Virus record (IMG/VR): IMGVR_UViG_3300032294_002710 | Location: 1 to 64,000 of that record | Direction: 5' to 3' (one strand) | DNA: 64,000 nucleotides | Source: a virus | Shown: one piece after another, positions 1 to 64,000 of the stretch | How the letters are laid out: each line of letters begins with the position of its first letter | How positions within the stretch are numbered: the stretch's first letter is position 1 | Position numbers and translations under genes: made by a program | The notes under the pieces: model-generated | What the model saw: only the letters and a program-made list of their open reading frames with translations | Told to the model about the DNA's origin: nothing | The model's database searches: none

Positions 1-2
1 CT

Positions 3-3000
3 AAAGATTGGATCAATTCTTCTATTTCAATTATTGGTAAATTTTCACTAATGGCTATCGGTTTAGCATTCGCCTTGCCATTAATAATACTTGGTGGTGT
101 TTCAATTTTAGCGGTAGCTGGTATGATTTGGCTAATGGATAAAGTTTTCAGTAAAGGTGAATATAAAAAATGGCCATCTGACAAATGGATTAACGGAGTA
201 TCTCATGTTATTTCTAAGTTTTCAAAATTATTACAAACTATAAGAAAAGAACTCGGATTCGGAGACTTAGTACTAGGAGCTATCAAGTTACTCGGTACAG
301 TTTACACAATTAAGACAATAGATGATGTTTTGAAGAAAGGAGAGTTCGAGAAATTTCCTTCAAAGAAATGGAATGATGGTGTATCATATACTCTTAGAAG
401 CTTCATGGATCTTATGAAAGATAAGAGCTTCCTAACGGTTATAAGTGAGAAAATCGGTAGTCTTTTGGGTGGTGGTTTAGATGATGTTGCTGGTATTATT
501 GTAAAAATTGATAAAAAATTATCACAAGGAGAATTTAAAAAATTCCCTAGCTCTGAATGGAATAAGGGAATTTCATCATCATTAAAATCAGTAATGGATT
601 TAATGCAAAATAATAGCCTATTATCATCTATAGGTAATAAAATAGGTGATATGTTTGGCGGTGGATTAACTGGAACTGCAAAAACTATATTGGAGGTTGA
701 CAGAATATTAAGTCAAGGTACATATACAAAGTTTCCATCATCTGACTGGTCTAAGAATGTTTTGAATACCTTGATGGCATTTAAATCCGCTAGTGGTGGT
801 GGAGGAGTTGTGTCTAATATAGTATCCGCCGCTGGTAGTGCTATATCAGCTGGAATAGATTTTATTTCTTCACTGTTTGGTGGAGATCAGCCAAATCAAT
901 CAGCACCATCAAGTAGTAGAGGTTTGGTAGAAATTGCAGAAGAAGTTAAAAATGTATCTTTAAAAATATCTAGTGGTAAATATGATGTTTTCCCTAGTCA
1001 GTCTTGGTTGACATCAATTTTAAACACATTCTCAACTTTTAGAATGATTTCTAACCTTACTTCTAAATTAGATACAACTTCTATACTATTAGTTAGTGAT
1101 TCGATTGTATTGACATCACTAAAAATGTCTAGTGGTTCTTATACTAAATATCCAGACTCTAAATGGGTTAAAAGTGTTACCAAGGTATTCATCGACTTTA
1201 CATCCTTATTGAAAAAACTTTCTAGTTCAGCTTTATCTACATCGATAGGAATGATGATGGTTAATAACTTATCTAAGGTCATTCTTGGAGTTGATCAGAA
1301 TTTCAATAAGGGCAAATTCAATAAGTATCCATCTGATAAGTGGATTGTTTCAGTATTTAATGTCTACGACAAATTTTCAAAACTTCTTTCTAATGTTGGA
1401 AAGAATATAGTTTCAAATACAATAGGAATAAAATCACTATCACAGGTCACTAAAGCGATCATATCAATAGATACCGATTTGAGTAAAGGTAAGTTCAATA
1501 AGTATCCATCTGATAAATGGATTATGTCTATTCAAAGTACAGTGAAAAAATTCACAGATTTATTATCAACCACCTCAAAGAATATAGGAGTCTTATTATT
1601 GGGCTCAACATCTATAAAAATGTTGATTAAATCAATATTAGATACCGATAAGAGTATCTCATCTGGGAAATACTTAAAATATCCTGATATTAAATGGATC
1701 AATGGTATTAAAAAAGTTTTTTCTGATTTTATTTCTTTACTTAATAATATAAATAAGAGTATTTCTCTTCCTACTTTGTATATAAGTCAGTCTAAGATAA
1801 AATCAATTGTTGACTTTATATTATTGATAGATAAAAAGCTAGGACTTGGTAAGTTCCAAAAGTGGCCAAGTGATAATTGGATTAAAAAAACAATTTCATC
1901 TATACAGTCATACGGTGATCTTATTATGAATGTTGATAAAAAGTATCCTATATCGAAAATTTTTACCGGAACAAAAAAGGGTAAAATGATAGTAGAAATG
2001 ATATTATGGGTTGATAAGACAATAGATAAAGGATCTTATAAGAAGTGGCCAGAGCAAATTTGGTTGAATAAAACTTCAAATGCTATACTAAAGTTTGGTG
2101 ATTTAGCAGTAGCGGCGGATAAGAGGTTTAGTTCATTGAGATTAATGTTTGGACTTAAAAAAGTTAGAGATATATCTGATACCATTAGACATGTATCTTT
2201 AGCACTTGATAAGGGTAAATATACGAAATATCCAAGCTCTGAGTGGGCGAGTGCTGTTCCAAAGGCAATTTCTCAATTTATGTCAATTCCATTTAAAGGA
2301 TTAATAGGATCATTTATGGATTCTATGTTTGGACCTTCTGAAGATGATAAAAAGTCTCAATTGGGAAAAATCGTAGATCTAATGTTGTATGTTGATAAAA
2401 AGTTTCAAGCTGGAAATTGGACAAAGTTTCCAACTGTTCAGTGGGTAAATGGAACAATATTGGCACTTCAGAAGTTTAAAGATATAGTTGGATTACTTAG
2501 TTTTAGCTCATTAAAAGATAAGATGTTTTCATACTTTGGTGTTAAAAGTCCAATTATAAGTGCTGTTTCAAATATTGAAAAATTAGCAAATTCATTTAGT
2601 AAACTTTCTTCATCAATGAAGTCGTTTAGTGATACAATCAAAGAGATAGATAATGAGAAGTTGGCTGCTATAAGAAGTTTATCAACTAATGTTGTTATGT
2701 TGTCTTTAATGGATCCAGAACAGTTTGATCAAATGATGAATAAACTCGAAGAAAGAGCTGGTATATTTAATGATTTAATCAAGGATTTTGAGTATAAAAA
2801 GGAAGAAGCTCAAAAAACGACTGGAACTGCTGTTGGTCCGAATAATAAAGCTGCTAAATCAACTCCAATGAAATTAGATACTAAGGATTTATCACAAAAA
2901 ATGGATGTTATGAATGCGATACTTGGTGATATAGCTTCTGTAGTAGGATCTAGAGGTACATTAAAAACATATTTGAATAAAATAAAAGATGATACTACTA

Positions 3001-3260
3001 TTGGTGGTAGCTCAAATACTGTAACTAATAAGTCCGACTCAAGATTGAAGAAGATAATTAAGAAATTAGGAGTGTCAAGTTCAGGTATCAATATTTATCT
3101 ATTTAGTTATAATTTTGATCCTACTACTCTTTACCAAGGTGTAATAGCTCAAGAGTTATTAAATACTGAATTTGAAAGTGCCGTACATATCGATAAGAAT
3201 GGAATTTACTCTGTAGATTACTCTAAAATAGATGTCGAATTTAAAAAAACATTTGCATAA
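3..3260 (+). CDS. Large helical repeat protein (tape-measure-like) with C-terminal S74-type intramolecular chaperone domain; 5' end truncated by window
   Basis: Frame is open from base 3 to the ATG at 51. 13 copies of a G-x-[YFW]-x-K-[FYW]-P-S-x-x-W motif about 55-60 aa apart. C-terminus SDSRLKK...YQGVIAQEL...VDYSKI matches the peptidase S74/ICA chaperone pattern. Confidence 0.55.
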   Translation, partial: KDWINSSISIIGKFSLMAIGLAFALPLIILGGVSILAVAGMIWLMDKVFSKGEYKKWPSDKWINGVSHVISKFSKLLQTIRKELGFGDLVLGAIKLLGTVYTIKTIDDVLKKGEFEKFPSKKWNDGVSYTLRSFMDLMKDKSFLTVISEKIGSLLGGGLDDVAGIIVKIDKKLSQGEFKKFPSSEWNKGISSSLKSVMDLMQNNSLLSSIGNKIGDMFGGGLTGTAKTILEVDRILSQGTYTKFPSSDWSKNVLNTLMAFKSASGGGGVVSNIVSAAGSAISAGIDFISSLFGGDQPNQSAPSSSRGLVEIAEEVKNVSLKISSGKYDVFPSQSWLTSILNTFSTFRMISNLTSKLDTTSILLVSDSIVLTSLKMSSGSYTKYPDSKWVKSVTKVFIDFTSLLKKLSSSALSTSIGMMMVNNLSKVILGVDQNFNKGKFNKYPSDKWIVSVFNVYDKFSKLLSNVGKNIVSNTIGIKSLSQVTKAIISIDTDLSKGKFNKYPSDKWIMSIQSTVKKFTDLLSTTSKNIGVLLLGSTSIKMLIKSILDTDKSISSGKYLKYPDIKWINGIKKVFSDFISLLNNINKSISLPTLYISQSKIKSIVDFILLIDKKLGLGKFQKWPSDNWIKKTISSIQSYGDLIMNVDKKYPISKIFTGTKKGKMIVEMILWVDKTIDKGSYKKWPEQIWLNKTSNAILKFGDLAVAADKRFSSLRLMFGLKKVRDISDTIRHVSLALDKGKYTKYPSSEWASAVPKAISQFMSIPFKGLIGSFMDSMFGPSEDDKKSQLGKIVDLMLYVDKKFQAGNWTKFPTVQWVNGTILALQKFKDIVGLLSFSSLKDKMFSYFGVKSPIISAVSNIEKLANSFSKLSSSMKSFSDTIKEIDNEKLAAIRSLSTNVVMLSLMDPEQFDQMMNKLEERAGIFNDLIKDFEYKKEEAQKTTGTAVGPNNKAAKSTPMKLDTKDLSQKMDVMNAILGDIASVVGSRGTLKTYLNKIKDDTTIGGSSNTVTNKSDSRLKKIIKKLGVSSSGINIYLFSYNFDPTTLYQGVIAQELLNTEFESAVHIDKNGIYSVDYSKIDVEFKKTFA

Positions 3261-3278
3261 AAAATTCATATAATTTGC

Positions 3279-3707
3279 ATGAATATTTTTAAGAAAATAA
3301 GACTTTATAGAGAATATAAATCATTGATTAAAAAAAATCGAGTTAGGTTAGAGTCTGATTTTGGAATTAGAATTGATAGAGCTAACAGAATATATACTGT
3401 TCTAAATATTCCAGAAGAAAGCTTCGGAGAGCCATATAACTTGAGAAAGGGTGACATCGATATAATTTCTGAAAGATTTATTAGAGAATATGTATCTAAA
3501 CTTTCGATGTTTCTTAATGAGATAGGATTATCAGAACTATATGACTTTTATGAGCCCATAAAAAAAGTAGACAAATATTCTTATTTGATAATTTTTGGAT
3601 ATAAGCCTTTCAATTCGGTTGAATATAGTAGATTCATTTGGTTTAGACTAATTCCTATTTCTTTGGTTATTTCGTTAATATTAACTCTTCTTTTCATTTT
3701 AAATTAA
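3279..3707 (+). CDS. Hypothetical protein with C-terminal transmembrane helix
   Basis: 142-aa ORF with hydrophobic tail LIPISLVISLILTLLFILN. Confidence 0.6.
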   Translation: MNIFKKIRLYREYKSLIKKNRVRLESDFGIRIDRANRIYTVLNIPEESFGEPYNLRKGDIDIISERFIREYVSKLSMFLNEIGLSELYDFYEPIKKVDKYSYLIIFGYKPFNSVEYSRFIWFRLIPISLVISLILTLLFILN

Positions 3708-3752
3708 ACAAAGTATATAGATTCTTTTATAATAATAAAAATATATTATTGT

Positions 3753-4178
3753 ATGAGTAAGTTTTATGAAATATCAGAAGATACGAGGAAGGAATTTTTT
3801 GATATCTTTAATAAGAAAAGCTTTCCATTGTCTTTAAATTTTCAGTTTATCGGTAGTGAAAGTCAGAAAAATCTAATTAAAATATCTAAAATATCTGATC
3901 AGTTTTCATTCTTGATGAATAAAGATCTATTAGTATCAATTAATGAGGATTTGATGAGTGTGTTTGATAAAACATCAATCACGATTCTCATCGAACAAGA
4001 GATTGATAAGATTAACATGGATATTAAATCCGGTAAAATTAAAATGGTAAAGCCAGATTTAACAACATTTTCATCAATCATATCTAAGTATGGTGTTGAA
4101 AAAGTTGCTAAGGCAAATCAAGTAGAAGAATTATATCATCAACAAGTTAGTGATGGTAATGAAGAATTTATAGTATAA
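3753..4178 (+). CDS. Phage metallopeptidase-like fold, catalytic HExxH lost
   Basis: ILIEQEIDK...KPDLTTF...IISKYG resembles the putative phage metallopeptidase family pattern (HELxH...PD.EEF...YG), but the His residues are absent. Confidence 0.35.
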   Translation: MSKFYEISEDTRKEFFDIFNKKSFPLSLNFQFIGSESQKNLIKISKISDQFSFLMNKDLLVSINEDLMSVFDKTSITILIEQEIDKINMDIKSGKIKMVKPDLTTFSSIISKYGVEKVAKANQVEELYHQQVSDGNEEFIV

Positions 4179-4180
4179 TT

Positions 4181-4405
4181 ATGGATATTAAAAGTAACTA
4201 TTATAACGCCTTAGTTAAAAGATATGAGGCTCAAATAGAAGAAGCGAAGGCTAATTTGTCTTTGTATTTTTCAAATACACATCTTGCTGCTATCGGCGAA
4301 CATTCAGACCTTTTAGCTGAACATGATAAATGGATAGAGGTTATGGCAAATGCTCAAGATAAGCTCGATGTTCTAAAATCTTTTTATGAAAATCAAATCA
4401 AATAA
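4181..4405 (+). CDS. Small conserved phage hypothetical protein
   Basis: 74-aa ORF; IGEHSD motif of a kind seen in T4-like phage hypotheticals. Confidence 0.55.
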   Translation: MDIKSNYYNALVKRYEAQIEEAKANLSLYFSNTHLAAIGEHSDLLAEHDKWIEVMANAQDKLDVLKSFYENQIK

Positions 4406-4419
4406 AAAATAAAATAAAT

Positions 4420-5064
4420 ATGAATCAAAAAATTGAAGTTTCAACAATAAAACCTGAATTGACCTTACTCAATGAGGATCAATCATACCGTATATTGGAC
4501 ATCATCGATGAATCTAGACTAGATCTCAAAATAGATGATATTCAAAAATATATGAGTAAAACCAACGGCATCGGTAAAAACGACGATCAAAAAGATGCTG
4601 ATTATGCATATGCACAAAAACTTTGGAAAGAGTTTCAAAATGATTTAAGAGATGTTAAATTTAATTTCTATTTAGATAGATCCCAATTTACGCTTTTAAC
4701 TGATATTCTTCTAAAGAAATTAGAATATGATTCCAACACAGTTTTCATAGCAATCGAACTTACAGAACTTTTAGGTGGGATGCATGGTACTAAATTTAGT
4801 AATGATAAAGAGGTAAAATCATTTAATGTTACCGCAACAGAGATAACTTATATTTATCATCTAATTCAGAATTTTAAAATTAAAGGTCTTTCAAAAGACG
4901 CATATACTTTCTCTAAAATATTGAGAAGAATTGGTGAGATCTCAAAGATTGTTAATTACTATGATGCACATGCTAAAAATCTTACCGAGGAGATATCTAA
5001 ATGGGCTCTTACACTTGATGGTAATGAGTCAATAATGGATGAGCTACCTGAGATTAATTCATAA
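4420..5064 (+). CDS. Hypothetical protein
   Basis: 214-aa ORF with A-rich leader, followed by a terminator. Confidence 0.6.
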   Translation: MNQKIEVSTIKPELTLLNEDQSYRILDIIDESRLDLKIDDIQKYMSKTNGIGKNDDQKDADYAYAQKLWKEFQNDLRDVKFNFYLDRSQFTLLTDILLKKLEYDSNTVFIAIELTELLGGMHGTKFSNDKEVKSFNVTATEITYIYHLIQNFKIKGLSKDAYTFSKILRRIGEISKIVNYYDAHAKNLTEEISKWALTLDGNESIMDELPEINS

Positions 5065-5092
5065 AAAAAGAGGAGTTTAACTCCTCTTTTTT
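5063..5092. terminator. Bidirectional intrinsic terminator
   Basis: A-tract-GAGGAG-tttaa-CTCCTC-T-tract between convergent genes. Confidence 0.8.
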
Positions 5093-5711
5093 ATTTTATA
5101 GGACAGTGGTTAGCCGACCAAATATACTTGTGATTTCTTTTTATCTTCACACCTAACGATTCTGCAGTTGTGAATATATCATCTAAGCATTCTGAATCAG
5201 AACCTCCAACTATTTCTATACTTTTACCGTTTAATCCATTCAATATATTGTAAAGTTTTTTCGGACAGTGAAACCATTTGTGTTTGTTTCCAATATATGT
5301 TATTATTGTACCTTCTTTTGTTTTATAAACATCTCCTTTCTTTAGGAGACCTTTGTCTTCCTTATTAGAAATTTCATTGTATATTTTTTTATCTAGAATT
5401 TTTTTATAAAAATCAGCATCCACATCATAATTATATCTTTTTTCGATAATATCTATTTGATTGGGAAATGAATATAGATCTGGATGAATAGGTATTTCAG
5501 GATTTTCATCATACAGATAATCTACACCTACATTCTTACCATCTATATGATTATCAAAGATTTGATATACATTTGTAAAGTTTTTACAATAATTTTTCAA
5601 CTCGTTTAAATACATTTCTGTGAAAAATTTTCTAAAACTTTTTTGCACATCTACTATTATTAGTACATTATCCTTTCGATTAAAGTTTTCAAATGTTAGT
5701 AGATTATTCAT
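5091..5711 (-). CDS. Isochorismatase/nicotinamidase-like cysteine hydrolase
   Basis: VLIIVDVQKSF catalytic Asp motif and IEIVGGSDSECL catalytic Cys motif. Confidence 0.6.
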   Translation of the reverse strand: MNNLLTFENFNRKDNVLIIVDVQKSFRKFFTEMYLNELKNYCKNFTNVYQIFDNHIDGKNVGVDYLYDENPEIPIHPDLYSFPNQIDIIEKRYNYDVDADFYKKILDKKIYNEISNKEDKGLLKKGDVYKTKEGTIITYIGNKHKWFHCPKKLYNILNGLNGKSIEIVGGSDSECLDDIFTTAESLGVKIKRNHKYIWSANHCPIK

Positions 5712-5725
5712 TATTATTATATATT

Positions 5726-5755
5726 AAAAAACCCATCAATTAATTGATGGGTTTT
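5726..5755. terminator. Intrinsic terminator
   Basis: AAAAACCCATCAA-tt-aa-TTGATGGGTTTT inverted repeat. Confidence 0.75.
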
Positions 5756-5780
5756 AGTTATTTAAACATTTTTTATTCTA

Positions 5781-6380
5781 TTAAATTGGTAATTCTTCAG
5801 TACCTTCTTCACCTTCTTCCTTTTCCTCTTCACCTTCACCTTCTTCACCTACTTCTTCAAACTCACCTTGTGCTTGAGGTTGAGCTTCTGTTTGTACCTG
5901 TACTTGCGGTTGAGCTTCTGTTTGAGCTTGTGGTTGAGCTTGTGGTTGAGCCTGTACCGGTTCTGGCTGAGCTTGTGGTTGAGCTTGTGGTTGAGCCTGT
6001 GGTTGAGCCTGTGCTTGAGCCTGTGCTTGAGGTTGAGCCTGTGATTGAGCTTGTACTTCAGAAGGCGCTTGTGTTTCACCACCAGTTTGTGCTTGAGCAT
6101 CTCCCATAAGTGCTCCAGCTGGAATTTGATCAACATTTAAGAAATTTGTGTTGATATATTTAACAACTTCCTCAGCTATATCAACATCTCCGAAAAATTG
6201 ACGAAGATTTTTACCAGTTGTGTCTTTTACTTTTTTAACATAAGCATTTATTAAAGATTGTGGAATGTCTATAAATGTTCTAACTTTATAAATATCATTT
6301 ACTTGAAGAACAGATTCCTTGATTATTTCATCTCTTTTTCTGAGATTAGTGTACTTTCCAAATTTTCTAAGATGTTTCAT
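5781..6380 (-). CDS. Probable internal head protein with Q/P/A low-complexity repeat and acidic tail
   Basis: N-terminal MKHLRKF motif, (QAQP)n tract and Glu-rich C-terminus. Confidence 0.55.
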   Translation of the reverse strand: MKHLRKFGKYTNLRKRDEIIKESVLQVNDIYKVRTFIDIPQSLINAYVKKVKDTTGKNLRQFFGDVDIAEEVVKYINTNFLNVDQIPAGALMGDAQAQTGGETQAPSEVQAQSQAQPQAQAQAQAQPQAQPQAQPQAQPEPVQAQPQAQPQAQTEAQPQVQVQTEAQPQAQGEFEEVGEEGEGEEEKEEGEEGTEELPI

Positions 6381-6422
6381 CTTCTATTATTAATTTTTTT
6401 ATATTGTATATATTAAACTTTT

Positions 6423-6926
6423 TTAACGGCTTTTTATTATTAATATAGTGGTGACAATCCCTAAGGCAATATTTCCACTAATACTTATGACTTTCTTAAC
6501 TTTTTGTCTAAAAATCTCTTTTTTAAGTACTTTTATTTCCTCATCTTTTATTTCAAGTTGATCTTCACACAATCTATTGTTTTTTTGACAATTGCCTAAG
6601 GCTGATCGTAATTGATCAATAACTATATCTTTCTCTTGTCCTTGTTTTATAAGATCTTTTTTCTGTATCTCTAATAGTGCAACCTTCTCCTCAAGTGAGT
6701 TTATAATCTGTACATAGATTGTGTCAATCATATCGCAATTAATACTCATTTGTTTAAATAGATTTAACAACTCAGCACTATTATCAAGAGATTGTGCTTG
6801 CTCTACAGACATTACTATACCAATAGTATCATTATTTTCCACTAAATATCTTGGTAGATCTTGATCCTGTGCTTGACAAAAAAATGTAGATAAGATTGTT
6901 GTTATTGTAAAAATTATTTTTTTCAT
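6423..6926 (-). CDS. Exported coiled-coil protein with C-terminal TM (possible spanin component)
   Basis: Signal peptide MKKIIFTITTILSTFFCQA|Q, coiled coil, C-terminal hydrophobic helix. Confidence 0.4.
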   Translation of the reverse strand: MKKIIFTITTILSTFFCQAQDQDLPRYLVENNDTIGIVMSVEQAQSLDNSAELLNLFKQMSINCDMIDTIYVQIINSLEEKVALLEIQKKDLIKQGQEKDIVIDQLRSALGNCQKNNRLCEDQLEIKDEEIKVLKKEIFRQKVKKVISISGNIALGIVTTILIIKSR

Positions 6927-6927
6927 A

Positions 6928-7338
6928 TTATTTTGTTTTTTCTTTTAAAGAGTTAATTAGATCATCGCCAACTCTTTTAATTGGATTATTTTCTAGCTTT
7001 TCTATCTCTTTTCTAATTCTTTCATTTTCTTTCTTATATTTACTCATATTGGATTTCAATCTACTAATCTCTTTATTTTTATTAATGATTACCGATTCTA
7101 CCGAGTCTATTCTATTCTGAAGTAATTCTATCTTTTTTAAGTGAGTGTCTACTTCACCTAAGATCTTTTTATTCAGTTTATCTAAAGAATCTCTTTTATT
7201 TTGAAGTTCATCACTACTAATTTCTAATTTTTTTATTGTCTCTTTATACCCAGACGATGAAAAAAAGTAGCTAATTGATAGTGATGTTACAGCTAAAAAC
7301 AATATGATTATTGCCCAATCTTTTATTCCAAGTTTCAT
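6928..7338 (-). CDS. N-terminal TM plus periplasmic coiled coil (i-spanin-like)
   Basis: Likely start MKLGIKDW at 7338; TM AIIILFLAVTSLSISYFF followed by a long heptad region. Confidence 0.4.
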   Translation of the reverse strand: MKLGIKDWAIIILFLAVTSLSISYFFSSSGYKETIKKLEISSDELQNKRDSLDKLNKKILGEVDTHLKKIELLQNRIDSVESVIINKNKEISRLKSNMSKYKKENERIRKEIEKLENNPIKRVGDDLINSLKEKTK

Positions 7339-7407
7339 TTTGTGCGTTTGAATTTTTTTTGTATATTTACAATTCAATATATATATTCAATAAAAAAACC
7401 AATTTTT

Positions 7408-7917
7408 GTGAAAAAATTAATATCTTTTGATTTCGATAAAACACTTTGCTTCACTCCTGAGCCAGAAGAGGGTAAGGTTATTTTTAAAAATGTTACCGGT
7501 TTAGACTGGCCATATAGAGGATGGTGGGGTCGAGGCGAAACATTGAACCTGGAAATATTTCCAGTTCCTGTTAATCCATATGTGTATAAAGAGTACTTGA
7601 AGTATTCTGATGATTCAGATGCTTATATTATTCTAGCAACAGGCAGACTCTCAAAATTGAGAAAAGAGGTTGAAGATGTTCTTATGTCTCATAATTTTTC
7701 ATTTGATGAGGTACATTTGAACCCTGGTATGGATACTTATCTATTCAAAACACAACTTTTTGAAAGGTTAATTTCAAAACAAAGGCCTGATATTTTTGTA
7801 ATGTATGATGATAGATTTGAACATCTTTCCAAATTTGTACATTGGGCTAAAACTCAACCTTGTGAAATTCATATAATTGATGTTATAAATAAAACAACTA
7901 AAATCGTAAATAAATAA
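7408..7917 (+). CDS. HAD-superfamily phosphatase (Swiss-army-knife RNA-repair-type HAD)
   Basis: SFDFDKTL motif I followed by TP..WW, LATGR motif II and MYDDR motif IV; GTG start at 7408 is likely. Confidence 0.65.
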   Translation: MKKLISFDFDKTLCFTPEPEEGKVIFKNVTGLDWPYRGWWGRGETLNLEIFPVPVNPYVYKEYLKYSDDSDAYIILATGRLSKLRKEVEDVLMSHNFSFDEVHLNPGMDTYLFKTQLFERLISKQRPDIFVMYDDRFEHLSKFVHWAKTQPCEIHIIDVINKTTKIVNK

Positions 7918-7918
7918 T

Positions 7919-8200
7919 ATGGCGACTATTACAGAAAAGAAATCTCAATCTAAAGCAGATGAAATCCTATCTAAACCATTTAAACTGATTCTTCACAATG
8001 ACGACTATAACACATTTGATTGGGTTATAACCTGTCTAATGAAGGTTTGCAATCATGAGTATGAGCAGGCTAGTCAGTGTGCTCATATTGTTCACTTTAA
8101 AGGTGAATGTGATGTTAAATATGGTGATTATGATAAGATCTCGGCTATGAAAGATAAACTTTCAAATGCTGGTCTCTCAGTTACAATTGAGGCTAATTAA
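7919..8200 (+). CDS. clpS: ATP-dependent Clp protease adaptor ClpS
   Basis: LILHNDDYNTFDWVI...AHIVHFKG is the ClpS N-degron-binding signature. Confidence 0.9.
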   Translation: MATITEKKSQSKADEILSKPFKLILHNDDYNTFDWVITCLMKVCNHEYEQASQCAHIVHFKGECDVKYGDYDKISAMKDKLSNAGLSVTIEAN

Positions 8201-9000
8201 AATTTATTAACATTTCCAGACTGAATCAAATTCTTGATTTGAAGTAAATCATCTTTGGTTAATTTATCCATTGTGTGGTTTACTTCAAATCTTTTTTCAT
8301 GATCAGATTCCTTTTCCTTTACATTATTAATCATTTTTCTAATATCTTTTACAGATAGATTAGTCGATTTAATAAATTCTGGCATAACTGTTAGGTTTTC
8401 AGATTCTTTTTCAAATTTATCCCACTCCTCTTTATAGTTAGGAATTTCCTCTACAAATTCCTCTTTTTCTTCATCCGAAAAATCATTTATTATCGATACG
8501 ATTCTCCAATCGAGTTTATCTTTATTTTTTCTAATAAAATCTGTTGGTAAATTATTAGCACTTATTAACTTCCATAAGTTATATTTTTCTATTATCCATT
8601 CGTACTTTGATATGTCTTCAATTTTTTCAGAAGAACTTAGATATAATATCATTCTTTCCCAGTTAATATATTTATCAAATATTTTGATGAACTTCTCTGA
8701 AAGATTTGAATATGTTTTCATATTTAAATTAAAAATATCTTCGGGTAATAAATAGTCTATTTCAATCGCTTCTTTAATAAATTTTTCTGATAAATTCATT
8801 ATTGATATGACAATATCTTTTGACATACCATCAAATTCTACACTAGGATTGCCCCATTTTAATATAAATTCCTCAGGTACATCATAATTTGTTAGTACTG
8901 AAATTAATCCATCTTCTTTTATCATTTTAAGTAAATCAGTTTCAGTTAATTTTAAAACCTCATCAGTTTTTACTTCATTTACTATTTCAATTTTTCTCAT
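8197..9000 (-). CDS. Hypothetical protein with Trp-containing helical repeats
   Basis: Repeated LSEKFI / INWE / LDWR motifs; overlaps the terminase stop (ATGA coupling). Confidence 0.55.
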   Translation of the reverse strand: MRKIEIVNEVKTDEVLKLTETDLLKMIKEDGLISVLTNYDVPEEFILKWGNPSVEFDGMSKDIVISIMNLSEKFIKEAIEIDYLLPEDIFNLNMKTYSNLSEKFIKIFDKYINWERMILYLSSSEKIEDISKYEWIIEKYNLWKLISANNLPTDFIRKNKDKLDWRIVSIINDFSDEEKEEFVEEIPNYKEEWDKFEKESENLTVMPEFIKSTNLSVKDIRKMINNVKEKESDHEKRFEVNHTMDKLTKDDLLQIKNLIQSGNVNKF

Positions 9001-11111
9001 ATTTTATTGTTATTTTTAAAAGGATTATTCCAATTTGAAAGAACATCATTTTTGTATCTATTTTGATATATCTTTTTCCTCCTTATATCTAATAATTGTG
9101 AATAATCAACACCTTCAACATATTCTAAACTTGTAAGTACTTCATTTATTTTACTTCTGAAATATTCATCTGTTGTTTCATAATATTCCTCAACCATCTG
9201 TTTGAATTCATTTTTTTGAAAAATAGCACACATATCTATTATAGTCATAACTGTATCATCATGTGAGGATCCATCAGCTGCATATCTTACATTTCCAGCA
9301 TTTGTGGTGTGTTTTATGAATGTTGTCATCTCAGATATATTTGTCTCATTTGTTATTATTATCGATCTTTCTTCCATTTTATCCTGGTACTCTTTGACCA
9401 ATAGATTTTTATTTTCACCTACTTTAAGACCTATTTTTTCCTCTAATGCGTCAGATCTATGCTTAAATCTAAAGAAAATTGAAGAACCGTAGTCATTCCT
9501 ACCATCAAATACATGTGGAAGATGTGCTAACAATTCATTTCCGTAGGTATTAATTTCTAATACAATTTTAACATTATCCGGATTTAGATATTCAAATGAT
9601 ATTAGGTAGAGTAGTTCAGCCAGTTGTTGAACAGAAATTAAGTTACTTCTAAAAATGCCTATTTGTTCTAGTCTAAAAAGATCAATTATAGACTTATACT
9701 TATGTTTCTGCTTTTCTATTAGATCTAATGGTTTTTGTGATATTTTAAAAATATTTATAACTGTTGAGTCTTGTCCAAGTCCTTCCGCGACATCAACTGA
9801 TATTATTATTTTATAATTTTTTCTATTTAATGGGATAAATGTATCATCATCTTGAATCCATTTTAAGTCTTGATATGAGAATTTTAGCTTTCCTTCTAAT
9901 TCATCTAAAAGCTCCCATTCGTAATTCTTTTTATTTTTAGTTAGTTCGTCGATTAGTGGCTCACTCAATAGACTTCTAGAAGAATTAATAAATCTCAAGT
10001 CATATTCTTGGTTAAATGCTTCTTCACCACCTATATCCTTTATCGTTTCTTTTTTCCATGTTGTTATGTCGGAAAATTCTAAAAATCTAATATCATTAAA
10101 TGACTCTGCTAAAATATCTTCTTCAGTACAATCTGAATTATTAAGTGTTGTTATAACCCATTTTTTTAATTCATCATTATATTTTAATGAGTGTTCATTT
10201 TTAGAATATTTTGATTTTAAATATTCTAAAACATCTTCTTTTTTAATATTAAATTCTTCTAATTTTTTACTATTCAATCGAATAAAGGTTGCGAATCTCT
10301 TAGGAACTTGCCACCAATACACTCTCTTTGCGCAGTATGATGATTTTTCACCTTCCGGTTTTTCTGCATCACTTAATAATTTGTGAAATAAATTAAATCC
10401 GTTAGGTGTCGATGTTATAATAATTTTTGAATTCTCAATGTTTGATACGGTTGGAAAAACCGATTTATAAAACTTATCAGCTATATTATCTGGAAGATAA
10501 GCAAACTCATCTAAGTAAAGAAAGTCAGCAGTTTGACCTATTGAGGATGTCTTTGTTGTTGCGAATCCTTTAATTCTACTTTTATTTTCAAATACCATGA
10601 ATTTTTGATTCCAGTTTATTATTCCCTGTTGTAAAAAGAACGGTAGCCTTTGATATATCTCTCTTATTTTATCTAATACTTCAACTGCGGTATCCAATTT
10701 ATTGGCTGTTACTAAAACATTCTTATTATTGTTAAAAAGAACATAGTGTAACATCATTATCGATGAGCATATTGTTTTACCTATCTGGCGACTAGCCATT
10801 AGTATGTTAAATCTATTATTGAAAAAGTTATCAAGAATTTCATTTTGATAATCTCTTAGTGGTATTATTATTGGTTGTCCTTCTTCTCCTTTTATATAAC
10901 AATAAGTTGCTGCGAAATAGTGTATATCTAAAGCGCACTTTATATACTCTTCTTGTTCATCTGGTGACATTTTAAATGTTAATCCAGATGTTCTAAGTCC
11001 AACAACTTTTTCAAAGAACGGATTTTCTAATCTACTTAATATGAATCCGTTATTAATTTTTTCTGTCGCTTCTTCTACCATTTTGGTAGTCCATATAATC
11101 TGCCTTGACAT
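8997..11111 (-). CDS. terL: Terminase large subunit (T4 gp17-like)
   Basis: LRDYQ, Walker A SRQIGKT, Walker B YLDEFAY, TSTPNG, nuclease VDVAEG and HDDTVM. Probable start MSRQIIW at 11111. Confidence 0.95.
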   Translation of the reverse strand: MSRQIIWTTKMVEEATEKINNGFILSRLENPFFEKVVGLRTSGLTFKMSPDEQEEYIKCALDIHYFAATYCYIKGEEGQPIIIPLRDYQNEILDNFFNNRFNILMASRQIGKTICSSIMMLHYVLFNNNKNVLVTANKLDTAVEVLDKIREIYQRLPFFLQQGIINWNQKFMVFENKSRIKGFATTKTSSIGQTADFLYLDEFAYLPDNIADKFYKSVFPTVSNIENSKIIITSTPNGFNLFHKLLSDAEKPEGEKSSYCAKRVYWWQVPKRFATFIRLNSKKLEEFNIKKEDVLEYLKSKYSKNEHSLKYNDELKKWVITTLNNSDCTEEDILAESFNDIRFLEFSDITTWKKETIKDIGGEEAFNQEYDLRFINSSRSLLSEPLIDELTKNKKNYEWELLDELEGKLKFSYQDLKWIQDDDTFIPLNRKNYKIIISVDVAEGLGQDSTVINIFKISQKPLDLIEKQKHKYKSIIDLFRLEQIGIFRSNLISVQQLAELLYLISFEYLNPDNVKIVLEINTYGNELLAHLPHVFDGRNDYGSSIFFRFKHRSDALEEKIGLKVGENKNLLVKEYQDKMEERSIIITNETNISEMTTFIKHTTNAGNVRYAADGSSHDDTVMTIIDMCAIFQKNEFKQMVEEYYETTDEYFRSKINEVLTSLEYVEGVDYSQLLDIRRKKIYQNRYKNDVLSNWNNPFKNNNKI

Positions 11112-11169
11112 AATTTTTAATTTTTTTAAAAAAATCCACAAAGAGTGAATTTTTAGTATATATAGTACT

Positions 11170-11781
11170 ATGAGTGCTACGATGTCTAAAGTTGAAAAAG
11201 AACACAATAGAATAAACGACGAATTTGACTTAATACAAGAGGAAAATAGAGAGTTTGATATATCAAGTCATTTGGCTAAAATTGACGATCTTCCAGATCT
11301 AGGTCAGATAGAGTTATATGATTATGATTCCGATCTAACTGTAGTTACACAAAAGGGTATGGAAGTAATAGAGTCACTTGTTGACCTCTATCTAAGTGAG
11401 TTTGGTGATCTTAAAAGCCATCCTTATATAAGAAATAAGGTTAGAGAGGATGCTATGGTCTATGCAGAGACTCTTTTCCTTTCAAAAATGACTAGAAAGA
11501 ACTTTTTAACTCAAATGAGACAAGTTGATAATGGTGATAACTCAGCTAGAATGCACGAAGTCATTAATCAAACCATAAGGGAGATAAGAGAGAATTCTAA
11601 ATTTTCATCTTCACAGAGAACAGAACTCGAAGAATATTATAAAAAGTTCAGACAAGACCTTAGTGAGGTGGCCTCTTCTATGAAGATGGAAGCTGGTTGT
11701 AAAGAAGATGATGGTCAAATTGTTGATAATAAAAAGCTAAATGATCTAATTAGCGAGGCGATGAAGAAGAAAAGGGGTTAA
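11170..11781 (+). CDS. Hypothetical helical protein divergent from terminase (possible small terminase)
   Basis: Position next to terL and TATATA late motif 5 nt upstream; no diagnostic motif. Confidence 0.4.
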   Translation: MSATMSKVEKEHNRINDEFDLIQEENREFDISSHLAKIDDLPDLGQIELYDYDSDLTVVTQKGMEVIESLVDLYLSEFGDLKSHPYIRNKVREDAMVYAETLFLSKMTRKNFLTQMRQVDNGDNSARMHEVINQTIREIRENSKFSSSQRTELEEYYKKFRQDLSEVASSMKMEAGCKEDDGQIVDNKKLNDLISEAMKKKRG

Positions 11782-12613
11782 AGTTTTCAAAGCTTTTTAT
11801 TAAATTAGAAAATTCTAATTGTACAGAAGACTCTTTAAACTTATTAGCCTTATTGTTTGTAAACTCTTTAATGTTTAAAATCTTGTCACTATTTTGAACT
11901 TTTAATTTTATTGATTCTTTAATAGACTTTTCAGTATTCATTGTGAACTTTTCAAAAATTTCATTTATATCTAATGATAGTTTTGTTGATAGCGAGCTAT
12001 CATCATAATAAAATATCTCTGAATACTCATCAATATTCTCATCAATGAACTTATCACCATCTACTTTAAGACCAACAAGATGTTGTAGTATTATTTTATT
12101 CTTTATGAACGCCATTTTATCTTCATCTTTATTAAAGAATGTCTCCGATAAATAGTAGAAGTTTTTAATTTTTAAACCAATTTTCTCAAATTCTTCTTCA
12201 AGCTTTAAAATCTGACTTTTAAAGTTTTCTTTAGTATTTTTTGAGCAAAAGATATAAATATCATCATTGGTATTTACGATGTTTTTTAAAATAGATAAAT
12301 CTATTTCAAATTTAACATTTTCAATTAACTCTGGGTTTAAAAATTCCTGGAATGATATTCCTAAATTTGAAATATCAGACTTGTGCTTCTTTACTTTTGA
12401 CTTTAATTTGTTCATAAAGTCATTTGATAGATAAAAAGTTTTACCATTAAATGACATTTTATTGTTTTGACTTTTTAGTATGCCGGATTTAAATACTGAT
12501 AAGTCCGAATTATCAATTTTCAATATTGGAATATTGGGATTACTTTTATCTACAATCCAGGCTTTTGAATCGTTCTTAATTAGAATATCTAAGTCAATAA
12601 AGTGAGATTTCAT
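11750..12613 (-). CDS. Hypothetical protein, degenerate HAD-like
   Basis: FIDLD near the N-terminus and FYYDD near the C-terminus. Confidence 0.45.
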   Translation of the reverse strand: MKSHFIDLDILIKNDSKAWIVDKSNPNIPILKIDNSDLSVFKSGILKSQNNKMSFNGKTFYLSNDFMNKLKSKVKKHKSDISNLGISFQEFLNPELIENVKFEIDLSILKNIVNTNDDIYIFCSKNTKENFKSQILKLEEEFEKIGLKIKNFYYLSETFFNKDEDKMAFIKNKIILQHLVGLKVDGDKFIDENIDEYSEIFYYDDSSLSTKLSLDINEIFEKFTMNTEKSIKESIKLKVQNSDKILNIKEFTNNKANKFKESSVQLEFSNLIKSFENFNPFSSSSPR

Positions 12614-12626
12614 AAACTTATATATT

Positions 12627-12657
12627 AAAAAACCCGTTTGAAAACAAACGGGTTTTT
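12627..12657. terminator. Intrinsic terminator
   Basis: AAAAACCCGTTTG-aaaa-CAAACGGGTTTTT. Confidence 0.8.
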
Positions 12658-12661
12658 AATT

Positions 12662-13111
12662 TTAGGCTATATTTTTATCAAGTGCAAACTCATATAAGAT
12701 GGGTAAACTAATATATTTTAGAAATCCTTCTCTAATATCGTTCATAGTTTTTGACTTTTTTATAATATTAAATACTGTTATTCCAAATTCTTCCTGAAAG
12801 TCTAAACTACACTCCATCCATTGTTTTTTATAATTATTCATAACTTTCCATTCGTAGTCACCTCCTGTTAGCCAATAAAGTGCTAATTCCGGTTTTATAT
12901 TATAATAGTCAATTTCTTTTAGTTCCAATTGCCAAAATTTATCATTATTTTTATTTTTATAAGTCATCATAATAGCAACAGCCTCTGAGATATCTGTAGT
13001 TATATCACTACCTATTTCAAAATAATACTGATCACCTTCTTTGTCTATTTTGATAAAACTATCAGACCAGAAGTTGAATTTTCTCATAAGGTCTACTTTT
13101 TTTCTTTTCAT
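12662..13111 (-). CDS. Hypothetical protein
   Basis: 149-aa ORF in a co-oriented cluster. Confidence 0.55.
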   Translation of the reverse strand: MKRKKVDLMRKFNFWSDSFIKIDKEGDQYYFEIGSDITTDISEAVAIMMTYKNKNNDKFWQLELKEIDYYNIKPELALYWLTGGDYEWKVMNNYKKQWMECSLDFQEEFGITVFNIIKKSKTMNDIREGFLKYISLPILYEFALDKNIA

Positions 13112-13133
13112 AAATGAAAAATTATTTTTTATA

Positions 13134-13424
13134 TCAATTTTGATTAATCTTTAAACCGCTTTTCCAATTTCCTTTAAAATCACCTCCTTCAAATATTCCA
13201 TTATTCCAATTACCGTGAAATTCACCATCTTTAAAGATGCCATATTTCCAATTGCCAAAAAAATATCCAGAATGCCATATAATAGTATTATTTTTTAATT
13301 CTATTTTAGCATTCTCTATTTCAGAATCAATTATCCAGTAAAATTTATTTGAGCTTAATATTTGATCTATTTTATTCTGATCCTTTATAGACTTACCATC
13401 TATCAATAATTCTTTGTACCTCAT
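13134..13424 (-). CDS. Small protein with G-x-[WF] pentapeptide-like repeats
   Basis: GNWKYGIFKDGEFHGNWNNGIFEGGDFKGNWKSG. Confidence 0.55.
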   Translation of the reverse strand: MRYKELLIDGKSIKDQNKIDQILSSNKFYWIIDSEIENAKIELKNNTIIWHSGYFFGNWKYGIFKDGEFHGNWNNGIFEGGDFKGNWKSGLKINQN

Positions 13425-13495
13425 ATGTTAAATTAAAACTTGAGGTATATATTCAGTCTAAATTTACAATTAAATATCTTGGTGGATTTTTTAGC

Positions 13496-13521
13496 AAAAA
13501 AAAACCCTGACAGGGTTTTTT
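13496..13521. terminator. Intrinsic terminator
   Basis: A-tract-CCCTG-a-CAGGG-T-tract. Confidence 0.65.
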
Positions 13522-13870
13522 ATTTTAAGTTGTCAAGAAATTCTTTTTCATTGGGTTTCAATGATTCGATTCCATATGTTGAGATTTTCTCAAGAATGGT
13601 ATCTAAATCCAATACTTTTGGTTGTTTAGGTACATCAACTGAAACCATCTCTGATAAGTCTTTTGAAAATTCGTCTGTGAAGCGAACTGTATCATCCTTC
13701 TTCATTGTGAAGGCAAATATTTTCATAGTGTCTTTGTTAATCCAGATTTTTGCAAATCCTTGATTTTTTGTCGATAAGAGAACTTGATATTCAAATCCAT
13801 GAATATCACAAACTTCTTTCAACTTAATATGATTAAACATTCTTAAATCTATACAAATGGTGTTGTTCAT
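13520..13870 (-). CDS. Hypothetical protein with C-terminal DUF6576-like helical hairpin
   Basis: LDTILEKISTYGIESLKPNEKEFL resembles the C-terminal domain of Bacteroidota rhomboid proteases. Confidence 0.5.
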   Translation of the reverse strand: MNNTICIDLRMFNHIKLKEVCDIHGFEYQVLLSTKNQGFAKIWINKDTMKIFAFTMKKDDTVRFTDEFSKDLSEMVSVDVPKQPKVLDLDTILEKISTYGIESLKPNEKEFLDNLK

Positions 13871-13955
13871 ATCTCTTATTTTATATAAATATACGAATAA
13901 TATATTGATTTGTCAAATTTATTTTTTATATATAAGAAAAGTTTTAAAAATATTT

Positions 13956-16900
13956 ATGAGAAAAATATTAACAAGAAAGGAGTATTTATCTGAATTAACT
14001 GAAAAGTATTATACCAGTCATACTGGATATAGTGTAATAAATGAAGAAGCTCCTATGGCTAATGATATTCCTTGGGGTGACTCACTTGTTGGTAGATTAA
14101 TAAACTCATTCGCTAGAAAATCTAAAATAGCCTTTAATAAAAGAAGAATAAGTGGACTAGTTACTGGATTGAAGGCTTTATTTGAGGAGATGTTAGTAAC
14201 TGGAACCATTCAAATGCCTGAAGAAAGTCTTAGAAGAATTGAGACATCAAACTTACTAGGTATTTTAGTAGAACAAGTTGAATCTGGAGAAGATGTTAAT
14301 GTCTTGATTGACACATCAACACAAATAAGAGAAAAGGTAATAGATTGGAACCCTGATAATAAAGATGTGATGATTAAGGCAATTGATGACTTTTTGGAGT
14401 ATCTAAGAGGACTTAAAACAGGTGATTCTGTAGATGATGAGACACCTGAAGAAGAAGGTGAGAGTCAAGATCCAAATAAGATATTTTATCAAAATTCTAG
14501 AAACCTATTACAATCGGTAGTTGATTTGCATATGATGATCTCACAAAATGTTGTTAGAATTGGTGGTGGTCAAGAATCCTATGATAATAAAATTAATGCT
14601 GCCAAATCTAGGTTAAAAGTTGGTAGTGAATATATTTATACGAATTCTAAGGGAGAAAAGATTAGATGTATGCTATTGAGTTTGAAAAATCAGATTCAAA
14701 GAAGTGCTGATAAAAAATGGTTAACTAAAGACGATATTATAGGAGATAAATTGAACTCTGATCAAGCTTGTGTTGTTTATAAGAGAGATAAAGATGGTAA
14801 TGATGTTCAAGACTATAATAAGGTATATAATAGTCAGGTTGTTGAATTATTAAAACTTTACCCTATTGGTGGTAAAGAGCCTGGTAAAGTAGAAAAGCCT
14901 GGTGAGAATGTATCTACAAATTTTAATAAAGAAAAGTATTTAGATTTAGAAAAGAAATACCTTTCTTCTAAAAACTATGAGATTCTTAAAAATCTTATAA
15001 AAATGGGTGGACAAGCTGTTAATGTATTTAATGCTAAAGATGATAAGCAGAATGTTAAGTTTTATACAGATAAGACAAATAACTATTTATCTTCATTGAT
15101 TAAAATGCAGGCGAAGAGCTACGGTATAAGCACTCAAGTTACTAAAGATATTAAGCAGCCAAATGGTACTACTATAAAGAAAAATACTGGTCAAAGTAAA
15201 GACATAAAGACTTTAAAGGATGAAATATCAAAAGCTTCAAAAGGTTCTTGGTCTGTAGATCTTCCTTTAGGTAAGTCATCTGGTAAAGTATCACAACCAC
15301 CTTCTGGGGTTGGAACTATGCAAAAGGCTAGTTATGATATCGAGTTCGACTTCGATTATATTTTTGAAGCAGAGGCTAATTTACAAAAAGAGGAATCTCA
15401 AGCAAAAAATGCTTGGAAAAAAATTGTAAATTCTTATAATCAATCAAAAATATCTTCTTTAATTCCAGAAATTGAAAAATTATTGAAAGTCTCTATTAAG
15501 GACGGTAAAGATGAGTATAAAAAGGCTAAGAGTTTAATAACCACACTTTGTAAGCAAATAGTTCTTAATAAATCTACTGTTGGTAAGCCTATATCATTTG
15601 AAGATTTAGTTAAAGAAGATTTAAATATTAATGATACCTCTAAGTCTATATCACTTATGGGAAGAGTTATTTTATCTCTTAAAGAAGATATGGGACTTGT
15701 CGGTTCATTTGGTAGTGCTATTAAGCCTTTAAAAACTTTTATAACATCTTTTGGAGAACTTGAAAAAAATATTTCAAAAATATCAACTGAAAAGAAGGAA
15801 TCGCTTCATAGATATACAGATTTTTCTATAATATTGGAAAGAAATGAATTTTCTGAAGATATTAAAAACAAATTTGATGAGATATTTACTAATGATATTA
15901 AGACTTACTTCGAAATACAAACTAGTGAAGTAGATGAAATAAAAAATTCAGCTAAGGAAACACCTGGTGGTGAGTTGTTATTTACAACAAGTGATCCTAT
16001 AATTGAGATTGTTAGATTATTTCACAGAGCAAATAGAATACACACTCCTGGTGTTATACCTTCTGGTAGAACAGGTGGTAAAGTATCAAACTCAGTTTTT
16101 AGAGAATATGAAGACTTAGGAGCTGGTGGTGGTACACCTGAGGCACCTGGTAGAGGACCTTATAGAAATATTGAACTATATGATTCGTGGTTTAATGCCG
16201 TTCAAGATATTTTATCAGATACAAAGTATCGTCCAATTTTTAGTGAAAAAACCGTTTTCCAGTTTAAGAATGAAGAGACTGGAGGAGAAGGTGATAAAAT
16301 TGAAAAAGGTGGTAAAATATTATTAAGATTTATTAATAATTTACTCTCAGATTCTAAGATGTATAATGGTGGTGCTATTAATACTTTTATAGAGGAGTAT
16401 TTTAAATTAAAAGGTGGAATTTCTAAAGAGAAACAAGCATATCCTTCATATAAAAAAGATATAGATGTAAACGAAGACAATTCCGAAGGTGTTGTTCTTA
16501 CTGATGTTAAGTATGTTAAGTCATCGCCTGCTGGGTCTATTAAAGATATCAATACCGATGATTTATATAAGTTATTTATTGGACCAGAAAGTGGTGATAA
16601 TGAAAATTTGGCATTCAAATTGGTTGGTAAGACCGATGAGGGTAAAGATTTTCAATGGTATTGTATATTTAAGGAATATATAAATCAATATCCAGTATTT
16701 ATTTTCTCATTGGGTAATTTTCCTTCTGATCTATCAAGGATAAATGGAATACCAAAATCAACAATACCAACAACTGCTTATCTAGCTTCGTTGCCGAAAT
16801 TCACCGGAGCTACTCAAAGACTAAAGGTTGGTGAGAAAATTGCAATAAGAATGGTCGATTTAAAGACACCACAGCAAGAAAAAGTAAATTCTGGTAAGGG

Positions 16901-17054
16901 TAAAGATCGAATAGAAGTATCTATTACTAAACTGGAAATACTATGTAATAACAATTCTGAAAAATATTTAGAACTAACAAACTATTCTCCAAGTTTGAAG
17001 TCGGTTATATCTAGTGGATACGATGCTGCTAAAAATTTAGTTACAAGAAAGTGA
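13956..17054 (+). CDS. Large probable internal virion protein
   Basis: Likely start MRKILTRKEYLSE at 13956 after a TATATA motif; several internal [ILV]-x-E sites. Confidence 0.55.
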   Translation: MRKILTRKEYLSELTEKYYTSHTGYSVINEEAPMANDIPWGDSLVGRLINSFARKSKIAFNKRRISGLVTGLKALFEEMLVTGTIQMPEESLRRIETSNLLGILVEQVESGEDVNVLIDTSTQIREKVIDWNPDNKDVMIKAIDDFLEYLRGLKTGDSVDDETPEEEGESQDPNKIFYQNSRNLLQSVVDLHMMISQNVVRIGGGQESYDNKINAAKSRLKVGSEYIYTNSKGEKIRCMLLSLKNQIQRSADKKWLTKDDIIGDKLNSDQACVVYKRDKDGNDVQDYNKVYNSQVVELLKLYPIGGKEPGKVEKPGENVSTNFNKEKYLDLEKKYLSSKNYEILKNLIKMGGQAVNVFNAKDDKQNVKFYTDKTNNYLSSLIKMQAKSYGISTQVTKDIKQPNGTTIKKNTGQSKDIKTLKDEISKASKGSWSVDLPLGKSSGKVSQPPSGVGTMQKASYDIEFDFDYIFEAEANLQKEESQAKNAWKKIVNSYNQSKISSLIPEIEKLLKVSIKDGKDEYKKAKSLITTLCKQIVLNKSTVGKPISFEDLVKEDLNINDTSKSISLMGRVILSLKEDMGLVGSFGSAIKPLKTFITSFGELEKNISKISTEKKESLHRYTDFSIILERNEFSEDIKNKFDEIFTNDIKTYFEIQTSEVDEIKNSAKETPGGELLFTTSDPIIEIVRLFHRANRIHTPGVIPSGRTGGKVSNSVFREYEDLGAGGGTPEAPGRGPYRNIELYDSWFNAVQDILSDTKYRPIFSEKTVFQFKNEETGGEGDKIEKGGKILLRFINNLLSDSKMYNGGAINTFIEEYFKLKGGISKEKQAYPSYKKDIDVNEDNSEGVVLTDVKYVKSSPAGSIKDINTDDLYKLFIGPESGDNENLAFKLVGKTDEGKDFQWYCIFKEYINQYPVFIFSLGNFPSDLSRINGIPKSTIPTTAYLASLPKFTGATQRLKVGEKIAIRMVDLKTPQQEKVNSGKGKDRIEVSITKLEILCNNNSEKYLELTNYSPSLKSVISSGYDAAKNLVTRK

Positions 17055-17536
17055 AAAATTTAAAAACATACGAGAGTTTTTTTTCGGGCTTATTTGGAAA
17101 AAATAAGAACAGAAAGAGTAATGGATCTATTTTATCTAATATTTTTAATAAGGAGGATGATGATCTAGCAAAAAAAGTTTTGAAATCATTGGAGGATAGT
17201 ATTGAATCTACAGATAATAATTCTGGAATTATTGGTGATGTACAGAGATATGCCGACTATAAAAGATCCGTTAAGTTTAAATCTAAAGATGGTAAGATAC
17301 ATACTATCTCAATTCAGAAAAGCAAGCATCCTAGAAGGTTTACAACAAAATCATTTATAGGACTTAACTCCGGTGAGAATTATATATTGATCATAGATGG
17401 TAAACATTTTATAGATAGAAACTCAAATAAAAGTACTGTATCTCAAAGTGTATCAAAAAAGATTTGGAATTTGTTAGATCAACATTCCGATAAAAAGTTG
17501 ATTGATAAGGAAAACCTTATGAAAAGTTTCGACTAA
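17051..17536 (+). CDS. Hypothetical protein with N-terminal capsid-targeting-like peptide
   Basis: GTG start overlapping the upstream TGA; MKNLKTYESF. Confidence 0.55.
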   Translation: MKNLKTYESFFSGLFGKNKNRKSNGSILSNIFNKEDDDLAKKVLKSLEDSIESTDNNSGIIGDVQRYADYKRSVKFKSKDGKIHTISIQKSKHPRRFTTKSFIGLNSGENYILIIDGKHFIDRNSNKSTVSQSVSKKIWNLLDQHSDKKLIDKENLMKSFD

Positions 17537-17554
17537 TTTTTTGATATATAGAGT

Positions 17555-18178
17555 ATGAGATATCTTAAAAAGTTTCAATTATTTTTAGAAGCAGAAGAAT
17601 TAGAGAGATCTGATGATATTAAGTCGGTCCCTGATGATAAAACCTTAGACTCATCCACTGATAATGCTCAAAAAAATGCCTTAATGGAGGTTGAAAAGAA
17701 TTTAAAAGACTTTCAAAATAGAAGGCAGAAAATGGAAAATATTTTCAATGATAAAAAAATAGTTTCAGATTCTGACTTGGAAAAAGAGCTAATGAATGGG
17801 GTCTATGATAATAAAAAAAATAATAGAGAAAGAAATAGATTTTTGAAAGACTTTGAATCTGTTCTTAGAAGTGAGAGAAGAAAGAAAAATCTTGAACAAT
17901 CTATTTCCAAAGATCAAGATAGCCTTAAATCCACTAATGATGAGATAAGCAGATTAAATGATGAGATGAAGATGGATTTGAGTGATAAAAGAAAAGAAGA
18001 ATTAATAATTAGTCTTAAAAAAAATGAGGATAGACTAAAAGAACTCAAGGATAATATACTTAAAAATCAGCAGATTCTAAAAAGAGACATTGTGGTCTGG
18101 CAAAAGAAAAGGGAAGATTTTAAAAAGGATATGAAAGATGAAGAGGAGAGAATAAAAAAACTGTCCACTAAAATATAA
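17555..18178 (+). CDS. Coiled-coil protein with N-terminal capsid-targeting-like peptide
   Basis: MRYLKKFQLFLE followed by charged heptad repeats. Confidence 0.6.
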   Translation: MRYLKKFQLFLEAEELERSDDIKSVPDDKTLDSSTDNAQKNALMEVEKNLKDFQNRRQKMENIFNDKKIVSDSDLEKELMNGVYDNKKNNRERNRFLKDFESVLRSERRKKNLEQSISKDQDSLKSTNDEISRLNDEMKMDLSDKRKEELIISLKKNEDRLKELKDNILKNQQILKRDIVVWQKKREDFKKDMKDEEERIKKLSTKI

Positions 18179-18243
18179 AAATAGAAAAAAATTGATTTTT
18201 TCTTTTAATATATAAAACATAAAATAAAAAATAATTAAAAAAT

Positions 18244-21200
18244 ATGGCAATTCAAATCGGTAAATACAAAAGACCAGGGATCTTCATAGAAGAGATTGAC
18301 AAATCGATTATTACCAGTCCAACAGTAGAAGGTTTTGCAAACCTTGTAATTGGTTTCTCTAAAAAAGGACCAGTTAACTCGGCTGTTCTTTTAAAAACGG
18401 TTGGTGACTTAGAGAGAATCTTTGGTTCTATTGATAGACAATTAGAAAGAAAGGGTTCATTCTTCCACAGAACAATTTCAAAAATGTTAGAAGCATCTCC
18501 AGTTTATGCAGTTAATTTATTACTTACAGATGACGCACTTGATACAATAGAATATCAGTCACTTTCAGCGTCTCCTGTTCATGGTAATGATTCTGAGAGA
18601 TTGGCGTCTTACAGAAAATTCTTTGATACTACTGGATTCTGGAAAAGAGATACTGACTCTTTTATAGACATCACAAAGGTTAACTCAGGATATGAAAATA
18701 GAGTTTTAAACTTTACTAACTTATCAGACAGATATATTACAGTATTCTGTGTTAAATCCGCGGTGTCTGGATTTGATAGACCATTACTTGAGTGGTATGG
18801 TTCTATAGAAAAATTACCACCATATCTCTACCCTACTGATTTGGCTTCTGATTATTTAGTTGATGTGGTTGTTGTTGGTGGCGACTGGTCAAATTATCAA
18901 GAGTTATCAGTTGATCCAAGATGGACAGCTTACTTCTCTGCAGATGGTCTTAAAAAATCTCAAATTAGAAACTTTGCTAATGATAGAAACGTGACTCTAT
19001 TGGGATATTATGAAGGACTTTCTTTGATTCCGTATTTTAGAGATTTAAATGGTAGAAATATTTTTATTGAAACAATTATAAATAGAGAAACAGATAGAAC
19101 TGGACTATTTTGCGCATTTAATAATGATTTATTTGAAACAGATTATCCAAAAGGTCTTGTTGATTTAGTTGGTAATGGTTTAGTTTCTGATGATCTATTA
19201 AGTAATCCTCCATCTTTAGATGAAACTTATTATCAGTCTTTAGATAAGAATGATGGTACAGTAGACGGTGAATTGTCAATTAACTTTTTATCATATAAAG
19301 AGCAAATTACTGAGACACTTACATTTGCTAATAGAGTATTAGATAGACCAGGTAACGTAGTTGCTTTATTCTCAGATTGGAATAACTCAGCATTAACTAA
19401 TAACGAATATGCTCACTCATTCAATGATAATAGTGGTACAGTGTTGGGTGGTATTTTATCAGGTGATAATTTAGGATATATCGCAAATCCTAACAGAACT
19501 TACTGGTTTGCAGAAGGTTATGTAAACGACCTTGAATCTTTAGGACCTGATGATAGTGGTACTCAGAGTTGGACATGGACATATAAAGTAGATAGTACTT
19601 CTAATAATGGATACGCTGTTATTGGTGGTAACTATGTTGCTTTATCTGGTACATATTCTATCGAATTAAAAGCTAGCTCATTCCCAAGTATTTCAGGAAC
19701 TAATTCATTTAATTGGGCTACAGTAATCGAATCGACTGGAAATATTACTTTTAAAGTATCTACTGCTACTTCATCAAATGCAACTGTTGCTCCTACTGAT
19801 ATAGTTTTACACTACGGTACAGCCGATTTAAATGGTGGTGTGTTTGTTACGAGTTCGATTAATGATACTGTTGTTACTGTTAATAGTGCCGGTGGCGGTG
19901 GTGCATTCTCTTATAATACACTAGAGTTAAATAGTGATTATATAATTAGTACAGCTTCAACTCCTCAATTAGTATTGAATGAGGGAGACTTCAAGGTTGA
20001 ATTCTTGAATACTAATTCCACACCAGATGTTAAAAACTATGAACAATATAGAAGATTTAAGATGTTTAATTCAATTTTATCTTATATTGACACAAGTACT
20101 GCATTTAGAGGACTTATGTTATTGGGTCCTGGTGGAACAGTAAATACAAACTACGAGACTGTTAAGAAAAGCTTATCAGAAATAAGAATTACAGATATTA
20201 AAACTGGAACAACTGCTAATAAGTCATTCGTTGTTAGAACTGGTTTACCATATGCTGATATTCAAGATGTTGTTGAAAACGGAGAACTTGTATTCTACAA
20301 ATTAGATGATGAATTCTTAGTTGACTACGCTGGATTTGAGACTAAAAACACTTTGCCAGTATTGGATGGAAGTACAGCATCATTTGGTGTTGTAGGAAAG
20401 TACTCACAATTCTATACAAGATATGATCAAGGTTTAATAGGAACTGGAGATGTATTTTATCAGAATGAACTTTGGGATGGTGTTCAAGTACAATTTGTAC
20501 CTGGTGCTAGTGCTACTGCATCATTGACTGGATATAATTACATTGTATTTAGAGTTGATGAGAGTGGAAATTATGCAACTGAAAATAATGCATTCTTTGG
20601 AGAATTGAACAATTATCAAGGAGATAGATCTTCTGATGTTTTGGGTTATCAGTTCTTAATAGGTGGTGTTAATAACAGTGGAGCATTTGAAATAAAGTAT
20701 GACGAAGGTATGACTGTAGAAAATGGATTAGATTTACCGGGTGATGCTACAGGGGATTCACTTATTCCAGGTAGAGCAGCTTTACTATCATCTTATAGTA
20801 ATGGTATTATCGACTCTCTTAATACTGCTTCTTATAGCTTCTATGCTTATGAAGTTTACGAAACAATTGTTGATGAAACAATTAACATAACTAAATTATA
20901 TGGATTTAATAATCAATTTAACGGTAGTCCAATATATTTAGCACCTTACCAAAAAGATAATGGTGATTTGGTTGTAACATTCCAAAACTACAACTTAGGA
21001 ACACAGTCGGTATTAAATTCTGTTAATACTACTGCTGATAGTGCACTTGCAACTAATGGAACAATCTATGTTAAGTCTGCTAGAAGCAATTTCAAACAAA
21101 CTCTTGAAGTTGAAAGTCCATCTGGATGGGTAGAAGTTCCAAATAAAGTGTTGGTTAAGAGAAACAGATACGCTGAGGTTAAAGTTGGTGATTATCTTGA

Positions 21201-22440
21201 AGCATCTTACGACCCATCTTTATTGAAGTCCGATCAAATGCCTAAGAAGCTTACAAGAATACAAACTAAGAAGGTTTGGTCTGGTAACAGTGATTATGTA
21301 GAGTTGTCTTGTGATTCTTCTATTAAATTGAGAACATTTAATGGTGATAAGCAAACCAATAGATATACTAAAATTGATGATTATGTTTCAACTTATAAAG
21401 CAATATCTCTTAAAGGATTTAGAATAAGAGAAGCATCTATACCAGATGGTACTGAGGCAAAACAGTCAGCTATACTTGATGTTGTTGCTAAAGGAACACC
21501 ATTGTTCAAGGCTCTTGCGAACAAAGAAGCATTTGACTTTAGATACTTAATTGACTCGTTTGGTTTGGGATTAACACCAGACTCAAAACAACAATTAGTT
21601 GATATTTGTGGTGATAGATTGGACGCTTTTGGTATATTAAATATGCCTTCATTGAAGACATTCAAAAATTCAGTATCTCCTACATTTAAAGATGGTAATG
21701 GTACTTTACAATTGGAGTATGTTGCTAAGGGTGGTGATCCTGAGAGTAATCCAGAGTTCCTTTATTCATTTGGTAAGGGAGTCGGTGTAACTTCAGTTGG
21801 ATATTTCTTACCGTATGTTACAATAGATGACTTTGGTAGACCAATTGATGTGCCACCAGCATCTTATGTTGGATTAACATTTATGAGAAAGCACAACAGC
21901 ACAACAACAAGTATAGTTCCTTGGACTATCGCTGCTGGTGTTACAAATGGTAGAATTACTGGTATACAAGATCTTGAGCAGATATTCACACCATCTGACC
22001 TTGAATTCTTAAACCAAGCACAAATGAACCCATTAACATTCAAGAGAAACAGAGGATTCGTAATTGAGACTGAAAATACGGCACAGGTTCTTTATAAGTC
22101 AGCATTATCTTTCATACACGTAAGAGAGGTGTTGATTGAATTAGAAAGAGAACTTTCAAGAATGTTGTTAGACTTCCAATGGAGATTTAACACCGCTGAA
22201 ATCAGAGCTCAGATTAAATTACAAGCTGATGTTATCTGTGAAAAGTATGTTGCGCAAAATGGTCTATTTAACTACTTTAATAAGATAGACGAGGAAAATA
22301 ACACAGCAGAGATTATCGATAATCAAATCGGTGTGTTAGATACTTATGTTGAACCAATCAAGGGTATGGGTATTATTGTAAATAATATCACAATTCTTAG
22401 AACAGGCGCTATCTCAGCAGGTGGATTTATAAATTCATAA
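18244..22440 (+). CDS. Tail sheath protein (T4 gp18-like) with large insertion domains
   Basis: N-terminal PGIFIEEID...GFSKKGP; C-terminal HVREVLIELE..FNT..IDEENNT..IIDN..YVEP sheath signature; 1398 aa. Confidence 0.93.
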   Translation: MAIQIGKYKRPGIFIEEIDKSIITSPTVEGFANLVIGFSKKGPVNSAVLLKTVGDLERIFGSIDRQLERKGSFFHRTISKMLEASPVYAVNLLLTDDALDTIEYQSLSASPVHGNDSERLASYRKFFDTTGFWKRDTDSFIDITKVNSGYENRVLNFTNLSDRYITVFCVKSAVSGFDRPLLEWYGSIEKLPPYLYPTDLASDYLVDVVVVGGDWSNYQELSVDPRWTAYFSADGLKKSQIRNFANDRNVTLLGYYEGLSLIPYFRDLNGRNIFIETIINRETDRTGLFCAFNNDLFETDYPKGLVDLVGNGLVSDDLLSNPPSLDETYYQSLDKNDGTVDGELSINFLSYKEQITETLTFANRVLDRPGNVVALFSDWNNSALTNNEYAHSFNDNSGTVLGGILSGDNLGYIANPNRTYWFAEGYVNDLESLGPDDSGTQSWTWTYKVDSTSNNGYAVIGGNYVALSGTYSIELKASSFPSISGTNSFNWATVIESTGNITFKVSTATSSNATVAPTDIVLHYGTADLNGGVFVTSSINDTVVTVNSAGGGGAFSYNTLELNSDYIISTASTPQLVLNEGDFKVEFLNTNSTPDVKNYEQYRRFKMFNSILSYIDTSTAFRGLMLLGPGGTVNTNYETVKKSLSEIRITDIKTGTTANKSFVVRTGLPYADIQDVVENGELVFYKLDDEFLVDYAGFETKNTLPVLDGSTASFGVVGKYSQFYTRYDQGLIGTGDVFYQNELWDGVQVQFVPGASATASLTGYNYIVFRVDESGNYATENNAFFGELNNYQGDRSSDVLGYQFLIGGVNNSGAFEIKYDEGMTVENGLDLPGDATGDSLIPGRAALLSSYSNGIIDSLNTASYSFYAYEVYETIVDETINITKLYGFNNQFNGSPIYLAPYQKDNGDLVVTFQNYNLGTQSVLNSVNTTADSALATNGTIYVKSARSNFKQTLEVESPSGWVEVPNKVLVKRNRYAEVKVGDYLEASYDPSLLKSDQMPKKLTRIQTKKVWSGNSDYVELSCDSSIKLRTFNGDKQTNRYTKIDDYVSTYKAISLKGFRIREASIPDGTEAKQSAILDVVAKGTPLFKALANKEAFDFRYLIDSFGLGLTPDSKQQLVDICGDRLDAFGILNMPSLKTFKNSVSPTFKDGNGTLQLEYVAKGGDPESNPEFLYSFGKGVGVTSVGYFLPYVTIDDFGRPIDVPPASYVGLTFMRKHNSTTTSIVPWTIAAGVTNGRITGIQDLEQIFTPSDLEFLNQAQMNPLTFKRNRGFVIETENTAQVLYKSALSFIHVREVLIELERELSRMLLDFQWRFNTAEIRAQIKLQADVICEKYVAQNGLFNYFNKIDEENNTAEIIDNQIGVLDTYVEPIKGMGIIVNNITILRTGAISAGGFINS

Positions 22441-22457
22441 TAGAATTTGATAATATT

Positions 22458-22545
22458 AAAAAACCCAGAATTAAATTCTGGGTTTTTTATTTTGCTGCTG
22501 AAGATGTAGAATAAAAAATCCGAATCAATTTGATTCGGATTTTTT
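22458..22545. terminator. Two back-to-back intrinsic terminators
   Basis: AAAAACCCAGAAT..ATTCTGGGTTTTT and AAAAAATCCGAATCA..TGATTCGGATTTTT between convergent units. Confidence 0.8.
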
Positions 22546-22805
22546 TATATTCCTATATTTCCAAGATTTGAGCCTATATTTCCAATATTATTCATCATAG
22601 AACCTGGATTAAAGTTAGGCATCGATTTCTGTTGCTGATCTTCTTCCTGTTTTCTTTGTTTTTCTTCTTCTTCGTTTAGTTCGTTTATTATTTTAATATT
22701 CTCTTCTAACATCCAGAATGGCCACTCATCTATACAAAATTCATTTATATGAAAGTGCTTTTGTAAAAGAAGTTTATTTTTTAATAAAGGCCTCAAAGGC
22801 ATCAT
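22545..22805 (-). CDS. Baseplate hub/tail assembly chaperone C-terminal partner (gp51-like); possibly a frameshift product
   Basis: LQKHFHINEFCIDEWPFWMLE pattern of gp51/tail-chaperone-T-like proteins; overlaps the 3' end of the upstream gene. Confidence 0.5.
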   Translation of the reverse strand: MMPLRPLLKNKLLLQKHFHINEFCIDEWPFWMLEENIKIINELNEEEEKQRKQEEDQQQKSMPNFNPGSMMNNIGNIGSNLGNIGI

Positions 22806-23715
22806 GAACAACGAAAATACCTGACGCTCCGTTGGGAAATTGCATTTCAGCACGGACCTCCTGGCCGTCAATTATCTTGACGAGCTCCTTAATTCCAAAA
22901 GTCATTTTACCAACTGCTGCATTCAAAAACTGGAAAGATATATCATCAAGTTGCTCGAATTCTTTTAATTTAGCTTTAATTCCATCATATGTTATTGATG
23001 TTCTACCCTCTAACATAAAAGGAATTATTTTTAAGAATGCTAAATTTGGTGTTCTATTTTCATTATTTTCTTTAATAATATAGTCAGTAAATGCTTTTTG
23101 AATTCCTATATTTGGAGGTGTTAATTCAAATTCCTTACCATTTATCGTTTGGAAAACATAGGAATTTTTTGATTTAGAAAAGTACCTTTCTAATTGTTCA
23201 TCTGATTCAAAGAATTTAAAATTCTCTCTAACTAGTTCAACCTGAACTTCACCTGATCCAGATTGTACAGTTACTGCTAAACTGTTTCCTTGTTGGAATG
23301 TTAATTCTCTTATAGTGAAAATTAAATATAATCTATCTTGGTCCTTAACATCTAAATAAGATGCTATATTTCCATTTGGATATTTTACTCTAACACAGGC
23401 TTGTAGCATATCATTCATTTTTTCGACAATATCATAGAAGTTATTGTCATCCACCATAGAATATGCTTGAATTTCTTTCACCTGAGCTGGTCTAATCATT
23501 AAAAGAGTTCCTTGTGGATAGAATTTTCCACATGGTAGGTCCTTTACATCAAAATTGAAATATTGCAAATCCGTAGTCCTTGTTGAGTCAACATTTTGAG
23601 TAGGAATTTGTTCCACCATACTCTTAGCTGGATTGAAATTTGAAGACTTACTTTCCCTTTCCTCTAAATGTTTTCTTAGGAAATCTTCTTCTGACATTTC
23701 TTTATTATTTGACAT
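22774..23715 (-). CDS. Baseplate hub assembly protein (T4 gp26-like)
   Basis: LPCGKFYP..IRPAQVKEI..DRLYLIFTIRELT pattern; adjacent to the tail tube gene. Confidence 0.65.
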   Translation of the reverse strand: MSNNKEMSEEDFLRKHLEERESKSSNFNPAKSMVEQIPTQNVDSTRTTDLQYFNFDVKDLPCGKFYPQGTLLMIRPAQVKEIQAYSMVDDNNFYDIVEKMNDMLQACVRVKYPNGNIASYLDVKDQDRLYLIFTIRELTFQQGNSLAVTVQSGSGEVQVELVRENFKFFESDEQLERYFSKSKNSYVFQTINGKEFELTPPNIGIQKAFTDYIIKENNENRTPNLAFLKIIPFMLEGRTSITYDGIKAKLKEFEQLDDISFQFLNAAVGKMTFGIKELVKIIDGQEVRAEMQFPNGASGIFVVHDAFEAFIKK

Positions 23716-23902
23716 AGAATTTTTTTATTTTTTTAAGGTATATATACTTATATCTATGTTCTCCTTTTATGTTTTTTTAAAATAGAAAAAAGTTAGTTTT
23801 TTTAGTGAATATATATTATGAAAATTGTTAGGAACATATTAGATTAAAATATATAATCTATAATTGTTAAAGCAATTAAACAAAAAATAATAAAAAAAAA
23901 TT

Positions 23903-24529
23903 ATGCCGCTTCCACATTTTACCCAATTACAGGTTACTGGTAGTCCTGGTGGGCCTGGAACTCAACCACAGGAACCAGTATACTTGAACCTATTTGAGAT
24001 TAATTTTGTACTTCCAACAATATTACAAGCTCAAGGTAGAGATCCAGTATTGTTGTTACAACAGGCTCTTTCAGTTGATTTGAATACAACAAATAAAACA
24101 TTAGCTACTTCTAACCAAAGATGGAAGTATACAACTAGAGCATTCGTGAATGCTGGTCCTGCTGAAACTCACATAGATGATTTGGCTATAACTTTTAACG
24201 TAAATGTTAATAATAATGGTTCTATGGAAAGTTGGGCTGCATTGAGAGCATGGTATGATCTAGCTTGGAATTCTCAGAATGGTTATTTACATTATAAGGC
24301 TGATATGGTTGGTACTATCATCGTAAGTCAACACGATAAAAAAGGACTTGTATTGAGAAGAGTAACCTTCCAAAACGCTCAAATTAAAGCTGTTACTAGT
24401 CCAAGTTTAACTTATGAAGGACAAGGTATATTGCAAAATATCACCGCAAACTTTGTTTGTGACTACTGGGTTGATGAATACATTGATAACAACTTCACTA
24501 TTTCACCACCATTCGTTGAGGGTTACTAA
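23903..24529 (+). CDS. Tail tube protein (T4 gp19-like)
   Basis: EPVYLNLFEI, LRAWYDL, YKAD, ITANFVCDYW; size and context fit. Confidence 0.85.
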   Translation: MPLPHFTQLQVTGSPGGPGTQPQEPVYLNLFEINFVLPTILQAQGRDPVLLLQQALSVDLNTTNKTLATSNQRWKYTTRAFVNAGPAETHIDDLAITFNVNVNNNGSMESWAALRAWYDLAWNSQNGYLHYKADMVGTIIVSQHDKKGLVLRRVTFQNAQIKAVTSPSLTYEGQGILQNITANFVCDYWVDEYIDNNFTISPPFVEGY

Positions 24530-24548
24530 TAGTAATTTAAAAATACTT

Positions 24549-24577
24549 AAAGTCGATAAGAAATTATCGACTTTTTT
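24549..24577 (+). terminator. Intrinsic terminator
   Basis: AAAGTCGATAA-gaaa-TTATCGACTTTTTT. Confidence 0.8.
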
Positions 24578-24629
24578 ATTTAAAACAAGTCTTAATCTAT
24601 TCATATAAATTACAAATATAATTATATGA

Positions 24630-25736
24630 ATGAAAGTTTTTATTACAACAGATTGGCATTTTGGTGTGTATGTCAATAATTTAGATAAATGGTTAAATAT
24701 GATGGAAGATTATTTCTATAACTTCTTCATCCCATTTCTTAAAGAAAATGCTAAAGAAGGTGATGTATTAATACATTGTGGTGACCTTTATGATAACAGA
24801 ACTTCTATTCCTATCATCGCATCATACAAAGCTGAAAAAATACTAACTGAAATATCTAAAATACTTCCAGTTCACTTGATTGTTGGTAATCATGATCTTT
24901 GGAATAAAGGATCTAATGATATTAATTCTGTGCGTCTTTTTAATTTTGTTGATAATATTAATGTCTATACTGATACAACCACCATTGAATTATTTGGAAA
25001 CAAATTGATATTGATGCCTTGGATTGAGAAGAGATTGGATATGATTAAACAGATTCAATCAAACTCTGGTGATTATCTATTCTGTCATAGTGATTTAAAT
25101 GGGTGTAGGATGCATTTAAATTCTGTCGCTCATAGAAATGCTGATAAAATAGATGTTGATGAGTTTAATCGATTTAAACATGTATTTTCTGGACATATAC
25201 ATATAAGACAAACTAATAAGAATTTTACATTTATTGGTTCACCATATCAAATGGATAGAAATGATATGGGTGATCAAAAGGGTATCACAGTATTAGACTT
25301 AATAAGTGGAAGTATTCATTTTGAACCAAATACATATTCTCCGGTATTTAAAAAAGTTCAAGTTGTTAATGAAGATGATGTTGAACTAATAGAGGGTTTA
25401 AAAAACTCAAAGGATTACATTGATCTTGTTATTTCCAATAATCTTCTTATAAATAATAGAAAGCTTAGAAGAAAGTTAGAAACTATTTTAGAGACTGGTA
25501 ATTTTGCATCTGTTGAATATTTAGATGATATAGTTAAAACTGAAAAAGAGAAGAAAGAAAAAGAATTAACCGAAGAAGAATTACAGATTTCTATTCAGTT
25601 AGAATATGAGGAATTCATCAAAGGTTATATTGAGAACCAAAAGTATGAAAATTCTGATTTCAGAGATGGTATGTTAGGTGAATTCAATGAGATTATAAGG
25701 ATTTATAATGAGAATTATAAGGTTAAAAGTGAATAA
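24630..25736 (+). CDS. Mre11/SbcD-like recombination nuclease (T4 gp47-like)
   Basis: Metallophosphoesterase motifs DWHFG, GDLYD, GNHD, FSGHIH, GSPYQ. Confidence 0.92.
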   Translation: MKVFITTDWHFGVYVNNLDKWLNMMEDYFYNFFIPFLKENAKEGDVLIHCGDLYDNRTSIPIIASYKAEKILTEISKILPVHLIVGNHDLWNKGSNDINSVRLFNFVDNINVYTDTTTIELFGNKLILMPWIEKRLDMIKQIQSNSGDYLFCHSDLNGCRMHLNSVAHRNADKIDVDEFNRFKHVFSGHIHIRQTNKNFTFIGSPYQMDRNDMGDQKGITVLDLISGSIHFEPNTYSPVFKKVQVVNEDDVELIEGLKNSKDYIDLVISNNLLINNRKLRRKLETILETGNFASVEYLDDIVKTEKEKKEKELTEEELQISIQLEYEEFIKGYIENQKYENSDFRDGMLGEFNEIIRIYNENYKVKSE

Positions 25737-25769
25737 AATTATTATATTTGCTCATTAATATATAAATTA

Positions 25770-26621
25770 ATGAGACATTTAAGAAGGTTCGAAGAATTGG
25801 ACCTTGATAAATATAAAAATTTTCTTGATAAGTATCAAAAGACCGGATACATATCTACCTCTTCTATTAAGAAATTAAAAGAATGGGGTTTAGATATTAA
25901 AGACTTTTCTCATATCGAGAATCAAGTTGTAAAATCCCTTGATTTCTTTAGAGATGGTGATGTTCATTTGTTTAATGATTATTTCATGGAGGTAAAAGAT
26001 AAATATCCGTATATATCATCTTATTTTTATTACTCATTAGATGTTACTCCTAAGAGCGCAGTAAAGTGGTCTAGTTCATTAGATAAATTTAATATTGTTG
26101 TCTCGATGGATGAGAATAATTTACCATCTAAAGATTCTACTAAAATAGATACTAATACTAGTGTTATTGATAAAGTTATTTCTGGTATAGAGGGTGCTCG
26201 TCAAAAAGAAATTGAAAAGCGAAAAGAACAGATGGATTCTTTCATGAAAAGAAGACCCGGAGCAGATGATGATTGGGTTAAGGGTTCCTATTTAAGAGCA
26301 AAATCTGAAAATTTTATAGAAAATTGCACTATATCTACAATTATAAATCTTCAAGTATTTTTGAATTTAAATGATTATGATCATTATTATAATCTAGGCG
26401 AAGACGAATGGGAATCCTATGATAAATATCTTAGAGAATTGAGAAAAACGGTGGTTGATGATATCGAATTAAATTTAAATTCAATTCTTAAAACATATTT
26501 TTCATCAATTGGACATTCTAATATTAATTCTAAAATAGAAAAAGGAGGATTTGGATGGAGAGGATTTTACGATCCTTCAAGTGATATTGTTATTTTTAAT
26601 ATAAAATGTGAACTAAATTAG
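25770..26621 (+). CDS. Hypothetical protein with N-terminal capsid-targeting-like peptide
   Basis: MRHLRRFEEL; AATATATA 5 nt upstream. Confidence 0.6.
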   Translation: MRHLRRFEELDLDKYKNFLDKYQKTGYISTSSIKKLKEWGLDIKDFSHIENQVVKSLDFFRDGDVHLFNDYFMEVKDKYPYISSYFYYSLDVTPKSAVKWSSSLDKFNIVVSMDENNLPSKDSTKIDTNTSVIDKVISGIEGARQKEIEKRKEQMDSFMKRRPGADDDWVKGSYLRAKSENFIENCTISTIINLQVFLNLNDYDHYYNLGEDEWESYDKYLRELRKTVVDDIELNLNSILKTYFSSIGHSNINSKIEKGGFGWRGFYDPSSDIVIFNIKCELN

Positions 26622-26879
26622 TTTCTCTAATTTAATTTTTAAATCACCAGTTCCTTTTATTATTCTGTGATATACCCCTTTGTGTATAAAAACTTTACCT
26701 TCAATTTTTATTGGTAGTTCATTATCTAATTGAAATTTCCAATCAGTTTCTTCAATAGGTTCTATTATTCTATCCTCTCTGTCACGATGCCAAGTTAATT
26801 CACCAGATTCTATATCTTGATAGAATGTTCTAATAAAAGTATTTTCAGATATTTTTTCTTCTTTAAATGGTAGTGTCAT
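26613..26879 (-). CDS. Small cupin-fold protein
   Basis: WHRDREDR...IHKGVYHRIIKG cupin His motifs. Confidence 0.65.
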   Translation of the reverse strand: MTLPFKEEKISENTFIRTFYQDIESGELTWHRDREDRIIEPIEETDWKFQLDNELPIKIEGKVFIHKGVYHRIIKGTGDLKIKLEKLI

Positions 26880-27238
26880 AATGTAAATGTTAAATGTATT
26901 TCTCTTTCTATTATTCCTTGGCGATCTACTTGAATATCTTCAAAATCAAACTCAATTTTAATATCTGGATATTCTTCTTTGACTTTATCAATACAGGACT
27001 TCAAATTATTTGAAAAATCGTATAACTCTTTTATATTTTCATCGTAATAATCAAACATTGTGGTTCTCTTTAAGACTGGTTCTTTTATAAAGATCTCATA
27101 ATAGTCTTCTATTTCATCTGATTCTCCATCACGATTAAATCCTTCAGCTCCCTCATCTAAAAATTCTGAGAATATAAATTTTAAATATTGAATATCTAGC
27201 TCATTAGAATTTGACTCGTTAAATTTTTTTATTTTCAT
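26876..27238 (-). CDS. Hypothetical protein with N-terminal capsid-targeting-like peptide
   Basis: MKIKKFNES. Confidence 0.6.
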   Translation of the reverse strand: MKIKKFNESNSNELDIQYLKFIFSEFLDEGAEGFNRDGESDEIEDYYEIFIKEPVLKRTTMFDYYDENIKELYDFSNNLKSCIDKVKEEYPDIKIEFDFEDIQVDRQGIIEREIHLTFTL

Positions 27239-27813
27239 ATTTTTTCAAAATTTTTTATAGAATCTTCACTGAATATTGCAACATTTTTTGAACCTTTTTC
27301 AATCACAAAGAATCCATCATATCCAGATTCTTTTATCTTATTGATAATAGGTTCACATTCAATTATTCTCCAAGCTCCATTTTTTATTCTCCAAAGATAA
27401 AAACTCACACTTTGTGATTTATCTGTTATATCAAATTCTTTATCTGTATCATAATCATAACCTTTAAATCCAGTGCCAACTTCTATAAACTTCGTACCAT
27501 TAGTCTGATCAACATATTTATCATTAATCATACTCTGTAAAGTGGATTTTAGATTTAATTTTTTCATTGTTTCTTTTTCCATTGGGTTGCAAAGCTTTAA
27601 ATTATCTTTCAATGTAACTTCCCAAACTGCACCATTTGGAAATTCGTCTTTTTCATTGAATCCTGCAAAGTCTTTTGCAAATTCTAAATTAGATGTTAGA
27701 AATATAGCACCTGCAAATCTTTTTTTCTCTGGTGGAAAATCTCCTTTTCTATTTCCGTGATATAGTTTCTCAGAAATAGATTCAAATAGTTTATATGGTT
27801 TTAAATGTTTCAT
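27235..27813 (-). CDS. ADP-ribosyltransferase-like protein with capsid-targeting-like peptide
   Basis: LYHG, GAIFLTSNLEFAKDFA and GYDGFFVIE match the H-G / F-x-T / GYDG pattern of phage ART domains. Confidence 0.6.
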   Translation of the reverse strand: MKHLKPYKLFESISEKLYHGNRKGDFPPEKKRFAGAIFLTSNLEFAKDFAGFNEKDEFPNGAVWEVTLKDNLKLCNPMEKETMKKLNLKSTLQSMINDKYVDQTNGTKFIEVGTGFKGYDYDTDKEFDITDKSQSVSFYLWRIKNGAWRIIECEPIINKIKESGYDGFFVIEKGSKNVAIFSEDSIKNFEKI

Positions 27814-28298
27814 ATTTTTTCAAAAATTAGTTCTACTTGATACATTTCTGGTAAGTAATTTTTTATAGATTTTTTGTTTATTTTAAAATCAAATCCGCTT
27901 TTTTTGTATCCTCTGTAATAAATTTGATAAAATTTATAATCTTCATTTTCCAAAAAACTAATTAAGTGGTTGATTTCATTTTCTATATCATCGAATTGAA
28001 ACGGCGTCCTGTGCCAAATCTCATACGGACCATTGACTTCCACCGCATTTATTTCTACACAAATAAAATTTTTGACGTGTTTGGAACTTTTAAGTCTTTC
28101 CTCATATGCACTTTTATCTTTTTCTGAATAAAATTGGCCGTATGTTGATAAGCTCGGATCGTTTTTTGATTTTCCTACCTTAATTAGATTCGATATAGAA
28201 ATTAAAAAATCATCATCAACTATATTGATAAATATATCCTTAATAGGCAATTCCAAATCATGAGATTCAAAAATTTTATATGATTTTAAATATTTCAT
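27810..28298 (-). CDS. Hypothetical protein with N-terminal capsid-targeting-like peptide
   Basis: MKYLKSYKIFES. Confidence 0.6.
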   Translation of the reverse strand: MKYLKSYKIFESHDLELPIKDIFINIVDDDFLISISNLIKVGKSKNDPSLSTYGQFYSEKDKSAYEERLKSSKHVKNFICVEINAVEVNGPYEIWHRTPFQFDDIENEINHLISFLENEDYKFYQIYYRGYKKSGFDFKINKKSIKNYLPEMYQVELIFEKI

Positions 28299-28301
28299 AT
28301 T

Positions 28302-28877
28302 TTACCAATAACCGGGATATGTTTTTCCACCAAATAAATGTCCGAATTTATTCAGTCGGCATGCCCAGTAACCTGGTTTAGTTTTATCTTTTTTCAAATG
28401 ACATTGATGACGAGCTGCAAAAGATTTTCTCGATTTTGGATCTGAAACTTTAGCACTCAATCCACCAGAAACATCACCAAAGTGAACCACTTTAACTTTT
28501 CCTGTTTTTGGATTCTTGACAAATACCTTATATTTCTTTGGACCAGAACTTCTTGTCGGATAGTTTAATTTAACTTCACGACCTTTATATTCTGCTTCAT
28601 TAATTTCCTCTATTATTTCAAGAGGTAAATCTAAAGGTACTAATTCACCTTCGAACATTTCAAATCTACCAATATCTGAACCTTCAAAAAGTTCTTTATC
28701 GTGTCCTGATAGTTCTATTCTACCACTATCATATAACTCTCTGGATTCTTTTAATAGTTTAAAATATGAATCTGATCCATATCTAAATATATTTTCAGTA
28801 ACTGACATATTATTATCAATATGATATTGTAGATGTTCGGATACTAACTCCTCGTTGAACTTTTTGATGTATTTCAT
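28302..28877 (-). CDS. Basic phage protein (FGD..SFAARH.C..YWAC family) with capsid-targeting-like peptide
   Basis: Likely start MKYIKKFNEE at 28877; C-terminal basic domain with conserved His/Cys. Confidence 0.6.
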   Translation of the reverse strand: MKYIKKFNEELVSEHLQYHIDNNMSVTENIFRYGSDSYFKLLKESRELYDSGRIELSGHDKELFEGSDIGRFEMFEGELVPLDLPLEIIEEINEAEYKGREVKLNYPTRSSGPKKYKVFVKNPKTGKVKVVHFGDVSGGLSAKVSDPKSRKSFAARHQCHLKKDKTKPGYWACRLNKFGHLFGGKTYPGYW

Positions 28878-28961
28878 AAAGAAAATCAATTTTTATTATA
28901 TATTAACTCTTCACCAAGAATTAAAGTTTTTATATATATTCAAAATGCTATTTGAATTTAG

Positions 28962-31900
28962 ATGCAAAATTTGATATTCTTTGATAAAGAGGGAAATCCA
29001 TTAAACTTTTATTATAATGAGACCGTTGAAAGATATGAGGGAGATATTTTATTTCCTGTTAGTTCAAGTGATACCTTTAAAACTCAATCACTCTATTTAT
29101 TTGAAAAGATACCTGCTTTTGAGTATGAGAACAATCCAGATTTGAGTCTAAGAAAATGGCAGTTGTTTAATGAATATGGATTTCATTTTTATCAGGGAGT
29201 TGCAACTCAGTCTGTAACTAAAATTGAGCCGGTTAATCAAGAGGCCGATTATTTTTCTAAGTGGATTTATGGTAAGAATATAGAGTCTAAGTTTAAATTA
29301 GGAACTTTTGTAAGAATAAACGGTAGTGTGTTTGAGTTTACTGACTCAAATAGAGTTTACTGCGTGGTTGGATCTAAAAAAAATGCAATATTAATTATTT
29401 CAAATGTTGATAACCAATCATTTCATAGTATGTACTCAGGATCATATGGTCTTACCTCAAGTTATGATGGTGTTAGTATAAAAGGAGTTAATATTCTTGG
29501 AATATACAATTACATAACTCCACAATTGAGAGATACACTTTCTATTTGGAATGAGCCAACTTTTTATGATAGATTATATGAGTTTAGAAAACTAAATATT
29601 ATAAATACTGAAAAAAATGATAGTTATAGAAAAACTGGAAGATTTGACGATGTTGATGTAGTTACAATTAAAAATCCTGAGTTGAAAGATAATATTCACT
29701 ATGAATATGATCTATCAAAAAACTCACTTCCCGATAATAGTACCCTCATAATAGAAGTTATAACAAAAACCGATTTGCCAAGAGTTTATAAAGGCGGATT
29801 GTCATTTGAGTCGTTGAGTAAAAGATTGAATTTTTTAGATCCTATTCCTGATATAATTAAACCAGGATTAGAATTTAAAGTTTCTAATTCTGCGCTTAAT
29901 ACTGACTTTTATAAAGTTAGTCCTATTAAATCATTTTTAGGAAATGTAAATCTTACATATTATGCTACTGGTAGTCAAGTCATTTATAATAATGATATTT
30001 ATCAATGTATTCAAGCATACACTTGGTCAGGTGCGACAGAATCTGTTGCTCCTATTGGATCATTACAATCTGACCTATATTGGGGACCGCCTACATATTT
30101 ACCAATAGATCCATCATCAATATCCGGTGGAATAGTCGATGAGTTTCTTGTTGGTGGTGAGGTTTACTTTACAAATGATAGATTATATTTTACACAATCT
30201 TTCACACAATCTTCTGAGGTAACTTTAGCTATAGCTGCTGAGAGATTTAAGAGTGAGTTTAAAGTTCTTAAAATGGATCTTTATTATGAAGATACAAAAT
30301 TAAAGGCTGATTTAATATATCCATCAAAGTATGCAATTGTTAATTACTATTATGATCAATTGAGTAGCACTTATAGTATAGGTGCGGTAAAAAATGTTTA
30401 TGAGAAGTGTATAGAAACATATGAACCACTAGTTAGGGAGTTTAATTATAATATTTCAAGTAATTGGAATTATAATATAGTATTTACAGATATTGATGAG
30501 TTTGGTATAATTGTAAAAATCAACAAACTGGTTTATAAAGAGAGAGTGGCTTGGATATACTCTTCTGGACTTGTTGATTTACAAAGAACTATTGATAGAA
30601 CACTTAGAAATTGGTTAACAAGACACTTTTTATCACTAAATACACTTGGTATTTTACCGACTTTAAATACAGTTGGATACTCATCTGTTTATTATAATTC
30701 TATTACTCTTAGTACTGACTTTCCGAATGTTCCTATAGATTTTTCCGTTCAGGTTGGAACGACTGCAAATTTTTACATCGAACACACAGTTGTAGTATTT
30801 AATACAATTGGAAAATACTTAACAGTTAATATTAATGGAAGATCTTATGAAGAAGCTGCGGTTATGGATTCGATAACTGGATTGACTGATATTGCTACTA
30901 CATTGGCAAATTGGACTGAAAGCTGGGCTGAAACTATAAATGACTTTGGAATCTATGTTTCTAATTCCGCAAGTTCATTAAAATTTAATGTTAAGAAGCA
31001 AACACAAAGGGTTAGTTTGGAAATAAATGTTGGAATATCCAGTCTTCCAGGAATTGAAAACTATCAAATAATTAAAAAGTATAGTGGTAATTTAGGAGCT
31101 TTGATAACTTCTAATGAGATTATTTTAGCAACACAGAGTGCATCATTAGAAGAGGTTGGTTTTGCAACCGGACAAGTAATTGGTATAAATAAGACATATT
31201 ATCCCCTACAAAATATTGAGTATAACTCATTATATTTAAATCCGGATGTTATAAATCTTAGTTACGAGGGTCCTTTTTGGGGATTAACAGATTCTTTATG
31301 CAATAGTTCGGCTTTCACAACAGTTGCTTTTACTATAGGATTCGGTCAAACAGGTTGTCCACCATCTTTCGCACCGAGTTTGATTAAAGGAATGTATGAT
31401 AAAATGGCCTTTACTGCTAGCTTTAGTATTGAGTACATATTTACAAATTCATATATACCATATACACATGATGGTGTGCCAGGAATGGTCGACTTGACTT
31501 ATGTTGAGCCTGTTAATTCAATTTATGTTCTTGGTGAGAAGTTAAGAGTTTACAATTCAAATTATGCAAATGTTTTAGGAGACATTGAAATACCTGGATT
31601 GACTAATAGTATTTCACTTTGTTATAATCATGTTTCAAGCTATTTATATGCTTTGAGTAAAAATGCATTATTTCAAATCGATCCATATATTAATTTACTT
31701 ATAGCATCATATTCTTTTGCTTCTAATGCTCATAGTATTCAATTGAATTCCGATAATGGTGATATTTACATATCATTTGAAAATTCAACTGATATGTATG
31801 TGTACCCTGTTAATCAGGATACACCTGAGACAATTAATGTTAGTCCATATTATACTTATAATATGGTATTTAATGATTTTGAAAAAGATATGTATGTTAC

Positions 31901-34900
31901 TACTAATGTTGCTTCTGTTCTTAGAATTGATGGTAGTAATAGAACAATAGATACAACATATCCAATTTTTGTTGCCACTCATTCAATCGCTTATGATCCT
32001 GAAAATGAGGCTGTTTATGTTATGGAATCTGGTGGTAATTTAAAGAAAATTGATAACAACTCGGTAGTTGACATACCATCTATTACAACTGGAACTTTTG
32101 ATAGTTTATTATTTAATAACTTAACAAGTACGATGAATGTATCAAGTGATTTAGGATTTAGTTCTATATTAGTTGATAATGATGTTATAAATTTCACATC
32201 ATCTCCAATTGGATATGGTAATCAATCTTTAAATCAATTTGATGGTGATATCTATTTAGGTATTGACTCTCAGATTTTAGTTATAGATTCAAATACAGGA
32301 CAGACTAAGAATCTTCAGCCTTTTTCTGGTGGTTATATAACTAGATTGATATATAATCCTGATAGAAGAAGCATTTGGGCTATTCAACCATCTACAAAAA
32401 ATGTAGTTGAAGTTCAAGTACAGTTAGGTAGTTATTTTACATTAGAAACTACAGTTGGCACACAATCTAATGATAATTTCTATGGCACTCTAAGTCCTGA
32501 ATATATTGATAGAGATTATCTTTGGTTAAATGTTAGAGAATATATTAGAAGACCAAGAGCTAATTTTAATGGTGGTGCTACAGTTAGCTTCTACTGGAAA
32601 TGGTTTTCAGATAATGTTCCTCAGTTTTTTATGTATGACTTTTCGGGTAGTCAACTAACCACAACAGGTTTACTTGCATATACTGGTCCTAAACCATTAC
32701 CAACAGTTCATTTAAATTCAAAACCAAATAGAGATATAACAAAGACGAGTCATCCAGAATATCAGCAAACAATTTTTAATACTATTGAATACGATCTTGA
32801 GTTTATAGACGATAATGATGACATTAGTATAGTTCCTGAGCCAATAGAATTATTTTTAGGATTTAATTCACCGGATGAAGGTGCTCTTAGAAGCGTCCTT
32901 CAGCTTTATAAAAAAGAAGATGTCGATTTCACTATATCAACCACTTCTATTAATAATGATGTTATAACATTTGAGACCATTGTTGATGAACTTACATCAG
33001 AAAGATATGGTAAAATAAGTTTAAGTGATGACTCTACGAGTCTTTTCACAACTAACTCATTTGGTGATTCGAGAGGTCTTAGAGTTGGTCAGCATATCGC
33101 TATTTTTATTAAAGATATAACAAATTCAAAAAAACAATATATTTCCAATAATAATGGATACTTATTAAAGATTAAGAGTGTTTTCTCAAGAGAGATTCTA
33201 GTTGATTTCTTTAAAGAGGTGGATAGTTTAGATTTTGAAAAAACAATAATTTCTAATTTTCCAAAAACTGGAGAAACCACTTATTTATCTACAAGGATAT
33301 TAGTTTGGAATCAAGAAATTGGTCGATTTAATGTATTTGGGCAAACAGAAATTGAGGATGTTAGATTTCATACTGAGTTAAATAATGTTGGTAAACTAGT
33401 TTCATCAGATGATGTCTATATTTTTAAAGAGTATGATATTAAAGAAGAAGGAATAGATTGGGACTATCTTAACATGAAGAGAAAGGAAATGTTAATGGTT
33501 AAGAATTTAATTTTTCCATATATTGGTAGTTATAAGTCTATTATTAATGCTATTAACTACTTCGGATATAACGATTTGGAGTTATATGAATATTATAGGA
33601 ATGTTGATATTGAGTCTGAGAACTACTATAAATTATTTAAAGTTGAGGTTCCTGATATATTTGATAATACTGTTGAAGGATGGAAAGACAATGATTTTAT
33701 AAAACATCTTTTTCCTAATGATAAGTATCAAGATACTAATCTTTTTAATTTAACTTATAGAATAACTGATAAAGAGGGTAATAATATATTATACTATACT
33801 CTAGAAGAGGTTCAGAAAAAATTACAAGGACTTAAATATTGGTTACAAAAGAATATTATACCAATAACACATAAGATACTCGATATAACGGGTAGAGCTG
33901 ATTTTGTAGGAGATACTGTAATAACACACCAAACAAGAGATGCCAGTATTTTCAATATAAAACAGAGTTACACACCAGTGACCTTTGATATGAATGAGGC
34001 TTATTTACTACCTGTTAATAGTGGATCTACTGTATACAATTGTGTTTTGGATTTTTATATACTAGGTACATCATCTGCTTTATTACCAGACTACTACACT
34101 GTGGATATAAGAAGTTATGAGATCTACAGAGAATGGTATGCTTTTAGAAACTATCAAATAGGTGAGAGAGTTGTTTACTATGATAAATTATATGAGTCTG
34201 TAATATCTAATAATAAGACAAACAATCCAAGAAAGTTTGAAAACGCTGAAACTTGGTCATTTGGAACATCTTATAAAATTGGTGATATTGTTAAGTATAA
34301 TAGACTAATTTATGTTTGGAGTGGACAATCTGGGGCTACATCATCAACAGTTTCTCCTGTTTTAGATGAAGGAGTTGGTAGTAATTGGTTAAATATAACA
34401 GAGTGGAAGGAAATTGATTTAGTGCCTGTGGATAGAATTTCTGAATATAGACATATTTCTAATCTTTATCCTTTTAACTTTACAATTGACTCAAACATCA
34501 CACCATATTTAGTTATTGAGGTCACCTCTGATAATGGATATGGACTTACTTATAGAGATAGAAAGAATTTTGAGATAAAGGGTATTTTAGATATTCAAGA
34601 AATTGAAGCCTTTTCAAACCTTACCACAAAGCAATATAGGGATGCTACTTTACCAGTTGTTTCAGTCGATCTTGATAAGGTTCCTAATTTAGAGCTTTTA
34701 AGATACTCATATACATCCGGATTCTTGGATCAATATGGTAATTATACTGATAGACCATATGTTACAAAATCGGGAGATGTTGTGTTTCCTCGTATTAAAC
34801 ATGGTTTCCCTTATAAAGTTGAGAATAATTCAAGTTTTGTGGTTAATAATTTTACTGTAGAACTTGATGGTGACTTCATTTATATGCAAAATCCATATGT

Positions 34901-35612
34901 AATAACTGATATTGGAAGTGCAAATATCATGGGTAAGAATCTTAATTGGTATGGTAATCTAATGCCAGGTGCGACTGTTTCATTTGAAGTTAGAGCTGAT
35001 GTTACAAGAGGTGGTAAGGCTAATTGGAGACAACCAACTAATACATCAAATAATGAGGCATTGGTACCTGTTAATTATAGAGTTGGTGCTAAATTAACTA
35101 CTGGTATTAATTATGGTGCTAGTTATTCAACAATTGGTAGCCTTAATCCTAGATATAGATATGTATATAATAGATTAGCTTCACTAAGTAGTAAGCCATT
35201 ATTTGCCACACAATCGTTTACTGCTATGTCAATTTATGGTGGTCCTGGATATGTTCATAAGTTTATTATGTCCACATTCTCACAAAATGGAGTTGATATT
35301 ATTAGAAGTAGTGATAATGTATTTGATGGATCTAATTTTGGTAGCTTGGCTGATACTTTAAATCGAGCAGTCGGTTCTTATGGATACTTCTACTATCAAT
35401 TAAGAACAAGTTCTACATTGCATGATCCTAGAATATTGTTTAGTACTTATTATCAAGCAATTAGTTCTACACAATCTTATCTATTAAGATATAGAGATGT
35501 TACATTACAGGAAACTGATGGTCCTAATTTGTTTGCTGATACTACTGGATTTGCATTGGGAACAAATTCAACAGTCGGTGCTTGGACAATAGATCAATAC
35601 TATTACCCATAA
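28962..35612 (+). CDS. Large baseplate wedge/structural protein with beta-propeller and CBM5/12-like modules
   Basis: 2216 aa directly upstream of gp25. PYIGSYKSIINAINYFG wedge-like motif, YNP/YDP propeller repeats and W...Y..G..V.Y...Y modules. Confidence 0.6.
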   Translation: MQNLIFFDKEGNPLNFYYNETVERYEGDILFPVSSSDTFKTQSLYLFEKIPAFEYENNPDLSLRKWQLFNEYGFHFYQGVATQSVTKIEPVNQEADYFSKWIYGKNIESKFKLGTFVRINGSVFEFTDSNRVYCVVGSKKNAILIISNVDNQSFHSMYSGSYGLTSSYDGVSIKGVNILGIYNYITPQLRDTLSIWNEPTFYDRLYEFRKLNIINTEKNDSYRKTGRFDDVDVVTIKNPELKDNIHYEYDLSKNSLPDNSTLIIEVITKTDLPRVYKGGLSFESLSKRLNFLDPIPDIIKPGLEFKVSNSALNTDFYKVSPIKSFLGNVNLTYYATGSQVIYNNDIYQCIQAYTWSGATESVAPIGSLQSDLYWGPPTYLPIDPSSISGGIVDEFLVGGEVYFTNDRLYFTQSFTQSSEVTLAIAAERFKSEFKVLKMDLYYEDTKLKADLIYPSKYAIVNYYYDQLSSTYSIGAVKNVYEKCIETYEPLVREFNYNISSNWNYNIVFTDIDEFGIIVKINKLVYKERVAWIYSSGLVDLQRTIDRTLRNWLTRHFLSLNTLGILPTLNTVGYSSVYYNSITLSTDFPNVPIDFSVQVGTTANFYIEHTVVVFNTIGKYLTVNINGRSYEEAAVMDSITGLTDIATTLANWTESWAETINDFGIYVSNSASSLKFNVKKQTQRVSLEINVGISSLPGIENYQIIKKYSGNLGALITSNEIILATQSASLEEVGFATGQVIGINKTYYPLQNIEYNSLYLNPDVINLSYEGPFWGLTDSLCNSSAFTTVAFTIGFGQTGCPPSFAPSLIKGMYDKMAFTASFSIEYIFTNSYIPYTHDGVPGMVDLTYVEPVNSIYVLGEKLRVYNSNYANVLGDIEIPGLTNSISLCYNHVSSYLYALSKNALFQIDPYINLLIASYSFASNAHSIQLNSDNGDIYISFENSTDMYVYPVNQDTPETINVSPYYTYNMVFNDFEKDMYVTTNVASVLRIDGSNRTIDTTYPIFVATHSIAYDPENEAVYVMESGGNLKKIDNNSVVDIPSITTGTFDSLLFNNLTSTMNVSSDLGFSSILVDNDVINFTSSPIGYGNQSLNQFDGDIYLGIDSQILVIDSNTGQTKNLQPFSGGYITRLIYNPDRRSIWAIQPSTKNVVEVQVQLGSYFTLETTVGTQSNDNFYGTLSPEYIDRDYLWLNVREYIRRPRANFNGGATVSFYWKWFSDNVPQFFMYDFSGSQLTTTGLLAYTGPKPLPTVHLNSKPNRDITKTSHPEYQQTIFNTIEYDLEFIDDNDDISIVPEPIELFLGFNSPDEGALRSVLQLYKKEDVDFTISTTSINNDVITFETIVDELTSERYGKISLSDDSTSLFTTNSFGDSRGLRVGQHIAIFIKDITNSKKQYISNNNGYLLKIKSVFSREILVDFFKEVDSLDFEKTIISNFPKTGETTYLSTRILVWNQEIGRFNVFGQTEIEDVRFHTELNNVGKLVSSDDVYIFKEYDIKEEGIDWDYLNMKRKEMLMVKNLIFPYIGSYKSIINAINYFGYNDLELYEYYRNVDIESENYYKLFKVEVPDIFDNTVEGWKDNDFIKHLFPNDKYQDTNLFNLTYRITDKEGNNILYYTLEEVQKKLQGLKYWLQKNIIPITHKILDITGRADFVGDTVITHQTRDASIFNIKQSYTPVTFDMNEAYLLPVNSGSTVYNCVLDFYILGTSSALLPDYYTVDIRSYEIYREWYAFRNYQIGERVVYYDKLYESVISNNKTNNPRKFENAETWSFGTSYKIGDIVKYNRLIYVWSGQSGATSSTVSPVLDEGVGSNWLNITEWKEIDLVPVDRISEYRHISNLYPFNFTIDSNITPYLVIEVTSDNGYGLTYRDRKNFEIKGILDIQEIEAFSNLTTKQYRDATLPVVSVDLDKVPNLELLRYSYTSGFLDQYGNYTDRPYVTKSGDVVFPRIKHGFPYKVENNSSFVVNNFTVELDGDFIYMQNPYVITDIGSANIMGKNLNWYGNLMPGATVSFEVRADVTRGGKANWRQPTNTSNNEALVPVNYRVGAKLTTGINYGASYSTIGSLNPRYRYVYNRLASLSSKPLFATQSFTAMSIYGGPGYVHKFIMSTFSQNGVDIIRSSDNVFDGSNFGSLADTLNRAVGSYGYFYYQLRTSSTLHDPRILFSTYYQAISSTQSYLLRYRDVTLQETDGPNLFADTTGFALGTNSTVGAWTIDQYYYP

Positions 35613-35628
35613 AAATAATATATAAATT

Positions 35629-36006
35629 ATGGCAGAATTAGATTTTAGAGATCATTATTTAGGATATCTTGGTCATCCAAGATTTGTTATAAATAAAATT
35701 GTTGAGGATGATGCAATAAGAGTTGTTATTCAAAAATACGAAATGCTCTTATTTACAAATAAAGGAGACCTGTTGGGTGATCCTGATTTTGGATGCGATC
35801 TACAGAGAATACTATTTCAAACAAAAGTTTCCTCACAAGGTGTTAAAAAAGTTATTTTACAACAAATAGAAAAGTATATACCAGAGCTATCAACCGCTAA
35901 TTTTACATTAGAGACAACTTTTTTCCAGGATCCTGAAAATTATCAAGATGTTTTACAAATTGATTTTACACTGGCTGACTATGAAGTATATGCTGTAATA
36001 TCTTAA
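35629..36006 (+). CDS. Baseplate wedge subunit (T4 gp25-like)
   Basis: LLFTNKGDLLGDPDFGCDL..LF..QIEKYIP gp25 signature. Confidence 0.88.
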   Translation: MAELDFRDHYLGYLGHPRFVINKIVEDDAIRVVIQKYEMLLFTNKGDLLGDPDFGCDLQRILFQTKVSSQGVKKVILQQIEKYIPELSTANFTLETTFFQDPENYQDVLQIDFTLADYEVYAVIS

Positions 36007-36977
36007 TTACCAATTAAAATATCTCGGAATTTACCGATTAGTGTCATTCCTAATATAATAGGATCTGTATTTGTTTCTAATTTAAAGTGTAGTTCCGATA
36101 TTATTGAGTTAAGTTCAAACAATTTTTCTATGTTTTCTTTTCTACTTGATATCGACCAGTTTATAAAATCTCTTCCAAGAAGTTTGAAAACAAGATCTAT
36201 TTTTTCAGGTCCGAAATTAGACATCAAAAAGTGATATATTTGTTCGTAGTCTAAAGATTTATCATATAAAATATTGTACAAATCTAATTTTAATTTATTC
36301 GAACTATTTGAATCAGAGATATAAATATCACCAGTCTCTTTATAGTTTTGAATTTCGACTAATATTGATCTGAAATCTGGAAATTTTTTTGTTATTAAAT
36401 TAACTAATTTATCTTTTGAAATTTCAAATCCTTCGTTTGGAGCTATTTTATTTATTACTCTTTTATATAACTCTTGTTTTATAAACTTCTCCTCATTGAT
36501 ATCCATACAATCAAAATTTATACAAGTAAATCTTGATTTTATACCATCTGAAATTTTGTTCAGATGATTTGTTGTTAATATGAATCTTACATTTTTGTGG
36601 TAATGTTCAATAAAGGCTTTTAATGCGTCTTGATAACTGGCAGATACTTTCTCAAACTCATCTAAGAAAACATATTTTTGAGAATCGGATGTTTCTAACA
36701 TGGGTTGAGTTTTGCAGAAGTTATCAACATCATTTCTAAGAGTTTCAATAGATGTATATAATGAACTATTAATCTCTAAGAATGCCTTGTCTTTTGAGTA
36801 TTTTCCAATAAGTATTCTAGCGAGTGTAGTTTTTCCTGTTCCGTAGTGGCCATGGAAGATGTAATTTTTAGTTACTCCATTTTCAAATTGCTTAAGTATT
36901 CTTTCTGGAAGAATTACATCTTCAATTTTTTTTGGTCTATATTTTTCCCAAAGTAAAAGATTTTTTGACATAATCAA
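36003..36977 (-). CDS. Sliding clamp loader AAA+ subunit (T4 gp44/RFC-like)
   Basis: WEKYRP, GHYGTGKTT, LDEFE, SRF, PDFR. Confidence 0.93.
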   Translation of the reverse strand: MIMSKNLLLWEKYRPKKIEDVILPERILKQFENGVTKNYIFHGHYGTGKTTLARILIGKYSKDKAFLEINSSLYTSIETLRNDVDNFCKTQPMLETSDSQKYVFLDEFEKVSASYQDALKAFIEHYHKNVRFILTTNHLNKISDGIKSRFTCINFDCMDINEEKFIKQELYKRVINKIAPNEGFEISKDKLVNLITKKFPDFRSILVEIQNYKETGDIYISDSNSSNKLKLDLYNILYDKSLDYEQIYHFLMSNFGPEKIDLVFKLLGRDFINWSISSRKENIEKLFELNSIISELHFKLETNTDPIILGMTLIGKFRDILIGN

Positions 36978-37017
36978 TATATTCTAATCAAGATAAAATG
37001 TTTTTATATATACTAAC

Positions 37018-38058
37018 ATGATAGGACAAAAATTTAATTTTGATGAGGTATTCTTTAGAGATTTGACAGTTTGTGTTTTAGATACTTTAGAAGGTAGATT
37101 AAATTGGATAAATAGGTTCACTTCTGGTGATATTGAGGTTCAAGTTCCTATTTACTATTCTTTAACTGGTGATGAGAGATTTTTACTAGACTCATTTCAA
37201 GACGATATTGTTTCTGAAAATAGGTATGTTGAGTTAAATACTGATCAAATTCCTAGAGGACATTTGACCTTTAATAATTTTAACATTAGAAGTGATGAGT
37301 TTAGAAATCCGAATGTTTGGCTTAGATCAGTTGTTGAAGACAATTTAGAAGTCAAAAAGTTGCTAAAACAAGTTAGGGCCATTCCAATTACAGTAACCTA
37401 TGATTTAGGAATTATTCTAAAAACAGAAATTGATGTATTTAAGTGTGCTCAAGAGATAATGAATACACTATGGTTGTATAGATTTATCTACTTTGAGCAC
37501 AATTATATGAATATTGATGCGGTTTTGACTATGCCAGATACTAATGCTATTGAAATAGTTAGAGAAAAAAATTTAAAAAGTGATAATACGGTAAAATTAA
37601 CACTCTCGTTGGAGGTACAAACATACTATCCTGCATTTACTTCTACAAAGGATTGTAAAATTTCAACTATCTTCACACCAGTTTGTGGTGTTGGTGATAA
37701 ATCTACCACTGTTGTAAAAGTTGGACCTGTTTTTTTAAAAAATTGCTCGAGTGTGAAATCTGTCAATTCTAATCTTTCTGAAGTTAGCATTGGTAATTTA
37801 GCAATTGGTGATGGAGTTCCAACTGGAACAGTTGTTAGATCAATTGATATTAATAACTCTGAAGTAACTCTTAGTAGAAGTATTTCTTGTGATATTGAAG
37901 GTTCGCAAATAACTTTTATACAAGACTTATCAGATTTTGTACAACCTTATAGAACAAGATGGTTTGGAAATTTACAACCAATGTTAGTAAATAGTATTAA
38001 GAGTAATAATCCTAATGCCAATTTCAATAATCCAAATTTTAACTCTAATCAAAAATGA
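37018..38058 (+). CDS. Tail terminator/sheath stabiliser (T4 gp15-like) with inserted beta domain
   Basis: VPIYY, IPRG, AIPITVTYDL, QEIM, LEVQTYYP; extra GDGVPTGTVV segment. Confidence 0.7.
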   Translation: MIGQKFNFDEVFFRDLTVCVLDTLEGRLNWINRFTSGDIEVQVPIYYSLTGDERFLLDSFQDDIVSENRYVELNTDQIPRGHLTFNNFNIRSDEFRNPNVWLRSVVEDNLEVKKLLKQVRAIPITVTYDLGIILKTEIDVFKCAQEIMNTLWLYRFIYFEHNYMNIDAVLTMPDTNAIEIVREKNLKSDNTVKLTLSLEVQTYYPAFTSTKDCKISTIFTPVCGVGDKSTTVVKVGPVFLKNCSSVKSVNSNLSEVSIGNLAIGDGVPTGTVVRSIDINNSEVTLSRSISCDIEGSQITFIQDLSDFVQPYRTRWFGNLQPMLVNSIKSNNPNANFNNPNFNSNQK

Positions 38059-38118
38059 GAAAAAAAGACTTTTTAATTGTAATATATAGTTTATATAAAA
38101 AAAATAAAATACAAAAGT

Positions 38119-39399
38119 ATGAAGAATCTTAAACTTGAGTTGTTTAACTTCAAAAAGTCATTGTCTATTGACCAAAGCGACATTGAATATGTAATAGAAG
38201 GACATTTGAATTCACAGGAACTATCTGAGAAACAAGTAATTATTTCATTAAATGAGAAATTGAAGCCATTCACCTATGATAAGGAAGTAAAATCTTTCTT
38301 AGAAAATTTGAATGATGATATGAAAAATTATGAGCTTTTATATGAATTGAAAAATTTATATAATGTTCTTAATTCAAAAAATCAGGGAGAACTATATCGT
38401 CATCCAATAAATGTTTTATTACAAACTATTAATTTAGAATCTGATCAAGATAGAATGTCTAAGATTTTAAATGAATTAGCTGTATATGATTGGGTTCCAG
38501 AAATTAAATTATTTGTACATAATTTATCAAAATCACCTCAGCAAAAAACCAACCTATTGAGTGGTGGTAAAGCAGATTCAGTTTATACTATAGTTGAACA
38601 AGTAGAGGAAGGTCATTTGGCATTTTTAAGAGATTCTTGGTTTTTATTAACAGAAAATTCTATTGAAAAAACGCTTTTAGAAAATCATATTAAAGATGAG
38701 GAGAAATTAAGAACACTTAGAACATTACAAACTGCTATGCAGTTTTCTAGTATTTCAGAAAGTAGAATTGACTTTAGAATCTCTGAATATTTAACAGTTG
38801 GATTGTCTGTTGGATCAAAGGGTGGAATATTTATCAATGATGATGAATTGAATGAAGAAACAACTTTAGAAAGTCTGTTTTCATCTCCTGTTGTTCCAAT
38901 TGTTAATAAGAATTTTTATCCACTTTTAGTCGAAGTTTCCAAGAATATAGATTCTTTTGTTGAATTGGATGTTGTAAAAAGAGTTACTAACTTAATCACA
39001 CCTACTTTAGAGGTTTATGCTTTTAACTATAAGAATAATACATTTGTATACCGTTGTGATGAGAGATATGGTAATTCTTTCTTTAAGTATGAGTCGGCTC
39101 TTGAATTAGTTAACGAAGTAAGAAATGAGTTAAATTTTGATTTGACATATTTTTATGAAAATAAGTTATCTAAAGAATTAGTAACTAAGAGAAAATTAGA
39201 AGATAAAGAGAGAGAAATTACATTAAAATTAGAAGATGTTCATTTTAATATTTCTAAAGTTCAAGGATCAATAAAAATGATAGGAGAGTCTGAAGTTTTA
39301 GCTCAAGCTCTTTCAAACTTGAAGAAAAGAGAAGAATCTCTTTCGTTGGAATTACAAGCTGTTAAAGAGCTTCAGTATAAGGAAAGAGTTAGAATTTAA
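38119..39399 (+). CDS. Conserved late hypothetical protein (possible prohead core)
   Basis: 426 aa with late motif upstream and multiple L-x-E sites. Confidence 0.5.
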   Translation: MKNLKLELFNFKKSLSIDQSDIEYVIEGHLNSQELSEKQVIISLNEKLKPFTYDKEVKSFLENLNDDMKNYELLYELKNLYNVLNSKNQGELYRHPINVLLQTINLESDQDRMSKILNELAVYDWVPEIKLFVHNLSKSPQQKTNLLSGGKADSVYTIVEQVEEGHLAFLRDSWFLLTENSIEKTLLENHIKDEEKLRTLRTLQTAMQFSSISESRIDFRISEYLTVGLSVGSKGGIFINDDELNEETTLESLFSSPVVPIVNKNFYPLLVEVSKNIDSFVELDVVKRVTNLITPTLEVYAFNYKNNTFVYRCDERYGNSFFKYESALELVNEVRNELNFDLTYFYENKLSKELVTKRKLEDKEREITLKLEDVHFNISKVQGSIKMIGESEVLAQALSNLKKREESLSLELQAVKELQYKERVRI

Positions 39400-39419
39400 T
39401 TTAAAATTAAATTAAAAAT

Positions 39420-39451
39420 AAAAAAGACGAACTTTGGAGTTCGTCTTTTTT
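39420..39451 (+). terminator. Intrinsic terminator
   Basis: AAAAAGACGAACT-ttgg-AGTTCGTCTTTTT. Confidence 0.8.
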
Positions 39452-39520
39452 ATTTTTAATAGTATAATAAATACTGAAGCATTAGAAGAGTTTCGTACTC
39501 AAAAAATAAATGCTTAATGA

Positions 39521-39886
39521 ATGTATCTTAATAATAAAGATTTGTATGTTGAAATGATTGTATCTAAAGCCCAAGGTAGATTAACAAGAAAGGCTGAAAA
39601 AATGTTAGAGCTATTGGCTAAAGAAACAATAAAAAAAATGAGATATTGGTCCAATGATGATAAAATGGATTGTTACCAATCTGGTCTTTTAGATATGTTC
39701 CAAAATTGGTATAATTTTAATGAGGAAAAGTCAGTAAATGCTTTCGCTTATTTTACTGAGGTTTTTAAACGAGGTATAGCCAAAGGTTTCAATGAGTTAT
39801 ATAAAAAGAAAGGAGATAACGATAATCTAATTAAAGTTATATCTATTGAAGGTTCTAATGATGGTCAAGGACTACATAGTCTTTAA
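39521..39886 (+). CDS. Late-transcription sigma factor (T4 gp55-like)
   Basis: YLNNKDLY and NFNEEKSVNAFAYFT are the gp55 region-2 signature; 121 aa. Confidence 0.85.
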   Translation: MYLNNKDLYVEMIVSKAQGRLTRKAEKMLELLAKETIKKMRYWSNDDKMDCYQSGLLDMFQNWYNFNEEKSVNAFAYFTEVFKRGIAKGFNELYKKKGDNDNLIKVISIEGSNDGQGLHSL

Positions 39887-39918
39887 TTTTAAAATAAATC
39901 AGTATAAATATAGAAAAT

Positions 39919-40965
39919 ATGAATAAAAAAGTAGCTTTAATCACTGGAGTAACTGGTCAAGATGGATCATATCTATCCGAATTTCTATTAGATAAGAATT
40001 ATATAGTTCATGGTATAAAAAGGAGAAGTTCATCCTTCAATACAGAGAGAATTGATAGTTTATATGAAATAACAAGGAATAGTAAAAACTTTCACCTACA
40101 TTATGGTGATTTAACTGATTCTACTAATTTAATTAGAATTATACAAGAAGTTCAACCTGATGAGATTTATAATTTGGCTGCTCAGTCACATGTTAAAGTT
40201 TCGTTTGAAACACCAGAATATACTGCAAATGCTGATGGTATAGGCACACTTCGAATATTAGAAGCTATAAGAATTTTAGGTCTTGATAAAAAGACAAAAT
40301 TCTACCAAGCATCAACATCAGAGATGTTTGGACTAGTTCAAGAAGTTCCTCAAAAAGAAACAACTCCTTTTTACCCTCGAAGTCCTTATGGCGTTGCTAA
40401 ATTATATTCTCATTGGATAACTGTAAATTACAGAGAGGCTTATAATATCTTCGCTTGTTCTGGAATTTTATTTAATCATGAGAGTCCTGTTCGTGGAGAG
40501 ACATTTGTTACTAGAAAAATAACACAAGCAGCTTGTAAAATTAAATTAGGACTACAAGAAAAGCTACTAATCGGTAATTTAGATGCTGAAAGAGATTGGG
40601 GCCACGCTAAAGATTATGTCGAGGGTATGTGGTTGATGTTACAGCAGGATAAACCAGATGATTATGTTCTGTCTACCGGTGAAAAAATATCTGTAAGAGA
40701 TTTTTGTACTATGTCATTTAAAGAACTTGGAATTGATATAGATTGGATTGGATCCGGAATAAACGAGAAAGGAGTGGATAAAAATACTGGTAGAGTTATA
40801 GTTGAAATTGATGAGGAATATTTTAGACCAACAGAGGTAGATCAATTATTAGGAGACTCAACTAAAGCTCGAACTATTTTGGGATGGAGACCAAAATACA
40901 CTGTTTATGACTTATGTAAAGAGATGGTGTTCTCGGATTTTGAAAAAATCTCAAAAGGATTATAA
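39919..40965 (+). CDS. gmd: GDP-mannose 4,6-dehydratase
   Basis: [48 protein letters not shown]. Confidence 0.96.
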
Positions 40966-41037
40966 TGATATTTTATCAAACTTTTTAATGTTTAAAAAAT
41001 ACATTATTTTACTTGTTTAACTTTAAAAATATTAATT

Positions 41038-41331
41038 ATGAATAGATGTGTTTTTCAATTATGGGAAGAATCCGAAAAGGGGTGGGGAATTCGACCAGAT
41101 GGATGTTCAATTCACTTAGACGAACAAGAACTAAAAAGATATATTAGTAAAATCTATCAAAGTAGAACGGATGTCGTTCCTGATGAGTATGAAAGAGTTG
41201 TTGGTAGTAATGTAGATTGTTTTATTTCAGATACTTTATATGATAGGCTTTTAGAAAAGGGAACACTTAGACTTTTGGAAAATGAAAAAAATAACTTAGT
41301 TTCAATGGAGGAAATTATTTTTAAACCATGA
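41038..41331 (+). CDS. Hypothetical protein
   Basis: WEESEKGWGIRPDGCSIH, a motif typical of phage hypotheticals. Confidence 0.6.
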   Translation: MNRCVFQLWEESEKGWGIRPDGCSIHLDEQELKRYISKIYQSRTDVVPDEYERVVGSNVDCFISDTLYDRLLEKGTLRLLENEKNNLVSMEEIIFKP

Positions 41332-41654
41332 GTTTGTTTTTTATCATAATGAGTTTCTATTACCTAATTAATAGGACACAGCTACTCTACGATCCAGTGA
41401 ATTTGAGTTTTAAATTCAAAGATAGAAAATATAAATATAAAATATTTGTATTTACGGACATTTTATATTTTATATCTGAGCTAATTTACTACCCTTGGAT
41501 CTTAATACTACTCTTTTTTAATTTACATTTGTCGATATTTTTAATACTGTTGGTTTTACTTAGATGGGCCTTTTTAGATCCACAGAATGTAAAAACAGAT
41601 ACTACACATAGTATTATGAGGATAATGATATTGTCCTTATCTTTTATAAGTTAA
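41328..41654 (+). CDS. Small membrane protein
   Basis: Several hydrophobic segments; ATGA overlap with the upstream gene. Confidence 0.5.
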   Translation: MSLFFIIMSFYYLINRTQLLYDPVNLSFKFKDRKYKYKIFVFTDILYFISELIYYPWILILLFFNLHLSIFLILLVLLRWAFLDPQNVKTDTTHSIMRIMILSLSFIS

Positions 41655-42177
41655 ATTTCTTTAAGTGATCCTCAGTTATTACGATAAATTCCCATCCTTT
41701 CTTTTCACAGAATCTTATCATAGTATTCCATTTATCTCTATTTTTTTGAGCCATTTTTAAATCATACTCAAAATTTTTAAGTTTTTTCATTTTTGATGAA
41801 GAATCTGGTACTTGAAGTCTTTTTTCCTGTAAGGCAACAACCATTTCAAATTCTTTTTTTGGTTTAACTTCAGCTATTACTTTTTTTGTTAGACCATTTT
41901 CAAGTTTCATTTCGTAATAAAAGTCAGGATAATAATTGTGTGTTTTTACTCTGACATCACCATTATCAAAATGTGTCATTTGATATGGTATTGTTATGCA
42001 CTCTGCTCCCCACATAGATACTTTCTCACTTAAATCGAGCCAATTCATTATTTTAAATTCCCAAGAACTTCTATAATAGATCCCACCCTGTGAGTTCAAT
42101 TTTAATACCTTATCTTTATTTTTAGGTATAAAGTTACCTTGATGATAGTTACTATTTTTCGGAGCATTATTTAACAT
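41644..42177 (-). CDS. Head completion nuclease (T4 gp4-like, TnsA-type PD-(D/E)xK)
   Basis: YRSSWE, WGAE, YYPDFY, EVKP, KW..C..KGWEFIVITE. Confidence 0.9.
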   Translation of the reverse strand: MLNNAPKNSNYHQGNFIPKNKDKVLKLNSQGGIYYRSSWEFKIMNWLDLSEKVSMWGAECITIPYQMTHFDNGDVRVKTHNYYPDFYYEMKLENGLTKKVIAEVKPKKEFEMVVALQEKRLQVPDSSSKMKKLKNFEYDLKMAQKNRDKWNTMIRFCEKKGWEFIVITEDHLKKFNL

Positions 42178-42180
42178 AAT

Positions 42181-42190
42181 AATATATATT
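42181..42190. promoter_or_regulatory. Palindromic bidirectional late promoter AATATATATT
   Basis: Centred in the 16-bp gap between divergent gp4 and gp2 genes, with AATATATA ending 5 nt from each ATG. Confidence 0.65.
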
Positions 42191-42193
42191 GTT

Positions 42194-42889
42194 ATGGGTG
42201 CTTTACAAGAAAGAGTTAATTTAAATCAAAAGGTTTATGGAACAGATATAGTTGATTTCTATAAAAAAAATTCAATCTATATGGTTGATAAATATTCAAA
42301 AAGTGATGATATGTGTGAGGCTATACCCTTGAGTGACATATCTATGGGTAGGTTTTATTTCTTTCACTATGAGGATCCATCAAATTGGATGAGATATTCT
42401 CCAGTTTTTACTATAGAGTATAAACAGCTGAAGGATTTTAAAATTTTAATTTGTTTGAATTTTAATTTTATTCCTTTAGAGATTAGATCAGGCATTTTTG
42501 ATAAGTTTATATCTGAAAAAATGTTTGAAAGTAATTCACCACTAGAAGTTAATTTCCAAGGTATTTATACAGAGCTATTAAAATATGGATTTGAGTATAG
42601 TATTGTGGAATATAATGCTATTCAGTTGAAAATGGCACATAGAATAAATTTAGATCTCCTTCCTAGATTTCTCTACTCTTCGCATCCAAAAAATATTTAT
42701 GATCCAAATAAACTAATGCAAATTTGGACTGCTAAATTAGAAACGAGAAAAGAAAGACATGATGAACTCAATACATCAACATTGTCAGATTTTTATGATG
42801 CAAATTCACTTATTAATAATAAATATGATGTTTTATTAGGACATGTTAAAAGACTACAAGAAAGCTACGATAAGTTTAAAAACAAATAA
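42194..42889 (+). CDS. DNA end protector-like protein (T4 gp2-like)
   Basis: GRFYFFHY..P..LNFNFIP..R pattern; adjacent to gp4. Confidence 0.6.
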   Translation: MGALQERVNLNQKVYGTDIVDFYKKNSIYMVDKYSKSDDMCEAIPLSDISMGRFYFFHYEDPSNWMRYSPVFTIEYKQLKDFKILICLNFNFIPLEIRSGIFDKFISEKMFESNSPLEVNFQGIYTELLKYGFEYSIVEYNAIQLKMAHRINLDLLPRFLYSSHPKNIYDPNKLMQIWTAKLETRKERHDELNTSTLSDFYDANSLINNKYDVLLGHVKRLQESYDKFKNK

Positions 42890-42924
42890 TTATAATTTCA
42901 TATAATTTGTAAAAAAAACTTTAT

Positions 42925-43962
42925 ATGAAAACTTTCTTTCTTGAGTACATTTGGTTGGATGGTAATACTCCTCAAAAACTTAGATCTAAAACAAAAATCG
43001 TAAAGGCTAAAAACGAAGATAAAATTAAATTGTCTAATTGGGGTTTTGATGGATCTTCTACAAATCAGGCCGAGACTTCAAAGTCTGAAATGGTTTTAGT
43101 TCCTGTTAATAAATTTAAAGATCCTTTTCGTGAAAACGGATTTTTAGTTATGTGTGAAGTGTATAATACTGACATGACTCCACATTCTTCTAATAAGAGA
43201 TACCAACTTTCAGAAACTTTAAAAGTTTCTGATGAAAAAACTATGTATGGATTTGAGCAAGAGTATATAATTTATGATAGAGAAACAGATAAACCATTAG
43301 GGTGGCCAAAAGATGGTTATCCTCGTCCTCAGGGGGACTATTATTGTGGTGTTGGTGGTAGTAATGTTTCTGGTAGAAAGTTTGTAGACAGACACGCTGA
43401 TCTTTGTTTAGAGGCTGGTCTCTCTTTTACTGGTATAAATGCTGAGGTTATGTTGGGTCAATGGGAGTATCAAATTGGACCGGTTTATGCCTTAGATGGA
43501 TCAGATCAACTTTGGATATCAAGATGGATTTTAGAAAGAGTTTCTGAAGAGTTTAACTATTTTATAGAGTTTCATCCTAAACCATTTAGAGGAAATGATT
43601 GGAATGGTAGTGGAATGCATGTTAACTTCTCTACTGAGTCTATGAGAGAAGATATGAATAATAAAAAACAATTAGTATTTGATGCTTGTGAAAAACTTGG
43701 AAAGTCAATAGACGATCACATAGATGTTTATGGTATTGATAACGAATTTAGATTAACTGGTGCTAATGAAACATGTTCTATAAGTCAGTTTAAATTTGGA
43801 ATCGGTGATAGAACAGCTTCTATACGAATTCCTTTTTCTATAAATGATGATGAAACACCAGGCTATTTAGAAGATCGAAGACCAGCTTCAAACGCTAATC
43901 CATATGAAATATGTGATGTGATGATTAAGACAATATGTGTTGGTGTTGAGGTTGAAAGTTAA
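42925..43962 (+). CDS. glnII: Glutamine synthetase type II
   Basis: EYIWLDG, LRSKTK, WGFDGSST, GINAEVMLGQWEYQ, DWNGSGMH, RTASIRIP, GYLEDRRPASN. Confidence 0.95.
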   Translation: MKTFFLEYIWLDGNTPQKLRSKTKIVKAKNEDKIKLSNWGFDGSSTNQAETSKSEMVLVPVNKFKDPFRENGFLVMCEVYNTDMTPHSSNKRYQLSETLKVSDEKTMYGFEQEYIIYDRETDKPLGWPKDGYPRPQGDYYCGVGGSNVSGRKFVDRHADLCLEAGLSFTGINAEVMLGQWEYQIGPVYALDGSDQLWISRWILERVSEEFNYFIEFHPKPFRGNDWNGSGMHVNFSTESMREDMNNKKQLVFDACEKLGKSIDDHIDVYGIDNEFRLTGANETCSISQFKFGIGDRTASIRIPFSINDDETPGYLEDRRPASNANPYEICDVMIKTICVGVEVES

Positions 43963-43966
43963 TATT

Positions 43967-43991
43967 AAGTCCGATATAAATATCGGACTTT
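43967..43991 (+). terminator. Intrinsic terminator
   Basis: AAGTCCGATAT-aa-ATATCGGACTTTT. Confidence 0.75.
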
Positions 43992-44026
43992 TTATTTTAA
44001 TATATAACTAAAACTTATCTGTAAAT

Positions 44027-44374
44027 ATGAGACATTTAAAAAAGTTTGAAGATCTTGACTATAAAGATATACTAGCTCAACAGGCTAAATTTAGAGAAGA
44101 GATTGAAAAATCTCGACTTGAAGAAATAGAAAGAAGAAGACAGGAATTATCTGGAAAGCATTTGTCAAAGCTATCATCAGAGTCTGAGAGAAAGAGTAAG
44201 ATGGAAACAATGATACAAGAACGACAAGAACTTACCCATTTAGTCATTCAAGCTTTAATTTATTCAGAACAGAATAAAGATGGATTTGATAATTTTAAAA
44301 ATGATTTAAAAGAACTATTGGATAAATATCCATTAGATAAGCTTCCTAGAAGTGGGTCATCAATTTATAGATAA
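44027..44374 (+). CDS. Helical protein with capsid-targeting-like peptide
   Basis: MRHLKKFEDL. Confidence 0.6.
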   Translation: MRHLKKFEDLDYKDILAQQAKFREEIEKSRLEEIERRRQELSGKHLSKLSSESERKSKMETMIQERQELTHLVIQALIYSEQNKDGFDNFKNDLKELLDKYPLDKLPRSGSSIYR

Positions 44375-44427
44375 ATTTAGGGAAAAGGTATAGTTAAATA
44401 TATACCTTTAAAATTTTTAAAAATTTA

Positions 44428-46137
44428 ATGGCATCAACTTATAATCCTCTTGGGCAAAATACAACTCAGTTTAACAGCGCTATTGAAAATCGAGGACTTT
44501 TTAGTAGAATTTTAAGAAACTTATCATCATGGGGTATGAACTATGATGATATGATTATGAGAAACCAAGTCGGTGTTGGTATAAACGAAGATCCTTATAC
44601 TATACAAGGTAACTCAATGTATGACTTCTTTAGTAGAAGAGCTGTTGCCTCTGTTTTAAATAGAAAGTCAATTCCTTATTTAGATAGATCTTATGCTGAT
44701 AAAAGAAGAATTTTAAGAGAATATTCTATAAAGGATGAAATAAGAGATTTCGTATCAACAGTTTGTGATGAATGTGTTATTTACTCTGATAAAGATTTTT
44801 GCAGACCTAAAAACTTATCTAATGACTATACACAAGATGTTACGGATAAATATCAGGAATTCTTTGAGAAAATTTATAATAGATACGGTTTTTCAGATTC
44901 TGTTACCGCTTGGAACTTCATGAAAGATTTCTTGATTGATGGATATTTGGCAATGGAGATAGTTTGGGATGATAAAAAAAAGAATATTATACACTTTAAT
45001 AGATTAAGACCTGAGACTTTGGTTCCAGCTTTTGAACCATCTATAGGTAATATTTGGATTCAGTACCCGGAAGATCCACAATTAAGAAGAATATTTCTTG
45101 ATTCACAAATTATTTTTATTTCTTACTCTACTCAAAATGACTATTCTGAAACTTCATATGTGGAGGGCTTGATAAAACCATATAATCAGTTGAAGATAAT
45201 TGAGCAGACTAAAATTATGTTTAACATAATAAATGCCACTGTTTATCAAAAATTTACTATACCTGTTAAAGGTTTATCTAGACAAAAGGCTGAGGAGCAA
45301 ATAGGTCAATTAATAAATGATTACTCAGAGGAAGTTGAGTGGGATGACTCGTTAGGTACACTTCAAATAAATGGTACTAAACACCTACCATATAATAAAC
45401 AAATTTGGTTTCCAGAGGGTGATGCGGGTACTCCAAATATGGAGTTAGTCTCACCACAAGGACATAACCTAAATGAAGACGATATATTAAAGTGGTTTTA
45501 TAATATTTTAAAAAGAGCTTCAAAAATTCCAGTTCAAAGATTTGAAGGTGATAATGGTGGTGGTAATGTATTTACCGATGCTGCTGAGATGACAAGAGAT
45601 GAGGCTAAGTTTAGTAATTTTATTGGTAGATTAAGAGCGAATTTCAAAGAATTACTTGTTAAACCATTGAAATTGCAAATGTTGGTGGAATTTCCAGAAT
45701 TTAAAGATGATGAGGTTATTTTAAATCAAATTGATGTTGATTTTATTTCAAATCAATTGTTTGAGGAGTGGAAAAAATTAGGAAATATGTCTAAGAAAAT
45801 TGAAATACTTGGTAGTTATACTGGAATTCAGAAGGCTGATGGTACACCTTATTTCCACATAGAATATTTAATAGATCACGTGTTGAAATTATCATCTGAA
45901 GAAAAAGAGGAAAATAAAAGATACTGGGTTAAAGATGCTGCAGGAGCTGGATCTTCAGAGGCAACTCCTGGTGAGGCTGGTGCTGGTGAGGCTGGTGCTG
46001 AATTCGGTGGAGAAGAGGCCGGTGGCGCTCAAGCTACTCCTGAGACCCCTGAAGCTCCCGCTCCTGAGACAGGTGGTGGAGAAGCTGGTGGTGAGGCAGG
46101 TGGTGGAGAAGCTGGTGGTGGAGAATTTGAATTCTAA
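44428..46137 (+). CDS. Portal protein (T4 gp20-like) with Gly/Glu/Ala tail
   Basis: FLIDG, SYVEGLIKPYNQLKIIE, KIPVQRF, TRDEAKFSNFI; located upstream of protease and capsid genes. Confidence 0.93.
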   Translation: MASTYNPLGQNTTQFNSAIENRGLFSRILRNLSSWGMNYDDMIMRNQVGVGINEDPYTIQGNSMYDFFSRRAVASVLNRKSIPYLDRSYADKRRILREYSIKDEIRDFVSTVCDECVIYSDKDFCRPKNLSNDYTQDVTDKYQEFFEKIYNRYGFSDSVTAWNFMKDFLIDGYLAMEIVWDDKKKNIIHFNRLRPETLVPAFEPSIGNIWIQYPEDPQLRRIFLDSQIIFISYSTQNDYSETSYVEGLIKPYNQLKIIEQTKIMFNIINATVYQKFTIPVKGLSRQKAEEQIGQLINDYSEEVEWDDSLGTLQINGTKHLPYNKQIWFPEGDAGTPNMELVSPQGHNLNEDDILKWFYNILKRASKIPVQRFEGDNGGGNVFTDAAEMTRDEAKFSNFIGRLRANFKELLVKPLKLQMLVEFPEFKDDEVILNQIDVDFISNQLFEEWKKLGNMSKKIEILGSYTGIQKADGTPYFHIEYLIDHVLKLSSEEKEENKRYWVKDAAGAGSSEATPGEAGAGEAGAEFGGEEAGGAQATPETPEAPAPETGGGEAGGEAGGGEAGGGEFEF

Positions 46138-46577
46138 GCAGCTTCATTATATTCATAATACGCGTAGAATCCAATTATGAATTTTTGTTTTACCTTTACT
46201 CCCATTATTATTGGATTTATTTGTAAATCTATTCCAGAATTAATTAAACTTTTTAATAGTTTACCATTTGGTGTTTCTAATATCTCAATATTGAGTATTA
46301 TCTCATTTACTTCTAAATGACTATCAATAATAAATGATATTTCATTTATTCTAAAGGCCACATTTTTAAGATTAGTTGTTGATGAAAATATTTCAGAAAT
46401 TCCTAATTCGCACAAGAGTGGTGGATTAATTTCAGTTATATCAAACTGACATTTTTTACCTAAAATAGAGTTTATTTTTATTTCTCTGTATATTGATTTA
46501 TAGTCTCTATACTTTTCAAGTAAATATTTAAAACATTCAAGATTATATCTTTCCTTTAGATTAACATTAGTTATCAT
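46134..46577 (-). CDS. Catalytically dead prohead-protease (gp21)-like paralogue
   Basis: CELGIS..NLKNVAFRI..EILETPNGKLLKSLINSG follows the gp21 pattern GELDHP..NL..VSH.I..KILDTP.G..K.L...G, but lacks the catalytic His and the SSR Ser. Confidence 0.5.
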   Translation of the reverse strand: MITNVNLKERYNLECFKYLLEKYRDYKSIYREIKINSILGKKCQFDITEINPPLLCELGISEIFSSTTNLKNVAFRINEISFIIDSHLEVNEIILNIEILETPNGKLLKSLINSGIDLQINPIIMGVKVKQKFIIGFYAYYEYNEAA

Positions 46578-46935
46578 TTTGTGACTTTTTCTTTTCAGAA
46601 ATTGTTAGTTTCATTTTCTTGAAAAGTTTTTTATTCTGAATTGGATATTCTACTCCATAGTTTTTCTGAAGTGTCTCTTTTCTTTTCGATTCTGAGCACT
46701 TTCTACAGTAGTAGATGCCCCAGATATTTCCATACTTAATATAATTCTTGTAGATTACATCTTTTTTAATTCCACATCCGTCACATTCACAGAGTATTTT
46801 ATAGTGAGATCCTTTTGATAGCAATTCTGTTGGTATTATTAAATCATCTCCAATAGAAATATCATATCCTAAATTTTCAAAATATGAAAAATTAGACTCA
46901 TTGATTTTGATTTTAATTTCTCTAGTTATGATCAT
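46567..46935 (-). CDS. Zn-ribbon protein resembling the N-terminal part of homing endonucleases
   Basis: CECDGCG, YCRKCS and KRKETLQKNYGVEYP; no nuclease domain visible. Confidence 0.5.
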   Translation of the reverse strand: MIITREIKIKINESNFSYFENLGYDISIGDDLIIPTELLSKGSHYKILCECDGCGIKKDVIYKNYIKYGNIWGIYYCRKCSESKRKETLQKNYGVEYPIQNKKLFKKMKLTISEKKKSQNDN

Positions 46936-47088
46936 AAAAAACCGTTAATTTTTAATGTATATATCTATTTTATCATGTCTCTGTGAGATTTTATAGATTA
47001 AAGTTTTTCTAAATCCTATAAAAAATCCACCTTTAATTTTTTTTGGTTTTTTAATACCCATATATAACTAAAATTAACGTTAAATTTC

Positions 47089-49275
47089 ATGAAATCTATT
47101 CTTATTGTTGAAAATTCAACAAACTCTCTCTCAAAGATTAACGAGAGCAATAATAAGTCCCAAAATATTTTAGGTGGTATTTTCACAGAATTCGATATTA
47201 AAAATCGTAATGAGAGAATTTATACTGCTGATAAATTTCTTCCTTGTTTAGAGGAAATGAATGAAAGGATTACAAACATGGGTTCTGTTTATGGTGAGTT
47301 TGATCATCCAGATGTATTTGATACATCTTTGGCTAGAGCATCACACTTAGTTACAAAAGCGGAATTCGTTAAAGAAAATAATAGAGTCGAAGGTGAAATT
47401 AGATTACTCAACACTCATTGGGGTAAAGAAGCTCAAGCATTGGTTAACGATGGTTGTCCAGTTTTTGTTTCTTCACGCGCTGCTGGTATTACAGAGTCAG
47501 ACGGTACTGTTACATTGAAAAAGTTATTTACTTATGATATTGTGGCTGACCCTGGTTTTGCATCAGCAAAAATGAATGTTAAGACACTTAATGAATCGTT
47601 CGGCTTCTCTAATAAAGCTAACTTTAGGATATATGAAATGTCCGATGAGTCAAAAATAAATGATTTATTTAATATGAACACTAATGATTTAGTTACTAAA
47701 GAACAGTTAACTGATTATTCTAAATATCTTATTAATGAGTTGGCTTCTACTAAGAAAGAAGTTCGTGACGCAATTAAGAAAGGTAATCTTAACCCAAAGA
47801 AATTAGAACAGTTACTTGAGTACTATGAAAACTTAAACGAGACAAATTCTCAAATTGTTAAGTACTTAGACTATTTGGCTGAAAAAGTTCAAGTTGTTGT
47901 TAATGAGAACACAAGTCTTAAAACAACTGCTGAAAAACTTATCAAGCACAATGATTATTTGGCAGAAAACCTTGAAAAGGCAATAAATTACACTGAGTAT
48001 GTTGCTGAAAATCTTGATAAGAATATTGAGTATTCAGAATACTTAGCAGAAAATCTTGACAAGAACATCTCTTACTCAGAATACATCGCTGAAAATCTTG
48101 ATAAGAACATTTCTTATTCTGAATATTTGGCTGAAAATCTTGATAAGAATATAGCTTATTCTGAATATTTGGCTGAAAATCTTGATAAGAACATTGCATA
48201 CGCAGAATACATCGCTGAAAATCTTGATAAGAACATTTCTTATTCAGAATATTTAGCAGAACATCTTGATAATTCTATCGCTTACTCAGAATATTTGGCT
48301 GAGCATGTTGAGGGAAATATCGCATACTCAGAGTACATCGCAGAAAATCTTGATGATAACATTGCATACTCTGAATATATTGCAGAAAACCTTGATAAGT
48401 CAATCTCTTATCAAAGTTTGATTGTTGAAAAATTAAATGGTGGTAAGTTATTTGAAAGTAACGAAGAAGAAGATAGATTACCATCTTTAAATGTCGTTGG
48501 TATTGATTCATACGAAGAAGAGGCCGATGATAAATATGAAGAGGAAGAAGAAAATGCATGGAATGATAACTCAGAAGCTCCTTCTGCTGAAGAAACTCCA
48601 GGCGTATCTGAATCTAATGAGGCTGAAGAAACATCTTCTGAAGCTGATGAGGCTGAAGAAACATCTTCTGAAGCTGATGAAATGTCATCTGAATCTGAGG
48701 AAACACCTTCTGAATCTGATGAATATAATGAGTCACCTGCTTATGAAGGTAACTCTGATACTGAATTATCTAAATCTATTGATAAATTGATCGAAGAAGC
48801 TAAAAAACGTAAAGCTATTGAAACATCCGATCTACACTTTTTAAAATTCTTAAACAAATCTCAGGTTGATAGTTACTACTCTTTAACTAATGAAGAGCAG
48901 GAAGCTGTTACACTTTACATAAGCGAAAAAAGTTTCTTTACACAACAAGATGTGTTGAGATTAATCTCTGAGGCTTTGACATCTAAGAATGAAACTCTTG
49001 AAGAAAGAGTAATCAGATTGATGCCTGAAAACATCAAGCCAATCTGGAATCAATTAAATGAGAGTGCTAGAAAATCCATTTTATCTCAAGCTAGATTATA
49101 TCCAGCTGAGGTTATGTCAACTGATTCACAAGTTGAACATTTCTGGATGACTAGAAATCTCAAGAAAAATGAATCTGTTACTAAGAAATTAGTTTCACAT
49201 GAGAGTATGATTCAAGAAGATAAAATATCTGAAAAGGAATTGAATGCAATCATGGAAAGATTTAAAAACCTTTAA
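47089..49275 (+). CDS. Prohead protease (T4 gp21-like) fused to a repeat scaffold/core domain
   Basis: KNRNERIY, YGEFDHP, ASH, VSSRAAG and TYDIVADPGF, followed by 14-aa repeats and an acidic linker. Confidence 0.92.
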   Translation: MKSILIVENSTNSLSKINESNNKSQNILGGIFTEFDIKNRNERIYTADKFLPCLEEMNERITNMGSVYGEFDHPDVFDTSLARASHLVTKAEFVKENNRVEGEIRLLNTHWGKEAQALVNDGCPVFVSSRAAGITESDGTVTLKKLFTYDIVADPGFASAKMNVKTLNESFGFSNKANFRIYEMSDESKINDLFNMNTNDLVTKEQLTDYSKYLINELASTKKEVRDAIKKGNLNPKKLEQLLEYYENLNETNSQIVKYLDYLAEKVQVVVNENTSLKTTAEKLIKHNDYLAENLEKAINYTEYVAENLDKNIEYSEYLAENLDKNISYSEYIAENLDKNISYSEYLAENLDKNIAYSEYLAENLDKNIAYAEYIAENLDKNISYSEYLAEHLDNSIAYSEYLAEHVEGNIAYSEYIAENLDDNIAYSEYIAENLDKSISYQSLIVEKLNGGKLFESNEEEDRLPSLNVVGIDSYEEEADDKYEEEEENAWNDNSEAPSAEETPGVSESNEAEETSSEADEAEETSSEADEMSSESEETPSESDEYNESPAYEGNSDTELSKSIDKLIEEAKKRKAIETSDLHFLKFLNKSQVDSYYSLTNEEQEAVTLYISEKSFFTQQDVLRLISEALTSKNETLEERVIRLMPENIKPIWNQLNESARKSILSQARLYPAEVMSTDSQVEHFWMTRNLKKNESVTKKLVSHESMIQEDKISEKELNAIMERFKNL
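47956..48417 (+). repeat. 11 x 42-bp coding tandem repeat (Y[LIV]AENLDKNISYSE)
   Basis: In-frame repeats within the protease-scaffold gene with synonymous variation. Confidence 0.9.
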
Positions 49276-49314
49276 TCTCAGGTAGAAAGAGATAAAAATT
49301 AAAAAGAAAAAATT

Positions 49315-51045
49315 ATGTCACACATTAGAATAGACAAACAAAAAGCAGTCAAGAAGTGGTCTCCAGTTCTTGAAAACATGGGTGTTACTGGTGATAGAGT
49401 AGAATGGATGTCAGAATATGCTGAGTTCCACTCAATTAACGAGAACGCTTATGCTAACACAGCTATCGCTGGTATGGGAGCTGTTTTAAATCCAGTTATT
49501 GGTGCTAACACACCAGCTGGTGCTTTGACTACAGGTCAAGGTTTCGCTGGAGTTGCTGGTTCTGGAGATTTAGGTCAAAACCTTCTTCCAGTAGCTATGA
49601 AAATTGCAGCTCAAACAATAGGTCTTGACCTTGTTGCTGTTAAACCTTCTCCAGGTCCAAAAATCGATTTACTTTATATTGACTTTCAGTACGATGATAC
49701 TGATTTGACTTTTAACGGTAGACCACAAGTTTTCAAAGTTACTGCACTTAACGGTACTGCATGGTCAGCAGCTAACACTGCAACTGTAACAGCAGCTTTA
49801 TCAGCAGCTACTACATTGACTTCAGGTGGTCTTAGAGGTGGTAGATTATTCTGTACTGGCTCAACAACTGCTGGTGCTACTGGTGCTTTCACTACAACTG
49901 TACCAAGTGATAACGCTTCTAAAGCAGGTGTTCTTGAATTCTTAGGTTTCTCTCGTGTAGATGGTTACCCAATGTTCAGAGCATGGAGACAATCAAACTC
50001 TCAATCAACAGGTGGTGTTTTCAACTCATTACATGCTGGTTACCCATACACTTTTGACCAAACTCAAAACACATTTGGACCAACTGGTTCAATCGTTTCT
50101 CAATTGAACTTCATTGGTACAATCGTTGCATCAGCTTCTTCAGTTGATTTAGTATCAGCTCTTGAAGATCACCTTCCAGGTTTCTCAACTAACTGGACTT
50201 CTTCATCTGCTTCAGGTGATTATCCAATGAGTCGTCAAACTGATGATAATACTTATGCTGGTATTATCGGACCAAAAGTTTCTTCTAAAACTGTAGCTGT
50301 AGGTACTATTGAAGTATCAACTGCTCTTAGAAGAACAGAAATTGAAGATATCAAGGCTAACACAGGTATGGATATCGTTCAAAAGATGGAATCTATCCTT
50401 GTTAACGAATTGTCTCAGACAATCTCTAGACAAATTGTTGATAGAATCTTCTCATTAGGTACTGCTAACAGAAACACTTCTCCATTATCTTATGGTTGTG
50501 CTACTATCCAAGCTACTGCTTCTACAATCTTCGACCTTAACACAGTTTACGCTGGTTCAAGTATCGTTGGTGGTGAAACTACTCACGCTGTTCAACGTAA
50601 GTTGATCACTAAGATGGTTCACGCTTCTAACTACATTGCAACTGAAGGTCGTGTTGGTCCAGCTCAATTCGCTGTAACTAACGGAGGTCTTGCAGCAGCT
50701 CTTATGGATATCGCTGGTTATACAATTAACCCAGTTAAATCTAAGATTACTGGTCAAGGTCAATTATACCCAGTTGGTCAAATCGGTGATATTTCTATCT
50801 ATGTTGATCCTTATATGAAGTATAACGACAACAGAATCGTTCTTGGTAGAAAGAATAACCCAGATCAACCAGGTCTTATCTTCATTCCTTACTTGATGGC
50901 TCAGTCTATCAGTGTAATTTCTGAAGCGACTTTCGCACCAAGAATGTTGTTACGTTCAAGATACGCAATTGCAGATGTTGGATTCTTCCCAGAAAAACAA
51001 TATATGACAATTGTTGTTACAGACATTAACCAATTATTGAACTAA
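49315..51045 (+). CDS. Major capsid protein (T4 gp23-like)
   Basis: KWSPVLE, AQTIGLDLVAVKP, ELSQTISRQI, IYVDPY, FIPY, FAPRMLLRSRYA; strongly biased codon usage. Confidence 0.96.
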   Translation: MSHIRIDKQKAVKKWSPVLENMGVTGDRVEWMSEYAEFHSINENAYANTAIAGMGAVLNPVIGANTPAGALTTGQGFAGVAGSGDLGQNLLPVAMKIAAQTIGLDLVAVKPSPGPKIDLLYIDFQYDDTDLTFNGRPQVFKVTALNGTAWSAANTATVTAALSAATTLTSGGLRGGRLFCTGSTTAGATGAFTTTVPSDNASKAGVLEFLGFSRVDGYPMFRAWRQSNSQSTGGVFNSLHAGYPYTFDQTQNTFGPTGSIVSQLNFIGTIVASASSVDLVSALEDHLPGFSTNWTSSSASGDYPMSRQTDDNTYAGIIGPKVSSKTVAVGTIEVSTALRRTEIEDIKANTGMDIVQKMESILVNELSQTISRQIVDRIFSLGTANRNTSPLSYGCATIQATASTIFDLNTVYAGSSIVGGETTHAVQRKLITKMVHASNYIATEGRVGPAQFAVTNGGLAAALMDIAGYTINPVKSKITGQGQLYPVGQIGDISIYVDPYMKYNDNRIVLGRKNNPDQPGLIFIPYLMAQSISVISEATFAPRMLLRSRYAIADVGFFPEKQYMTIVVTDINQLLN

Positions 51046-51064
51046 TAATTAGTTTCATATTAAC

Positions 51065-51091
51065 AAAAACCCTCCAATTGGAGGGTTTTTT
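51065..51091 (+). terminator. Intrinsic terminator after capsid gene
   Basis: AAAACCCTCC-aatt-GGAGGGTTTTT. Confidence 0.85.
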
Positions 51092-51116
51092 GTTTTATAT
51101 AAGTAATATATAACAT

Positions 51117-51512
51117 ATGATAAATAAATACGAGAAGTTTTTAGAATCTAAAAAAGATAAATTTCCTAATATCCAGACAAAAAAATTAGATGATTTTAGT
51201 ATTTTAATAGGTAAAGATGCTGTATCAAATGATTTTTTGACAACTAATATGGCGAATGATGATGACTTGTGGTTTCATGCAGCTGGTGTTCCGGGAAGTC
51301 ATATTGTTATAAAGGTAAGTGATAAGTTACCTATGGAAAAACATATTGAAGAAGTCGCAAAGTTGGCGGCTAAAAACTCGAAAGCACCAAAAGGTGTTAA
51401 AGTTAAGGTAGTCTATTGTAAAGCTAAGTTTGTTAAGAAAAATTCAGATATGAAACCTGGTCAAGTTAGTGTAGATTATAAAAACGCTCAAGAAATAGTT
51501 GTAGAAAATTAA
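51117..51512 (+). CDS. Stand-alone NFACT-R RNA-binding domain protein (RqcH/NEMF C-terminal domain)
   Basis: ILIGKDAVSNDFLT, DLWFHAAGVPGSHIVI, AAKNSK, KPGQV. Confidence 0.88.
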   Translation: MINKYEKFLESKKDKFPNIQTKKLDDFSILIGKDAVSNDFLTTNMANDDDLWFHAAGVPGSHIVIKVSDKLPMEKHIEEVAKLAAKNSKAPKGVKVKVVYCKAKFVKKNSDMKPGQVSVDYKNAQEIVVEN

Positions 51513-51537
51513 TATATAACAAAACGAATTAAATTAT

Positions 51538-52896
51538 ATGGCAGATCCAATTATCTGGTTTAGTGATAAATTACATGATATAATAGATGATATAAATGGT
51601 CCAGTTGCTGAAGCAATGCTTAAGATGTTAGATGGAAACTATTTAACAAAAAATGAATTAAAAATTAAAAAAGTAGATGTTTCTGTTACCGATTGGAATT
51701 TTGATGTTACTGTTGGTAGTGATGGCCAAGTTCCTGTAAAGCAGCGAATGAAAGTTGGTAAGTTTATAAGACATTTCTTTGGTAGTACATTTACCGATAA
51801 ACAGATTTATGACTTTACAATGGCTTATAATAATTTGAAGAAGGGAATTCCTGCTTCTACTCAAACGGCTAAAGTTAGCTATAAAAAGGTAGAAGTTCCA
51901 GAATTTTCATATAATCCAAAAGATGTTAGATCTACATTTTTATCTCTAACAACTAAGACATATCCACACGGACATGAAGAAGAAGTTTTAAAGTTCTTAC
52001 CAAGCCTTGAAAAGGATCAGTTTGGAAATTATTATAAAATAATTGGCAAATCAGAAACAATGTTTACATCACACTTAGATACAGCTGATAGACAACAAAA
52101 AAATGTTAATGTCTATAGTACAATATTAGCAGATGGTGATGAAATGTTCGTTACTGATAATAAATCTATATTGGGTGCAGATGATAAATCAGGTGTATCT
52201 GTTATGTTGTATATGATGGCTCATAATATTCCAGGTGTTTACTACTTCTTTATTGGAGAAGAGAGAGGAGGAATAGGTTCGCATCAGGTTGCTGGTGTTT
52301 TTGAAACAGTTGAACATTTAAAAGGCATGAAGAGATGTGTATCTTTTGATAGAAGAAATTATTTTTCAATAATAACACATCAATTAGGTAGACAATGTTG
52401 TTCAGATCAGTTTGCTCAAGCTTTAGCAAACGAATTGAATAAAGGTGGATTATCCATCGCTTTAGATCCAACAGGTGTTTATACTGACTCCGCTTCTTTT
52501 ATAGATGAGATACCAGAGTGTACGAATATCTCAGTTGGATATTTTTCAGAACATACTGATAGAGAAAGTCAAAACATTTCATATTTAGAAAGATTAGCAA
52601 AATCTTGTCTAAATGTTAAATGGGAAGAACTTCCAACTGTTAAAAAAGTTGGATTTGATGAGGAAATAATGAGAAAGTATAAGCCATTTATTTCAGATTT
52701 TAAATCAACTATATTTAATCTTGAAACAAAGATGGTTAGTGAGTATGGAAGAGCATTTATTAAAATTGATGTTGATGATCCAGATCCTGCTATTGTTTTT
52801 CAAGATTTAAAATCAGTAGAATCATTATTATCTAAGCATAAAATGGATCCAGATATTCAATTTGATGATAATTATATAAAAATAGAACTAAAATAA
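51538..52896 (+). CDS. M28/M20-family zinc peptidase with N-terminal extra domain
   Basis: SHLDT, LGADDKSG, GEERGGIGS, SFDRR, TNISVGYFSEH. Confidence 0.85.
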   Translation: MADPIIWFSDKLHDIIDDINGPVAEAMLKMLDGNYLTKNELKIKKVDVSVTDWNFDVTVGSDGQVPVKQRMKVGKFIRHFFGSTFTDKQIYDFTMAYNNLKKGIPASTQTAKVSYKKVEVPEFSYNPKDVRSTFLSLTTKTYPHGHEEEVLKFLPSLEKDQFGNYYKIIGKSETMFTSHLDTADRQQKNVNVYSTILADGDEMFVTDNKSILGADDKSGVSVMLYMMAHNIPGVYYFFIGEERGGIGSHQVAGVFETVEHLKGMKRCVSFDRRNYFSIITHQLGRQCCSDQFAQALANELNKGGLSIALDPTGVYTDSASFIDEIPECTNISVGYFSEHTDRESQNISYLERLAKSCLNVKWEELPTVKKVGFDEEIMRKYKPFISDFKSTIFNLETKMVSEYGRAFIKIDVDDPDPAIVFQDLKSVESLLSKHKMDPDIQFDDNYIKIELK

Positions 52897-53363
52897 TGAT
52901 AAAGAATGTTAAATTACAAAATATAATTCTTGAAACAAACAGAACTTTTCAAGACGGATATGAAGACGACTATGAGGATGACTATTTTGATCAGTATGGT
53001 AAAGAAGACTTTATTGATGATGATGAGATATCTGAAGAGGAAGAAGAGGATAATCTTGGTTATCTTATAAGAACATTTTTAAGTGCTAGAGGAATTCGTT
53101 CCTATGTTGAAACTGATGGTAAGGATGTTATTATATATGTTTATTTAAATAAAAAAGAGAAAATAAAAAATCTAACTAAAATTTTTGACGTTGTAGTTAA
53201 TAATATGAAGGTACAAATGTTTGAAGATTATGATTTAGAAACTGAGTTGTATGAAACAAAAGAAGGTGAGCATATATTCTCTTTTACTTTCTATGCTGAT
53301 GGAAGTATAGATAAAGATGATTATTCGGATCAAGAAGATTTTACTTCAAGGATACCTTTTTAA
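52896..53363 (+). CDS. Acidic hypothetical protein
   Basis: Asp/Glu-rich N-terminal third; coupled to the upstream stop. Confidence 0.55.
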   Translation: MIKNVKLQNIILETNRTFQDGYEDDYEDDYFDQYGKEDFIDDDEISEEEEEDNLGYLIRTFLSARGIRSYVETDGKDVIIYVYLNKKEKIKNLTKIFDVVVNNMKVQMFEDYDLETELYETKEGEHIFSFTFYADGSIDKDDYSDQEDFTSRIPF

Positions 53364-53380
53364 AAATAGAAAATAAACTA

Positions 53381-53412
53381 TTTGGTGGTTTAATATATAA
53401 TGTGTATATTTG
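53381..53412 (+). promoter_or_regulatory. Composite promoter: Bacteroidota sigma-70 type (TTTG-N20-TATATTTG) with nested AATATATA late motif
   Basis: TTTG at 53381-84, TATATTTG at 53405-12 and AATATATA at 53392-99, upstream of the tmRNA. Confidence 0.65.
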
Positions 53413-53425
53413 TTAAATCTTATTC

Positions 53426-53796
53426 GGGGATGATATGAATTGATTCGCAGAGTAGAGATGATTAAGCAGGCATCGGTTTGGTAAAGTCCGATTAAAATAA
53501 ATTATCAAAATCGTAAACGGAAACGTTACAAATGAAGTAGGAACCAGTGAAGATTTAGTAGCTGCTCTACAAAACAACTTGCTCACTGTGAATGAGCTTG
53601 AAGTAGCCTAATCTTAGGATACATTCTAAAAATTCACACTGAATCACAACAGTATAAATAGTGATAGTTTTTTGTTAGAGTGTTTTTGAGTCGAAACAAC
53701 TATCTATTTTGTAAGTTACAGAAAAACTTTCTAAGCTTGTGAACGATTAACCGTTTTTAACTGAGGAAGACTCCGGTTCGTTACCGGACATCTCCA
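53426..53796 (+). ncRNA. ssrA: tmRNA (transfer-messenger RNA)
   Basis: 5' GGGGATG pairs with 3' CATCTCC-A, giving the G3.U Ala identity pair. T-arm TCCGG-TTCGTTA-CCGGA. Internal tag ORF 53519-53611. About 371 nt; CCA is not encoded (CTA follows). Confidence 0.9.
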
Positions 53797-53827
53797 CTAA
53801 CCACTCCAAAGATAGTATTTTTGGACT

Positions 53828-53857
53828 GACACCAACTCAAAAGGTTGGTGTTTCTTT
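53828..53857. terminator. Intrinsic terminator
   Basis: ACACCAAC-tcaaaag-GTTGGTGT followed by a T-rich tract. Confidence 0.65.
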
Positions 53858-54211
53858 TTATACAATATTGATTTGAATTTTATTTTCTTGGCCACAATCC
53901 CAAATGTTTATAACTTTACATTTTTTATTTAGAGCCTTTTCTATTCTTTCTAAGACTTCTAAAATAGATTTTATTAATTCTAATTTTAGCTTTGAGTATT
54001 CAATTGAATATATGTCTCCCGATATTAATTTGTAGGTATTTATCATTAATGATATCCCTTTTACACTCTTATCAAGAGAGTTGAATGGATATAATTCACC
54101 AGTAATTTCGGGGTAATCATCTTTTAGTTCTTTTAAAATATCTTTAATTTCTGAAATGTCATTTTGATAATCCTCATATTCTGAGTTTTCAAATTTTTTA
54201 AGGTGTCTCAT
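53858..54211 (-). CDS. Hypothetical protein with capsid-targeting-like peptide
   Basis: MRHLKKFENS. Confidence 0.6.
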   Translation of the reverse strand: MRHLKKFENSEYEDYQNDISEIKDILKELKDDYPEITGELYPFNSLDKSVKGISLMINTYKLISGDIYSIEYSKLKLELIKSILEVLERIEKALNKKCKVINIWDCGQENKIQINIV

Positions 54212-54242
54212 AAACTTATATATTAATAAACATATATTAATT

Positions 54243-54743
54243 ATGATAAACTCTTTTACAGGAAGATATAGATTTCTTTCAAATTTCTATCCAGTTGAAA
54301 TAGAACACCAAGGTATTAAATACCCATCAGTTGAACATTATTATGTTGCTATGAAGATTAAAAATGATCAACAAATTGATGGTAAATTTATAACCATGAT
54401 AGATTGTAGAGAAATGATTGCTAAAATACCCGATGCTGGTAAAGCGAAACAATTTGGTAAATTTCTTAAATTGAGAAAAGATTGGGAAGATGTCAAATTA
54501 GATGTTATGCTTTGGGGAATTAGAGAAAAGTTTAAAAATGAAGAACTTAAACAATTGTTAAATGAAACAGGAGATGAGGAATTAGTTGAAGGTAATTTTT
54601 GGGGTGATAAATTTTGGGGCGTTAGTTCTGGTGAAGGTGAGAATCATCTTGGTAAAATTTTAATGAGAGTTAGAGAAGAGGTTAGACAAGTAAATAAGAA
54701 GCCCTCACTTGAAGAGTTTCTAAAAAATAGAAATAAAGAATGA
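54243..54743 (+). CDS. NADAR (YbiA-like) family protein
   Basis: FLSNFY, SVEHYY.AMK, KF, LVEGNFWGDKFWG, GENHLGKILM.VR. Confidence 0.92.
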   Translation: MINSFTGRYRFLSNFYPVEIEHQGIKYPSVEHYYVAMKIKNDQQIDGKFITMIDCREMIAKIPDAGKAKQFGKFLKLRKDWEDVKLDVMLWGIREKFKNEELKQLLNETGDEELVEGNFWGDKFWGVSSGEGENHLGKILMRVREEVRQVNKKPSLEEFLKNRNKE

Positions 54744-55693
54744 GTATTATAAGTTATTTTGGAGGTAAATCCTCTAACACATTTATTGATTTTATCAATA
54801 AACAAATTCCAAAAGATGGTTCTGTAAAAACCTATTTAGAACCGTTCTCTGGTTCTATGGGGACTTATATGGATGATGATAATATGACATTTGATACTGT
54901 CATCTATAATGATAAAAATCGTCACCAGGTGAATCTTTTTAAGTGTTGTTCAGAACCTGAAAAATTTGTTACATATTTAGAAAATTTATCAAAACCATTT
55001 AATCTACTTTATACAGATTTAAAAGATCCATTAAAGAAATGGGATTTCTATAAAGGTATCTATAAAGAGTATATTAAAAACTCATTTTTAGATGATATGA
55101 ATTTTGAAATTGGTGATTTTGAAAAGGCTGCTATTTATGCTTTTCTTATCACATCGGCTCATAATTCTGTTTATCCAAGAGGAGCTGGGTTTAATGGATA
55201 TAAGAAAGATAAAGATAGATTGAAGTTAGAAGTTTTAATTAAGAAGTTGAAACAAAACACATATACTAAAAAACTGCAATCAATTACAGAGTTCAATAAT
55301 ATCGACTTTGAAGAACTTATTTTAAAATATGATTCTGAAGACACTTATCTTTATTTAGATCCACCATATGCTCGTTTTGATGAGACTAAGGGAGAAGATG
55401 ATGCTAAAAGATTGTTTTGGTATGGCGCTGATAAAGATGGTGTTTTTGGACCGGCTTCTCATAGAAGATTATTGGAATTATTAAAGACAACTAAATGTAG
55501 ATGGTCACTTTCATACTATTATTTTCCACTTTTAGAGGAATTATTACCAAGAGACAAATATCGTTGGACACAAAAAGAAGTTTTTAGAAGCTCTGCACAA
55601 GGTGGTAATAATTCAGATCTTAAAAAAGAACAGGCTAAAGGTGTTGAATTACTTATCATGAACTATGATGAGAATTTTAAAAAATTAAGTTAA
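54740..55693 (+). CDS. DNA adenine methyltransferase (Dam/D12 class)
   Basis: YFGGKS, EPFSGS, YND, YLDPPY, ELLIMNY. Confidence 0.9.
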   Translation: MSIISYFGGKSSNTFIDFINKQIPKDGSVKTYLEPFSGSMGTYMDDDNMTFDTVIYNDKNRHQVNLFKCCSEPEKFVTYLENLSKPFNLLYTDLKDPLKKWDFYKGIYKEYIKNSFLDDMNFEIGDFEKAAIYAFLITSAHNSVYPRGAGFNGYKKDKDRLKLEVLIKKLKQNTYTKKLQSITEFNNIDFEELILKYDSEDTYLYLDPPYARFDETKGEDDAKRLFWYGADKDGVFGPASHRRLLELLKTTKCRWSLSYYYFPLLEELLPRDKYRWTQKEVFRSSAQGGNNSDLKKEQAKGVELLIMNYDENFKKLS

Positions 55694-55697
55694 TTAA

Positions 55698-56447
55698 ATG
55701 GACTTTCAAGGATATTTTAATACCGTTTTTAAAAATGTAAAATTTGAAGGATTAGAAAATTTTAATCTATCATCATTTGATCTTTATGAAAAAAGTTCAA
55801 TACAAATTTCTTTACCACCATCTGTGTCTGAGAATGAGGAGTTTTATTTAAACTCTCTATTTGAGACTATTAGAAATCAGATCTCATTAGATGCTCAAAA
55901 AAGGATTTTAGAATCTATTCATAAAAATCCATCAATGTATTTTATTGATATTATGAATTCGCAAGAGAAGTCTAAAAGTAATTTACTTACAGACTATGAT
56001 ACACATGTGTCTTTAGTTAGAGGAATAACATCTCAAATATTGAGACTTAATATTAAAAATATAGTTTCTAATGGTAAGATTCTATCTGAGTATATTGTAG
56101 ATTCTCCGGCTTTTTCACAAGAACCATTAAGTAATAAATTATCAACATCTAATACATTTACTAAGTATGGTAAATTAATTAATATTAATGTCTATATGGA
56201 TTCATTTATGAAATGGAATGATGATTTTATACTTTCTTATGATGATATCTATTATCATATAAAAGATCTGAGTCTTGATATTATTAGTGATTCAAGATTT
56301 GCTCCTCTTTTAAAGGTTAGTTTTAATTTTGCATTTAGAGTAGATAATCCGGGTAAAATATGGGTAATTGATAGTATTAGTTCTGGCGGTTATGTTCATT
56401 ATAAGTCAACTTTAAGAGATAAAAAGATTGATAGTCTATTGGATTAG
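55698..56447 (+). CDS. Truncated major-capsid-protein paralogue
   Basis: Colinear with the C-terminal part of the capsid protein at 49315-51045: IVSNG/AVTNG, INVYMDSFMKWND/ISIYVDPYMKYND, IISDSRFAP/VISEATFAP. Confidence 0.7.
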   Translation: MDFQGYFNTVFKNVKFEGLENFNLSSFDLYEKSSIQISLPPSVSENEEFYLNSLFETIRNQISLDAQKRILESIHKNPSMYFIDIMNSQEKSKSNLLTDYDTHVSLVRGITSQILRLNIKNIVSNGKILSEYIVDSPAFSQEPLSNKLSTSNTFTKYGKLININVYMDSFMKWNDDFILSYDDIYYHIKDLSLDIISDSRFAPLLKVSFNFAFRVDNPGKIWVIDSISSGGYVHYKSTLRDKKIDSLLD

Positions 56448-56496
56448 CAATATTCTTATTTTTAGAATTAATATATAAAAAAATAAAATTACTAAA

Positions 56497-56784
56497 ATGA
56501 TAATTAAGAAGTTTAACGAGTCACAAGATAGTGGAAATGAACTCGAAATGTATTTAGCAGATCTAAAAAAATTAGGATTTGAGGTTAAATATCGTGTTTT
56601 ACAAGGACTTAATGGCACATCAATAAGAGCTACTAAAAGAGATTGTGATTTTAATGCATCTGTTGATGCTTATAAATCTTTATATAACAAATTAGAAAGT
56701 AGTGATAAATATAGTTTTATAAATAATTCTATTAATTTTAATTATGGAACATGCCGTATCTCAATGGATATGAAAAATAAATAA
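56497..56784 (+). CDS. Small protein with capsid-targeting-like peptide
   Basis: MIIKKFNES. Confidence 0.6.
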   Translation: MIIKKFNESQDSGNELEMYLADLKKLGFEVKYRVLQGLNGTSIRATKRDCDFNASVDAYKSLYNKLESSDKYSFINNSINFNYGTCRISMDMKNK

Positions 56785-56810
56785 CCACCTTAGAGTTTTA
56801 TTACTAAATA

Positions 56811-56842
56811 TAAAAAAAGGGAGATGAAAATCTCCCTTTTTT
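56811..56842. terminator. Bidirectional intrinsic terminator
   Basis: AAAAAAGGGAGAT-gaaa-ATCTCCCTTTTTT. Confidence 0.8.
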
Positions 56843-56865
56843 GTATAATAACTTTGTATTTAATA

Positions 56866-57312
56866 TTAGAATCCATTTTCATTTAAAGCCTCTTGTATTG
56901 CAGCTCTAAGAGATGCATGGTGATCATTATCACCTTCATCAAATCCAATTGATTTATCATTGTTTATATCATCGATAAATTCTTGTATAGCCACTTTTAG
57001 AGTTTCTGAGAACTTCTCATAGGCTACAGACTCTTTGATACCACTAAGTACACTTTCCTCAATATGTGATTCCTCGATTGCGTCAATTTTATCTTCGATA
57101 TATCCAGGATTTAAATAATCTATTTTATGAGTTACTTTATTATACTTAGCTCTTGGATTACCAATTAGTTGTTGTCTTTCAGAATTTGGCTTATTCTGTC
57201 TTTTAATTTTCTTTAATTCTGCTTCTTCAGCGTCTTTATTGAAGTCTTTAAAATTAACTACTTTTCTGTTAACATTAAATGTTGGTGTATTATCTTTGTA
57301 AGTCATAATCAA
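56866..57312 (-). CDS. Hypothetical late protein
   Basis: 148 aa; late motif upstream; repeated IEES/IKES. Confidence 0.55.
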   Translation of the reverse strand: MIMTYKDNTPTFNVNRKVVNFKDFNKDAEEAELKKIKRQNKPNSERQQLIGNPRAKYNKVTHKIDYLNPGYIEDKIDAIEESHIEESVLSGIKESVAYEKFSETLKVAIQEFIDDINNDKSIGFDEGDNDHHASLRAAIQEALNENGF

Positions 57313-57351
57313 TATTAGATTTTTTTATATATTAAATTTTAATACTATTTT

Positions 57352-58557
57352 TTAATAGTCATCATCTTCCCAATGTTCATCATCATCTCCATCACCGTCA
57401 TCATCCCATATTATAGTTTCACATCCTGTGAAGCTACTATTGCTTATTTTTCCAGTATTTCTATCCCAGTATCTCATAGTGTCAACTGATGGGTATGAAT
57501 CATATCCACTTGGTTTTACTTTTGTATAGGCTACCCAGGTATCTCTATGTGATTCTTCTCTTACAATGAATCCTTTAGCTTTTGCATACTCTTTAAATAC
57601 ATTTTTATCAGAGTCTTTACTCACATATATGTAGTCCATTAGTTTTTTACCATCTTCTAAGTTCCAAAGTAGTGCACGACCAATAATTTTATTAGGTTGA
57701 TCAAATGATTTAAGTATTAATAGACTAACAGTATCTGGATTGTCGATATAGATTTCCAACCAATCTCTTCTACCAACTGCCTGACAAGATGATCCTAAAT
57801 TACCCATTCTTGGGAACTCATAATTTTCTCTTTTATACCAGAAGTATAGTTCCTCACCGTTTACTATTTCAAATCTTGAGAAAACATCGTTCATAACTGA
57901 TAATATTCCTCTAAATTCGTTTACAAAAACCTCGATTTCAGCATCTGTAAACTTTAAACTCTTCGCATTTAATAGTGATCTAATGGCTCTACCAACTCTA
58001 ATTTCTTGTCTACTAGTTGTGAATATTTTTTTCTTAATTTCTTCACGAGCATCTTTTAACCTTTCTGCATTATACACACCTTCACCATTTTCAAACTTAA
58101 CATAACACCAGGTTTTATTAGTTTTAACTGATAGCCATTTTGAAATAACTTCACCGACTTCTGTTCTATTTGGTTGGTATACCGGTGTTCCGATTGGTGG
58201 CGCCTCATATCCAAGTCTTTTGAAAATATTTTGATTACCTTCTGTGTTTGTTAACCAAGCTCCTCTATTTCCTGTCCAATTTACTAATTCTTTATCATTT
58301 CTTAAAAGTGCTTGAGCTGCTCTATCATTCGTAAATGTTACTATATTATCATTATCTATTTTAACATCAAAGAAGTTAGCTGTTACATCCAAATCTTGAT
58401 TTTCGATTTCTATTAGAGATTTAGCGATGTTGTTATCTTTCATTTTAGAAAGTACATTCTTAAACTTAGGCGAGTAAACAACATTCGACTCAAGAAGTAA
58501 ATTTTCTAATAGTATTCTTTCGGATATAAATTCTCTGTATTCTAAAACTAATTTCAT
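57352..58557 (-). CDS. Phage protein of the 'LGSSC..RALLW..MD.IY..YP..DT' family with capsid-targeting-like peptide
   Basis: GNLGSSCQ, IGRALLW, LMDYIY and YPSVDT motifs; N-terminus MKLVLEYREFISE. Confidence 0.6.
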   Translation of the reverse strand: MKLVLEYREFISERILLENLLLESNVVYSPKFKNVLSKMKDNNIAKSLIEIENQDLDVTANFFDVKIDNDNIVTFTNDRAAQALLRNDKELVNWTGNRGAWLTNTEGNQNIFKRLGYEAPPIGTPVYQPNRTEVGEVISKWLSVKTNKTWCYVKFENGEGVYNAERLKDAREEIKKKIFTTSRQEIRVGRAIRSLLNAKSLKFTDAEIEVFVNEFRGILSVMNDVFSRFEIVNGEELYFWYKRENYEFPRMGNLGSSCQAVGRRDWLEIYIDNPDTVSLLILKSFDQPNKIIGRALLWNLEDGKKLMDYIYVSKDSDKNVFKEYAKAKGFIVREESHRDTWVAYTKVKPSGYDSYPSVDTMRYWDRNTGKISNSSFTGCETIIWDDDGDGDDDEHWEDDDY

Positions 58558-58588
58558 ATAGATATATATTATTTTTATATTTGCATTT

Positions 58589-59047
58589 ATGAACGCTCAT
58601 AAAAAATTACGAGAACTTGGTTTTAAAAAGACCAATTTTTATAAGCCAGGTTATGACCCTGAGACTTATGAATCTTGTATGCTTTTAGATGAGTATGATA
58701 CTAAATGGGAAACAGTTAATGGTAAAAGAGTTTCAGTAAAAGTTAATAAGATACATCCTAAATCAGATTCATTTTGGGTTTTAAAGTATAATGAAAATTA
58801 TATACTTTGGTGTTATGTGAAGTCACATCAAATAGACAAAATATGGGTAGAGAATAAATTAGGAAAGAGTCGAAGTAAAAGTAGGTTGTTATATTATGGT
58901 GTTGGTTCGGGTGATGATAGGTTAAAAATGGTTTTTGATTATAATAACAGGGAATCAAATCCATTACAAGGTAAAAATCAAATTATGAATTTACTACCTA
59001 AAGAAGTAAAAAGAGATTTCTTACTTGAACAACTTTTTGGATTTTAA
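58589..59047 (+). CDS. Hypothetical protein
   Basis: 152 aa; TATATTTG element 5 nt before the ATG. Confidence 0.55.
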   Translation: MNAHKKLRELGFKKTNFYKPGYDPETYESCMLLDEYDTKWETVNGKRVSVKVNKIHPKSDSFWVLKYNENYILWCYVKSHQIDKIWVENKLGKSRSKSRLLYYGVGSGDDRLKMVFDYNNRESNPLQGKNQIMNLLPKEVKRDFLLEQLFGF

Positions 59048-59067
59048 TATATAATATTGTATATTTG
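59036..59067 (+). promoter_or_regulatory. Composite promoter (TTTG-N20-TATATTTG with nested AATATATA) of the release-factor gene
   Basis: TTTG at 59036-39 and TATATTTG at 59060-67; near-identical to the tmRNA promoter. Confidence 0.65.
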
Positions 59068-59071
59068 TACT

Positions 59072-59127
59072 ATGTTTAAAATTTGACTACATAATTATTA
59101 GCGTCTGTGAGTAAAAATCTACTCACA
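59072..59127 (+). promoter_or_regulatory. Candidate leader: uORF M-F-K-I-UGA-L-H-N-Y-UAG plus 8-bp hairpin
   Basis: ATG TTT AAA ATT TGA CTA CAT AAT TAT TAG (59072-59101), then TGTGAGTA-aaaatc-TACTCACA (59106-59127). Confidence 0.45.
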
Positions 59128-59163
59128 AACAATTTTATTGTCTAAAAAATAAAAATAATAATT

Positions 59164-59841
59164 ATGGAACAAATCATTATAGAAATAAGAGCCGCTGAAG
59201 GTGGACAAGATTCAAAACTACTTGTTGAAGATTTAAGAGATATCTATCTCAAAACTGCTAGAGTTAATAACTTTGATTATAAAGTTACTAATCGTGATGG
59301 ATTTACATCAATTTGACTGACTGGTCAGGGAGTTAAATCACTTTTTAAAAACGAAAGTGGTCCTCATCGTTGGTTAAGAATTCCACCAACTGAGAAGAGA
59401 GGTCGAACACAAACTTCAATTATCACTGTTGCACTAACCGATCCTAATGATAAATTAGATTTCAGGTTTAATCGAAATGAGGTTATAAAACAATATACTC
59501 GTAGTAGCGGAAAAGGTGGACAGAATGTTAATCGTAGATCTACCTGTGTTCAATTAACCCATGTACCAACTGGTATTCAAGTTAAATGTCAGGATCAAAG
59601 AGATCAAAGTAAAAATGAGGAATTAGCTTGGATTCGTATTGAAGAGAAACTTAGAATAATACATGATGATTCTCAAAGTAAGACTATTTATCAAAATCGT
59701 TTTGATCAAGTTGGTACTGGTTCAAGATCGGATAAAAAAAGATCATATAGGATCAAAGAGAATTTGGTAGTTGATCATGAGACTGGTAAAACCTGCACAT
59801 TTACTGACTTCTTAAAGGGAAGAATTGATTTATTGTCCTAA
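59164..59841 (+). CDS. Class-I peptide chain release factor (RF1-like, lacking domain 1) with in-frame UGA at codon 51
   Basis: Manual translation: MEQIIIEIRAAEGGQDS...GFTSI*LTG...ESGPHRWLRIPPTEKRGRTQTS...SGKGGQNVN...LTHVPTG...RSDKKRSY...LLS*. PxT and GGQ motifs are intact and both halves are in one frame. Confidence 0.88.
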
Positions 59842-60582
59842 TATTAATTTAAACTCCTCTTCATTTTTAAAACTTTTTTTGGTATTATTTTTCCTTTTGG
59901 TTATACAAAGGTTATCAAGTGATGATATTTCTTCTACTTGATAACCTTTTTTAAATCCTTCAAAGATAGAAATCTTGTGGTCTATTGTTGGATATCTTTC
60001 ATCGTTATAGTTAAGATTGAAGTTTATTTTTATATCTTCTCCGTCATAATAATCAAGTCCGTTCCATTCTTCTATTAGTTTCTTCTTATTTCTTTTGGTT
60101 AGATTGTCAATTAGTTTTCTGTATCTGATGTATTCACTCTTTTCGTCTTCAGATATAAAAATATTATTAATTTGAAAGTAATTATTTACAGACTTTGATA
60201 TTTTATCTTTAATTTCTGGATTATCCTCATAGAGTTTTAAAATAGAGTTTCTTATTTTTTCTCTAACTTCTGGTTTTTTTGCGGGATTTTTACCTCCAAT
60301 TTTTGAATCAGAGTATCTCTTTTTCGACTCATCACTTCTTACTTTACCTTTACAAGATAGACCGATTTTATCTTTATGTTCTTTAGATAATTTTTTTCCT
60401 TTGTGTGACTCAGATAGATTTTTCTTATGATCATCAGAAAAAATTTGTCCTTTTTTTACTTCTGATTGCTTTTTGTAGCCACATTTTCTACAAGAGGAGT
60501 TTTTATCATTTGCTATATTTAAAGAGTCCTTTGACTTATAAGTTATCTCGACAAAACATAATGGACAATTTCTTTTATACAT
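59830..60582 (-). CDS. HNH homing endonuclease with NUMOD3 repeats
   Basis: HKKNLSESHKGKKLSKEHKDKI NUMOD3 repeats; TIDHKIS...NLCITKRKNN HNH-like core. Confidence 0.75.
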   Translation of the reverse strand: MYKRNCPLCFVEITYKSKDSLNIANDKNSSCRKCGYKKQSEVKKGQIFSDDHKKNLSESHKGKKLSKEHKDKIGLSCKGKVRSDESKKRYSDSKIGGKNPAKKPEVREKIRNSILKLYEDNPEIKDKISKSVNNYFQINNIFISEDEKSEYIRYRKLIDNLTKRNKKKLIEEWNGLDYYDGEDIKINFNLNYNDERYPTIDHKISIFEGFKKGYQVEEISSLDNLCITKRKNNTKKSFKNEEEFKLILGQ

Positions 60583-60644
60583 AAAAATTATTGATTTATT
60601 TTTATATATTAAAATAATTAGGTCAAAAAGTGAATAAAGTCAAA

Positions 60645-61334
60645 TTATTTTTTACTTATTGTGTTTATAATATCTCTCTCACTTTCGGTTTTTTGAATAT
60701 TAAAATCAGTTAAATCAATGTCTCTAATTAGATTTCTGAATTTTCTATCGGTATATGACCAACTATTTGATTTTATAACAATATTGTTGTCTACTAGTCT
60801 AACAGTTGTGTCATTACTAAAATCACTTTTTGCTGCTGAATTTCTACTTTTAATTTCTTTAAAAGTCTGCATTAATTTAATATCACTTCTATCTACTTCG
60901 GTTTCTAATAATATGAATAGGTATATTGCTGGGTTATAGGTTATTGTTCCAACATTTATGTGTAAAAAGCAATTATCGTATCTTTCTGATATTTGATAAA
61001 GCTCTCTAAAAATACTGAATATCTTTTTATCTTTTATAAGATTTCTTTTTCCGAATCTATCTCCTAATTTTACAGTATCTTGAAGTTGGTCTAATTTAAT
61101 TTCTATGCAGAAACAATATTTATCATCATCATAAATTGGCTTATTGTGTAAAATATTTAATACCTTCTCACCAATTTGTCCTCTATCTAAAGCTTGTTTA
61201 CTAAAATACCCTTTATGTAGTTCGTAATTAATTAGTTCATCTCTTAGATCTAATAGTACATCACTAAGATCTTGCTCGTCTTCTTCATGTGCCTCTCTTA
61301 GTAACTCTATGAACTTTAATATTTTATTTTTCAT
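60645..61334 (-). CDS. Hypothetical protein with capsid-targeting-like peptide
   Basis: MKNKILKFIELLRE. Confidence 0.55.
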   Translation of the reverse strand: MKNKILKFIELLREAHEEDEQDLSDVLLDLRDELINYELHKGYFSKQALDRGQIGEKVLNILHNKPIYDDDKYCFCIEIKLDQLQDTVKLGDRFGKRNLIKDKKIFSIFRELYQISERYDNCFLHINVGTITYNPAIYLFILLETEVDRSDIKLMQTFKEIKSRNSAAKSDFSNDTTVRLVDNNIVIKSNSWSYTDRKFRNLIRDIDLTDFNIQKTESERDIINTISKK

Positions 61335-62118
61335 AGATATTTACTAAAAATTTAACTTTTATTTCACCTCTCATTGTCGGTGAATTTTTACTTGTTACTG
61401 TTTCAATGTCAAAAAAATGTTTAACTTGATAGATATCTGGTAAATTAAATAATTCTTCAGTTAATTTTATAAAAATCGATTTAATTTTTGATAACTCATC
61501 AATCATCTCTAATTCAATTTTATATGTTTTTTCTAAAGTCATATAGTACATTGGTAAAGATCCAGTTGTGTGCATTAGATTCATTTTAGAATCTTTTAAA
61601 AAAACTCTACTAACATTACATTCATATTTATTTGCTCTAAAATCTTTTAGAAGATCGTTAAAAGATCTAGCTGATTTTTTGTGATATAATGCTTTTGTTT
61701 CTAGACTATTTTCGTCAAATTTCAATCTTAGTTTTAAATATCCATCACCTCTTTTTAAATCAAATAATGAATAGTCTTCTATGTGATATAAAGATTCAAT
61801 TGCATAAGAGTGCATTCTTCTATCTTTTTCTTTACTCTCATTCGATTTAATATAGACTTCGATACATGGTGTTAGTCCAGCTGCTGCGTATGCTTCAGTC
61901 TTTTCCTCAACTTCCAATTTGTTCTCATATACATATTCAAAATTCTTTCCTTTTAGATAAAACTTTACCTCGATTGAAACATCTATCCCATCATGTAGTT
62001 CAGCAAATGATTCAAATATTTCATCTTCTGTGATAAACCAAATAGATTTTATAAAATTTTCATTTCTATCGTGTCTTCTGACGTATGTACTTTCAAAAAG
62101 ATATTTTAGACTTCTCAT
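61324..62118 (-). CDS. Hypothetical protein with capsid-targeting-like peptide
   Basis: MRSLKYLFES. Confidence 0.55.
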   Translation of the reverse strand: MRSLKYLFESTYVRRHDRNENFIKSIWFITEDEIFESFAELHDGIDVSIEVKFYLKGKNFEYVYENKLEVEEKTEAYAAAGLTPCIEVYIKSNESKEKDRRMHSYAIESLYHIEDYSLFDLKRGDGYLKLRLKFDENSLETKALYHKKSARSFNDLLKDFRANKYECNVSRVFLKDSKMNLMHTTGSLPMYYMTLEKTYKIELEMIDELSKIKSIFIKLTEELFNLPDIYQVKHFFDIETVTSKNSPTMRGEIKVKFLVNIYEK

Positions 62119-62119
62119 T

Positions 62120-62809
62120 TTATTTAAGTTTTTTATCTAATATTCTAGCGATATTTGAACCTATTGTGAAGTGTATGTTTCTAAGTGTATCTGTTTCAAT
62201 TGTCTCGAATTCTCCCATAAATTCAAATTGATATCTGTAAGTATCTGATTCATCATCATCAGTTTTTTTATCAATTTTATAAATTGATACAGATATTTTA
62301 TAGTTATTATTTACATCAATTTCAAAATCGAAAGTCACTTCATCACAAGGTGTAGTCTTGAATTTTGGTTCATACTTAACATCAAAAATACTATAGTCTG
62401 TTATTTTAGCTCTTCTCATATAGTAGTTCAAAAACATAGCTGGTGCCTCTATAAAATCTGATAAAATTTGAATATCCTCTCCAAAGTCATTTGATTGTAT
62501 GATATCTTCAATTTTATTTTTCATATCAACTATTGTATTTATATCTACTTTTCTATAATTACAATTTATATCGTATAGATATATGAATGAATTATCAATT
62601 AACTGTTTTTTATCTAAATCAACTTTAAATATAAATTTAGTGTGTATAATAAGTGTGTCTTCGATTGAAAGACCATGTATTGATATTACTAATTTATAGA
62701 ATTTTTCATCCTCCGACATTTCATATACTGTGTCTATGGATTGTACTAATCCTTCTTCTTCCTCAAATATATCTTTAAATGTTTGTTCTATTTCTGCAAT
62801 TCTTATCAT
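62120..62809 (-). CDS. Hypothetical protein
   Basis: 229-aa acidic ORF in an operon. Confidence 0.55.
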   Translation of the reverse strand: MIRIAEIEQTFKDIFEEEEGLVQSIDTVYEMSEDEKFYKLVISIHGLSIEDTLIIHTKFIFKVDLDKKQLIDNSFIYLYDINCNYRKVDINTIVDMKNKIEDIIQSNDFGEDIQILSDFIEAPAMFLNYYMRRAKITDYSIFDVKYEPKFKTTPCDEVTFDFEIDVNNNYKISVSIYKIDKKTDDDESDTYRYQFEFMGEFETIETDTLRNIHFTIGSNIARILDKKLK

Positions 62810-62810
62810 A

Positions 62811-63905
62811 TTAAAAATTTTCTTTTATTTCTTGTAATAATTCTTCAAACGATGAGAATTTCATATCATATTCATTTTCTCCATCACCATATGGTCCAGA
62901 ATGACTCTCAGATCTTTTGACAAGTATTTCTTCTAAATCATTGAAGTCTATATTCCAATCTTCGTGAAATCCTTCTGAATATCCACTGGCACCAAAACCA
63001 ATATGAATTGTGTTATTTTCTTCATTGTATTCATAATCTAACCATTTTCCCCAACTCTCATCACTTTCCTCGTTGAGCTTTTTGGATATTTCATCCAGTT
63101 CATAGAAGAAATTTAAAAGAGTATCATCGTACCATTCATAAACTCTTTCAAATTGTTTATCATATGCGTATTTTTTTAACTCCATTACTTTACCAACATA
63201 TCCGTTTCTTCTCAATAATTTGAATACTAAGTTGCCGGTCGAATACTCACCACCTTCTTCTAATCCTGATTGTCTAGATTTTTTTATTTTCTTCCAGATT
63301 TTATCAATTTTTTCCTTAAATGCAGAATATTTATCTTCATCTACCTGAGATTCAATCTCGTCTACAACGTCCATTATTGCAGTTGCCTTTTTGGCTAGAA
63401 CTTCTTCATCTGGTACAAATTCTACTTTTTCTGGTTTCTTAATCCATTTATTTTTCATTAATGAAAATACACCACCCATTCTACCAGTTGATATACCTTC
63501 TTTAAGACTCTTAACATCTTGAAGAGCTACTTCAACTTCATATCCCTTTAGTGTGATATCGTGTTGCATATTCCATTGTTTTTTGGCATAATCGCAAAGT
63601 TTTTCTACAAGCTCTTCATTTTCATCTATTTCTTTATAATCAATAATTATATGTAGGTCATAGTCAGAATATTTTTCGGACCAGTTGTAATTACAAAGAG
63701 ATCCGCAGAATGCGATGTCTTTAACTTCACAGTTTAGTTCAACAGACTCAAAAAAATCTCTACCAATTTGAAGAAGATCTTCTCTTACTTTTGAGTCAAT
63801 TTCAAAATTGTCCCAAATTTTTGGATTTAGATCATCTTTTAAATAAAATGATTTAATTGGCTCAAGATCTTTTTGTTGAAATTCTTCAAATTTTTTGAAT
63901 CTCAT
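62811..63905 (-). CDS. Pol-beta-superfamily nucleotidyltransferase with capsid-targeting-like peptide
   Basis: GSLCNYNW..SDYDLHI (GS...DxD) plus a third acidic residue in EVEV; N-terminus MRFKKFEEF. Confidence 0.75.
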   Translation of the reverse strand: MRFKKFEEFQQKDLEPIKSFYLKDDLNPKIWDNFEIDSKVREDLLQIGRDFFESVELNCEVKDIAFCGSLCNYNWSEKYSDYDLHIIIDYKEIDENEELVEKLCDYAKKQWNMQHDITLKGYEVEVALQDVKSLKEGISTGRMGGVFSLMKNKWIKKPEKVEFVPDEEVLAKKATAIMDVVDEIESQVDEDKYSAFKEKIDKIWKKIKKSRQSGLEEGGEYSTGNLVFKLLRRNGYVGKVMELKKYAYDKQFERVYEWYDDTLLNFFYELDEISKKLNEESDESWGKWLDYEYNEENNTIHIGFGASGYSEGFHEDWNIDFNDLEEILVKRSESHSGPYGDGENEYDMKFSSFEELLQEIKENF

Positions 63906-64000
63906 TATCGCAGTTCATTTTTTTATATATATTAAAAATCACTTCTGAAATTATAAGTGAATAGTTAAAAACAAAAAACTAAAAGTGGATTATAATAATA

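Follow-up and report, generated by a model that had tools for sequence, protein, structure and literature searches.

A release factor gene with a conserved in-frame UGA and a head-region array with NFACT-R and tmRNA genes in a huge T4-like freshwater phage

A preliminary description of a phage sequence reported a solo NFACT-R gene, a tmRNA and a release factor gene (RF) interrupted by UGA within a short distance downstream of the major capsid gene. The locus raises the question of whether the three constitute an integrated, co-regulated module that keeps ribosomes cycling under abortive-infection attack, as that description proposed, or whether they are separate. The window, the whole 64,000-nucleotide stretch that was analyzed, is part of a huge T4-like freshwater phage and lies on a 135-kb contig that is approximately 24% complete. 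Promoters on the contig resemble the Bacteroidota consensus.

The head-region array and its tmRNA

The features downstream of and including the capsid gene are as follows.

49315..51045, plus strand: major capsid protein, gp23 type (PF07068 Gp23, E 7e-28), which anchors a conserved gene array
51117..51512, plus strand: solo NFACT-R (DUF814) protein, 131 aa (PF05670 NFACT-R_1, E 5e-17)
51538..52896, plus strand: peptidase, 452 aa (phrog_4191, E 4e-68), with a weak PepT/M20-like match
52896..53363, plus strand: acidic protein, 155 aa, between peptidase and tmRNA, with homologues equally placed in relatives
53381..53412, plus strand: promoter-like element TTTG-N-TAnnTTTG, 32 nt, before the tmRNA
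53426..53799, plus strand: tmRNA (Rfam RF00023, full-length local match, 38.2 bits, E 9e-14)
53519..53611, plus strand: tmRNA tag frame, with resume codon GGA, 30 codons (GNVTNEVGTSEDLVAALQNNLLTVNELEVA) and TAA
53830..53859, plus strand: terminator-like hairpin CACCAAC/GTTGGTG and T run 3′ of the tmRNA, read from the sequence and also present in relative L015
54243..54743, plus strand: NADAR-domain protein (PF08719, E 2e-26)
54740..55693, plus strand: Dam-type N6-adenine DNA methyltransferase (PF02086, E 3e-15)

The NFACT-R gene begins 72 nt after the capsid gene ends, and its product matched PF05670 with 62.9 bits against a cut-off of 29.8, as the preliminary description had anticipated. The profile search also gave a weaker match to the related NFACT-R_2 model and no match to any further family, and NFACT-N was absent from G000, W01 and W02. 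An N-terminal KDKFPN stretch was conserved in an alignment of six relatives (55 to 75% identity). The N-terminus itself, MINKYEKFLES, to which the preliminary description assigned a packaging tag, loosely fits a signature that was found at the N-termini of 14 of 158 contig ORFs versus 1 of 650 internal Met controls; a capsid-targeting role for this signature is hypothetical. The adjacent peptidase matched TIGR01883 with an E of 4e-7, far under the model cut-off, and the acidic protein matched no family in profile searches that included PHROG. Of 73 related loci, 70 had a capsid homologue upstream of NFACT-R. The peptidase was directly 3′ of NFACT-R in 70 of the 73, the remaining three loci stopping before that point. 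The order capsid, NFACT-R, peptidase, tmRNA was found in 64 of the 73 IMG/VR loci, each with the tmRNA homologue at the same position, and the other nine loci end early. At L107 and L126 to L128, the tmRNA, NADAR and Dam genes were flipped as one segment. We conclude that capsid, solo NFACT-R, peptidase, acidic protein, tmRNA, NADAR and Dam form a conserved head-region array.

The window tmRNA was missed by ARAGORN and, at 38.2 bits against a gathering score of 47, by Rfam, such that ARAGORN-based surveys would undercount tmRNAs of this kind. The acceptor stem reads GGGGAUG/CAUCUCC with G3:U70, and the 3′ end reads A-CUA, indicating that CCA is not encoded. Alignment with four relatives recovered the acceptor stem, in which the G3:U pair was invariant, along with long P2 helices, the PK1 stem and the T arm, and compensatory changes occurred at 27 of 70 predicted pairs across the five sequences. 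Moreover, the tag frame was held in L015, W01, W02 and W04 through synonymous changes and a 3-nt in-frame indel. For relatives L157, L158 and L161, ARAGORN itself did call a tmRNA, each with a tag of this kind, and the L157 and L158 tags agree with that of the window. On these sequence grounds, we consider the tmRNA to be a genuine but divergent gene, in keeping with the preliminary description.

Like other tmRNAs that act with SmpB, the window tmRNA is one-piece and has an alanine-identity acceptor stem, a pseudoknot region, a resume codon and a tag frame. It differs in its low score, in its unencoded CCA and in its tag of 30 residues, which is conserved throughout and ends in VA, whereas the usual tag ending is AA. 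With its own host-type promoter and terminator, the tmRNA would perform trans-translation with a phage SmpB encoded elsewhere and append this unusually long tag. tmRNAs have been reported in huge phages, in the portion of the survey available to us (PMC7162821). For the NFACT-R domain, binding of RNA or tRNA has been predicted, and solo forms such as CCDC25/Jlp2 are known, as described in the accessible part of the source (PMC4075521). The window protein shares the domain with these forms and with RqcH/NEMF but differs from RqcH in being NFACT-R only, without the tRNA-recognizing and tailing parts. No paper on NFACT-R in phages emerged from a literature search. Because its position beside the tmRNA is fixed, it is plausible that NFACT-R, as an RNA- or tRNA-binding domain, acts on tmRNA, tRNA or stalled ribosomes.

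A release factor interrupted by a conserved stop codon

The RF region contains three features.

59164..59841, plus strand: class-I release factor derived from RF1, domain 1 missing, a single frame of 225 sense codons with TAA end
59314..59316, plus strand: in-frame TGA at RF codon 51 within ATT TGA C, the proposed recoding gate (from sequence and homologue alignment)
59830..60582, minus strand: NUMOD3-motif protein, probably a homing endonuclease (PF07460, E 4e-4), with its end overlapping the 3′ end of RF

RF encodes the PPT "anticodon" at 59383-59391 and GGQ at 59515-59523. It scored 179.9 bits against the RF1 profile NF001859, 116.4 against prfB and 70.5 against PrfH, each under its cut-off, and the order RF1, RF2, PrfH held in 13 of 13 scanned family members. 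Against PDB RF1 (140.6 bits), residues 4 to 211 aligned to Thermus RF1 residues 107 to 321, and thus domain 1 is missing. RF1 stop-reading elements were present family-wide, namely a helix-5 tip GGxD/E, PPT-E and then RGR-x-(H/Q)-TS. A homologue of the NUMOD3 protein adjoins RF in G001 as well (locus L017). We conclude that the gated RF belongs to a large family spanning phages and bacteria; a literature search found no paper that describes a gated phage RF.

Lack of domain 1 is also a property of PrfH (RFH), and RF could be a PrfH-like rescue factor for damaged or stalled ribosomes, with the stop gate merely timing its production. In the parts of the PrfH literature at hand, the RtcB-paired PrfH lacks domain 1 (PMC1586002), carries GGQ, has about 200 to 230 residues and occurs in mobile or conflict contexts, all as the phage RF does, and recoding is not reported for it. 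RF matched PrfH weakly (70.5 bits for TIGR03072, 60 bits for PDB 9mor), and RNA-repair genes are present on the phage contig. Among 10 bacterial loci examined, one relative (L359) was directly 3′ of a kinase-phosphatase-RNA ligase gene and another (L326) was near a metallophosphatase, neighbors which hint at rescue rather than plain termination. RF is far closer to RF1, however (180 versus 70 bits), and its PrfH score fell short of the model cut-off, 166.65 bits. Moreover, the stop-reading elements, including the RF1-type decoding motif, are kept across the RF family, whereas the decoding region of PrfH is altered, its motif being followed by a conserved Arg, as far as the same source describes it (PMC1586002). 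Finally, no RtcB partner was found in the window or in the 10 bacterial loci. We consider a PrfH-like role unlikely, though still of some weight.

The in-frame TGA noted in the preliminary description was conserved. All seven distinct closest RF homologues (49 to 77% identity) carried one or two in-frame TGAs within codons 39 to 54 and ended in TAA, and the alignment column of codon 51 was TGA in six of the seven. The best 80 of 152 IMG/VR relatives gave 70 distinct sequences, and RF was interrupted within its first ~55 codons in 66 of these. The gate was one TGA in 18, two TGAs in 18, a +1 shift site CTT TGA in 16 or CTT TAG in 8, both kinds in 1, a TAG-containing readthrough variant in 4 and odd in 1. 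A GGAGG-like sequence preceded the shift sites in the manner of prfB. For the 57 in-frame RF TGAs, the next base was C in 30, A in 27 and never T or G; of the 288 TGAs that end genes in G000, W01 and W02, only 7 have C next.

Gene callers split RF, and long contigs in public databases hold fragments of 155 to 180 residues under the name "peptide chain release factor 1", as might be expected of a pseudogene or an assembly error at the TGA. The same interruption, however, was found in dozens of independent assemblies at 37 to 77% identity, both halves of RF were under clear protein-level conservation, the stop was TGA with C or A as the next base in nearly all cases, and other members carried a textbook frameshift cassette. 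We therefore reject decay or misassembly, the chance of which we regard as negligible.

UGA might instead be read by a dedicated suppressor tRNA or a late code switch, as in stop-codon-recoded phages, making the gate a timer rather than a sensor. Two in-frame TGAs, as in 18 of the 70 sequences from the best 80 of 152, would be hard to pass by chance readthrough, and RF1 genes occur in the "code change module" of TGA-recoded Jade phages, in the portion of that preprint consulted (bioRxiv 10.1101/2021.08.26.457843). A U11-A24 pair was found in the W02 tRNA-Trp and in one of two W03 tRNA-Trp genes. The Hirsh UGA suppressor carries the same pair. Against such decoding, an ARAGORN search for tRNAs with a UCA anticodon was negative for G000 and for the four complete relatives W01 to W04, though ARAGORN could miss odd tRNAs, and tRNA-Trp was not encoded in W01 or W04. 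TGA is also an ordinary stop, ending 12 to 19% of genes and, in this phage, 17 of 146, and RF was the sole G000 gene with homology tied to both sides of an internal TGA. A suppressor or code switch is thus very unlikely.

The next in-frame TAA or TAG lay a median of 4.5 codons after TGA-ended genes versus 9 after TAA-ended genes (pooled Mann-Whitney p 1e-16), and TAG-ended genes in W01 and W02 showed no excess of nearby back-up stops. The excess could come partly from young TGA stops that arose shortly before an old TAA.

Gene placement, promoter type and leader

Three further features lie upstream of RF.

59036..59067, plus strand: promoter-like element of the same type as that before the tmRNA, 32 nt
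59072..59101, plus strand: leader mini-ORF ATG TTT AAA ATT TGA, then four codons and TAG, read from the sequence
59090..59166, plus strand: predicted 5′-UTR structure in which 59090-59100 pairs with 59156-59166, including the RF start codon

The promoter sharing claimed for tmRNA and RF was upheld, as the two 32-nt elements are near-identical. TTTG-N17-21-TAnnTTTG occurred at these two sites only between 45 and 64 kb, and at 20 sites on the 135-kb contig versus 7.6 ± 2.4 expected. The tmRNA element was kept in most of 17 relatives inspected by eye; an RF element was found only in the window and L015, and more distant relatives inspected lacked one. The same type also precedes other translation and RNA-repair genes of the contig, namely tRNA arrays, RlaP (an RNA-repair nucleotidyltransferase) and a Thg1-like gene. 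Judged by sequence, tmRNA and RF do share a promoter type.

All three genes are real, the promoter type links tmRNA and RF with further translation genes, and NFACT-R and tmRNA are conserved neighbors across the phage clade, each of which would suit one integrated module. The three-part cluster that includes RF, however, was not conserved. Within the window, NADAR, Dam and further, unrelated genes on both strands separate NFACT-R and tmRNA from RF, and NFACT-R had RF within 8 kb at only 2 of the 73 loci, both on contigs of the nearest relative. In complete genomes the distance exceeds 100 kb, with RF at 107 kb and NFACT-R and tmRNA at 230 to 232 kb in W01, and at 48 kb and 203 to 205 kb, respectively, in W02. 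Nor did the genes consistently co-occur, as W03 and W04 have RF, tmRNA and SmpB without NFACT-R, and G001 has RF while tmRNA, SmpB and NFACT-R are all absent. SmpB, which the preliminary description suggested seeking elsewhere, is encoded by all four complete relatives. Because SmpB, the sure partner of tmRNA, never adjoins it, gene distance is a poor guide to function here. We conclude that NFACT-R, tmRNA and RF are real translation genes but no fixed single module, and an integrated anti-defense module is distinctly unlikely.

The RF leader was predicted to fold with an MFE of −22.8 kcal/mol (z −6.2; 0 of 200 shuffles equally stable), with an inner hairpin at 59107-59126. The RF start codon was also paired in the MFE folds of L015 (z −2.0), W01 (z −6.5) and G001 (z −1.5); in W02 it was unpaired and the leader fold was absent. 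Counterparts of the mini-ORF read ATG AAA CTA TGA ... TAG in L015 and TGA ATA CAT AAT TAT TAG in W01. The leader AUG at 59072 is only ~5 nt past the promoter element and thus may sit at the 5′ extremity of the RNA or outside it. From the predicted folds, RF is probably under a second control, exerted by a leader in which the start codon is masked.

Analogues and a model for the gated release factor

By analogy, the closest counterparts of the gated RF appear to be prfB and the Mimivirus release factor. Bacterial prfB (RF2) uses a +1 programmed frameshift with a Shine-Dalgarno-like element and CUU UGA C. Both are class-I release factor genes interrupted early by a stop at which recognition competes with recoding, and many phage family members have a GGAGG..CTT TGA C cassette. 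The prfB recoding site is at codon 26, in domain 1, whereas the phage RF lacks domain 1, is recoded in domain 2 and is RF1-like with PPT rather than RF2-like with SPF. Furthermore, some family members use CTT TAG, and the window gate, an in-frame UGA, would need readthrough and not a frame shift. According to a reviewer comment within one source, no prfB-type mechanism is known for the RF1 family (PMC1586002, the part seen).

The Mimivirus R726 and Megavirus mg280 eRF1-type genes require both readthrough at UGA-C and a shift at CUU UAG C, according to the sections of PMC3521657 consulted. As described there, the likeness extends to a giant virus with its own release factor, a 5′ gene part with a conserved UGA-C readthrough and/or CUU-stop +1 site, a leaky stop context that is rare at true gene ends, and a proposed role in offsetting a falling host factor. 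The Mimivirus factor differs in having a eukaryotic/archaeal fold and in reading all three stops, which makes its self-regulation straightforward (PMC3521657), whereas the phage RF has a bacterial RF1 fold, bacterial hosts and mostly one kind of gate.

We favor, at a probability of about 0.55, a separately placed RF cassette licensed by termination failure, beside a conserved head array with a trans-translating tmRNA. The cassette would encode an RF1-like factor (PPT, GGQ) without the RF3/L11-binding domain 1. Stopping at UGA-51 would yield only a 50-residue piece and readthrough the full RF, such that the gate would sense termination efficiency. In the leader, UAG lies four codons beyond UGA and the stretch between them is predicted to pair with the start codon of RF; ribosomes reading through the leader UGA would free the start site, probably as a second check. 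By the tripeptide rule, an RF1-type factor should not read UGA, and thus the gate would not be self-limiting like prfB and its logic would depend on host RF2 being what is sensed. Unless readthrough is efficient, full-length product from members with two UGAs would be very rare, and no suppressor tRNA was found. Since UGA and UAG gates occur with the same PPT motif, an omnipotent self-sensing factor would fit equally well. The self-gated RF is the most interesting part of the finding: when UGA termination, and with it host RF2 activity, is weak, the phage would supply a factor of its own that terminates at UAA, and probably at UAG.

Organization of the NFACT-R, tmRNA, and release factor loci

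The window covers positions 1 to 64,000 of a contig that is 134,852 bp long with 30% G+C, is 24% complete according to CheckV, encodes a T4-type terminase, and carries 28 tRNA genes in its second half. The nearest annotated records are complete genomes of uncultured huge phages, LR756502 (W01, 642 kb), LR745206 (W02, 635 kb), LR756501 (W03, 735 kb), and LR756504 (W04, 636 kb), and freshwater and lake metagenomes of several studies contain DNA of this lineage. Other products of the contig include a TROVE (Ro60-like) protein and a PP-loop ATPase of the ATP_bind_3 family (91994-93439 and 125499-126083), as well as GreA and an FKBP isomerase. The window features considered here are the following.

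44428-46134, portal protein
49315-51045, capsid protein, gp23-type
51117-51512, NFACT-R ORF
53426-53799, tmRNA
59164-59841, release factor (RF) with an in-frame TGA

The preliminary description had proposed that the last three cluster as an integrated ribosome-rescue/termination module. Each part was individually borne out (see below), and the three-part clustering was examined in relatives with a profile of six NFACT-R proteins, which retrieved 120 IMG/VR relatives. The best 80 were analyzed, 73 of them from one clade, with 55 distinct NFACT-R sequences among the 73. Among the 73 clade loci, the capsid gene was upstream of NFACT-R in 70, a peptidase gene was directly 3′ of NFACT-R in 70, and the tmRNA was downstream in 64 at a median distance of 1.9 kb; the 9 loci lacking the tmRNA stop 5 to 3,852 bases past NFACT-R. 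An inverted segment was found in four loci (L107 and L126-L128), where the tmRNA goes with NADAR and Dam rather than with NFACT-R. The RF was inside 2 of the 73 loci, both being contigs of the nearest relative (L015 and L016), and in W01 and W02 it lies far from NFACT-R, such that clustering of all three parts did not hold in relatives.

Positions (kb) of the parts, SmpB, and the peptidase in complete relatives
W01: NFACT-R 229.6; tmRNA 232.0; RF 107.3; SmpB 367.6; peptidase 230.0
W02: NFACT-R 202.5; tmRNA 204.9; RF 48.1; SmpB 333.0; peptidase 203.0
W03: NFACT-R none; tmRNA 718.4 (21 bits only); RF 358.5; SmpB 199.5; peptidase 440.9
W04: NFACT-R none; tmRNA 280.5; RF 568.6; SmpB 540.1; peptidase 565.5

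Co-occurrence in relatives, a check proposed with the original claim, stood for NFACT-R and the tmRNA as neighbors within the clade and was incomplete in other genomes: W03 and W04 lack NFACT-R, and a relative's 185-kb contig (G001, 86% complete) contained a gated RF while tmRNA, SmpB, and NFACT-R were not found there. The entire 57352-60582 block is missing at this position in the related locus L095, and a NUMOD3 endonuclease-like gene flanks the RF cassette in both the window and G001. We conclude that a conserved neighborhood of NFACT-R, peptidase, and tmRNA genes lies within the head-gene block of one clade and that the RF is located on a separately placed cassette. The neighborhood could be due to shared function or merely to shared ancestry. 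We note that a NUMOD3-motif ORF abuts the 3′ end of the RF gene in unrelated genome contexts (59830-60582, minus strand, in the window; 10706-11404 of L017, from G001), which fits a mobile RF cassette.

A promoter shared by the tmRNA and RF had also been put forward. Promoter-like elements at 53381-53412 and 59036-59067 match at nearly all positions and fit TTTG-N17-21-TAnnTTTG, which we take to be the Bacteroidota housekeeping-promoter consensus. Sites of this type are dispersed over the contig, with 20 observed versus 7.6 ± 2.4 in Markov shuffles, and also precede three tRNA-array places, an RlaP-family RNA-repair nucleotidyltransferase gene, and a Thg1-like gene. Most of the 17 relatives listed have the element conserved ahead of the tmRNA, and among those listed, the window and L015 were the only ones to have it ahead of the RF.

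Promoter-like sites ahead of the RlaP-family gene, the Thg1-like gene, and tRNA arrays
113426-113455
123113-123143
129135-129166
131305-131335
131440-131470

Thus, the near identity of the two elements stood, and the promoter evidence does not support an operon-like module. Instead, the sequence pattern supports a common promoter type for expression, probably driven by the host polymerase, of dispersed translation and RNA-repair genes.

The NFACT-R domain and the tmRNA

The 131-residue ORF at 51117-51512 matched NFACT-R models only (PF05670, E 5e-17), and NFACT-N (PF05833) had no match in the 134,852-bp contig, W01, or W02. Whereas RqcH/NEMF has both NFACT-N and NFACT-R, the phage ORF has NFACT-R alone and is therefore not RqcH but a solo RNA-binding domain, the stand-alone form originally described. 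Solo NFACT-R domains are described for CCDC25/Jlp2 and for ThiI fusions (PMC4075521), and no paper describing a phage NFACT-R was found among open-access and bioRxiv main texts. The W01 ORF (L014 1132-1821) has an additional acidic N-terminal stretch of ~100 residues. Solo NFACT-R ORFs are also present on viral contigs L166 (7968-8330) and L168 (7953-8282), whose neighbors, an RFC-like clamp loader, topoisomerase II, and a dual-specificity phosphatase fold, resemble those of giant eukaryotic viruses. An Rfam scan of six distant NFACT-R loci (L166-L172 minus L169) was without match, and because the two loci inspected look like giant eukaryotic viruses, L166-L172 were set aside as uninformative for phages and not used as an independent test of the NFACT-R/tmRNA link. 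The NFACT-R/peptidase/tmRNA neighborhood is a first handle on the role of solo NFACT-R in a virus.

An N-terminal signature, M-x-x-(K/R)-K-F-(N/E)-(E/N)-(S/F), was observed in 14 of 158 predicted proteins of the contig versus 1 of 650 internal Met positions, and the NFACT-R start is only a loose fit to it. To judge from the sequences, the signature could be a targeting signal, a propeptide signal, or a mark of a family of related N termini. Examples are as follows.

53858-54211, minus strand
56497-56784, plus strand
26876-27238, minus strand
62811-63905, minus strand

ARAGORN called neither tRNA nor tmRNA in the window, and Rfam at the gathering score (47 bits) gave zero matches there. A local Rfam search returned a full-length RF00023 match at 53426-53799 (model positions 1-374, E 9e-14) with a score of 38.2 bits, which is below the curated gathering score; the W04 homologue scored 65.2 bits. 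Rfam at an E of ≤0.01 found nothing in L015-L017, although the L015 tmRNA is 78% identical, and a strict-filter RF00023 search of W01 and W02 gave tRNA-sized matches only, both tmRNAs being recovered by an nhmmer profile built here. We conclude that the ARAGORN and Rfam-gathering misses are false negatives for the window tmRNA.

The window tmRNA was aligned with homologues from L015, W01, W02, and W04, and RNAalifold on the five sequences recovered the acceptor stem, P2 helices, PK1 stem, and T arm, with compensatory changes in 27 of 70 predicted pairs, including the acceptor and T stems. The acceptor stem has 7 bp (GGGGAUG/CAUCUCC) with a G3:U70 pair invariant in all five sequences, and the window tmRNA thereby has the G3:U70 acceptor stem and T arm of a tRNA-like domain. 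The 3′ end is A-CUA, and CCA must therefore be added posttranscriptionally; a terminator-like hairpin lies 3′ of the gene. The tag frame is as follows.

53519-53611, tag frame from the GGA resume codon to TAA, encoding GNVTNEVGTSEDLVAALQNNLLTVNELEVA

The frame is kept in all five sequences via synonymous changes and an in-frame 3-nt indel, the peptide is conserved over its whole length among relatives, and the tags called by ARAGORN in L157 and L158 match it. We conclude that the tmRNA reported earlier is present, as indicated by the full-length match, covariation, and conserved tag frame. A search for smpB elsewhere had been suggested; all four complete relatives encode SmpB away from the tmRNA, and none was found in the 135-kb contig (~24% complete). 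RF1, RF2, tmRNA, and SmpB are named as huge-phage genes in the passages of Al-Shayeb et al. (PMC7162821) consulted, which do not give the details described here, and the tmRNAs in that study were detected with ARAGORN. Both ARAGORN and Rfam at its gathering threshold miss phage tmRNAs of this kind, which are therefore undercounted when translation genes of huge phages are surveyed.

A release factor family with interrupted reading frames

The RF gene reads as one frame interrupted by TGA at codon 51. Its product scored highest with the RF1 model (179.9 bits), followed by RF2 (116.4) and PrfH (70.5), and all scores were below the cutoffs: 400 bits for RF1 (NF001859/TIGR00019), where the match begins at model position 105; 370 for RF2 (TIGR00020), the motif being PPT and not SPF; and 166.65 for PrfH (TIGR03072), with which 12 further family members scored 41.9 to 88.4. 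The same order, RF1 > RF2 > PrfH, was seen in 13 of 13 members scanned, and none reached the curated cutoffs. The alignment to Thermus RF1 is confined to residues 107-321, and the RF therefore starts at domain 2 and lacks domain 1, such that the earlier assignment of a domain-1-less release factor with an in-frame TGA was correct. Its motifs are PPT at residues 74-76 and GGQ at 118-120, the P-x-T and GGQ combination of RF1, and relative to Thermus RF1, Q181 is replaced by L and H193 by Q, positions which we take to be third-base contacts. Codons 1-50, ahead of the TGA, encode a strand and a helix bearing a GG-x-D/E tip that presumably recognizes the first stop codon base, and the downstream part alone would therefore be an incomplete decoding domain.

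PrfH is a domain-1-less release factor homologue (also RFH) whose operon contains RtcB, whereas RtcB was not found among Pfam matches of the window neighbors, 122 further contig ORFs, or 10 bacterial loci of the family. In Novimethylophilus kurashikiensis (L359), the RF-family gene (3035-3667) is directly 3′ of a 737-residue kinase-phosphatase-RNA ligase (717-2927; AAA_33, Metallophos, and RNA_lig_T4_1 domains), a layout that recalls PrfH with RtcB. The section consulted of a bacterial release factor survey (PMC6514570) names RF1, RF2, ArfB, and RFH and no others.

All 7 distinct closest homologues had one or two in-frame TGAs, at codons 39 to 54. A family profile retrieved 152 IMG/VR relatives, and the best 80, comprising 70 distinct sequences, were classified.

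Interruptions in 70 distinct RF-family sequences (best 80 of 152 relatives)
One in-frame TGA: 18
Two in-frame TGAs: 18
+1 shift, CTT TGA: 16
+1 shift, CTT TAG: 8
CTT TAG shift plus TGA: 1
TGA plus TAG: 2
TAG only: 1
TAA plus TAG, perhaps dead: 1
Deletion form: 1
No interruption: 4

HR(W/F)xR(V/I)PPTE or a close variant, together with GGQ, was present in all members, and a GGAGG-like sequence lies 5′ of the shift sites. The family was also found at 89 places in bacterial genomes, and among the best 80 of these, 67 had the two-frame form (45 CTT TGA, 20 CTT TAG, and 2 unclear), 9 had an in-frame TGA, and 4 had no visible interruption. Bacterial carriers include isolates of Nannocystis, Minicystis, Pyxidicoccus, Variovorax, Thiobacillus, and Novimethylophilus, as well as a Cupriavidus plasmid. 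Contigs of four DNA runs were compared with the window; those of three runs, from other studies, cover the RF, and none of the differences listed, which are a minority, fell at 59314-59316. No RNA data set was listed for this region. In public protein sets, the family appears as 225- to 228-residue products on short contigs or as 155- to 180-residue pieces on long contigs, the latter named "peptide chain release factor 1." Recoded phage release factors were not found described among open-access and bioRxiv main texts; the supplements of PMC7162821 may list such genes. Because gene callers split the gated genes and the pieces are entered in databases as "release factor 1," surveys of huge phages undercount these genes as well.

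Termination at UGA and proposed induction of the release factor

TGA is an ordinary stop in these genomes, ending 17 of 146 genes in the 134,852-bp contig, 121 of 831 in W01, and 150 of 796 in W02. The next in-frame TAA or TAG followed a median of 4.5 codons after TGA ends versus 9 after TAA ends (pooled P of 1e-16 for the three genomes), and TAG-ended genes resembled TAA-ended genes (medians of 10.5 in W01 and 8 in W02). The base after real TGA stops was C in 7 of 288 cases, and the base after 57 in-frame RF-family TGAs was C in 30 and A in 27. ARAGORN found no tRNA(UCA) suppressor in the contig or W01-W04. On the basis of the backup stops, the next-base bias, the missing tRNA(UCA), and the use of TGA as a normal stop, the data suggest that termination at UGA is leaky or vulnerable during these infections and that the RF gene exploits this weakness.

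A phage-wide alternative code with TGA as sense was rejected by the same TGA-ended genes (17 of 146) and the lack of a tRNA(UCA) call; the coding density of the contig under code 11 is 0.91. The recoded phages with a "code change module" described in the preprint of Borges et al. have a suppressor tRNA and many recoded in-frame stops in late genes, unlike the phage here. Selenocysteine at the in-frame TGA was likewise rejected, as no tRNA-Sec was called and relatives without the stop do not have Cys in this column. Several tRNAs called by ARAGORN in W01-W04 are odd in having "anticodons" of 2 or 4 letters; one of them (281045-281120) adjoins the W04 tmRNA, and W03 (LR756501.1) has two adjacent amber-suppressor-like tRNAs with anticodon CUA (690585-690738). 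A tRNA-Trp(CCA) gene in each of W02 (343033-343104) and W03 (204163-204235) contains a U11-A24 D-stem pair, which we take to be the Hirsh UGA-suppressor state; A24 may also be common in ordinary tRNA-Trp. Mimivirus tRNA-Trp is reported in the same Hirsh-like state (PMC3521657).

Just 3′ of the RF promoter-like element is a leader, 59072-59101, that reads ATG TTT AAA ATT TGA, four codons, and TAG. The predicted RNA fold of 59068-59175 (−22.8 kcal/mol, z of −6.2) pairs 59090-59100 with 59156-59166, which includes the RF start codon. Start-codon pairing is also predicted in W01, in G001, and, with another partner that covers the leader TGA, in L015; the start codon is predicted to be unpaired in W02. 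In this model, a ribosome reading through the leader UGA would melt the start-codon helix. Judging from the gate and leader sequences, we take the RF to be a putative factor induced by termination failure. The activity sensed by the gate could be that of host RF2 or, if it reads UGA, of the phage factor itself, and the job of the RF may be ordinary termination at UAA and UAG or PrfH-like rescue.

Autoregulation of a release factor by recoding is the textbook case of RF2, and the nearest precedents of the RF gate are prfB, the RF2 gene, and the eRF1 gene of Mimivirus and Megavirus. The latter is reported to combine UGA-C readthrough with a CUU UAG C shift (PMC3521657). A broader reading, to which we give roughly a three-in-ten chance, is that PPT-type domain-1-less RFs are a fourth, undescribed bacterial class I branch, with members in huge phages, the Myxococcota, and some scattered Proteobacteria, whose synthesis is generally induced by termination failure via UGA/UAG readthrough or a prfB-style +1 shift. 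Such a factor would be an inducible backup terminator, possibly reading all three stops. Here, beside a long-tag tmRNA and solo NFACT-R, it would belong to a phage-owned termination/rescue layer tolerating loss of host RF2, and TGA-ended genes would have backup stops for the same reason. Domain-1-less RF1-type factors with readthrough or frameshift gates number hundreds of phage and bacterial sequences. They provide a natural series of interchangeable gates on one scaffold, namely, UGA readthrough, the CUU UGA shift, and the CUU UAG shift, which may be used to probe the sensing of termination efficiency and the action of a release factor without the RF3-binding domain.

What the first reader, a model, noticed from the sequence alone, without database searches (positions are those of the whole stretch)
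59164..59841. Hidden release-factor gene interrupted by an in-frame UGA: candidate readthrough-controlled termination switch
Seen: absent from the ORF track, a 225-codon frame encodes RF domains 2-4 with intact PPT (59383-91) and GGQ (59515-23). It is broken only by TGA at 59314-16 in the context ATT-TGA-CTG, with a small CTGA-ctgg-TCAG hairpin just 3'. There is no frameshift and no usable downstream start. Other genes here use TGA as a true stop (17054, 38058, 41331, 54743), so this is not code reassignment. Known: bacterial RF2 is autoregulated by a +1 frameshift at CUU-UGA-C, UGA-C is a leaky stop, and PxT marks RF1 (UAA/UAG) specificity. Inference: a phage RF made only by in-frame UGA readthrough. 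It would either cross-sense host RF2 shortage or autoregulate if its atypical helix-5 tip (AAEGG versus GTGG) lets it read UGA. Loss of domain 1 recalls rescue factors such as PrfH.
Basis: partly seen in the sequence, partly recalled or inferred. Interest (0 to 1): 0.9.

Follow-up and report, generated by a model that had tools for sequence, protein, structure and literature searches.

The report
Phage release factor gated by UGA
A fragment of a very large freshwater phage carries a shortened translation-termination factor gene that can only be made if the ribosome reads through a stop codon inside it, and the same trick is kept in nearly all of its many relatives, which points to a built-in sensor of how well the infected cell terminates translation.

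Summary
Window 59164-59841 (+) is a 225-codon frame with one in-frame TGA at 59314-16, PPT at 59383-91 and GGQ at 59515-23. It encodes an RF1-like class-I release factor without domain 1.

The TGA is neither an error nor a private mutation.
- Among 70 distinct homologous genes in 80 IMG/VR phage loci, 42 carry in-frame stops, 25 need a +1 frameshift and 3 are open.
- The in-frame stops number 58: 55 TGA and 3 TAG. Twenty-seven genes have the stop at the same codon 51.
- Twenty-two of the frameshift genes use CTT-TGA or CTT-TAG.
- Five published huge-phage genomes show a recoding site too.
- Both sides of the stop evolve mainly at third codon positions.
- All 58 in-frame stops are followed by A or C.

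The contig (about 24% of a huge phage) uses the standard code, and this is its only gene with an unexplained in-frame TGA. I found no UCA suppressor tRNA in it or in three complete relatives.

Best reading: programmed UGA readthrough in a weak UGA-C context. Synthesis of a phage terminator would then rise when host RF2 activity falls. Autoregulation by the factor itself remains a live rival. I found no description in print.

The parts
59164..59841 (+). Whole gene: 225-codon RF1-like class-I release factor (domains 2-4, no domain 1), with one internal TGA
   Evidence: sequence, translation. Pfam PCRF C-terminal half plus RF-1. RF1 179.9 bits, RF2 116.4, PrfH 70.5. T. thermophilus RF1 E 4e-40, chain residues 107-321. 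AF2 pLDDT 87.5, TM 0.87 to ribosome-bound RF1.
59164..59313 (+). Codons 1-50: first strand, the helix whose tip (G13, D16 = RF1 G116, E119) reads the first stop-codon base, and two more strands of domain 2
   Evidence: Alignment. Secondary structure (E2-10, H15-34, E38-44, E47-54). Third-position-biased change against relatives (window vs L001 = 6, 1, 12) and in independent contigs.
59314..59316 (+). In-frame TGA at codon 51, in the middle of strand E47-54; the proposed readthrough site
   Evidence: A stop at the same aligned codon in 27 distinct IMG/VR genes and in LR756502.1, LR745206.1 and LR756501.1. No TGG at this column in any locus. Sense variants are R, K, E, Q, C, A, S, M, T, D, I.
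59317..59319 (+). CTG, the codon after the stop, supplying C at +4 (weak UGA-C signal)
   Evidence: CTG is the rarest Leu codon of the contig, 53 of 3424. All 58 in-frame stops of relatives are followed by A (29) or C (29). At position 52, 27 of 27 genes with a stop at 51 start with A or C, while 26 of 37 genes with a sense codon there start with G or T.
59383..59391 (+). PPT tripeptide (PxT type, RF1-like 'anticodon')
   Evidence: aligned to PVT 184-186 of T. thermophilus RF1. PPT or SPT in all 80 IMG/VR loci.
59515..59523 (+). GGQ peptidyl-tRNA hydrolysis motif
   Evidence: Invariant G118 G119 Q120 in alignment A1.
59839..59841 (+). TAA, the true stop of the gene; overlaps by 12 bases the end of a convergent ORF 59830-60582 (-)

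Best explanation
The gene encodes a functional phage release factor, RF1-like with PxT and GGQ but without domain 1. Its full-length synthesis needs the ribosome to decode the in-frame UGA at codon 51 as an amino acid.

The proposed decoding is programmed readthrough by a near-cognate tRNA, most likely tRNA-Trp. It would occur in a deliberately weak UGA-C context and without a stimulatory RNA structure. UGA is read only by RF2, so the yield of the factor would rise when RF2 activity in the infected cell falls. The site would then act as a sensor of termination capacity. It would switch on a phage terminator for the UAA stops that end 87% of the contig's genes.

Shown: the stop is conserved, selected and unique in a standard-code contig, and both halves of the gene are under purifying selection in one frame.

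Inferred: readthrough as the mechanism, the inserted residue, RF2 as the competing factor, and the specificity of the product.
For: 1. Conservation of the stop.
- Of 70 distinct homologous genes in 80 IMG/VR loci, 42 have in-frame stops, 25 need a +1 shift and 3 are open.
- The in-frame stops number 58: 55 TGA and 3 TAG.
- Twenty-seven distinct genes have the stop at codon 51, at identities from 76% down to 42%.
- LR756502.1, LR745206.1 and LR756501.1 also have TGA at codon 51. LR756504.1 has it at codon 43. LR745208.1 has GGAGG-GGT-CTT-TGA-C.

2. Selection on both sides of the stop. Changes are third-position-biased upstream and downstream. Examples are window vs L001 at 6/1/12 and 33/30/82, and L028 vs L030 at 2/1/13 and 17/11/62. 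The same bias shows in contigs from four other freshwater studies, where no change in the TGA is listed.

3. Context.
- The +4 base is A or C at all 58 in-frame stops.
- Genes with a stop at 51 never have V, F or TTR-Leu at position 52. Genes with a sense codon at 51 mostly do (0 of 27 vs 26 of 37).
- The window uses its rarest Leu codon, CTG, at that place.
- True TGA stops of the contig are followed by C in only 1 of 14 cases.

4. No code change. Code-11 ORFs cover 0.89-0.96 of each 10-kb segment up to 120 kb (0.79 in 50-60 kb, which holds this gene). Coverage is lower only over the tRNA arrays at the end. This is the only unexplained internal TGA in the contig. There are 456 TGG Trp codons.

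5. No dedicated decoder found.
- The contig's 28 tRNAs include none with a UCA anticodon.
- In LR756502.1, 48 tRNAs were typed by ARAGORN and 10 further Rfam matches were re-examined. None has UCA.
- In LR745206.1 and LR756501.1, 58 distinct tRNAs each include none with UCA.

6. The product must be full length. Codon 51 lies in the middle of a confident beta-strand. The N-terminal 50 residues carry the helix tip that reads the stop codon, and the C-terminal part carries PPT and GGQ.

7. Recoding type changes between close relatives while recoding is kept (quick tree). Two genes (L045, L073) combine an in-frame TGA with a CTT-TAG +1 site.
Against: - There is no direct evidence that any full-length protein is made.
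- The contig is about 24% of its genome by CheckV, so a decoder could lie in the unseen part.
- Not every Rfam tRNA match in the complete relatives could be typed. Several tRNA-like genes with 8-base anticodon loops exist in this phage group.
- Many relatives have two in-frame TGAs. Simple leaky readthrough would then give very little product.
- If the factor is RF1-like it cannot act on UGA. The circuit would then be an open-loop sensor and not a feedback loop, which is less tidy than prfB.
- Relatives with UAG and with UGA sites do not differ in the recognition motifs, so the codon sensed does not track any visible specificity change.
- Counts over relatives are not independent events.
- The tree is a quick one; the careful search did not finish.
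Confidence: 0.55

Rival explanations
1. Classical autoregulation. The phage factor itself recognises UGA (altered or omnipotent specificity) and terminates at its own codon 51 when abundant. This would work as RF2 does at the prfB frameshift site, but through readthrough.
For: - Family members carry the exact prfB-type cassette (GGAGG, 3 bases, CTT TGA C), although all have PPT and not SPF.
- Sites use UGA or UAG among near-identical proteins, which one omnipotent factor would explain.
- In this clade the residues aligned to RF1 Q181 and H193 are L and Q, so the decoding pocket is not canonical.
- The giant-virus RF is described as carrying a bacterial-type autoregulatory mechanism (PMC3521657, abstract read).
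Against: - The Thr of PxT is kept in all 80 IMG/VR loci and in the 50 genome-bin loci. By established RF1 structures (recalled) it excludes G at the second position.
- HMM and fold scores are closer to RF1 than to RF2.
- There is no covariation between stop type and motif.
Confidence: 0.2
2. A dedicated decoder makes UGA a sense codon at some stage of infection. It could be a suppressor or otherwise unusual tRNA, possibly in the unseen three quarters of the genome. The RF gene would then be switched on by a partial code change, as proposed for recoded phages.
For: - The contig is about 24% complete.
- Relatives with amber suppressor tRNAs sit next to the RF gene. LR756501.1 has two tRNA(CUA).
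- Odd tRNA-like genes with 8-base loops occur.
- Relatives with two in-frame TGAs carry tRNA-Trp(CCA).
- A preprint describes a code-change module with RF1 in TGA-recoded Jade phages (10.1101/2021.08.26.457843, passages read).
Against: - No tRNA with a UCA anticodon was found in three complete huge-phage relatives.
- No other gene in 134.8 kb has an unexplained in-frame TGA, including all structural genes.
- The Jade module is said to be written in standard code.
Confidence: 0.12
3. The host reads TGA as an amino acid (code 4 or 25). The gene would then be simply open in its natural host, and the phage otherwise compatible with both codes.
For: - In the window, 8 of 9 TGA-ended ORFs meet another stop within 5 codons.
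- Code-11-compatible phages of code-25 hosts with back-up stops are described (PMC10746230, passages read).
- GC is low.
Against: - The same trait occurs in loci from GC 0.24 to 0.74. It appears in bins labelled Myxococcota and in Thiobacillus, Cupriavidus and Jiella records.
- There is not one TGG or GGN alternative at codon 51 among relatives.
- The +4 constraint has no reason to exist for a sense codon.
- SD-less, A-rich start regions suggest a Bacteroidota host.
- TAA-ended ORFs also often meet early stops.
Confidence: 0.05
4. The gene is dead, or is made in two pieces. It could be a pseudogene or assembly error, or the 50-residue and 174-residue parts could be made separately by termination and reinitiation.
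For: - Gene callers split or truncate it. Proteins of 155 residues appear on long contigs.
- The ORF track shows only a 50-aa stub.
Against: - The exact stop is conserved down to 42% identity, with purifying selection on both sides.
- Independent samples show the same stop.
- There is no ATG, GTG or TTG start in frame after the stop. The codon after the stop is CTN or ATH in 27 of 27 genes.
- The break lies inside a beta-strand.
Confidence: 0.04

Closest known systems
Bacterial prfB (RF2) autoregulatory +1 frameshift at CUU UGA C
   Same: Both are release-factor genes interrupted by an in-frame UGA in a weak UGA-C context, so that output rises when termination at UGA is slow. More distant members of this very family carry the same cassette with an SD-like GGAGG three bases upstream.
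   Different: Here there is no shift of frame, no CUU, and no SD. The contig as a whole lacks SD sequences. The site lies in domain 2 at codon 51, not in domain 1 near codon 26 (the prfB position is recalled). The protein is RF1-like (PPT), so UGA may not be its own codon.
Mimivirus/Megavirus class-I release factor (PMC3521657, abstract read)
   Same: A virus-encoded release factor whose translation passes internal stops by readthrough and by frameshift. L045 and L073 of this family combine both in one gene.
   Different: Those are eRF1-type factors of eukaryotic viruses and were tested by experiment. This is a bacterial-type RF in phages, supported by comparison only.
Plant eRF1 readthrough autoregulation (PMC5397192, search listing and abstract start only)
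   Same: A release factor whose level is tied to readthrough of a stop codon.
   Different: Eukaryotic. It involves nonsense-mediated decay. The stop is not inside the catalytic protein's fold.
RF1 and RF2 genes reported in huge and stop-codon-recoded phages (PMC7162821; 10.1101/2021.08.26.457843; 10.1101/356790; passages read)
   Same: Phage-borne class-I release factors near tRNA arrays. Five of the Al-Shayeb huge-phage records hold members of this family.
   Different: In the passages I read, those papers list the genes or tie them to code change. They do not mention internal stops or frameshifts in them. Lak phage RF2 is only about 27% identical and lies outside this family.
PrfH (RFH)
   Same: A class-I release factor homologue without domain 1 that keeps GGQ.
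   Different: PrfH model score is 70.5 against a cut-off of 166.65. Fold TM is 0.63 against 0.87 for RF1. There is no RtcB-like gene upstream. The decoding motifs here are RF1-like.

Membership tests
RF1 (prfA) | PxT tripeptide and GGQ | tested here: met
   PPT at residues 74-76 aligns to PVT 184-186 of T. thermophilus RF1. GGQ is at 118-120.
RF1 (prfA) | Full four-domain architecture with N-terminal domain 1 | tested here: not met
   Aligned to positions 105-333 of 347 of NF001859 and to chain residues 107-321. Only 116 bases of non-coding DNA lie upstream.
RF1 (prfA) | Score over the curated equivalog cut-off | tested here: not met
   179.9 bits against 400 (NF001859). 174.9 bits against 423.25 (TIGR00019).
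RF1 (prfA) | Third-base reading residues (Q181, T194) and stacking H193; the roles of these residues are recalled from the RF1 ribosome structures | tested here: not met
   The alignment puts L71 at Q181 and Q83 at H193. T84 at T194 is kept. Most relatives outside this clade keep Q.
RF1 (prfA) | Fold of domains 2-4 | tested here: met
   Foldseek best hits are ribosome-bound RF1: TM 0.87, rmsd 2.5 over 229 columns.
RF2 (prfB) | SPF tripeptide | tested here: not met
   PPT in the window gene and PPT or SPT in all 80 IMG/VR loci. RF2 model scores 116.4 against a cut-off of 370.
RF2 (prfB) | CUU UGA C +1 frameshift site with upstream SD | tested here: not met
   The window gene stays in frame (ATT TGA CTG). 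The cassette is present in 15 distinct IMG/VR relatives (CTT TGA), with 7 more using CTT TAG.
PrfH (RFH) | Model score over cut-off; conserved upstream RtcB-type gene | tested here: not met
   70.5 against 166.65. The upstream ORF 58589-59047 is 152 aa with no PHROG family.
ArfB | GGQ domain alone with a C-terminal tail and no codon-reading domain | tested here: not met
   35.9 bits against 100, over residues 102-132 only. Domains 2 and 4 are present.
Programmed stop-codon readthrough | Stop conserved among orthologues, with coding constraint continuing in the same frame | tested here: met
Programmed stop-codon readthrough | Weak termination context under selection | tested here: met
   58 of 58 in-frame stops are followed by A or C. 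0 of 27 against 26 of 37 G/T starts at position 52. CTG is the rarest Leu codon.
Programmed stop-codon readthrough | Downstream stimulatory RNA structure | tested here: not met
   RNAalifold on 24 sites, -15 to +75: 0 pairs. Such a structure is not obligatory for leaky UGA in bacteria (recalled).
Programmed stop-codon readthrough | Full-length product observed | not testable with these tools
   No proteomic data.
Stop-codon reassignment (code 4 type phage) | Many genes with in-frame TGA, and a UGA suppressor tRNA | tested here: not met
   One such gene in 134.8 kb. No tRNA(UCA) in the contig or in three complete relatives. The contig is about 24% complete.
Selenocysteine insertion | SECIS hairpin just 3' of UGA, and tRNA-Sec | tested here: not met
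   No conserved structure. No tRNA-Sec at normal thresholds. The only hits are AT-rich calls at a relaxed threshold.

The most novel reading that the evidence does not exclude
A whole family of domain-1-less PxT release factors exists in huge phages and in Myxococcota-type genome bins. Almost every gene in it can be expressed only through recoding at UGA or UAG. The recoding device flips quickly between readthrough, +1 frameshifting and both together, partly at the same codon.

On this reading the family is a dedicated sensor-and-backup system. The phage measures host RF2 (or RF1) failure at a stop codon that its own factor does not read. It answers with a terminator of altered specificity, for example UAA only, as the Q181-to-L change in this clade could suggest. 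In stop-codon-recoded relatives the same switch would be part of the change of genetic code during infection.
Probability: 0.3. Interest if true: 0.9.

Novelty: new variant of a known kind. Interest (0 to 1): 0.8.

Why it matters
Release-factor autoregulation by recoding is a textbook case known for RF2 in bacteria, and for eRF1-type factors in giant viruses and plants. A 2006 review comment I read (PMC1586002, reviewer's report) states that the RF1 family lacks such a mechanism.

Here an RF1-like family shows recoding in nearly every gene: 67 of 70 distinct phage genes. It uses in-frame UGA readthrough, which would be a rare case of conserved, regulatory stop-codon readthrough in the bacterial world.

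The finding gives a directly testable system for three questions:
- how phages monitor and take over translation termination;
- what a domain-1-less class-I factor does on the ribosome;
- how readthrough and +1 frameshifting replace each other in evolution.

It also matters for annotation. Gene callers truncate these genes or call them under the wrong code, so phage release factors are under-reported, and the internal stop may be mistaken for evidence of code 4.

Tried and rejected
- Sequencing error or private nonsense mutation: rejected by conservation and by independent contigs.
- Code 4 for the contig: rejected.
- Suppressor tRNA in the contig: ARAGORN at default found 28 tRNAs, none with UCA, and Rfam agrees. 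At a relaxed threshold there are 108 calls, mostly inside genes. The 'tca' calls are AT-rich and unconvincing.
- Two GC-rich tRNA-like elements at genome 124292-124377 and 124586-124667 are odd, but neither is a UGA reader.
- A homologue of the odd 8-base-loop tRNA of LR756502.1 was sought in the contig. Only T-loop matches were found.
- Conserved RNA structure 3' of the stop: none.
- Rfam families in the window: none at gathering score.
- Promoter and terminator scan around the gene: 16 promoter-like sites against 12.4 expected and 0 terminators, so it is not informative.
- Terminal repeats of the contig: none.
- A second RF-domain gene in the contig: none.
- Lak phage RF2 as a family member: no, about 27% identity.
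Contigs cannot show expression.
- Earlier findings of this scan were not open.
- The careful tree search did not finish in 300 s. The quick tree was used and should be read only for the starred groups.
- Literature: searches, and the passages read, gave no description of internal stops or frameshifts in phage release-factor genes. Supplements were not read, including Table S2 of the Borges preprint and the tables of Al-Shayeb 2020. They may list these genes.
Full report
**What is there.** On the + strand an ATG at 59164 opens a frame that runs to TAA at 59839-41. It is broken only by TGA at 59314-16, in the context ATT TGA CTG. Read through, it gives 225 residues.
- Pfam finds the C-terminal half of PCRF (profile 101-194 of 194) and the RF-1 domain.
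- NCBIfam ranks RF1 first (179.9 bits, positions 105-333 of 347). RF2 scores 116.4, PrfH 70.5 and ArfB 35.9. All are below their cut-offs.
- The best solved relative is T. thermophilus RF1 (E 4e-40, chain residues 107-321).
- An AlphaFold model built on 41 sequences has mean pLDDT 87.5. It superposes on ribosome-bound RF1 with TM 0.87. RF2 gives about 0.80-0.85 and PrfH 0.63.

So this is an RF1-like class-I release factor made of domains 2-4 only.
- The alignment places G13 and D16 at RF1 G116 and E119, and PPT 74-76 at PVT 184-186.
- It places L71 at Q181, Q83 at H193 and T84 at T194.
- The roles of these residues in reading the stop codon are recalled from the RF1 ribosome structures, not computed here.
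- Codon 51 aligns to V159 and lies in the middle of strand 47-54 of the model.

**What the contig is.** PHROG matches show a myovirus: terminase, portal, major head protein, sheath, tube, clamp loader and a late sigma factor.
- The contig has 134,852 bases and about 29% GC, with no terminal repeat. It is rated linear and 24% complete.
- Its major head protein is 71% identical to those of the 642-kb and 635-kb phages LR756502.1 and LR745206.1. It is therefore a piece of a huge phage.
- Words of the locus occur in freshwater and lake metagenomes of several studies.
- Only 2 of 136 genes have an SD core upstream, against a background of 6.8%. Start regions are 52% A. This fits a Bacteroidota-type host. 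That is an inference from what is known of Bacteroidia ribosomes (PMC10798248, abstract read).

**Not a change of code.**
- Code-11 ORFs of 100 aa or more cover 92% of the window, and 0.89-0.96 of each 10-kb segment up to 120 kb. The one exception is 50-60 kb (0.79), which holds this gene. Coverage falls only over the tRNA arrays at the end of the contig.
- Of 138 such ORFs, 120 end in TAA, 14 in TGA and 4 in TAG. Trp is written TGG 456 times.
- A scan for frames that become long only if TGA is read through found eight. Seven lie wholly inside other code-11 ORFs. The release-factor frame is the only one that does not.

**The stop is conserved.** A scan of IMG/VR gave 80 loci. After removing identical genes, 70 remain.
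- 42 genes are collinear with the window protein but carry in-frame stops. There are 58 stops in all: 55 TGA and 3 TAG.
- 25 genes need a +1 shift. 22 of them shift at CTT followed by TGA (15) or TAG (7).
- 3 genes are open.
- 27 distinct genes have the stop at the very codon 51, at protein identities from 76% down to 42%.
- No locus has TGG at that column. Where it is a sense codon it is R, K, E, Q, C, A, S, M, T, D or I. So what is conserved is the stop, not a tryptophan.
- Five published huge-phage genomes agree. LR756502.1 has TGA at 51. LR745206.1 has TGA at 43 and 51. LR756501.1 has TGA at 39 and 51. LR756504.1 has TGA at 43. LR745208.1 has cggaggggtctt TGA c at codon 38.
- In the protein database, full-length 225-residue versions appear on short contigs, presumably called under code 4. 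Forms of 155 residues that start after the stop appear on contigs of up to 145 kb.
- Contigs from four other freshwater studies cover 59314-16. They differ at nearby bases, mostly third positions. No change in the TGA is listed. The tool warns that an absent row is not proof, and 28 rows were not shown.

**Both halves are under selection in one frame.** Differences between gene pairs pile up at third positions on both sides of the stop.
- Window vs L001: 6/1/12 upstream and 33/30/82 downstream.
- L028 vs L030: 2/1/13 upstream and 17/11/62 downstream.

The first 50 residues hold the helix tip that reads the first base of a stop codon. The rest holds PPT and GGQ. Neither part alone should work. 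There is no ATG, GTG or TTG in frame after the stop.

**The context is selected.**
- All 58 in-frame stops are followed by A (29) or C (29), never G or T.
- At position 52, genes with a stop at 51 have only Ile (ATH, 7) or Leu (CTN, 20).
- Genes with a sense codon at 51 mostly have Val, Phe, Ala or TTR-Leu there (26 of 37).
- The window uses CTG, its rarest Leu codon (53 of 3424).
- The contig's real TGA stops are followed by C once in 14.
- UGA-C and UGA-A are the weak or leaky signals in E. coli. This is recalled from work of Poole, Tate and Engelberg-Kulka and was not checked here.
- No RNA structure is conserved from -15 to +75 of the stop in 24 loci.
- These counts are over related sequences and are not independent events. 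The pattern does recur, however, in clades with different site positions.

**No dedicated decoder found.**
- The contig has 28 tRNAs, none with anticodon UCA and no tRNA-Trp.
- In LR756502.1, Rfam finds 50 tRNA matches. ARAGORN typed 48 tRNAs. I re-examined 10 further Rfam matches with relaxed ARAGORN settings and by hand-reading of folds. None shows UCA.
- LR745206.1 and LR756501.1 each gave 58 distinct tRNAs without UCA. Not every one of their 61 and 66 Rfam matches was typed.
- The two genomes with two in-frame TGAs carry tRNA-Trp(CCA), one and two copies. The genome with one TGA has none typed. With three genomes this is only a hint.

**The family picture.**
- All 80 IMG/VR loci have PPT or SPT, and GGQ.
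- A quick tree of the uninterrupted C-terminal part (71 rows; the careful search did not finish) puts the window in a starred group of 10 genes, all with TGA at 51.
- Genes with CTT TAG C at codons 52-54 sit among genes with in-frame TGAs, some at very short distances. L046 and L051 lie next to L020, L028 and L030.
- A separate group has GGC or GGT TGA at codons 36-37. The high-GC group has the SD-CTT-TGA/TAG cassette at codons 34-38, with the three open genes nested in it.
- L045 and L073 have both an in-frame TGA at 39 and CTT TAG C at 54.
- The low-GC forms have no SD-like sequence before the shift site. This fits SD-less hosts.
- A scan of GTDB genomes found 50 more loci: 9 with in-frame TGA, 40 not collinear and 1 open. 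Most of the 40 have CTT TGA or CTT TAG near codon 38. A few are partial matches.
- Most of these loci are in bins labelled Myxococcota. They also include the Minicystis rosea DSM 24000 chromosome, Thiobacillus denitrificans DSM 12475, a Cupriavidus plasmid and a Jiella genome. Some bins are probably mis-binned phage contigs.

**How it most likely works.** A ribosome reaching UGA-51 either meets RF2, which releases a useless 50-residue peptide, or accepts a near-cognate tRNA and goes on to make the factor. The product would therefore rise when RF2 activity per ribosome falls. That is to be expected late in a long infection with host gene expression shut down.

An RF1-like factor would then secure termination at UAA, which ends 87% of the contig's genes. 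UAA never serves as the internal stop in the clean cases. This fits a need for a stop read by a single host factor.

The steps from 'the stop must be decoded' onward are inferred. The main rival is true autoregulation by a factor that itself reads UGA.
- For the rival: the prfB-type cassette in relatives, and the non-canonical L71 and Q83.
- Against the rival: the Thr of PxT is kept throughout.
- Stop type (UGA or UAG) does not track the motifs, so neither model is settled.
- Two in-frame UGAs in many relatives are hard for plain leakiness. They keep the decoder rival alive.

**Comparison with what is known.**
- prfB is the model for the logic. The frameshifting relatives copy its cassette, but in a PxT protein and at another place in the gene.
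- The closest precedent for a virus is the Mimivirus and Megavirus eRF1-type factor, made through a readthrough and a frameshift (PMC3521657, abstract).
- Papers on huge and recoded phages list RF1 and RF2 genes. One preprint places RF1 in a standard-coded code-change module (PMC7162821, 10.1101/2021.08.26.457843 and 10.1101/356790; passages read).
- None of the passages I read mentions internal stops or shifts in these genes. Six full-text searches found no such report. Supplementary tables were not read.

**Verdict.** The finding belongs to a large, apparently undescribed set of recoding-dependent release-factor genes.

Noticed in passing
L081:4292-4377 (own contig 124292-124377); L108:1501-1573; L014:1493-1569; L130:1108-1181; L153:1444-1534: tRNA-like genes with 8-base anticodon loops (four-base 'anticodons' cgta, a tRNA-Glu-like CUUUUCAG loop, ccta, gtag, ttac) recur in this group of huge phages. 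The one in the own contig is 57% GC in a 29% GC genome. They could be frameshift-reading or defective tRNAs.
   Followed up: partly
L081:4586-4667 (own contig 124586-124667): GC-rich tRNA-like element with a good acceptor stem and T arm but a poor anticodon arm. ARAGORN at a relaxed threshold calls it 'cta'. It overlaps a weak Rfam tmRNA match (19.7 bits against 47).
   Followed up: partly
whole contig; window 1-64000: Almost no Shine-Dalgarno cores before genes (2 of 136, below the background of 6.8%), and start regions are 52% A. This is a Bacteroidota-like initiation signature. The contig is rated 24% complete, and its head protein is 71% identical to 640-kb phages.
   Followed up: partly
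L183, L185, L171, L198 and other loci L156-L205: Domain-1-less PPT release-factor genes with CTT TGA/TAG +1 sites or in-frame TGA also lie in cellular genome records. Most are Myxococcota bins, plus the Minicystis rosea DSM 24000 chromosome, Thiobacillus denitrificans DSM 12475, a Cupriavidus plasmid and Jiella. Whether they sit in prophages was not checked.
   Followed up: partly
L045:3001-3673; L073:3001-3664: Two relatives need two different recoding events in one gene: readthrough of TGA at codon 39 and a +1 shift at CTT TAG C at codon 54.
   Followed up: yes
L016, L019, L020, L023, L027, L028, L030-L033, L046, L049 (flanks); L155:136-289: Amber suppressor tRNA(CUA) genes and pairs of tRNA-Met lie within 1-3 kb of the release-factor gene in many relatives. 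LR756501.1 has two tRNA(CUA). In those phages the factor sits in what looks like a code-change neighbourhood.
   Followed up: no
L117:301-949 (LR745208.1): This huge-phage homologue has the prfB-like +1 cassette but lacks four residues at the PPTE loop (HRVQRT----SNGRIHSS in the tblastn alignment). Its stop-codon reading may differ.
   Followed up: no
window 51-4178: Three consecutive ORFs (51-3260, 3279-3707, 3753-4178) lie in one frame, separated only by TAA stops and short spacers without further stops. The same holds for 24630-25736 with 25770-26621. This may be chance in a compact genome.
   Followed up: no
window 59830-60582 (-) and 46567-46935 (-): Two ORFs match the same PHROG (5104; one of them also matches a homing-endonuclease family). 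One of them converges on the release-factor gene and overlaps its last 12 bases.
   Followed up: no
window 28962-35612 (+) and 13857-17054 (+): Very large ORFs of 2216 and 1065 residues have no PHROG match at E 1e-5.
   Followed up: no
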